The translations under genes were made by a program, and so were the position numbers. Positions 1 through 19,424 of a stretch of 19,424 nt of DNA are shown in pieces. This DNA comes from Armatimonadia bacterium (GTDB taxonomy: Bacteria > Armatimonadota > Zipacnadia > Zipacnadales > UBA11051): positions 1 through 19,424 of the forward strand of contig JBDKRC010000009.1 of the NCBI GenBank assembly GCA_039683575.1. Direction: 5' to 3'. The notes under the pieces are model-generated. The model did no database searches. It saw only the letters and a list, made by a program, of their open reading frames with translations, and was not told where the DNA came from. Position 1 is the first letter of the stretch. The number at the start of each line of letters is the position of its first letter.

Positions 1-2
1 GA

Positions 3-464
3 GGCGGTCCTGGTGGACCTCCCGCTGAGCCTGGGATGCCGGGCGCTCCCGGCGGAGCCGCCGGTGGTGCCGCTGCAGCTCCCGCGGCTGCCCCCGCCGC
101 AGAGCCCCCCAAGGGCCCAATGCTGACCGAAGCCGACCTCCGCGCCCACATCGGCCAGGAAGGCGGCTGGTTTGACCAGATTATCAGGGAATTCATCGCC
201 GCCAATACCCAGGCGGAGGCTGCTTTCCGCCAGGCCATCGCTGCCGGCCCGCCCGATGACGCTGATCTCTTGGCCAAGGCCGTCTACCTTCGCAGCGAGG
301 CCATCGGACACGCCGAGACGATCTGGGCTCTGACCAAGGATGCTGACCTGAAGGCCAAAATCGAGACATACGTGTACGTCAGCCGGATGCAGAGCAATAT
401 CGCCAGCCGCTGGGTACCCTACCAGCGCAAGGCCGAGCCGCAGGGCGAAGCAGCGGCCAAGTAG
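3..464 (+). CDS. Hypothetical protein, 5'-truncated; Pro/Gly/Ala-rich linker followed by a helical C-terminal domain
   Basis: The frame of the 36..464 ORF is open back to position 3 (GGPGGPPAEPG-M), so the gene begins before the window. GC3-rich codon usage; TAG stop ends at 464. Confidence 0.8.
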   Translation, partial: GGPGGPPAEPGMPGAPGGAAGGAAAAPAAAPAAEPPKGPMLTEADLRAHIGQEGGWFDQIIREFIAANTQAEAAFRQAIAAGPPDDADLLAKAVYLRSEAIGHAETIWALTKDADLKAKIETYVYVSRMQSNIASRWVPYQRKAEPQGEAAAK

Positions 465-543
465 CATCTTCTCAAACACAGCCCATGAGGCGAGCCCGGC
501 GGCCAGAGACCGCCCGTCACCCCGCCTCCCAATCACACCAAAG

Positions 544-1971
544 GTGAAGCCGATGCGCCTCAGGCGAGTATTCCTGATGCTCACAATAGTCCTGGCAGCC
601 ACCACCGCCATGCTGGTGCTCCTGCAGAGTGTGCCGTTTGCCCAGGAGGGCGCTCCTCCCGGGCCCGGCGCCCCTCCAGGTGGCCCTCCCGGTGCTGAAG
701 CCGGTATGCCTGGCATGCCCGGAGCGCCCGGTGGCGCCCCGGCTGGCGGCGGGCTGACCTGGAAGGAATACAAGGCTCCGGACGAACTCGCGCGCACCTA
801 CCCAGAGCATCTGGCGCGCACTGGCCCCAGCGACGCGAAGATCCCGCCCCAGTACCTCTTTAACCAGGATGGCACCCCCAAGCGCGCCACTCCCAATGAG
901 TGGTTCCAACTCCAGCGCATCTACAAGAAGCAGGTCGAGGCTGCTGCCGGAGCGGAAGCCAACGAACCCGGCCGGATCGGCGCAGGGATGGACCGCTACC
1001 TGACGCGTTGGGATGCCTACGACTACCACGCCGGCATGGCGGTCATCCAGGCGCATATTGACGGCGCCAACAGCTTCAGGATGGAAGTCGGTTACCCGCA
1101 GCTTGACGTGCAAAGCCCCGGTGGAGCCACGGTGCCGGTGCGCCTGCCCGTCATAATGCGCGTCAAGCCGTCTGCCCAGGCATATTACCCGGAGAAGGTC
1201 TATAAGCGCCTGAAGAAGTTCGACACTCTCGGGCAGGCCAGGGCCCAGGGCAACACCATCACGAACTCTCAGGAAACCTTCCGCATCATCACCCGCAAGG
1301 GCGGCTTCTATCATCCCCGAATCCTGAATTTGCCCAAAGGCTCAGCCGCAAACTGGACGACGCTCTGGGCCAGCACAGCGGTGATCGCCGTGCTCAAGGA
1401 CAAGTCCGGGAAGATCATGGCCACTAGCTCAGCGCCTGCAAACATCGGCCCCGACCCGCTGGCCAAGATCCTGTACCCCGACACAATCTATTTCAACCCC
1501 CGCTACAAGCTGCTGATCTGGCCTGAGGGCCGCAAGATCAACGGCAAGTGCTGGAACGTCTCCGGTACCAAGGGCTGGGCCTACGAGTTCACTTTCAATC
1601 TCACCCGCGCACAGCTGCGCCGCCTGCACACGGCTGAAGCCAAGTTCGTCTCGCCGATGGTGCTGGGCATGGCCCTGATCGCCGGCGACCTCAAGGGCGG
1701 CGACCTCGAGACGCTGTGGGATCAGCTTGATAAGACCAACCTCAGTCTCAGTCTCGATGACATGGCCAAGCAACTGATGACCCCAGAAGGCCGGAACGCC
1801 GCGATGGCACGGGTACAGGCTTTCCTCGGAGCCAGCGTGCCCGCCGGTGCCGCGGCAGGTGCCGGCCCCGGTGCAGGGCCGGGCGCCGAACCCGGTATGG
1901 CAGCGCCCGCAGGGCCTGCTGGCCCCGGGCCCGGCGGCATGCCGCCAGCACCCGGCGCTCCCCCGATGTAG
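544..1971 (+). CDS. Secreted or membrane-anchored hypothetical protein with Pro/Gly/Met-rich N- and C-terminal tails
   Basis: 475-aa ORF with GC3-rich codons. Basic N-terminus plus hydrophobic stretch (MRLRRVFLMLTIVLAATTAMLVLLQSVPFA-QE) looks like a Sec signal peptide. Start is GTG 544 or ATG 553. No family recognised. Confidence 0.8.
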   Translation: MKPMRLRRVFLMLTIVLAATTAMLVLLQSVPFAQEGAPPGPGAPPGGPPGAEAGMPGMPGAPGGAPAGGGLTWKEYKAPDELARTYPEHLARTGPSDAKIPPQYLFNQDGTPKRATPNEWFQLQRIYKKQVEAAAGAEANEPGRIGAGMDRYLTRWDAYDYHAGMAVIQAHIDGANSFRMEVGYPQLDVQSPGGATVPVRLPVIMRVKPSAQAYYPEKVYKRLKKFDTLGQARAQGNTITNSQETFRIITRKGGFYHPRILNLPKGSAANWTTLWASTAVIAVLKDKSGKIMATSSAPANIGPDPLAKILYPDTIYFNPRYKLLIWPEGRKINGKCWNVSGTKGWAYEFTFNLTRAQLRRLHTAEAKFVSPMVLGMALIAGDLKGGDLETLWDQLDKTNLSLSLDDMAKQLMTPEGRNAAMARVQAFLGASVPAGAAAGAGPGAGPGAEPGMAAPAGPAGPGPGGMPPAPGAPPM

Positions 1972-1992
1972 TCGGCCAATTCCTCAGAACCA

Positions 1993-2024
1993 AACAGGGC
2001 CTTGCCAAATGGCAAGGCCCTGTT
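1993..2024. terminator. Perfect 14-bp hairpin between convergent genes, probable intrinsic (possibly bidirectional) terminator
   Basis: AACAGGGCCTTGCC-aaat-GGCAAGGCCCTGTT, starting about 20 nt after the stop at 1971; U-tracts are short on both strands. Confidence 0.65.
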
Positions 2025-2070
2025 GCATTCTCAGTTAGCTTAGCGCAGCTTCTCCCCCGCTTGCTGCCCC

Positions 2071-2097
2071 TCGCAAGGCCCTGAATATCGCTCCTAC
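2071..2097 (-). repeat. Degenerate GTAG-type REP-like element
   Basis: Minus strand reads GTAGGAGCGA-tattcagggcc-TTGCGA: the same GTRG-GA-GCG...GC-GA frame as the element at 16330, but with a weak palindrome. Confidence 0.35.
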
Positions 2098-2189
2098 GGG
2101 CACAACAGGGCAACGCGCATGCGGGGGACGGGTGGCGGGGACTACGCCTCTCACGACGCTTCTTTGTCGCCCAGGCTTGGGTCCTGGTA

Positions 2190-3731
2190 CTACGTGCGGG
2201 AGAGGAGGGCCTTGTAGAGGGCGTCCAGCCCAGCAACCGCAGCCTCGTCCTCAGCCGGCAGGACATGAACTCTCTCCGGTGGAGCGACCTTCAGCCGGAT
2301 CAGGTCATCGCGCGTGTCAGGTACGGGGACAATCAGAGCCGATGTGACCTGGGTGCAGGCACGTCCCAAAACGCCCTTGCCGTCGCTTCCCGTGCAGCTA
2401 TGGACGATGAAGGACGTCTCGCACAGGGCTGCGGCCAAACGCCCAACGCCACCAAGATCGTCACCGCAGGTGTGCACGATCTGTGGGCGAGACCGGCGGA
2501 TCACGCGATACAGGCCAAAGAACGCGCGGAGCTTGCCCAGTGGCCCGAGCTTCCTCGGTGCCAGCCCCAGCGTACACACCTCAATGCCCTGCGCACCATG
2601 TGTGTCTGCCGAAATGCCATTGCTGCCGCAGATGACGACGTCATGCCAACCCATGGCTGCAAGCTGCTGGCTGAGGTCAAGCTCGCCGCTATTGGTGATG
2701 CGGCAGATCGTGTTCTCCTGGTGCCAGCGCGTGCCCTCGGGCGCCAGCTTCAGCCGGTAGCTATACAGGGCCAGAAGTGCGATGGGGAGGACGCCAACCG
2801 CGGTTGCGAACACGGTCACAGCCAGGCTGCCCGTCGCCCACGCTGCCGTGGCGGCGATGCAGGTCAGCAGCGAGACCAGGCTCATTCGCAGCGTCACTTC
2901 GCACCGCGGCAGGCCTGACCTGTAGAGCCGTTCGGAGATATGATCCTTGGTGCGGGAGAGCGCCTTAGCGCCCTTGCGCTTCCTGATGTAGATCGTGTGC
3001 CCCGCGTTCACTGCCACCAGGCCAATCGGCAGCACCGCGGCGAGGGCGTGAACCGGCGAGGGCGCGTGCTGGACGAGGTAGGCGGAGAGTACGAACAATC
3101 CCGCTCCAAGTGCCAGCGCTCCCATGTCGCCGAGGAAGATGCCCGCAGGGGCTATCATGCGCCAGTTCAGCGAGAGGAAGCCCAGGCACGCCCCGCTCAT
3201 CGCGAAGGCCGCGACGGCCACGTCTGGCATCCCGGAAAGCCACGCCATGGTGCCCAGAGCAGCCGCGGAAATGGCGGTCATGAGGCCAGTCAAGCCATCC
3301 ACTGTGTCCAGCAGGTTGACAGCGTTCGAGATGAACAGAAAGCCCAGGCAGAATACCGGGATTGAGATGAGAGGCGCCACAAAGGGCTCCGGCCATAGCA
3401 GCACTGCAGCCGCGGTCCCAGGCAGAAGCGCCAGCATCTTCTTAGTCGGGTTAACAGGCTTGATGTCGTCGGCCAGCCCCACCAGCGCCACCAGCGTGAC
3501 GCTGACGGTCAGGGCCGGCAGCAGTGGCACGTCGTGGCCCATCACCCATGCGCCGATGAACATTGCGGCGAGTACCGCCAACCCGCCGAGCAGAGGCGTC
3601 GCACGCTTGTGGAGTTTCACGGCCTGGGGCTCGTCGACCACCCGCACCCGGCGAGCGAACTGAGCCGTGAGCGGTGTCAAGATCAGCGCAGCGGCAAGTG
3701 CTATGGCGAAGCTAGCTGCAATCACATCCAT
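2190..3731 (-). CDS. WecA/TagO (MraY-like, PNPT family) polyprenyl-phosphate HexNAc-1-phosphate transferase fused to a C-terminal partial GT4-like domain
   Basis: Multiple TM segments with PNPT motifs: KLHKRATPLLGG, GLADD, NAVNLLDTVDGL, IFLGDMG. The last ~175 aa resemble a GT4 N-terminal Rossmann domain (RPQIVHT..GRLAA..IVHS). AAGGA lies upstream of the ATG. Confidence 0.85.
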   Translation of the reverse strand: MDVIAASFAIALAAALILTPLTAQFARRVRVVDEPQAVKLHKRATPLLGGLAVLAAMFIGAWVMGHDVPLLPALTVSVTLVALVGLADDIKPVNPTKKMLALLPGTAAAVLLWPEPFVAPLISIPVFCLGFLFISNAVNLLDTVDGLTGLMTAISAAALGTMAWLSGMPDVAVAAFAMSGACLGFLSLNWRMIAPAGIFLGDMGALALGAGLFVLSAYLVQHAPSPVHALAAVLPIGLVAVNAGHTIYIRKRKGAKALSRTKDHISERLYRSGLPRCEVTLRMSLVSLLTCIAATAAWATGSLAVTVFATAVGVLPIALLALYSYRLKLAPEGTRWHQENTICRITNSGELDLSQQLAAMGWHDVVICGSNGISADTHGAQGIEVCTLGLAPRKLGPLGKLRAFFGLYRVIRRSRPQIVHTCGDDLGGVGRLAAALCETSFIVHSCTGSDGKGVLGRACTQVTSALIVPVPDTRDDLIRLKVAPPERVHVLPAEDEAAVAGLDALYKALLSRT

Positions 3732-3766
3732 TGAGCAGGTTATCCTTGTGGGGCGAATCGCTGGGA

Positions 3767-5131
3767 CTAGGCTGCCGGCACACTAACCGTGCCGCGGGCA
3801 CGATCCCTTGCTTCCACCGCTTCGCGCATGACCACGATGCCAACAGAAGCGAGCACCGGGAACATGGGCCCGGTGAGCCACGGGTAAAGAACCACAGACC
3901 CCAGCGTGAAGAACACGAAGAAGAGTATACACAGAAGAGGGAAATTGTTGTATGGGTCTGTTTTGGCCGTCGCGCGCATGTACCTGCGGGCGCATCTGAT
4001 GCTGGTGATCCAGACCCCCAAAAAGCAGAAGATGGCAGGGATGCCATAGCGCCCCAGCACCGCCGTATAGGCGCTGTGGTAGCCGATGGTAGTCTGCAGA
4101 TAGTCGCGCGGATTGGCCGCCGTGCCGTACCCGAACCAGCGGGCGTGGGCGATGGTGGTCTTGGCCTGTTCATCGCGGTAGGCGGTAACTCCGCCAGCCT
4201 CGTCCTCTGCCCGGCGCTCCTGCTTGGTCGCGATGGCCTCCCAGATGCGGAAGGCCTCACCGTAGCTTGACAGAGACGCCGCAACGCCCAACGCTATCAT
4301 AATCGCCACGAACGCGGCATACACGCGCATGAGGCGCGCTGCACGCTTGTGGTTGAGAACTGTGAAGATGATGATCAGGAGCAGGGAAGTGGCAACGGAC
4401 GTGCGGTAGGCTGTGGTCACCCCGACCATCAGCGCCAGGAACAGCATCAGCGAGAGCGCGATGACGTACCGCTGGCCCGCTTTGCCATACGACAGTGCGC
4501 CGCCCAGCAGCCCTAGCGTTGCTGCGACCATGAGGGAGGAGACCTCGCCCAGATGGATTGTGTAGGCGAGAATGCCCTGGTATGGCTGGCCGAAGTGCGG
4601 GGGAGCCAGCACGAGCGACATCAGGATCAGCGTAAGTGCCGACAGCAACACGCTGCAGGCCGCAATGAAGCTTCCTCGACGCCCGAACAGCAGCGGCAAT
4701 ATGTTGAAGAAGATCACCGGCACCCCAACGAGGTAGAAAATCGCCGGTGCAATGCCCGCGCCATGCAGCAGACAAGAGGCCAGGGCGCACAGGGCGAACA
4801 GGACCCAAACCACTGCCGGCAGGCTGGACTTGCGGGGGAAGCCAGCGGTGCGCAGCCATGCCAGAGACAGCAGGCCGACCAGCGCGGCCCCCAGGAGCGC
4901 CAGCCACGGCAGCCAGTGGATGCTGCCGGTCGGAAACTCAGACACGTACAAGTAATGGGCCGTGATCGTCGTGGAGAAGAGCAGGATCAGCAGGGCCTCG
5001 CGCCGCACCGCGCGCTTGGGCATCCGGAACACCTTGCGGGGCCGGACGACTGTCGGTTCGTTTACCTGCTCGGCTGCGTCTAGCGGCATTGGATAATTCC
5101 CTGTGCCCCGGCCGGGGCCGACTTCAGACAC
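3767..5131 (-). CDS. Wzy polymerase / O-antigen ligase family membrane protein
   Basis: Ten or more hydrophobic segments, TAYRTS (T.SR-like) motif, a large loop with R...FGYG and YHSAY...GRYG (cf. HN.YL...E.G). Start is GTG 5131 or ATG 5089. Confidence 0.75.
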   Translation of the reverse strand: MSEVGPGRGTGNYPMPLDAAEQVNEPTVVRPRKVFRMPKRAVRREALLILLFSTTITAHYLYVSEFPTGSIHWLPWLALLGAALVGLLSLAWLRTAGFPRKSSLPAVVWVLFALCALASCLLHGAGIAPAIFYLVGVPVIFFNILPLLFGRRGSFIAACSVLLSALTLILMSLVLAPPHFGQPYQGILAYTIHLGEVSSLMVAATLGLLGGALSYGKAGQRYVIALSLMLFLALMVGVTTAYRTSVATSLLLIIIFTVLNHKRAARLMRVYAAFVAIMIALGVAASLSSYGEAFRIWEAIATKQERRAEDEAGGVTAYRDEQAKTTIAHARWFGYGTAANPRDYLQTTIGYHSAYTAVLGRYGIPAIFCFLGVWITSIRCARRYMRATAKTDPYNNFPLLCILFFVFFTLGSVVLYPWLTGPMFPVLASVGIVVMREAVEARDRARGTVSVPAA

Positions 5132-5154
5132 CTACACTGGCCTCGATCCCGAGA

Positions 5155-6036
5155 CTATCGCTTGATAGGGACCTCGGTAGCCATGATCTGGGCAAGTGCG
5201 GCTTCCGCGTCTGCCCGCTGCGCGGGGGTAACCGGCTGGCTCTTCATGCGTATCAGGACATCCTGCATGCCCAGCGCCCCGAAGACCGCAAAGGCTGCGC
5301 CCCATACGTACGTGCGGGCGATGTGCTTCAGCGTACCCGCGCGTCCCACCAGTTGCGGGCCATGCATCCGGACCATGCGGCGCTGGTAGTTCCGCGCGCG
5401 CAGAAACTTCCGCACCGTGATGCCGCTCTCATCCACCAGGTACAGCGGCTTGGGGATGACGGCAAAGCCGGAGGAGCCGCAAGTTCGGCACCACAGGTCC
5501 CGGTCCTCGAAACCATGCAAGTAGGTCTCATCATACGGGTTGTTCCGGAACCACTCGGCCCGGCCCATGATCGTGGCATGCATGAAAGCGGGGCGGGCGA
5601 GGGTTTGAGGCGGCTCTATCGGGGCAGCGCTGCCCTCAACGCCATGAACGCCCTTGCGAGCGTCCATCGCATACATCAAAGTCCCAACGACGTCAACTTC
5701 GGGCCGCTGGTCCAGCAGGGCTACCTGCTCTTCCAACCTGCGAGGGTGCATCAGGTCGTCGGAGTCCATCCGGGCGATGTACTTGCCTTTGGTGACGCGG
5801 TGTAGCGCGTTCAGGCGCCCCGGCAGCTTGAGATTCTGCCCATCGCTGATGACACGGACGCGCGGATCATCTATGGAGCGCGCCACCTCCAGGGAACCAT
5901 CGGTAGAGCCGTCATCCATCAGGACGAGTTCCCAATCCTGGAACGTCTGCCCGAATACCGAACGAACCGAGTTAAGTAGGGTTGCCTCACTGTTATAGAA
6001 GGGAATACCCACGGATACGGTGGGACCTGTACTCAT
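5155..6036 (-). CDS. Glycosyltransferase family 2 (paralog A), 293 aa
   Basis: VSVGIPFYNSE, DDGSTD, RMDSDD, FED. Start moved to ATG 6036 (AGGA upstream) because the longer ORF overlaps the next gene and the paralogs start at the equivalent position. Confidence 0.92.
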   Translation of the reverse strand: MSTGPTVSVGIPFYNSEATLLNSVRSVFGQTFQDWELVLMDDGSTDGSLEVARSIDDPRVRVISDGQNLKLPGRLNALHRVTKGKYIARMDSDDLMHPRRLEEQVALLDQRPEVDVVGTLMYAMDARKGVHGVEGSAAPIEPPQTLARPAFMHATIMGRAEWFRNNPYDETYLHGFEDRDLWCRTCGSSGFAVIPKPLYLVDESGITVRKFLRARNYQRRMVRMHGPQLVGRAGTLKHIARTYVWGAAFAVFGALGMQDVLIRMKSQPVTPAQRADAEAALAQIMATEVPIKR

Positions 6037-6088
6037 GGCGATACTATCCTGTGCGTTTCGTAGGTTCCCGCCCCCGGCAGCCTGTCTT

Positions 6089-7009
6089 TCAGGCTGATGC
6101 CACTGCGCCAGCGCCCTTGAGCGGGACGGGCGTGTTGCGGATCCTCTCGATCGCGGCCGCCACATCAGCCTGCTCCTCCAGCGACAGCGGACGAGAGTTG
6201 TGGCGAACCAGGCGGTCCTCGATGTGAAACAGCCCGAAGGCCCTGTACAGGCCCGCATGGACATACGTGCGCGCGTAGCGAACTATGGTGCCGGGCCACC
6301 CCACTAGCTGCGGGCCATAGTCACGCAGCAGTCGCCGCCGGAAGACCATCCGGCGCAGGAACCCTCCGACCAGGTCCGGATTCGTCTCATCCGCATGAAC
6401 CGGGTACAGGTACAGCGCCTCGTTGATCTGCGTGAACTTCGAATGGCGGCAGGTGCGACACCACAGCTCGGAATCCTGCGCTCGCGCCCACGTCTCATCA
6501 TACGGGTTGTCCAGGAACCACTGCGGCCTGCCCATGATGGTCGGATGCATCAGCGCCACCTTGCCCAGCAACTCCGAAGGATGGAACTCGCGCCCCGCAA
6601 TGCCTCCCGCGCCGACGCCATACACCTCGTACGGCGCCGACATCATGTACATCAGTGAGCCCACCACATCCACCTCTGGATGCTCGGTAAGCACCGCGAT
6701 CTCTTTCTCAAGCCGCTGCGGGTGCATCATGTCGTCCGCGTCCATGCGAGCCACGTAGACTCCACGGGCCTCGCGGTGGATCTGATTCAGACGCGCCGCC
6801 AGCTTCAGGTTATTGCCGTCGGAAATGACCCGAACCCTCGGATCATCAATCGAGCGCGCGACCTCCAGCGAGTTGTCCGTCGAACCGTCGTCCAGAAGCA
6901 CCAGTTCCCAGTCCTGCACCGTCTGAGCGAAGATGGAGCGCACCGCGTCCAGCAGCGTGCTTTCGTTGTTGTAGAAGGGAAGGCCGATTGTCACCATCGG
7001 GGAGCCCAT
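6089..7009 (-). CDS. Glycosyltransferase family 2 (paralog B), 306 aa
   Basis: VTIGLPFYNNE, DDGSTD, RMDADD, AQD. AGGAG RBS upstream. Confidence 0.92.
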   Translation of the reverse strand: MGSPMVTIGLPFYNNESTLLDAVRSIFAQTVQDWELVLLDDGSTDNSLEVARSIDDPRVRVISDGNNLKLAARLNQIHREARGVYVARMDADDMMHPQRLEKEIAVLTEHPEVDVVGSLMYMMSAPYEVYGVGAGGIAGREFHPSELLGKVALMHPTIMGRPQWFLDNPYDETWARAQDSELWCRTCRHSKFTQINEALYLYPVHADETNPDLVGGFLRRMVFRRRLLRDYGPQLVGWPGTIVRYARTYVHAGLYRAFGLFHIEDRLVRHNSRPLSLEEQADVAAAIERIRNTPVPLKGAGAVASA

Positions 7010-7058
7010 GCGACACTACTCCTGGAAACGGTATCGTGATGTTGTCCTGCAGGCCGAA

Positions 7059-7955
7059 CTATCTGGTCGGTATCTCGGTTGCCAGTAGCTTGGCCAGCCC
7101 TGCTTCCGCTTCCGCCTGCTGCTCCGCCGTCAGCGGCCGCGCCCAACGCTGCATGAGGCCGGTTGACTTCCTAATCGTGCCATACACCCGGTACGCGGCA
7201 TACTTGTAGTACATTTCCGCGAGGAGTTTCATCGTGCCAAGCTGGCCGACGAACTCCGGCCCGTACATCTTGATCAGGCGGCGGCGGAAGCCCAAGGCCC
7301 TGGCGCGCTTGGCCATCACATTCTCATCGGTGACCTCTACATAGTAGAGCGGCTCCTCAATCTGCGCGAACTTCGAGGTCCGGCACGTGCGGCACCAGAG
7401 CTCAGAGTCGATGAACCGCGCCCACGTCTCGTCGTACGGGTTCTGGCGGAACCACTCGGCCTTGCCGGTCGCCGTCCCATGAATGACAATCTGCGGCCCC
7501 AGCGTCTCGGCCGGCTTGAAGTCGCGGGTCGCCAGCACCGCCAGCGACCCAGTGCTGATCCCGTAGATGCGGTACTGGCTGTCGATCATGTACATCTGCG
7601 TCCCGACCACATCAACCTCAGGTCGCGCTTCGAGCAGTTCAATCTGCCGCTTCAGCCTGTCCGGATGCATCAGATCATCAGCGTCGAGGACCGCGATGTA
7701 CTTCCCGCGTGCTTCCCGGGTGATCTGGTTCCGCCTCGCTGCCACTTTGAGGTTGCGCCCGTCGCTGATGACCCGAATTCTCGGGTCCTGCACGGATTGG
7801 GCCACCTGCAGCGACCCGTCCGGCGAGCCATCATCCGCCAGGATCATCTCCCAATCCTCAAGGCTCTGCGCCAGCACCGAGCGGATGGTATTCAGCAATG
7901 TGCGTTCGTTGTTATAGAAGGGAACTGCAACTGTGACCAGGGGAGTTTCAGACAT
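7059..7955 (-). CDS. Glycosyltransferase family 2 (paralog C), 298 aa
   Basis: VTVAVPFYNNE, DDGSPD, VLDADD, FID. Start moved to ATG 7955 (GAAGGA upstream). Confidence 0.92.
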   Translation of the reverse strand: MSETPLVTVAVPFYNNERTLLNTIRSVLAQSLEDWEMILADDGSPDGSLQVAQSVQDPRIRVISDGRNLKVAARRNQITREARGKYIAVLDADDLMHPDRLKRQIELLEARPEVDVVGTQMYMIDSQYRIYGISTGSLAVLATRDFKPAETLGPQIVIHGTATGKAEWFRQNPYDETWARFIDSELWCRTCRTSKFAQIEEPLYYVEVTDENVMAKRARALGFRRRLIKMYGPEFVGQLGTMKLLAEMYYKYAAYRVYGTIRKSTGLMQRWARPLTAEQQAEAEAGLAKLLATEIPTR

Positions 7956-8020
7956 GAACTTGGTCCTTCCGGTGCTGCATGCGGCGCTGCAAATACTCAA
8001 CCTGAGACTAGGTTGCATCG

Positions 8021-9256
8021 TCAACCTGAGACTATGTCGCCAACCTCAATCTCGTAGAGCTGCCGGTGGCCCTCGTGCATCGAGTCAAAGCAGATCTTCG
8101 TGCCATCGCGGCTCCAGCGCGGGTGCAGGTCGCAGCGGATCTCGCCCTGAAGACCAGGCGGTGAGTAGAAGCCCCCAACATCAACCCGCTCACCCGTCTG
8201 CAGGTTGTACAGTATGATCGTCCGCAGGTGCCGCGCTCCCCGCGGATAAGTATCCGTGAGCAGGAACCGCCGGTCGGGCGAATAGGTGCAATGCCCGTCA
8301 CAGTCCAGCAGCCCCTCCCCTACTACCTCGACCTCGCGGCTCTGGTCCGTGAACAGGAAGTAACGGTTCCCCACCCCACGCTGTCGTGCCCAGGCCAACA
8401 GGCGCCGGTCATCCAGCCAGTCAAAATGGGATGTCATGTCGTCCGGGTTCAGCATGTACACATCCGAGCCATCCGGACGCGCCGTGAACATCCGCGTGCT
8501 CTGGGCGCGGAGGGCCGCCGATATCGCCCCGCCCTTGAGCAGCCGCTTCACGCCTCGCGCCAAGCCGAGCGCGCTCATGTCGCGGTGCTGCCAGCGGTGC
8601 AAGAAGACGAAGCGGCTGTCGTCGGTCGAGAACTGCAGGTGGTTGAACCGGTGCTTCGCCTGCCCCATGTTGCTGGTGGGCTCCAGGGCAGCGATCTGCG
8701 CCACTGTGACGATCAGCTCATAGTCACCGGTTGCCAGATCCATCCGGTAGATGCCGTCGCCGGCAGGCCGCAATTCGCTCGCAAACGGGTCTGGGATACC
8801 GTTGTACCCATAGCCGGGTCGACAGTCGTGCAGTCGTGAGAAATTGAGCGTCACAGCCTGCGTGCCGTCATGGCTCACGGCATAGATCGGCAGCGGTAGC
8901 AGCCGCCGGTCACCGCTGTCCAGATCGTGGATGCAGGCGGCGTACCTGTCGCCCTCGCGCACATTATAGATGATCCTGCGCCCGTTGCCACCCGGCAGCC
9001 ACTGCAGATGGGTCCCCTGCTGCCAGTTGAAGGCCCGCGTCTCACCCACCGGCTGGAACTCGCCGTCCCCCTGCAGGTCAATGAACCCAATCCGCGCGAC
9101 ATCATCGGCAGACGGCGGACGCTCCATGAAGTCCGTTTCCAGCGCCAGTACATAACGTCCTGACTCGTCATACGGACATTTGTCGTAGTACCCAAAATAG
9201 TGATGGCCGGGCTGATGGGTGAGAGCGCGACACTCGGCTATGCACCAACTGCTCAT
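8021..9256 (-). CDS. Beta-propeller protein, TolB-like / oligogalacturonate lyase (PL22)-like, 411 aa, no signal peptide
   Basis: Repeated propeller-turn motifs (SHDG, STDD, SPDR, SRDG), HHYFGYYD N-terminus, DLHPRWSRDG..ICFDS...RQLY C-terminus. Start moved to ATG 9256 (GAGGA upstream). Confidence 0.7.
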   Translation of the reverse strand: MSSWCIAECRALTHQPGHHYFGYYDKCPYDESGRYVLALETDFMERPPSADDVARIGFIDLQGDGEFQPVGETRAFNWQQGTHLQWLPGGNGRRIIYNVREGDRYAACIHDLDSGDRRLLPLPIYAVSHDGTQAVTLNFSRLHDCRPGYGYNGIPDPFASELRPAGDGIYRMDLATGDYELIVTVAQIAALEPTSNMGQAKHRFNHLQFSTDDSRFVFLHRWQHRDMSALGLARGVKRLLKGGAISAALRAQSTRMFTARPDGSDVYMLNPDDMTSHFDWLDDRRLLAWARQRGVGNRYFLFTDQSREVEVVGEGLLDCDGHCTYSPDRRFLLTDTYPRGARHLRTIILYNLQTGERVDVGGFYSPPGLQGEIRCDLHPRWSRDGTKICFDSMHEGHRQLYEIEVGDIVSG

Positions 9257-9420
9257 CGTGAAATCCTCTGCCTGCTTCTGATCCAGCCCTTCTGGCCCTG
9301 ACTGGCGAGCCCAAGAGCAAAGATGCCCACCACTCTTTATCCTGGTGAGCGTTGCCAATGAACCCACTACACCGCCTTGGCACGCGGCACAGACTGTGCT
9401 ACCGACCACCAAACCGCCTG

Positions 9421-10875
9421 TCAATGCTCAGAGCTGGCCTGCTCCTCTTCCGCATAGTCCATGAACATACCGTGCCGGTATGCCCAGCCCAATGTCAGCA
9501 GCACCACGAGAAGCACGAAAGTCATGGCAGCGCTCTTTACCGAGGACGGCCCGGACTTCTCCTCTGGCGCAACCGCAGGGTCGAGGACCGAAAAGCTCTC
9601 GCTGCTGTTCCTCTGCACCTCTATCTCCGCCAGTTGCAGTTGCTTGGCCAATTCACCAATAGTCTCGCTCTGAATCTTCTGCGTGCGGCTGAGATTCACA
9701 TATTCCCGCGCCACCGGAGGCAAGTTCCGCAGTTGGCTCTCTGATTTGGCGATATTCTCGGCGATCTGCGTCTGTCGTGCCTTCGCTCCCGCGAGTTGCA
9801 CCTCCAGACGCGTCACATCCTCCAGTAGCCCGTCGTAAAGCGGGTTCGGCTGGCGCGTGACCTGCTGCAGAACATCGGCGCTCAGGTGCTCCAACTGCTT
9901 CTCGGTCTGGTTTATCTCTGACTGAATGACCACGACATCAGGATGCTGTGCTGACTTGCCTTCAGCCATCTGGCTGGACAGTTCGCTCTTGTACCTCGCG
10001 AGTTGACCCTCAAGCGAGACAATCATCGGGTTGCGCTGCGTCACCTGCTGCGCAATCCGGTCAGCATCCTCGTGGCGCAAGCGCTTGCGGCTCACTTCGA
10101 GGGAACTCGTCGCCTGCGCCGCCTCCTGCTTCGCCTTCGCGTATTCACTCGTTGCATCCCTGGCGGCGGCCACCAGGACGGTAGCCTTGGCTTCCGGGTC
10201 CAGAAGCAGGTACTGGCTCTGCAACTGCTGCAACTGCATTTCCGTCTCGTCAAGCTTGGCCTGGACCTCATCCACACGCTTCTGAATGAACTCCCGCGTA
10301 CTCGTTGCGCTCTTCACCTTCGTGCCGACCAGATACTCATCAAGGGCTGCCATGTAGTCGTTGGCAATCTGGGCGCACATCTGCTTGGCTTCTGCGGTCG
10401 TGAAGGGTCCGGTCTGCCCGGTCCACATCGCCAGCCTGCTCGGGCCAGCCAGCTCGACTCCGGTCTTGAGCCCGGTGCCGGCCCGCAGTGCCCGCTGCCC
10501 CACGGCCTCCACGGTGGTGGCCTTCCCCAGCCAGTCGATAGCCTTCTCGTGGCTTACGCCCAGCCGTTCCTCCAGCTTTGTCTTGCGCAGGACAACAGCC
10601 CTGATGCGCCGGCTCTGAACCACCTGCTGCATCCGCGTCAGGGAGTTGTCATCGCTGGTGAGACCCGCCAGGGCCAGCCCGCCGATAGTACCAGAGGGCA
10701 GCCTGGCTTCACTGGTGACGATAACGGTACTGGCTGCGTAGGTGCGGGGCACGAAGACATACACGTAGATGCCAACGGCTGCTGATCCCAAAAAGGCCAA
10801 CAAGACAATCCGCGGCCACGTCAGCAGATCCAGGAGAGACATCAACGGTCCAGTCGTTGGTTCTGATTTGTGCAT
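9421..10875 (-). CDS. Polysaccharide co-polymerase / chain-length determinant (GumC/Wzc periplasmic-type) without a tyrosine-kinase domain
   Basis: N-terminal TM followed by PRTYAAST, long coiled coil, HPDVV, then VLDPAVAPEEKSGP before a second TM and a short tail. Start ATG 10875 (AAAGGA upstream); alternative ATG 10842. Confidence 0.85.
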   Translation of the reverse strand: MHKSEPTTGPLMSLLDLLTWPRIVLLAFLGSAAVGIYVYVFVPRTYAASTVIVTSEARLPSGTIGGLALAGLTSDDNSLTRMQQVVQSRRIRAVVLRKTKLEERLGVSHEKAIDWLGKATTVEAVGQRALRAGTGLKTGVELAGPSRLAMWTGQTGPFTTAEAKQMCAQIANDYMAALDEYLVGTKVKSATSTREFIQKRVDEVQAKLDETEMQLQQLQSQYLLLDPEAKATVLVAAARDATSEYAKAKQEAAQATSSLEVSRKRLRHEDADRIAQQVTQRNPMIVSLEGQLARYKSELSSQMAEGKSAQHPDVVVIQSEINQTEKQLEHLSADVLQQVTRQPNPLYDGLLEDVTRLEVQLAGAKARQTQIAENIAKSESQLRNLPPVAREYVNLSRTQKIQSETIGELAKQLQLAEIEVQRNSSESFSVLDPAVAPEEKSGPSSVKSAAMTFVLLVVLLTLGWAYRHGMFMDYAEEEQASSEH

Positions 10876-11125
10876 CCAGTGGAAATCCTTTCCAACGATC
10901 CCGTACGGTTCATTCCCCGCCGCCCCATCTTCAGCCAAACACCCGCCGCAGATGGCGTGTTCCCCCCGTCTGGGCCCTGCCAACGTGGCTCCCTAACGCC
11001 GAAACAGCCTGCGCTCGCACCAGCACGCGCCAAAATGCCCTGTAGCGGGGTCATCCTCTGCGCCTTCGCGCACCACTTCCCCACTCAATTCGCCTTACCG
11101 ACGCCGATATCCTTGTTTGCGGGGA

Positions 11126-12058
11126 TCAAGAAGGGAGAAAAGAACGAACAGTCTGCTCGAGGCCTTCATCCATCTGGACCGCCGGCTCGTAACCGAGAGC
11201 GGCTCGAGCCGCCGAGATGTCCGCCAGTGAATGCTTCACATCGCCGACGCGAGCCGCTTCATAGACCGGCTCGATGTTCGTCCCGATGAGATCATTCAGT
11301 TTCCGCACCAACTGGTTGAGCGACATGCTGTCGCCACAGGCGATGTTGAAGGCCTGACCGGCGCCGTCGGTGGCCAGGGCAGCCTTGACGTTCGCCTGCA
11401 CCACGTTGTCCACATAGGTAAAGTCACGGCTCTGTTCACCGTCACCGTAGATGACAGGTCGTTCGCCCGCGAGTATGCGGGTGCAGAAGATGGGGATGAC
11501 GGCGGCATACTGAGACTTGGGGTCCTGGCGGGGGCCAAAAACGTTGAAGTAGCGCAGGCTCACCGTTTCCAGGCCATATGAGCCATAGAAAGCGCTGGCG
11601 TAGGCTTCCTGCGTCAGCTTGGTGGCGGCATACGGCGAGATCGGCATGGGCCGCATCGTCTCGACCTTGGGAAGCTGCGGGTTGCTGCCATACACCGACG
11701 AGGACGAGGCCTGCACCACTCGCTTCACCCCGGCGTCCTTCGCCGCGATCATCACGTTCAGCGTGCCGGTGCAGTTTGCCTCGTGGCTGCTGATCGGATC
11801 AGCCACTGACCGCGGAACCGACGGGATGGCCCCCTGGTGCAAAACGTAGTCCACGCCCTCAAACACGGGGCGGAGGGCTTCGAGATCACGGATGCTCAAC
11901 TCGAAGAACTTGACCTGATCCCGCACCTCGGCGATGTTCTCCAGCTTCCCCGTTGACAGGTTGTCGACTATCCGAACTTCGTCGCCACGCTTCAAAAGGT
12001 GCCTGACAATGTGGCTGCCTATGAAGCCTGCGCCACCTGTAACGAGAAAACATGCCAT
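11126..12058 (-). CDS. NAD-dependent epimerase, UDP-Glc/GlcNAc(A) 4-epimerase of WbpP/TviC type
   Basis: TGGAGFIGS, PSVPRSVADP, SSSSVYG, SPYAATK, LRYFNVFGPRQDP.SQYAAVIP, GDGEQSRDFTYV, GDVKHSLADIS. Confidence 0.92.
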   Translation of the reverse strand: MACFLVTGGAGFIGSHIVRHLLKRGDEVRIVDNLSTGKLENIAEVRDQVKFFELSIRDLEALRPVFEGVDYVLHQGAIPSVPRSVADPISSHEANCTGTLNVMIAAKDAGVKRVVQASSSSVYGSNPQLPKVETMRPMPISPYAATKLTQEAYASAFYGSYGLETVSLRYFNVFGPRQDPKSQYAAVIPIFCTRILAGERPVIYGDGEQSRDFTYVDNVVQANVKAALATDGAGQAFNIACGDSMSLNQLVRKLNDLIGTNIEPVYEAARVGDVKHSLADISAARAALGYEPAVQMDEGLEQTVRSFLPS

Positions 12059-12078
12059 TGAATCTTGCTCCAGTCTCG

Positions 12079-13752
12079 TCAGTCTGCGGGCGTATCGGAG
12101 AGACCCAATACACCGGCCCCGTTCACCGGGAAGTACATCCGCACCCGCAAGCCCTCGGCAGCGTACCGCGCCATGACCTGCTCGCAGTGCTTCTGCTCAA
12201 CAATCACCATGGCACAGCCGCCCAGGCCTGCCCCCGCCATCTGTGCCCCGAGCACCCCCGGCAAGCCGTATGCCAGGTCTACTATCCGGTCAATCTCGGG
12301 TACGCTGCACTCATAGCGCCCCGGTTGCCACTCCAATTGACAAGCCTCACGCACCGCCGGATCGTCCGATTGCAGGCCCTCGATCAACTCCCGCAGATGC
12401 TCGTCCGTCACCTGGTAATCCCACGGCAGCGGGTTCAGCGCCTCATCATGGGCAATCACGCGGTCGCCGTCGTGGGAGGCCCTGTAAAGCCGGTGCAGCG
12501 CGTCCACATCATGCCGCCTGAGGCAATCCGCAAATAGCCGGGACCGCCGGATCTCGGCCAGGCCGTATAGCAGCACATTGCGCACATAAAGCGGCTGCCC
12601 TACCGGCAGGTCATTGGCAAGAAGGTCCGCGATGCGCTTGTGGTCGAGCGTTGAGAGCCGGTCGAAGTACGTCGGGATGTCGTCGTAGGCAACCTGCTGC
12701 GGGATCTGCATCAGCATCCCATACAGGTCTCCGAGCGAAATGCGCAGCTTGTCGGTGTTGATGTCCCGCAGGTACTCAATGCGGTCAGCGTACTGCGGGA
12801 ACGTCAGCTTGAACAGTGACTGGGCGACGACGTAGGCCAGGACGCGGGCATTGAACTCCGCCCGCGCGCCCTGCATCTTCTTGGCCTCGATGCCAGAGTT
12901 GACGATGAGAATGCGGTAATCCGAGGGGAACGGCATGAACTGCTTGATGTGGAAGGGGAAGAAACTCATGTCGGCGACTTCCCCACGGCGCCCGAACCTG
13001 ATGGCTCCATGGTCGCCGCTACCGCCCCGCGTGCCGACGAACCATTCAGCTTCCCCGCAAAGGTCAACCAGCATCTGCGGCGCCACGGGCAGGTCATTGA
13101 CCTTGATACACGCCTTGGCGGTCGCCACGACCAGTGCCGATGAGGAGCTAAGGCCGCTGCCGATCGGCACGCTGCTATGCACCGTCATCCGCATGCCGCG
13201 AAGCTGCCGGTTCGGGAACGTGTTTTGCAACCGCAGAGTGCTCGCCTTGATGTAGTTCTCCCAGTCCCCGTCGTTGACCAGCGCGATGGTCTTGGGGCTG
13301 TTGATGCAGGTGAACCAGTCCTGAAGCTCAAGATTCCTGACCAGTTCTCCGATCGAGAACTCATTGTCCGCAAACCGGTCTGGCAGCGAGTTGGACAGTT
13401 CCACCACGTCATCCTGGCGCGGAGAGACGACGGCGATGCACTCGTCGTTGATCGCGATGACGTTGATGTCGCCACCACGGTGATCAACGTGCCGCCCCAT
13501 GAGGTTTATCCGCCCAGGCGACCGAACGATGAAGACGAGGTCCGTGCCCCCATAGTGTTGCTGATAGTGCTCGAGGGATATCAGGTACTGCTCGCGCTTT
13601 TCCTCCCTGATGAGGCTGTCCTGTCCGTATGTTACCTCAAGAAAGCGCTCCACCCTCGGATCGCGGTCGGAAAACAGCGCCGTCCACTCTGCAGCCGTAA
13701 ACAGCGACACTTCCGCCGTATCAGTTGTCTCCCACTTCGCTGTAGTACTCAC
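12079..13752 (-). CDS. GHMP-family sugar-1-kinase (galactokinase-like; possibly a uronokinase)
   Basis: SPGRINLMGRHVDH, PIGSGLSSS (GHMP ATP loop), YECSVPEID, GAQMAGAGLGGC. The GTG start overlaps the upstream gene by 32 nt. Confidence 0.85.
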   Translation of the reverse strand: MSTTAKWETTDTAEVSLFTAAEWTALFSDRDPRVERFLEVTYGQDSLIREEKREQYLISLEHYQQHYGGTDLVFIVRSPGRINLMGRHVDHRGGDINVIAINDECIAVVSPRQDDVVELSNSLPDRFADNEFSIGELVRNLELQDWFTCINSPKTIALVNDGDWENYIKASTLRLQNTFPNRQLRGMRMTVHSSVPIGSGLSSSSALVVATAKACIKVNDLPVAPQMLVDLCGEAEWFVGTRGGSGDHGAIRFGRRGEVADMSFFPFHIKQFMPFPSDYRILIVNSGIEAKKMQGARAEFNARVLAYVVAQSLFKLTFPQYADRIEYLRDINTDKLRISLGDLYGMLMQIPQQVAYDDIPTYFDRLSTLDHKRIADLLANDLPVGQPLYVRNVLLYGLAEIRRSRLFADCLRRHDVDALHRLYRASHDGDRVIAHDEALNPLPWDYQVTDEHLRELIEGLQSDDPAVREACQLEWQPGRYECSVPEIDRIVDLAYGLPGVLGAQMAGAGLGGCAMVIVEQKHCEQVMARYAAEGLRVRMYFPVNGAGVLGLSDTPAD

Positions 13753-14758
13753 GTATCTTCTGCAACTCCTCCAGGGTGTTGAACCCCATGCATGCCTGCG
13801 GATCGCTCAACTTCACTGTCTTCAGAGAGAAGCGTAGCCGACCATCGTCGCCACATTCCGAAGCCAGATACTTGATGCAATCCGTCAGGTATTCCTCGCC
13901 CTGTGCATTGGCCGGCTGCAAAGTCTCCAGTGCCTCGTACAGCGCTGTACTCTTGAAAATGTAGACCGAAAGATTGACCTCGTCGGTAGCCGCTTCCACC
14001 TCATGCGCCCGGATCGTTTGCTGGCGCCCCTCGCGGTGGACGGTGATCTCCGCTTTGGGCAAAAGCCCCTCCACTTCAGACGCAAGAAGAAGAGGCTCTA
14101 CCTCACTGCTGTCAGAGATCCGCTGCAAGATCCCCGGACAAGCCTTCTGCAGCTTGCTTTCCTTCGGGAAATGCGCCCTCATGCGCTCCAGAACCTGAAC
14201 CGTGGGCACGCTTGACCCCGAGGCCGCCATCTCCTCCAACTCCACCAGCAGCCTCGACAGCGCGATCTCCGCCGTCTCCACTATTGCTATGGGCTCGCCG
14301 CGCTCATTTTTGAGCACTCGGCCCGAACCCGGATTGTCCTGCTTGTCCCCGGTAAGAAACACCAAATCGGCGTTTTCTTCCCGCATCGCGGAAATAAGGT
14401 CGCTCACAACCTCGCCCCGCAGCACCTTATCGCCCGCCACCAGCAGCACCGCCCCCTGGTACTGCTGCTCCTGCAAAGGCTGTGCTCCGCAACGCGCCGC
14501 GTGCCCGGTCCCCTTCGGCTCGGGTTGGTAAGCAAACTCGACGTTGCTGCGCTTGCTCTCCACCTCTGCCCGCACCTGGTCCGCCAGATGCCCCACCACC
14601 ACAATATGCCTCGTCACGCCGCTCTGTTCATACACCTCCAGAGCACGGGAGATCGCCGGTACGCCCGCTATCTCGTAGCAGACCTTGTTCAGGTCGTCGG
14701 ATGGCATGCGGCTGCCACGACCTGCGGCCAGAACCACAGAGACGACTTCAGTTTCCAC
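13721..14758 (-). CDS. Sugar-1-phosphate nucleotidyltransferase, GlmU N-terminal-like, lacking the acetyltransferase beta-helix
   Basis: VVLAAGRGSRM..K, QPEPKGTGHA, AGD, GRV, IVE, EVN, NAQGEEYLTD, GFNTLEEL. Start moved to GTG 14758 (AGGAG upstream). Confidence 0.85.
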   Translation of the reverse strand: METEVVSVVLAAGRGSRMPSDDLNKVCYEIAGVPAISRALEVYEQSGVTRHIVVVGHLADQVRAEVESKRSNVEFAYQPEPKGTGHAARCGAQPLQEQQYQGAVLLVAGDKVLRGEVVSDLISAMREENADLVFLTGDKQDNPGSGRVLKNERGEPIAIVETAEIALSRLLVELEEMAASGSSVPTVQVLERMRAHFPKESKLQKACPGILQRISDSSEVEPLLLASEVEGLLPKAEITVHREGRQQTIRAHEVEAATDEVNLSVYIFKSTALYEALETLQPANAQGEEYLTDCIKYLASECGDDGRLRFSLKTVKLSDPQACMGFNTLEELQKIREYYSEVGDN

Positions 14759-14869
14759 TCGGCAGTGATCTCCTGGAGGGCATGGTACGGGAGTGCGCCA
14801 GACGGCGCCTCCGGGCAAGAGCCTGAAAGCGACTAAGGGGTGAAGAAAACCTACCCTCCCACGGCGGCA

Positions 14870-14899
14870 ATAATACCACCAGACAGACTGTAGCGTCAA
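14870..14899 (-). promoter_or_regulatory. Putative sigma70 promoter for the minus-strand polysaccharide operon
   Basis: Minus strand TTGACG (14899-14894), 18-nt spacer, TATTAT (14875-14870), preceded by TG-n (extended -10). Confidence 0.55.
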
Positions 14900-15015
14900 C
14901 TGCACACCAACGTCTGAGTATCTCTTGACACAATATACGCCCTAACCGAGCCCCCCTGCTCGCGAGGCTGTCCCGTACAATGATACTGCCGTCCTCGCCT
15001 ACAGATGCCATGATC

Positions 15016-15024
15016 TGCTATAAT
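15016..15024 (+). promoter_or_regulatory. Putative extended -10 promoter for the plus-strand SDR gene
   Basis: Perfect TGcTATAAT in a high-GC background, about 220 nt upstream of ATG 15247; no convincing -35. Confidence 0.5.
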
Positions 15025-15193
15025 CCATCCCCGCAACAACCATTCAGTCACTGCGTTGTCCAAAACACACCGAGGACAGAAAAAACCTTCGCCAACAAGA
15101 GGTCATGGTCGACACCCCGGGGAATAGCACGTGGGCGTAGTCCCCAGTGGTTGAGGGTTAGGCGTCCAGCCACACGACGTAAAGGAGACGAGA

Positions 15194-15259
15194 ATGCTTT
15201 TTGTAGTAGAAGACGTCGTACAATCAGCCCGAAAGGAGTACGTGCCATGCATGCTCTAG
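15194..15259 (+). CDS. Candidate 21-aa leader peptide (MLFVVEDVVQSARKEYVPCML)
   Basis: AAAGGAG at 15181-15187, 6 nt before ATG 15194. The ORF runs over the RBS and start of the next gene and stops at TAG 15259. Confidence 0.3.
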   Translation: MLFVVEDVVQSARKEYVPCML

Positions 15260-16248
15260 TGACCGGCGGAGCAGGCTTCATCGGCTCGCATCTGGTCCGA
15301 GAACTGCTCAAGCGCGACTACTCCGTGACCGTTGTGGACAATCTGGTCACCGGTTCGATGCGGAACATCGAGGATTTGCTTTCCGTATCCGGGTTTGATT
15401 TCGTTGAAGCCGACATCTGCCAGCGCGAACTGCTCGCGCCCCTAATGAAGAAATCCCACTACTGCTATCATCTCGCTGCGGCGGTAGGGGTCAAGCGCAT
15501 TGTAGACGAGCCCCTCGCCTCTCTCGAAGCTCTCGTCCATGGCACTTCCTCCGTACTCGAGGCCGCCAACACCTACCGGGTGCCAATCTTCCTGGCCTCG
15601 ACGTCGGAAGTCTACGGAAAGCATGGCGCCCACTCCCTCGCCGAGGAATGTGCCAGCGTCATCGGCCCCGTCATGAAGTGGCGCTGGCTATACGCCTGCT
15701 CCAAGATGCTGGACGAGTTCTGGGCTCTCGCCTACCACCACGAGCGAAGTCTGCCGGTAATCGTCTCCCGGCTCTTCAACGTCAGCGGCCCCCGTCAGAC
15801 CGGCCGCTGGGGCATGGTTGTCCCCACCTTCGTACAACAGGCGCTCGACAACAAGCCGGTCACCGTTTACGGTGACGGCGAGCAGAGGCGCTGCTTCCTC
15901 CACGTGAGTGACTGCGTCGAGTCCATCATGCGCCTGACGACCAATCCCGACGCCGTCGGCGAGATCGTCAACATCGGCAATGCGAACGAGTTGAGCATCA
16001 ACCAGCTCGCCCAGCGCGTCATCGACCTTGTCCCCGGCACAACCTCCGAGATCACCCACATCAGCTACGAGGACGCCTACGGCCAGGGCTTCGAGGACAT
16101 GCTCCAGCGCAGGCCAGACGCCTCGCTCCTCACCGAGCTGACCGGCTTCCAGCCGCAGATGACCATAGATCAGATCATCACCGACGTCATGGACTACATC
16201 AAGAGCGGCCCTGCAGCAGCCGCGTCCGATGCCCGCCGCGCCGGTTAA
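15247..16248 (+). CDS. NAD-dependent epimerase/dehydratase, UDP-glucuronate decarboxylase (Uxs/ArnA C-terminal)-like, 333 aa
   Basis: VTGGAGFIGSHL, HLAAAVGV, ASTSEVYGK, RWLYACSK (YxxxK), RLFNVSGPRQ, GDGEQRRCF. Start moved to ATG 15247 (AAAGGAG upstream). Exact activity uncertain. Confidence 0.85.
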   Translation: MHALVTGGAGFIGSHLVRELLKRDYSVTVVDNLVTGSMRNIEDLLSVSGFDFVEADICQRELLAPLMKKSHYCYHLAAAVGVKRIVDEPLASLEALVHGTSSVLEAANTYRVPIFLASTSEVYGKHGAHSLAEECASVIGPVMKWRWLYACSKMLDEFWALAYHHERSLPVIVSRLFNVSGPRQTGRWGMVVPTFVQQALDNKPVTVYGDGEQRRCFLHVSDCVESIMRLTTNPDAVGEIVNIGNANELSINQLAQRVIDLVPGTTSEITHISYEDAYGQGFEDMLQRRPDASLLTELTGFQPQMTIDQIITDVMDYIKSGPAAAASDARRAG

Positions 16249-16276
16249 CCGAGCTCTGTAAGCAACAGACCTCTCG

Positions 16277-16306
16277 ACGGCGGCTCTCTCCAGAGAGCCG
16301 CCGTTT
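16277..16306 (+). terminator. Intrinsic terminator of the plus-strand SDR gene
   Basis: ACGGCGGCTCTC-tcca-GAGAGCCGCCGT-TT, perfect 12-bp stem. Confidence 0.65.
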
Positions 16307-16329
16307 GCCGTTCTGGCCCCTCGTGCGCT

Positions 16330-16353
16330 GTGGGAGCGGTCTCCAGACCGCGA
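16330..16353 (+). repeat. GTGG/GTAG-family REP-like element
   Basis: GTGG-GA-GCGGTCT-cc-AGACCGC-GA: tetranucleotide head, GA spacer, GC-rich palindrome, trailing GA; extragenic. Confidence 0.6.
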
Positions 16354-16381
16354 CTGTGCCTGCGGGGCCCTCGCCTTCCGC

Positions 16382-16423
16382 AAACGAAAACGGGGAGAGC
16401 CTGCCTCAGCCGGCTCTCCCCGT
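16382..16423 (-). terminator. Intrinsic terminator of the SLBB export gene
   Basis: 12-bp stem ACGGGGAGAGCC/GGCTCTCCCCGT (16390-16423), 10-nt loop, followed on the minus strand by TTTCGTTT. Confidence 0.7.
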
Positions 16424-16456
16424 CGTTTCTGCGGTATGCTATGGCGTCAGGGTCGC

Positions 16457-19192
16457 CTAGAAGATCAGCGCCGCCGCTGCCAGACTGACAATGTCGCGCA
16501 GGATACTGGTCGATGCGGTCTTCACACGCTTGAACATGTGCTCCGACGGCACGATCAGCACATCTCCGGCCTCAATCAGAGTGTCCTTGGTCGCCGGCGA
16601 AGCCGAGCCGTTGGCACGCACCACAATCATCCGGCCAAGATTGGCGTCAGGCGTAGGCCCGCCAGCCTCTTTGACCAGGTCCAGAGGGTATCCGGCCATG
16701 GACTGCAGAGCCCCCGGTGAGTTCACGCTGCCGATAACCGTGACGAAATCAACCTTCTTCGGAATCCGCACGATGTCGCCGCGATGCAGCTCCAGGTTGC
16801 CCTCCCGCCCCTTTGACGCCATGAGCTTCGCGCCATCAATCGGCACCGCGTTGATCCACTGCCCGACGCTCAGCATCCGCGGCGGCGTCACCAGCACCGC
16901 GCCATCCTGGGTTCCCAGGAGCTTGGAGACCTGCCGGCCAACCTGCTGGCCCATTATGTCCTGCTGCTGCGAGGTGGACAGCACCGATCCCGACGCGCCG
17001 GGAACTTCCCGGTTCAACATCGCCAGGACCTGATTCAGATCCGCCATCCGGTCCTTCGACACCAATTCGGTCCTGACGCGGTAGACGACAATCCCCTTCG
17101 GGTTGGCATCTTCCATCAGCCCGTCAGCACGCTGGATCAGGTCGTAGACGGTATCTCCCTCGCGCTTCCCCGGCTCTCCGAGGTTCAGCGCATAGCTTCC
17201 TGGCTTGACGACTCGGCCCTCGATAGCGGCCACCGGCGGCACCGTTGTAAAGTCAGTTGCGCCAATGACGCCCAGACGGTCGTCGTCCTTGAGCAGGATG
17301 TCAGGCTCCACGCTAACCCCTGTCGCCGTCGGCTTCACAGCCAGCAACTGGCTGCTGCTAGCGCCTGAGAAGCGCCCCGGCGTGTACTGCACCGAACTGC
17401 CCGCGTCCGGCCGCAGACCGCCCGAGGCCATGATCGCGTCGGAGGCCTTCATGCCCTCATACCGCGCATAGCTCCCCGGTGACCGCACGAACCCATCCAC
17501 ATGGACCAGGCTATCCTCAACCACGCTGCTTCTGGGCAGAACATTGAGCGTGTCGCCGCGCTGCAGGACCACATTCGCCTCAGCCACGCCTCGCGCTGCG
17601 TCCACCAGGTTCAGCGGGATGATCTGCAAGCGCTGGTCGGGCCGCACCCGCAGAAGCTCAGCGCGCTCCGTGAGGGCGCCCGGCAGCAGATCGCCAGCCA
17701 GCAGAACCAGTTCCTGAACCGTCATCTTCTCCACAAACGGGTACTCGCCCGGCTTGCGGACCTGGCCTGTGATGCTGACCACTGCCGAACTCAGCACCTC
17801 ATCCTTCAGATAGACCGTGACGATGTCCCGCGGCTGCAGAGTCCGGTCATCCTTGCCCGAAAGCGCGTCCTGCAGGTTGAACGGGATCAGTTCATACTCA
17901 AACTTATCGTTGAGCCGCTGGATCGTCGCATGCTGGATGTGCGCCTTGTCCGTCGGCCCCTGGGCAAGCTCCACCAGCTTGCGCACCGTCAGGCCGGGCG
18001 TCACCTGGTACACCCCGGGCCTCCGTACTGGCCCGCGCAGCTCAACCGTATTCGCCAGATCTTCCACCAGCGTAGCCACATTCACCAGATCGCCGTCGGC
18101 CAGGGCCAGCTTGCCCCGCTCCGCCGACGTGCTCGCATCCGCCTGCAGCATCAGGTTCCACATCCGCTGCTGGTCCGGTCGCCAGATCTCCACCGACTTG
18201 GCATACGCATCGCGCCTGAACCCCGAGGCCATGTCAATCGCGTCCTGCAGGGTCGCGCCGTCCAGCAGCTCATACCGCGCCGGACGCCGCACTGCCCCGG
18301 CCACGCCGATCTCGATCCCGGCCGGCGGCACAAAGACCGTATCCCCCGCCTGCAGCAGCGTATCGGCATCACGCTTGCCGTACATCAGGAATTGATACAG
18401 GTCCACGACACGATCCTGCTGCCCATTGCGCAGCAGCCGAATCTTGCGGTATGACCCCGTATCCGACGGCCCACCGGCAGCGTATAGCGCCGCAAACACC
18501 GTAGCATTCCCCGGAAGCGTGAACTTCCCGGGCTGCATCACATCGCCAATCACGTATGCATCGGTCACACGCGGCCGCACCAACTCCAGCACGATCCGCG
18601 GCTGTGCATAGAACTTCGTGGCTTGCGTAGCGATCAGGTCCTGAACCTCGGCCAGCGTCTTGCCTGAGACTGTGACCTTCCCGAGCACCGGCAGCGTAAT
18701 ATACCCATCGGCGGCCACGAGGGCCTCGACGGTGGCATGCTGCCGGTTCTGGCTCCAGATCTCAACATGCAGCCGGTCCGCCGGCCCGATCAGGTAATCT
18801 GGGGAGACTGGAATATTGGCCAGCGGGCTGCCAAGCGGCTCGCGCACGTCCTGCGGCTGTTCGGTCGGCATCGGTATGATCCGGTTGCCCGCGAACACCT
18901 CCGCGCCGAACCGGACCAGACCCGTGTACAGCGCCGCCGCGCTGGCCGGTGTAGCCGCCGCCTGCGGAGGTGCCTGCGTCTGGGCTTCCGGCGGCTGCAC
19001 CGTCGGCGCGCCCAGCTCCGGAGTCGGATTCGGCACCGGGATCAAGTTGACGCCATTGTCAGGCCCAATGACCTTGCCGGCGGGCGGCTGAGCAGGCGGC
19101 GCGGGCGCTGTCTGAGACAGAGCCACCACCGGAATGAGCGCGAGCAGCAGGATCATTACGCGGCCAAAAGCCGGCCCGTTAGCACGAACCAT
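16457..19192 (-). CDS. Polysaccharide export protein with Poly_export domain and about 7 SLBB repeats (long OPX, KpsD/OtnA-like), 911 aa
   Basis: Signal-like N-terminus without lipobox Cys; DYLIGPADRL...DGYITLPVLG..GKT; seven V.G.V..PG-type repeats; C-terminal amphipathic helix. Start ATG 19192 (GGAGG upstream). Confidence 0.92.
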   Translation of the reverse strand: MVRANGPAFGRVMILLLALIPVVALSQTAPAPPAQPPAGKVIGPDNGVNLIPVPNPTPELGAPTVQPPEAQTQAPPQAAATPASAAALYTGLVRFGAEVFAGNRIIPMPTEQPQDVREPLGSPLANIPVSPDYLIGPADRLHVEIWSQNRQHATVEALVAADGYITLPVLGKVTVSGKTLAEVQDLIATQATKFYAQPRIVLELVRPRVTDAYVIGDVMQPGKFTLPGNATVFAALYAAGGPSDTGSYRKIRLLRNGQQDRVVDLYQFLMYGKRDADTLLQAGDTVFVPPAGIEIGVAGAVRRPARYELLDGATLQDAIDMASGFRRDAYAKSVEIWRPDQQRMWNLMLQADASTSAERGKLALADGDLVNVATLVEDLANTVELRGPVRRPGVYQVTPGLTVRKLVELAQGPTDKAHIQHATIQRLNDKFEYELIPFNLQDALSGKDDRTLQPRDIVTVYLKDEVLSSAVVSITGQVRKPGEYPFVEKMTVQELVLLAGDLLPGALTERAELLRVRPDQRLQIIPLNLVDAARGVAEANVVLQRGDTLNVLPRSSVVEDSLVHVDGFVRSPGSYARYEGMKASDAIMASGGLRPDAGSSVQYTPGRFSGASSSQLLAVKPTATGVSVEPDILLKDDDRLGVIGATDFTTVPPVAAIEGRVVKPGSYALNLGEPGKREGDTVYDLIQRADGLMEDANPKGIVVYRVRTELVSKDRMADLNQVLAMLNREVPGASGSVLSTSQQQDIMGQQVGRQVSKLLGTQDGAVLVTPPRMLSVGQWINAVPIDGAKLMASKGREGNLELHRGDIVRIPKKVDFVTVIGSVNSPGALQSMAGYPLDLVKEAGGPTPDANLGRMIVVRANGSASPATKDTLIEAGDVLIVPSEHMFKRVKTASTSILRDIVSLAAAALIF

Positions 19193-19298
19193 TGACAATA
19201 CCTCCAACGGCTATGGCCCCAAGCGCGGGGCTCTTCATCAACAATAACACCACAGTGTAGCGTAAATTCGCTTTCGACACCACAGACACCTTTTCGCC

Positions 19299-19424
19299 TG
19301 TCGCTGCCAAGTAGTAATGTCCCTCTTGTGCAAAGTAGAAATGTCCCTTCGGCGAACTGAAGGGTATGAAGTTACTGATGAGCCACAAGGAACGCAACTA
19401 CAGCAAGGTACTCGAGCAGCTTGA
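19299..19424 (+). mobile_element. Left end of an IS1202-like (ISNCY) insertion sequence, truncated by the window
   Basis: Begins TGT at 19299. Two subterminal 20-nt repeats with a 24-nt period (TGCCAAGTAGTAATGTCCCT 19305-19324; TGCAAAGTAGAAATGTCCCT 19329-19348), immediately followed by a transposase-like ORF start. Confidence 0.75.
19366..19424 (+). CDS. Transposase N-terminus (partial), IS1202/ISNCY-like
   Basis: MKLLMSHKERNYSKVLEQL is open to the window end and resembles the MS.KE..R..VL N-terminus recalled for these transposases. Only 19 codons are visible. Confidence 0.6.
   Translation, partial: MKLLMSHKERNYSKVLEQL

Follow-up and report, generated by a model that had tools for sequence, protein, structure and literature searches.

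Here we describe a gene pair at the head of a Wzy-type polysaccharide operon, located in a stretch of 19,424 nucleotides of an Armatimonadia genome which was analyzed as a whole and is called the window below. The pair encodes a GlmU-type nucleotidyltransferase and a GalK-type GHMP kinase, which, judged from sequence comparison, are very probably the split halves of a bifunctional salvage enzyme that would convert a free sugar to a UDP-sugar in two steps. A HexNAc-type sugar is tentatively proposed as the substrate, at a little under an even chance, and the whole explanation, a split kinase/uridylyltransferase salvage enzyme acting most likely on such a sugar, is considered an even bet. UTP as the nucleotide, the anomeric position of phosphorylation, the identity of the sugar and a cytoplasmic source of free sugar are what we infer for this enzyme. 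The features of the window are the following:

16457-19207, minus strand: Wza-like outer-membrane polysaccharide export protein (Pfam Poly_export 1.4e-17, SLBB 3e-54)
15247-16248, plus strand: extended SDR, UXS/ArnA/Pal-like by PDB matches, divergently transcribed, with 15247 as the probable start
14870-14899, minus strand: candidate sigma-70-like promoter, TTGACG-18-TATTAT, 10 of 12 matches with the TG present, a consensus match only
13721-14758, minus strand: predicted GlmU-type sugar-1-phosphate uridylyltransferase, 345 aa from GTG (domains, alignment and motifs)
12079-13752, minus strand: GHMP kinase of the galactokinase family, 557 aa, predicted to act at the anomeric position of a sugar and corresponding to the C-terminal half of the ancestral fusion
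11126-12058, minus strand: WbpP/WbgU-type UDP-N-acetylhexosamine (or HexNAc-uronate) 4-epimerase, 20 nt downstream of the kinase
9421-10983, minus strand: 520-aa protein without a Pfam match, putatively of co-polymerase-like topology (hydrophobic segments from residues 47 and 478)
8021-9424, minus strand: soluble 467-aa protein without a hydrophobic segment or a Pfam match
7059-8024, 6089-7009 and 5155-6264, minus strand: three family-2 glycosyltransferases (Glycos_transf_2 1.7e-34, 2.3e-29 and 3.9e-30)
3767-5131, minus strand: Wzy-type polymerase or O-antigen-ligase-like membrane protein (Wzy_C 2.3e-08; 9 hydrophobic segments)
2190-3731, minus strand: WecA/MraY-family polyprenyl-phosphate HexNAc-1-phosphate transferase domain with a fused GT4 N-domain (Glycos_transf_4 1.1e-21, Glyco_trans_4_4 2.1e-11)

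A sequence-only reading of this DNA had described a GlmU-like nucleotidyltransferase and a GHMP kinase, overlapping by 32 nt behind a promoter-like site and heading a Wzy-type polysaccharide operon, and this description was confirmed. The transferase ORF (13721-14905) and the kinase ORF (12079-13752), both on the minus strand, overlap by 32 nt at 13721-13752. The alignment to fused homologs begins at residue 50 of the first ORF, which is GTG 14758, and AGGAG lies 11 nt upstream of this codon, so the transferase likely starts at 14758, where the earlier reading had also ended the pair. The kinase codon GTG 13752 is preceded by GGAGGAG 13 nt upstream; the overlap depends on this start, and if the alternative GTG 13710 is used a 10-nt gap is left instead. 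Between 10900 and 16500 three promoter-like sites were found against 1.2 expected. The Pfam matches to Wzy_C, Poly_export/SLBB, three GT2 and Glycos_transf_4 are components of a Wzy-dependent locus, and no Wzx-family match was found by Pfam in the window.

The transferase carries the Pfam domains NTP_transf_3 (6.5e-17) and NTP_transferase, and GlmU models take all the top places among its NCBIfam matches (147.3 bits, where the cut-offs are 367-725). The GlmU equivalog cut-off is not reached, the match being limited to the N-domain (profile positions 5-168 of 488), and the C-terminal left-handed beta-helix acetyltransferase domain of GlmU is absent. GlmU N-domains are also the best PDB matches; against M. 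tuberculosis GlmU, residues 56-215 and 308-350 were aligned, and the family carries a specific insert of about 90 aa. The motifs LAAGxGxRM, K, Q...GTGHA, GD, IVE, EVN and NAQGEEYLTD, whose residues we take to have the active-site roles that they have in GlmU, vary little or not at all among 18 family members. MurU is a weak match (NCBIfam 29 bits; PDB 8hhd 7.2e-06). A true GlmU (559.8 bits) and a GlmM (560.5 bits) are encoded separately in the host genome.

The kinase belongs to the galactokinase branch of the GHMP superfamily, with the three domains GalKase_gal_bdg (PF10509, 9.4e-14), GHMP_kinases_N (PF00288, 1.8e-14) and GHMP_kinases_C (PF08544, 7.5e-09) and a GalK fold. Its AF2 model (pLDDT 86.9) gave 2a2c and 2aj4 as top Foldseek matches, both at 2.1e-22, together with 6gr2 at about 1e-22, so that GalNAc kinase, Gal1p and GALK1 score practically equally; by sequence, the best PDB match is human GalNAc kinase 2a2c (1.5e-28). 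Galactokinase proper was rejected as an identity, the TIGR00131 score being 129.8 bits (127.8 in the genome search) against a cut-off of 226.65. A true GalK (C207, 301.6 bits) and a GalT are present elsewhere in the genome, and the kinase is accordingly distinct from ordinary GalK; clustering there would have counted against the earlier reading.

Seven residues of human GALK1, namely Arg37, Glu43, His44, Asp46, Gly183, Asp186 and Tyr236, are taken here to anchor the sugar, and this set is incomplete in the window kinase. The equivalents of Arg37, His44, Asp46, Gly183 and Asp186 (numbering via the 6q8z alignment) are conserved, as R81 in 120 (with one gap), H88 in 120, D90 in 114, G244 in 119 and D247 in 121 of 121 family sequences, Arg81 and Asp247 being the catalytic residues. 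The galactose anchor Glu43 is replaced by Arg87, a position which is Arg in 106 and Ser in 14 of 120 homologs and never Glu or Asp. Orthologs belonging to one and the same module differ here, some having Arg and others Ser. Phe300 occupies the Tyr position (96 family members have Phe and 24 have Tyr) and aligns with the Phe of GalNAc kinase and with the Tyr of yeast Gal1p. The sugar loops read GRHVDH and GTRGGSGDH, compared with GEHIDY and GTEGGGMDQ in GALK2, and Arg242, at the Glu position of GTEGGG in the second loop, is found in 119 of 121 sequences. The predicted sugar pocket of the family is therefore unlike that of both galactokinase and GalNAc kinase. It is precisely in the sugar loops that the family departs from GalNAc kinase (Glu to Arg or Ser, and Glu to Arg), which speaks against plain GalNAc as the substrate.

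The pairing of the two domains is conserved well beyond the window, as a survey suggested by the earlier reading has shown. Most of the 120 best homologs are proteins of 860-930 aa with NTP_transferase and GalK domains. A kinase ORF is present in 80 related loci. In 70 of these it is fused behind the transferase, which is the FKP-type order of a pyrophosphorylase N-terminal to a GHMP kinase in one chain; 5 more encode the transferase separately next to the kinase, and the other 5 are cut or have the kinase alone. The pair of the window is split. In the fused protein P0006, residues 1-346 match the window transferase (63% identity) and residues 358-892 match the kinase (67%), end to end. A tree of 68 family rows and an outgroup places the window pair in a predicted secondarily split subclade: its clade (SH-aLRT 100) comprises 16 rows, of which 9 are split and 7 fused, 2 changes are required to explain the split state, and a long stem branch (0.61) sets the subclade off from the rest of the family. 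A second, fused paralog of 898 aa (C248, 46% identity) is present in the host genome, also in a polysaccharide locus. With this fusion record, catalytic residues kept in both halves, a kinase that is not the housekeeping GalK and a conserved pairing, the reading of the pair as kinase plus pyrophosphorylase is strongly supported.

The family comprises at least 567 loci in species-representative genomes, including Planctomycetota, Verrucomicrobiota, Lentisphaerota, Armatimonadota, Chloroflexota, Hydrogenedentota, Clostridia, Spirochaetes and others, and it is broadly a stand-alone gene in many polysaccharide-degrading phyla. Outside the window subclade no conserved neighbours were found: 13 of 121 first neighbours and 3 of 93 second neighbours carry PF01370, among 136 and 166 neighbour families in all, respectively. 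The operon context is therefore informative for the window subclade only. In the literature searched, no characterised member of a family combining a GlmU-type transferase with a GalK-type kinase was found.

Within the subclade the pair is accompanied by two SDR genes, as the earlier reading had stated. The 4-epimerase downstream stands, with WbpP (1.2e-80) and WbgU (3e-77) as PDB matches, a large distance from UDP-GlcA 4-epimerases (6zl6 2.6e-37, MoeE5 2.9e-42) and TviC as best NCBIfam match (254.5 bits, below cut-off); it retains the Ser equivalent to WbpP Ser306, presumably the residue that admits N-acetylated substrates. Its orthologs (64-81% identity) lie directly downstream of the kinase in genomes G009, G010, G013, G033, G020 and G030, and a 53% identical epimerase has the same place in a Clostridia MAG. 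The UXS/ArnA-like SDR upstream also stands, but the scores agree with a decarboxylase and with a dehydratase alike (human UXS1 1.1e-45, Pal 3e-43, ArnA about 1e-28); every NCBIfam match is below cut-off, and the STSEVYG and YxxxK motifs are present. Orthologs of this SDR (68-75% identity) are adjacent and divergent in G009, G010 and G013.

In the proposed mechanism, the GalK-type GHMP kinase would use ATP to phosphorylate a free sugar at its anomeric hydroxyl, and the GlmU-type transferase would convert the sugar-1-phosphate and UTP to the UDP-sugar. Most bacteria that possess this enzyme encode it as one chain of about 900 aa beginning with the transferase; in the window subclade it has broken in the linker, and translational coupling of the two resulting, overlapping genes is probable. 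A WbpP-type UDP-HexNAc 4-epimerase gene follows the pair directly in this subclade, and a UXS-like SDR gene is often found upstream. In the window the module heads a Wzy-type operon whose last gene encodes an initiating HexNAc-1-P transferase of the WecA family. The most likely substrate is a 2-acetamido sugar of galacto or gluco configuration, that is GalNAc, GlcNAc or a C6-modified or acidic derivative, and the product would be a UDP-HexNAc, interconverted by the epimerase for the polymer. We lean to HexNAc because the kinase resembles GalNAc kinase (including Phe300), the transferase GlmU and the epimerase WbpP/WbgU, and because a WecA-family transferase stands at the operon end. A plain HexNAc kinase/pyrophosphorylase would be redundant in a biosynthetic operon, since GlmU and GlmM give UDP-GlcNAc and the epimerase could reach UDP-GalNAc.

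The sequence-only reading had favoured a free uronic acid, GalA or GlcA, which the pair would convert to a UDP-uronate in place of the missing UDP-glucose dehydrogenase and so feed the epimerase and the UXS-like decarboxylase. We consider this unlikely. The absence on which it was built is real: the window holds no UDP-glucose dehydrogenase or other NDP-sugar dehydrogenase, and a search of the entire genome (96.4% complete) likewise gave none (PF03721 0 matches; TIGR03026 best 23.6 bits). The genome nevertheless encodes an Arn-like operon and a UXS-like SDR, consumers that would require UDP-GlcA. All five genomes whose UXS-like ortholog belongs to family f1 (G000, G009, G010, G013 and G014) are without a dehydrogenase. 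The never acidic Glu43 position and the nearly invariant Arg242 would also suit an acidic sugar, and in plant GalA kinase the Glu43 position is reportedly Ala, with A41E killing the activity. However, the epimerase is WbpP/WbgU-like and far from UDP-GlcA 4-epimerases, the transferase resembles GlmU and not USP or GalU, and position 87 varies between Arg and Ser in orthologs of one module. The proposed anticorrelation with ugd is absent: in the order, a dehydrogenase is present in 5 of the 18 genomes that have the family and in 4 of the 23 that lack it, and in the phylum sample in 33 of 37 and 75 of 84, respectively. In genome G033 the fused gene shares an EPS locus with two NDP-sugar dehydrogenases, which lie at a distance of about 10 kb. 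Five of nine Arn-positive genomes without a dehydrogenase also lack the family, which is therefore not a general source of UDP-GlcA; four HddA/fucokinase-like GHMP kinases in the host genome are equally good glucuronokinase candidates, and the upstream SDR is nearly as close to dehydratase-type Pal as to UXS. With the kinase, transferase and epimerase all nearest to HexNAc enzymes, the uronic-acid bypass thus finds no specific support. In a wider form, the family would be an anomeric kinase/uridylyltransferase for an acidic sugar, either a hexuronic or a 2-acetamido-hexuronic acid (GalNAcA, GlcNAcA), and in the window's order, which is mostly without NDP-sugar 6-dehydrogenases, the module would be a dehydrogenase-independent route to UDP-uronates; this too we regard as improbable. 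If it were true, four genes (UXS-like SDR, transferase, kinase and WbpP/TviC-type epimerase) would supply UDP-uronates and their decarboxylated products to surface polysaccharides.

A neutral sugar, either one without the normal C6 hydroxyl contact or another common one (L-arabinose, a 6-deoxy sugar, or galactose by a GalT-independent route), is somewhat less probable again. The missing Glu43 equivalent also suits sugars without a C6 hydroxyl, plant arabinokinase having Gly there, and a stand-alone gene in many polysaccharide-degrading phyla is what salvage of a common sugar would predict. GH127 beta-L-arabinofuranosidases are found among the first neighbours, but at 2 of 121 they are not enriched; a canonical GalK and a GalT are already encoded in the genome, as is a separate kinase with an arabinokinase-type motif (C245), the partner epimerase is of HexNAc type, and the transferase retains the GlmU sugar-site residues. 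Cell-wall recycling is very improbable; here the broad family would act on MurNAc/GlcNAc as anomeric kinase and uridylyltransferase, a counterpart of AmgK-MurU built from GHMP- and GlmU-type parts (AmgK itself is not known to be a GHMP kinase), and the window subclade would be a derived copy recruited to polysaccharide synthesis. It would agree with the widespread stand-alone gene and its lack of conserved context, with the weak MurU matches, with a conserved Arg that could pair with the lactyl carboxylate and with the long stem branch. Against this, the Asp which in GalK binds O3 and O4 is present in 114 of 120 sequences and would be in the way of a 3-O-lactyl group, the transferase scores 147 bits with GlmU and 29 with MurU, and the neighbour tallies show no link to peptidoglycan genes.

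Among known systems, human GALK2 (2a2c/2a2d) matches the kinase best in sequence, ties for the best match in fold and shares the Phe at the GalK Tyr position, and with UDP-HexNAc pyrophosphorylase it follows the same two-step logic (GalNAc to GalNAc-1-P to UDP-GalNAc). The identity is, however, about 22% over the fold, both acidic sugar-loop residues are Arg in the window kinase, and the human pyrophosphorylase is a separate, unrelated enzyme. The bifidobacterial LNB/GNB triad of NahK kinase, uridylyltransferase and UDP-HexNAc 4-epimerase passes from an anomeric HexNAc kinase through UDP-HexNAc to a HexNAc-capable 4-epimerase, as would the conserved module, but NahK is APH-type, the transfer is a GalT-type exchange and not a GlmU-type pyrophosphorylase reaction, and the pathway is catabolic and is not known from polysaccharide operons. 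Plant GalAK, described by Yang et al. in 2009, is said to be a GalK-family kinase for an acidic sugar which lost the conserved Glu from the sugar motif; the plant pyrophosphorylase (USP) differs in being a separate protein of another family.

Bacteroides fragilis FKP, the L-fucokinase/GDP-fucose pyrophosphorylase (PMC11982464, PMC6468028), is, in the excerpts of these papers, likewise a single chain with an N-terminal pyrophosphorylase and a C-terminal GHMP kinase that takes a free sugar to an NDP-sugar in two steps. It differs in using GTP and L-fucose, and its kinase is of the fucokinase/HddA branch, whereas the window kinase is of the GalK branch and the window transferase is GlmU-type. No FKP or fucokinase family was found among the Pfam and NCBIfam matches of the two window proteins, and other kinases of the host genome do match the FKP model. 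Zebrafish DrGKUP, a glucuronokinase/putative UDP-GlcA pyrophosphorylase, is also a transferase-kinase fusion salvaging a free sugar to a UDP-sugar; in the excerpts of its description (PMC3938481) an N-terminal bacterial-type nucleotidyltransferase (about 260 aa) is followed in the same chain by a GHMP sugar-1-kinase of plant glucuronokinase type (357 aa, highly GlcA-specific), the halves are separate genes in rare species, and bacterial homologs of the transferase are reported only as single-domain proteins. The window kinase, with 557 aa and a galactokinase signature, is set apart by that description as far as the excerpts go. Pseudomonas AmgK-MurU, a MurNAc/GlcNAc anomeric kinase with a MurNAc-1-P uridylyltransferase (PMC5371407, in excerpt), similarly takes a free amino sugar to a UDP-sugar by a short route encoded in two bacterial genes; MurU differs in lacking two features of the window transferase, its insert (about 90 aa) and its GlmU-specific motifs.

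Bifunctional kinase/pyrophosphorylases, FKP among them, are mainstays of chemoenzymatic nucleotide-sugar synthesis and of metabolic glycan labelling; the number of natural ones known is small. The present data describe a large family that pairs a GlmU-type transferase with a GalK-type kinase, and as its predicted pocket is unlike those of galactokinase and GalNAc kinase, the family may activate a sugar for which there is no existing one-enzyme route. Such an enzyme would show that environmental free sugars feed directly into the surface polysaccharides of these largely uncultured phyla.

The minus-strand gene run of the window was seen from ORFs and Pfam matches to be a typical Wzy-type polysaccharide locus, and its features around the transferase and kinase genes are as follows.

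16457-19207, minus strand: Wza-like exporter
Between the exporter and the gene pair, plus strand, divergent: SDR (the upstream SDR)
14899-14870: promoter-like site, score 10/12
Past the gene pair, in operon order: 4-epimerase, two proteins without a Pfam match, three GT2 glycosyltransferases
Operon end: Wzy_C protein, then a WecA-family transferase fused to a GT4 domain

The transferase ORF occupies 13721-14905 and shares 32 nt with the kinase ORF (13752 to 12079), and these coordinates confirm the overlapping gene pair of the sequence-only reading. The alignment with homologs begins only at residue 50 of the transferase ORF, a GTG at 14758 with AGGAG 11 nt upstream, and the end of the transferase at 14758 in that reading agrees with this start. 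An alternative GTG start of the kinase at 13710 is possible, by which a 10-nt gap would replace the overlap. Two overlapping ORFs on opposite strands were also seen at 544-1971 (plus, 475 aa) and 517-1314 (minus, 265 aa) of the window; neither has a Pfam match.

Gene fusion gives strong support to the coupling of a kinase with a pyrophosphorylase, which the same reading had proposed. Of the 120 top homologs of the kinase, the majority are proteins of 860-930 aa having both domain sets. The family comprises at least 567 loci, and the hits include the complete genome of a Lentisphaerota strain in culture (L070). A total of 88 related loci were examined by script, and the 80 with a matching ORF were counted, no matching ORF being found in L024, L026, L027, L028, L033, L061, L072 and L076. 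The pairing is conserved across these loci, as the fused gene is present in 70 of the 80 and a separate adjacent transferase in 5, while the gene is cut or is a kinase only in another 5. Two of the split loci (L003 and L013) are probably from the same contig, which leaves four distinct ones. The two window proteins together span the fused homolog P0006 from one end to the other, except for a linker of about 11 residues that falls exactly at the window gene overlap. In the kinase-domain tree of 68 family rows, rooted with the GalK of the own genome, the window belongs to a 16-row clade (SH-aLRT 100, stem 0.61) with nine split and seven fused members; since the split rows form two groups, at least two changes of state are needed. 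Sequencing or assembly error was considered as the cause of the split and was rejected, as the 557-aa frame recurs in a 92%-identical protein of other origin and two overlapping ORFs are also found in the related genomes G010 and G013.

The neighbouring genes were followed across the relatives. The downstream epimerase has an ortholog (64-81% identity) starting 13-80 nt past the fused or split gene in the related genomes G009, G013, G010, G033, G020 and G030, and a 53%-identical epimerase follows the family gene in a Clostridia MAG. G009, G010 and G013 each carry an adjacent, divergently oriented ortholog of the upstream SDR (68-75% identity); G033 has its ortholog on a separate contig, and in a Planctomycetota MAG a 46%-identical homolog lies directly upstream of the family gene. 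The own genome carries a second family copy on contig C248 (L011:8065-10761), which is fused, 898 aa long and 46% identical over the kinase part, and it belongs to a different polysaccharide locus, which also encodes GT2, GT4, an Acetyltransf_6 GNAT and a Wzx-like protein. In the broad family, the first neighbours (n=121) include 13 extended SDRs with the rest spread over 136 families, and the second neighbours (n=93) include 3 SDRs and span 166 families; neither these 121 first nor these 93 second neighbours are enriched in any family of glycoside hydrolases, transporters or catabolic enzymes that would name the sugar. When 901 ORFs of the loci were clustered all against all, a single neighbour cluster recurred, that of the extended SDRs, in 13 loci. 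Outside the subclade of the window, the gene appears to stand alone and to be self-sufficient.

The transferase half has the Pfam domains NTP_transf_3 and NTP_transferase and no acetyltransferase domain, and its top match by far in NCBIfam and PDB is the GlmU N-terminal uridylyltransferase domain (147 bits in NCBIfam, under the equivalog cut-offs; 4e-23 for M. tuberculosis GlmU). The matching region falls into two segments (56-215 and 308-350), and the roughly 90 residues between them, which GlmU lacks, form an insert that the alignment shows to be common to the fused homologs. The GlmU motifs LAAGxGxRM, K, Q...GTGHA, GD, IVE, EVN and NAQGEEYLTD, presumably with roles in UTP, metal and sugar binding, are invariant or nearly so in 18 family members. 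A true GlmU and GlmM are encoded elsewhere in the own genome.

In the kinase half, Pfam finds the galactokinase signature together with both GHMP domains, and the score on the galactokinase equivalog is only 129.8 bits, against a cut-off of 226.65. Among solved structures human GalNAc kinase is its best match (1.5e-28), followed by yeast Gal1p and human GALK1, and the AF2 model (pLDDT 86.9) matches the same three folds, near-tied at about 2e-22. A weak match is 'AbGHMP' (PDB 9ulx, 3.7e-09), on which no paper was found in a literature search. The matches in the protein atlas are only unnamed GHMP clusters, from Armatimonadota, Planctomycetota and Hydrogenedentota. The residues which we take to anchor the sugar in human GALK1 are Arg37, Glu43, His44, Asp46, Gly183, Asp186 and Tyr236, the first six of which fit the natively numbered 6q8z alignment. 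In the GALK1 alignment, the window kinase retains Arg81, His88, Asp90, Gly244 and Asp247, so its catalytic pair is intact, and it has Arg87 at the position of Glu43. Across 121 family sequences, position 87 is never acidic, with 106 Arg and 14 Ser. Five residues ahead of the catalytic Asp, 119 of them have Arg, where GALK1 has Pro, Gal1p has Asn and GALK2 has Glu; at position 300, 96 have the Phe of GALK2 and 24 the Tyr of Gal1p. With the catalytic residues retained and the pocket residues altered, the protein is predicted to be an active anomeric kinase whose pocket should be unlike that of galactokinase or GalNAc kinase.

The downstream epimerase is of the WbpP/WbgU type (1.2e-80 and 3e-77 in PDB) and is remote from the UDP-GlcA 4-epimerases (6zl6, 2.6e-37; MoeE5, 2.9e-42). 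Its top NCBIfam name is TviC, a UDP-GlcNAcA 4-epimerase, under the cut-off, and it has a Ser which we take to be at the position of WbpP Ser306, by a hand count on the PDB alignment assuming a tag offset of 11. The upstream SDR carries STSEVYG and YxxxK. Human UXS1 (1.1e-45) and Pal (3e-43) match it with near-equal scores, so that a decarboxylase is plausible for this SDR, not established. Its longest ORF begins with the ATG at 14980 and adds 89 Arg/Pro-rich residues without homology (14980-15246); the Met at 15247, with the Rossmann motif immediately after it, is the likely start.

As to the sugar, the most economical reading is that an N-acetylhexosamine or other 2-acetamido sugar, possibly C6-modified, is converted to the UDP-sugar for the window polymer. 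The closest characterised relatives of all three module enzymes have 2-acetamido sugars as substrates, the Phe at kinase position 300 is common to GalNAc kinase, and a WecA-family transferase closes the operon. Plain GalNAc or GlcNAc fits less well, however, as the own genome has de novo UDP-GlcNAc synthesis plus an epimerase and the two acidic residues of the GALK2 sugar loops are both Arg in the window kinase. The loss of the GALK1 Glu43 equivalent and the near-invariant Arg242 point to an acidic or C6-modified sugar; in the plant GalA kinase the Glu43-equivalent position is reportedly Ala, and A41E is said to inactivate the enzyme.

The uronic acid of the sequence-only reading, by which the gene pair would bypass Ugd, may still hold but is not supported by the tests proposed with it: in place of the expected anticorrelation of the family with ugd, no association was found. 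Counting a dehydrogenase only when over the cut-off, the 41 genomes of the order have the family in 18 and the dehydrogenase in 9 (both in 5 of the 18, family only 13, dehydrogenase only 4, neither 19). In the phylum sample of 121 genomes, the family is in 37 and an NDP-sugar dehydrogenase in 106-108, that is, in 33 of 37 genomes with the family versus 75 of 84 without it. The 9 of 41 in the order stand against 106-108 of 121 in the phylum sample, where the window's order accounts for 8 of the 13 dehydrogenase-less genomes and its class for 1; the loss looks lineage-wide in this order. In G033 the fused gene and epimerase are in an exosortase-type EPS locus with two dehydrogenases about 10 kb off. 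This XrtA-like locus, on contig C11 (L093, L094), also has a small GHMP kinase, a polyprenyl glycosylphosphotransferase and GT4s, and its dehydrogenases are a TuaD-like UDP-glucose dehydrogenase and a UDP-HexNAc dehydrogenase.

For the own genome the uronic idea stays alive, since no NDP-sugar dehydrogenase is detectable there and an Arn-like operon is present. This operon (C123, L099:4153-9134) encodes an ArnB-like aminotransferase, an ArnC-like transferase, an ArnD-like deformylase, an ArnA-type formyltransferase (385.9 bits, over the cut-off) and a separate ArnA-decarboxylase-like SDR. To infer from this operon and the missing Ugd that the gene pair makes UDP-GlcA fails as an argument, as the family is absent in 5 of the 9 Arn-positive, dehydrogenase-less genomes of the order; with rival kinases also present, the gap is not specific to the pair. 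These kinases of the own genome are four HddA/fucokinase-like GHMP proteins, one of arabinokinase type and one more GalK-like gene. The HddA-like four, on C5, C284, C110 and C199 (L103, L104, L106, L107), reach 180-205 bits where the HddA model has a cut-off of 600, and an RmlD gene adjoins one of them. At least nine GHMP sugar-kinase-like genes are present in all: the HddA-like four, GalK, those on C47 and C245, and the two family copies. The C245 gene (L100:6038-7387) encodes a 449-aa GalK-family kinase (162.7 bits on gal_kin, under the cut-off) with the sugar motif ARLDVMGGIADYSGS, which we take to be of the plant L-arabinokinase type. Myo-inositol oxygenase, considered as a source of free GlcA, had no match in the own genome, but none in the control genomes either, so this result carries no weight.

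Counting its epimerase, the module is analogous to the triad of kinase, uridylyltransferase and epimerase in the bifidobacterial LNB/GNB pathway. The same logic as in the family, with the transferase N-terminal to a GHMP kinase, is that of FKP and of zebrafish DrGKUP (PMC3938481), but their kinases are of another branch and the nucleotide of FKP differs too. Full-text literature searches, in which subscription journals are thinly covered, gave no publication on a GlmU-type/GalK-type fusion in bacteria or on bacterial kinases of uronic acids, so this is not proof of absence. The family is large and uncharacterised; its kind of enzyme, a kinase/pyrophosphorylase, is known, and the variant is new.

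Follow-up and report, generated by a model that had tools for sequence, protein, structure and literature searches.

The kinase gene of the window, i.e. the whole stretch of 19,424 nucleotides analysed here, encodes a member of a family of GalK-type anomeric sugar kinases associated with a GlmU-like nucleotidyltransferase (NTase), and its substrate is not galactose. The reading that we prefer, with a probability of roughly 40%, is that the kinase and the NTase make up a two-step salvage and activation pair, which would turn a free hexuronic acid into a UDP-sugar for exopolysaccharide. It is built on the observed fold, the retained Arg81, Asp247 and ATP motifs, the loss of the Glu and Tyr of GalK, the NTase fusion found in most relatives, and synteny; around these observations we infer the UTP specificity, the acidic nature of the substrate, the flow through two neighbouring SDRs and the source of the free sugar.

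The kinase and the two stretches of it which carry most of the argument are located as follows:

12079..13752, minus strand: GalK-type GHMP anomeric sugar kinase (P0001), 557 aa (Pfam PF10509, PF00288 and PF08544; AF2 model)
13471..13518, minus strand: sugar-binding signature PGRINLMGRHVDHRGG, aa 79-94 of the kinase (ORF translation, pairwise alignments)
13009..13035, minus strand: catalytic loop GTRGGSGDH, aa 240-248 of the kinase (pairwise alignments, family conservation)

The protein belongs to a family of NTase-kinase fusions, of which it represents the kinase half as a separate protein. PF10509, the galactose-binding signature of galactokinases, spans aa 62-111 (E 9.4e-14) and contains PGRINLMGRHVDHRGG, being followed C-terminally by GHMP_kinases_N (PF00288, 1.8e-14) and then GHMP_kinases_C (PF08544, 7.4e-09). 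Membership in the GHMP kinase superfamily is evident from both GHMP domains, the phosphate-binding motif PxGSGLSSSA and the fold, as the best matches of the AF2 model (pLDDT 93.5) are GALK1, GALK2 and Gal1, with a Foldseek probability of 1.00. The first-pass annotation had placed an altered sugar-binding motif at 13471-13520, and it is indeed encoded there. In pairwise alignments with human GALK2, human GALK1, yeast Gal1 and the galactokinase of the same genome (P0123), Arg87 aligns to the Glu and His91 to the Tyr of GEHxDY, two residues of GalK which we take to be sugar contacts. The signature thus reads GRHVDH, with Asp90 kept and with Arg81 corresponding to the conserved GalK Arg. The catalytic-Asp region, earlier read as GGSGDH, was likewise found, within the longer loop listed above, in which Asp247 occupies the position of the catalytic base and is kept, His248 replaces the Gln of GalK, and small residues stand where GalK has Cys/Ile/Met. 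Arg242 of the same loop is not family-specific; it is also present in the true GalK of the same genome and therefore says nothing about charge. Pieces of the kinase, motif included, are contained in RNA-library contigs.

Relatives of the kinase were found in Armatimonadota, Planctomycetota, Verrucomicrobiota, Hydrogenedentota, Chloroflexota and other phyla, more than ten altogether, as well as in an Asgard archaeon MAG; in a collection of genomes of 185,579 species, at least 571 of the 744 motif-pattern stretches listed encode such a relative. Literature searches revealed no assayed member, and the ESM Atlas returned only the family's own unnamed clusters. Within the alignment of family members (A2, 121 rows), the catalytic residues are invariant (Arg81 in 120 of 120 and Asp247 in 121 of 121), His91 is matched by His in 119 of 120 sequences and His248 in 119 of 121, while position 87 is occupied by Arg in 106 and by Ser in 14 (one gap), an acidic residue being found there in none of the 120. 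The motif pattern also matched 69 of 72 genomic copies from many phyla (65 with Arg and four with Ser at position 87). Judged by these alignments, the motif is a family signature rather than a product of chance, and what is conserved at position 87 is the absence of an acidic residue rather than the presence of a basic one. The apparent pocket substitutions (Glu to Arg/Ser, Tyr to His91, Gln to His248) run towards neutral or positive. The proposal that the Arg serves as the ligand of a C6 carboxylate is weakened by the Ser of 14 of the 120 homologues, including those of loci L011 and L014, both with the same four-gene module as the window, and by the recurrence of the change at position 87, which arose more than once according to a quick tree with SH-aLRT support.

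The automatic label 'galactokinase', already suspected in the first-pass annotation, is wrong, and the protein is not a galactokinase, because it falls below all the cut-offs, a true GalK is encoded elsewhere in the genome, and the family is one of NTase-kinase fusions. Although the best NCBIfam matches of the protein are galactokinase models, it scores 129.8 bits against a cut-off of 226.65 with TIGR00131 and 62.7-126.4 bits against cut-offs of 385-509 with four PRK galactokinase equivalogs; P0123, the true GalK, reaches 301.9 bits. With galactokinase (TIGR00131, EC 2.7.1.6; P0123) the kinase shares the fold, the PGRxN motif, the GHMP ATP motifs and both catalytic residues (the PGRxN Arg and the Asp of the loop before helix 4), but it is 30% identical to P0123 across 178 aa and contains an additional stretch of about 160 aa, the Glu and Tyr of GEHxDY are not kept, and the partner of the family is an NTase, which is not the Leloir GalT. 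Source annotations of the members vary between 'galactokinase', 'N-acetylgalactosamine kinase' (many of them, automatic) and 'NTP transferase'. An arabinokinase-like kinase (P0122) is also encoded elsewhere in the genome. AbGHMP (PDB 9ulx), considered as a possible relative of the family, was rejected, being close to P0122 instead; a literature search found no paper for it.

The partner gene lies directly ahead of the kinase:

13721..14758, minus strand: GlmU-N-domain-like sugar-1-phosphate nucleotidyltransferase, about 345 aa from a GTG at 14758 (Pfam NTP_transf_3, NTP_transferase)

Its ORF is open up to 14905, and at its 3' end it shares 32 nt with the beginning of the kinase gene, which is read in a different frame. 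All 17 of its 17 PDB relatives are GlmU uridyltransferase domains and its best NCBIfam models are those of GlmU; an acetyltransferase domain is absent from the protein, which contains an insert of about 90 aa. Homologues are mostly fusions of 860-931 aa. Approximately 60 of the 72 genomic copies are fused NTase-kinase proteins, and 107 of the 121 aligned family members are 713-931 aa long, most of them with an NTP-transferase domain recorded N-terminally to the kinase. In the window the two are separate overlapping genes, and the split was confirmed by contigs from three studies, in which the junction shows no indel.

This order of domains, an N-terminal nucleotidyltransferase followed by a C-terminal GHMP sugar-1-kinase in one polypeptide, is shared with Fkp/FKGP (L-fucokinase/GDP-fucose pyrophosphorylase) and GKUP; the family has it too, split into two genes in the window. 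The domains of Fkp and GKUP, however, come from other branches, their kinases being without the GalK signature and their NTases not GlmU-like, and NF009948, the NCBIfam model for Fkp, is missing from the 12 families which the kinase matches at E <= 0.01. Plant galacturonokinase (GalAK) offers a different parallel. In a 2009 study of GalAK the signature Glu was reportedly absent, with Ala in its place, and restoring the Glu is said to have killed the activity; the Ala fits the rule that the family is never acidic at that position, where only Arg or Ser occurs in 120 sequences. GalAK is a GHMP kinase of the GalK branch, as are the members of our family, but it is about 420 aa long, stands alone and passes its product to the unrelated USP, whereas the kinase of the family measures 520-570 aa and has a GlmU-like NTase as its fused or coupled partner. 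GalAK phosphorylates C1 of an acid sugar, the product then being made into a UDP-sugar (PMC8636097), and zebrafish GKUP is a glucuronokinase/putative UDP-GlcA pyrophosphorylase acting on a uronic acid (PMC3938481).

Around the kinase and the NTase, the window contains a polysaccharide locus:

11126..12058, minus strand: WbpP/WbgU/TviC-type SDR 4-epimerase (SDR-B), the next gene downstream of the kinase (PDB and NCBIfam matches)
15247..16248, plus strand: UXS/ArnA-type UDP-uronate decarboxylase-like SDR (SDR-A), divergent from the NTase (PDB match)
8021..9256, minus strand: seven-bladed propeller with a PL22 oligogalacturonate-lyase-like fold, same operon (AF2 pLDDT 92.2, Foldseek)
2190..10983, minus strand: remaining polysaccharide operon with chain-length (Wzz-like) and polymerase (Wzy-like) proteins, three GT2 paralogues and a priming transferase of the GT4 family which is fused to a GT4 domain (Pfam)
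16457..19207, minus strand: Wza-like polysaccharide export protein with Poly_export and SLBB repeats (Pfam)

The best PDB match of SDR-A is human UXS1 (160 bits). SDR-A is identical to it at all six aligned catalytic residues (T118, E120, Y147, K151, N176 and R277 of UXS1), so that the TSE, YxxxK, N and R positions are kept. Orthologues of SDR-A adjoin the kinase in four further loci (L050, L014, L011 and L083), one of them in Planctomycetota, which makes five syntenic loci overall; those of SDR-B adjoin it in L050, L011, L014, L024 and L025. SDR-B is closest to WbpP (1sb8, 274.6 bits), the UDP-GlcA 4-epimerase 6zl6 (identical in sequence to 6zla) scoring only 132.3 bits and the NCBIfam model TviC 254.5 bits against a cut-off of 760. 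It retains the Ser aligned to the one which we take to be the gatekeeper of WbpP. The propeller, which has no evident signal peptide, gave 3pe7 and 3c5m as its Foldseek top matches and VIA Z values of 30.0-30.2 with two oligogalacturonate lyases, other propellers giving 25 at most; at the sequence level no match to PL22 was obtained by phmmer or by profile. Lyases of the PL22 family are known to act only on uronic-acid sugars. The propeller adjoins the kinase in only two of 72 loci, and at the scale of the phylum the two co-occur weakly, the propeller being present in 14 of the 44 genomes that have the kinase family vs 17 of the 107 without it. A conserved neighbourhood common to the whole family was not seen either: in the survey of 509 neighbours within 6 kb at 72 loci, no cluster of neighbours was present at more than nine of the 72. 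Pfam domains were assigned to 110 of the 261 neighbours within 2.5 kb, plus 49 same-strand partners from the remaining loci.

The genome to which the window belongs (G000, 96.4% complete) lacks matches to PF03721 and PF00984 of the UDP-glucose/GDP-mannose dehydrogenase family, its sole PF03720 match belongs to a 2-hydroxyacid dehydrogenase, and a query with a genuine protein of the Ugd family found no match in it; by the same Pfam searches, a UDP-HexNAc 6-dehydrogenase is absent as well. PF00984 is also absent from G001-G003, which share the module, and from G004. The genome contains one GH28 gene, no UxaC, and two polysaccharide-locus copies of the kinase family. A search for MIOX, as a source of glucuronate, gave no match, but the control gave none anywhere either, and the result is uninformative. 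At the scale of the phylum (151 genomes), the kinase family as a replacement for Ugd was rejected: Ugd is present in 40 of the 44 genomes which carry the family and in 95 of the 107 which do not, with no complementarity between the two. In the window's own order Ugd is missing in 10 of 12 genomes, with or without the kinase, and at locus L074 a Ugd-family gene stands directly upstream of the fusion.

The local context points to UDP-uronic acids, because the UXS-like decarboxylase adjoins the pair, a PL22-like fold is present in the operon and no UDP-sugar 6-dehydrogenase is encoded. An acid sugar with a C6 carboxylate, as the first-pass annotation had proposed, is therefore a plausible substrate on these grounds, the GH28 gene and the lack of UxaC also counting in its favour, while the Ser found at position 87, the relatives of HexNAc type and the presence of Ugd in most genomes of the phylum that carry the family speak against it. 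If so, the kinase would transfer phosphate from ATP to the anomeric hydroxyl (C1-OH) of a free pyranose, and the GlmU-like NTase would combine the resulting sugar-1-phosphate with UTP into a UDP-sugar for the surrounding exopolysaccharide. The best guess for the substrate is a hexuronic acid, D-galacturonic acid in the first place and an N-acetylated hexuronic acid in the second; the 4-epimerase SDR-B and the UXS-type SDR-A would convert the product to its 4-epimer and to a pentose. This would provide a route to UDP-uronic acids for a genome without UDP-sugar 6-dehydrogenase.

Several of the same components point to a 2-acetamido sugar instead, since the NTase is GlmU-like, the epimerase is WbpP/WbgU-like, and the kinase has its best PDB match in human GALK2, a GalNAc kinase (2a2c, 2a2d; E 1.5e-28), which is also among its best fold matches (TM 0.62-0.82) and has the loop GT-x-GG-x-x-D in common with it. 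The pair could then be an N-acetylhexosamine 1-kinase (GalNAc/GlcNAc) and a UDP-HexNAc pyrophosphorylase, the GHMP counterpart of NahK/GlmU or GALK2/UAP1 salvage, feeding UDP-GalNAc/UDP-GlcNAc to the WbpP-like epimerase and the priming transferase. The NTase matching GlmU only, the gatekeeper-aligned Ser of SDR-B, the assignment of the priming enzyme of the locus to the PF00953 family and the frequent automatic label 'N-acetylgalactosamine kinase' are all in line with it; the small residues which replace Cys, Ile and Met ahead of the catalytic Asp may leave room for a C2 substituent. In other phyla, HexNAc-related genes occur beside the fusion: GH20 (L063), NAGPA (L077), PIG-L (L021), a NagA-like amidohydrolase (L071), an Aga-type PTS (L075) and FnlABC-like genes (L024). 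However, the signature of GALK2 has Glu, His, Asp and Tyr, with MDQ at the catalytic Asp, whereas the family has Arg/Ser, His, Asp and His at the same positions and then GDH, and is never acidic where GALK2 keeps its Glu. Moreover, the conserved UXS-type decarboxylase neighbour is left unexplained, and so is the placing of such a pair in polysaccharide loci by a cell that has the normal UDP-GlcNAc route. Considering all this, we regard an N-acetylhexosamine as an unlikely substrate.

Another anionic sugar, acidic and N-acetylated or otherwise substituted, would reconcile the decarboxylase and a pocket that is cationic or neutral with the GlmU-, WbpP- and GALK2-like relatives. The candidates are GalNAcA/GlcNAcA, with SDR-A as a UDP-GlcNAcA decarboxylase yielding UDP-XylNAc, MurNAc, for which the kinase would be a GHMP analogue of AmgK/MurU, and a sulfo- or phospho-sugar. 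The absence of a UDP-HexNAc 6-dehydrogenase from the genome agrees with this, and the spread over many phyla in variable contexts would suit a general recycling enzyme. Nevertheless, a source of free N-acetylhexosaminuronic acid is not known to us, the occurrence of the family in an Asgard archaeon MAG counts against this reading, and MurNAc fits poorly with the epimerase and decarboxylase neighbours and with the two polysaccharide-locus copies in the genome; a sugar of this kind seems to us improbable. As to an ordinary galactokinase or another neutral hexose/pentose kinase, with motif changes irrelevant to specificity, the GalK fold, Arg81, Asp247 and Asp90 are kept and some sources name members so, but it is very unlikely in view of scores below all five galactokinase equivalog cut-offs, the bona fide GalK elsewhere in the genome, the family-wide change of two galactose-contacting positions and the obligatory NTase partner other than GalT.

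Returning to the hexuronic acid reading, a fuller version of it may be envisaged for Armatimonadia, in which a scavenged-sugar route of PL22-like lyase, kinase, NTase and two SDRs replaces the lost UDP-sugar 6-dehydrogenases; we consider this version doubtful. Oligogalacturonides would be imported and cleaved in the cytoplasm by the PL22-like lyase, the galacturonate set free would be converted to UDP-GalA by the GalK-like kinase together with the GlmU-like transferase, and the 4-epimerase and the UXS-type decarboxylase would lead from UDP-GalA to UDP-GlcA and UDP-Xyl for exopolysaccharide. Were it true, the pathway would represent the first galacturonokinase route in bacteria and would assign a function to a fusion family of more than ten phyla. 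More generally, the identity of the substrate would correct the annotations of relatives across many phyla, would yield a one- or two-enzyme tool for making UDP-sugars from free sugars, and could reveal a dehydrogenase-independent bacterial route to UDP-uronic acids.

P0001 is a kinase of the galactokinase (GalK) branch of GHMP kinases. In Pfam, its translation matched PF10509, the galactose-binding signature of galactokinases (E 9.4e-14), together with the N- and C-terminal GHMP domains, and its AlphaFold2 model (mean pLDDT 93.5) had GALK1, GALK2 and Gal1 as top fold matches. The features considered below are:

8021..9256, minus strand: PL22-like ORF of the same operon (predicted structure, pLDDT 92.2)
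11126..12058, minus strand: SDR-B
12079..13752, minus strand: kinase ORF P0001, 557 aa (translation; Pfam)
13009..13035, minus strand: GTRGGSGDH, aa 240-248 of the P0001 translation
13471..13518, minus strand: sugar-binding signature PGRINLMGRHVDHRGG, aa 79-94 of the P0001 translation
13721..14758, minus strand: GlmU-like nucleotidyltransferase (NTase), ~345 aa from a GTG at 14758, with AGGAG ahead of the start
15247..16248, plus strand: SDR-A

Alignments made by phmmer with the solved structures of human GALK1, human GALK2 and yeast Gal1 paired Arg87 with the Glu of GEHxDY, His91 with its Tyr, and GTRGGSGDH with GTEGGGMDQ of GALK2; the genome's own galactokinase, P0123 (GEHTDY, GVRCGIMDQ), aligned with P0001 in the same register. 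These alignments uphold the first-pass annotation, which had described a charge-reversed sugar-binding motif and a catalytic-Asp region reading GGSGDH instead of the MDQ type. Arg242 is uninformative, since P0123 also carries Arg at that site.

P0001 is not a galactokinase, and the suspicion that an automatic label of this kind would be wrong proved justified: the protein scored 129.8 bits against the TIGR00131 cut-off of 226.65 and also stayed below four other galactokinase equivalogs, the genome (6.23 Mb, 96.4% complete) encodes a proper GalK elsewhere (P0123, 301.9 bits, contig C207), and the architecture of the family is that of an NTase fusion. A third GalK-like kinase, the arabinokinase-like P0122 (contig C245, locus L004, 1438..2787, plus strand; signature GGIADYSG), matched the unpublished PDB entry 9ulx "AbGHMP" with 350 bits and is probably an arabinokinase-type enzyme.

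The decisive fact on gene identity is the NTase-plus-kinase architecture of the family. In the 121-row alignment of best database homologues, 107 members are 713-931 aa long and most have a recorded NTP-transferase domain N-terminal to the kinase; about 60 of the 72 genomic copies are fused. In the window the halves are separate genes in different frames, the NTase ORF ending at 13721 and the kinase starting with GTG at 13752. The split is real, because a DNA contig of 4,580 nt from a related strain spans 11736..15300 without gaps, differing by 40 substitutions, and short contigs of two other studies bridge the junction gap-free (13689..13839 and 13639..13909). In a quick tree, stand-alone kinases formed two separate groups within the fused background; fission thus occurred at least twice. 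Metatranscriptomic contigs, in which DNA carry-over is possible, cover 13241..13682, motif included, with 1 difference, as well as parts of the kinase and epimerase genes. The genome holds a second family copy (contig C248, locus L008, 8065..10761, plus strand), fused, 898 aa long and 46% identical, with the motif GRHTDHRGS; around it lie GT1, GT2 and GT4 genes, two flippases, a FemAB-like GNAT and a hexapeptide acyltransferase.

The motif is not a chance feature, being kept across both the homologue alignment (His91 in 119/120, Asp247 in 121/121, His248 in 119/121) and the genomic copies from many phyla, 69 of 72 of which matched the first motif by pattern (65 Arg, 4 Ser). Position 87 is Arg in 106 and Ser in 14 of 120 homologues; alignment and tree indicate that the change is recurrent, and the Ser variants include Armatimonadia loci L011 and L014, which share the gene module of the window. 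Arg is therefore no obligatory ligand, and what the compared sequences keep at this position is "not acidic", rather than Arg.

All 17 of 17 PDB matches of the NTase were GlmU uridyltransferase domains, from which specificity for UTP would follow. The motifs LAAGxGxRM and QxxxxGTGHA are retained, the acetyltransferase part is absent, and a ~90-residue insert relative to GlmU, placed after the conserved IVE strand and ahead of the EVN..Y motif, is kept across the fusion family. The product of the pair is very probably a UDP-sugar. Fkp/FKGP and zebrafish GKUP, for which a fusion of glucuronokinase and putative pyrophosphorylase has been described (PMC3938481), follow the same logic, but the domains of the present family come from other branches (GalK-like and GlmU-like). 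A literature search gave no publication on any member from bacteria.

As to the sugar, a plain hexuronic acid, GalA first, is our tentative preference (probability about 0.4). No acidic residue occurs at the position of the GalK Glu, and His has taken two further positions of the pocket. Divergently upstream lies SDR-A, a conserved neighbour that resembles a decarboxylase, an enzyme that needs a UDP-uronic acid: human UDP-glucuronate decarboxylase is its best match of known structure (160 bits), and SDR-A is identical at all positions aligned to human T118, E120, Y147, K151, N176 and R277, residues to which the UXS literature assigns catalytic roles. The complete SDR-A/NTase/kinase/SDR-B module recurs in three Armatimonadia loci (L050, L011, L014; SDR identity 68-81%), SDR-B-like genes adjoin the fusion in a Clostridia and an Asgard MAG, and an SDR-A-like gene does so in a Planctomycetota MAG. 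The UDP-glucose/GDP-mannose dehydrogenase family had no match in the genome with PF03721, PF00984 or a real Ugd-family query, the models being positive in 11-13 of 14 control genomes; a single sub-threshold PF03720 match is a D-2-hydroxyacid dehydrogenase. PF00984 is likewise absent from the three module-sharing genomes and a fourth relative. The genome nevertheless encodes the UXS-type decarboxylase-like SDR-A. One GH28 gene is present and no UxaC was found.

The PL22-like ORF is a further clue. The two PL22 oligogalacturonate lyases of known structure were the top structural matches of its model (Foldseek E 2e-12; VIA Z 30.0-30.2 over 330-338 residues, against 25 or less for the next propellers); no match to PL22 was found at sequence level, nor a signal peptide. 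The ORF is one of a very large group of ~390-aa "hypothetical proteins" (of 8,000 candidates scored, 6,188 matched at E <= 0.001) in which many His, Arg and Asp residues are invariant; the group may consist of lyases that have gone unrecognised.

The earlier proposal that Glu-to-Arg plus HxDHxGG suits a C6 carboxylate is plausible, the decarboxylase-like neighbour, the PL22-like fold and the missing Ugd all pointing to UDP-uronic acids; Arg as the carboxylate ligand is made less likely by Ser in 14/120. Other observations also weigh against an acidic substrate. In the window's order Ugd is missing from 10 of 12 sampled genomes, and only 5 of these 12 carry the kinase; the lack is therefore a lineage trait, not compensated by the family in general. 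A general replacement of Ugd by the family is ruled out, as no complementarity appeared in the 151-genome phylum sample (44 with the family, 135 with Ugd): Ugd occurs in 40/44 genomes with the family and 95/107 without, and at locus L074 a Ugd-family gene directly precedes the fusion. The PL22-like gene adjoins the kinase in 2/72 loci and co-occurs weakly with it (14/44 versus 17/107 genomes, uncorrected for kinship).

A neutral HexNAc, which we consider unlikely, would fit the NTase, the nearest solved kinase and SDR-B, all of N-acetylhexosamine type: SDR-B, directly downstream, is by sequence match a WbpP/WbgU/TviC-type 4-epimerase (274.6 bits with WbpP versus 132.3 with the UDP-GlcA 4-epimerase entry 6zl6, identical in sequence to 6zla). 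Among the fusion's neighbours in other phyla are GH20, NAGPA, PIG-L, NagA-like amidohydrolase, Aga-type PTS and FnlABC-like genes, together with SSF transporters and unrelated genes; when the 509 neighbours were clustered, no cluster was shared by over 9 of the 72 loci. Equally unlikely is an anionic sugar of another kind, such as an N-acetylated uronic acid: N-acetylhexosaminuronic acid would reconcile the acidic and N-acetyl clues, but no source of it in free form is known to us. Galactose itself is firmly dismissed, and another neutral sugar is improbable.

The remaining operon genes encode a Wzz-like protein, a Wzy-like polymerase, three tandem GT2 paralogues (~300 aa; 5155..8024, minus strand), whose very similar N-terminal halves suggest local duplication, and a 513-aa protein (2190..3731, minus strand) in which a PF00953 (WecA/MraY family) priming transferase is followed by a GT4-like domain at the C terminus; a Wza-like exporter is encoded further upstream. 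A 475-aa ORF (544..1971, plus strand) with a hydrophobic stretch near the N terminus and repeats rich in Pro, Gly and Ala at either end had no match in Pfam or NCBIfam.

P0001 is firmly an anomeric sugar kinase which, with its GlmU-like partner, supplies polysaccharide synthesis with a nucleotide sugar made from a free sugar. With a hexuronic acid as substrate, the acidic clues together allow a coherent route that would lead from oligogalacturonide through GalA, GalA-1-P, UDP-GalA and UDP-GlcA to UDP-Xyl, and plant GalAK, described as phosphorylating GalA for UDP-GalA synthesis (PMC8636097), would be the nearest functional analogue of the kinase.
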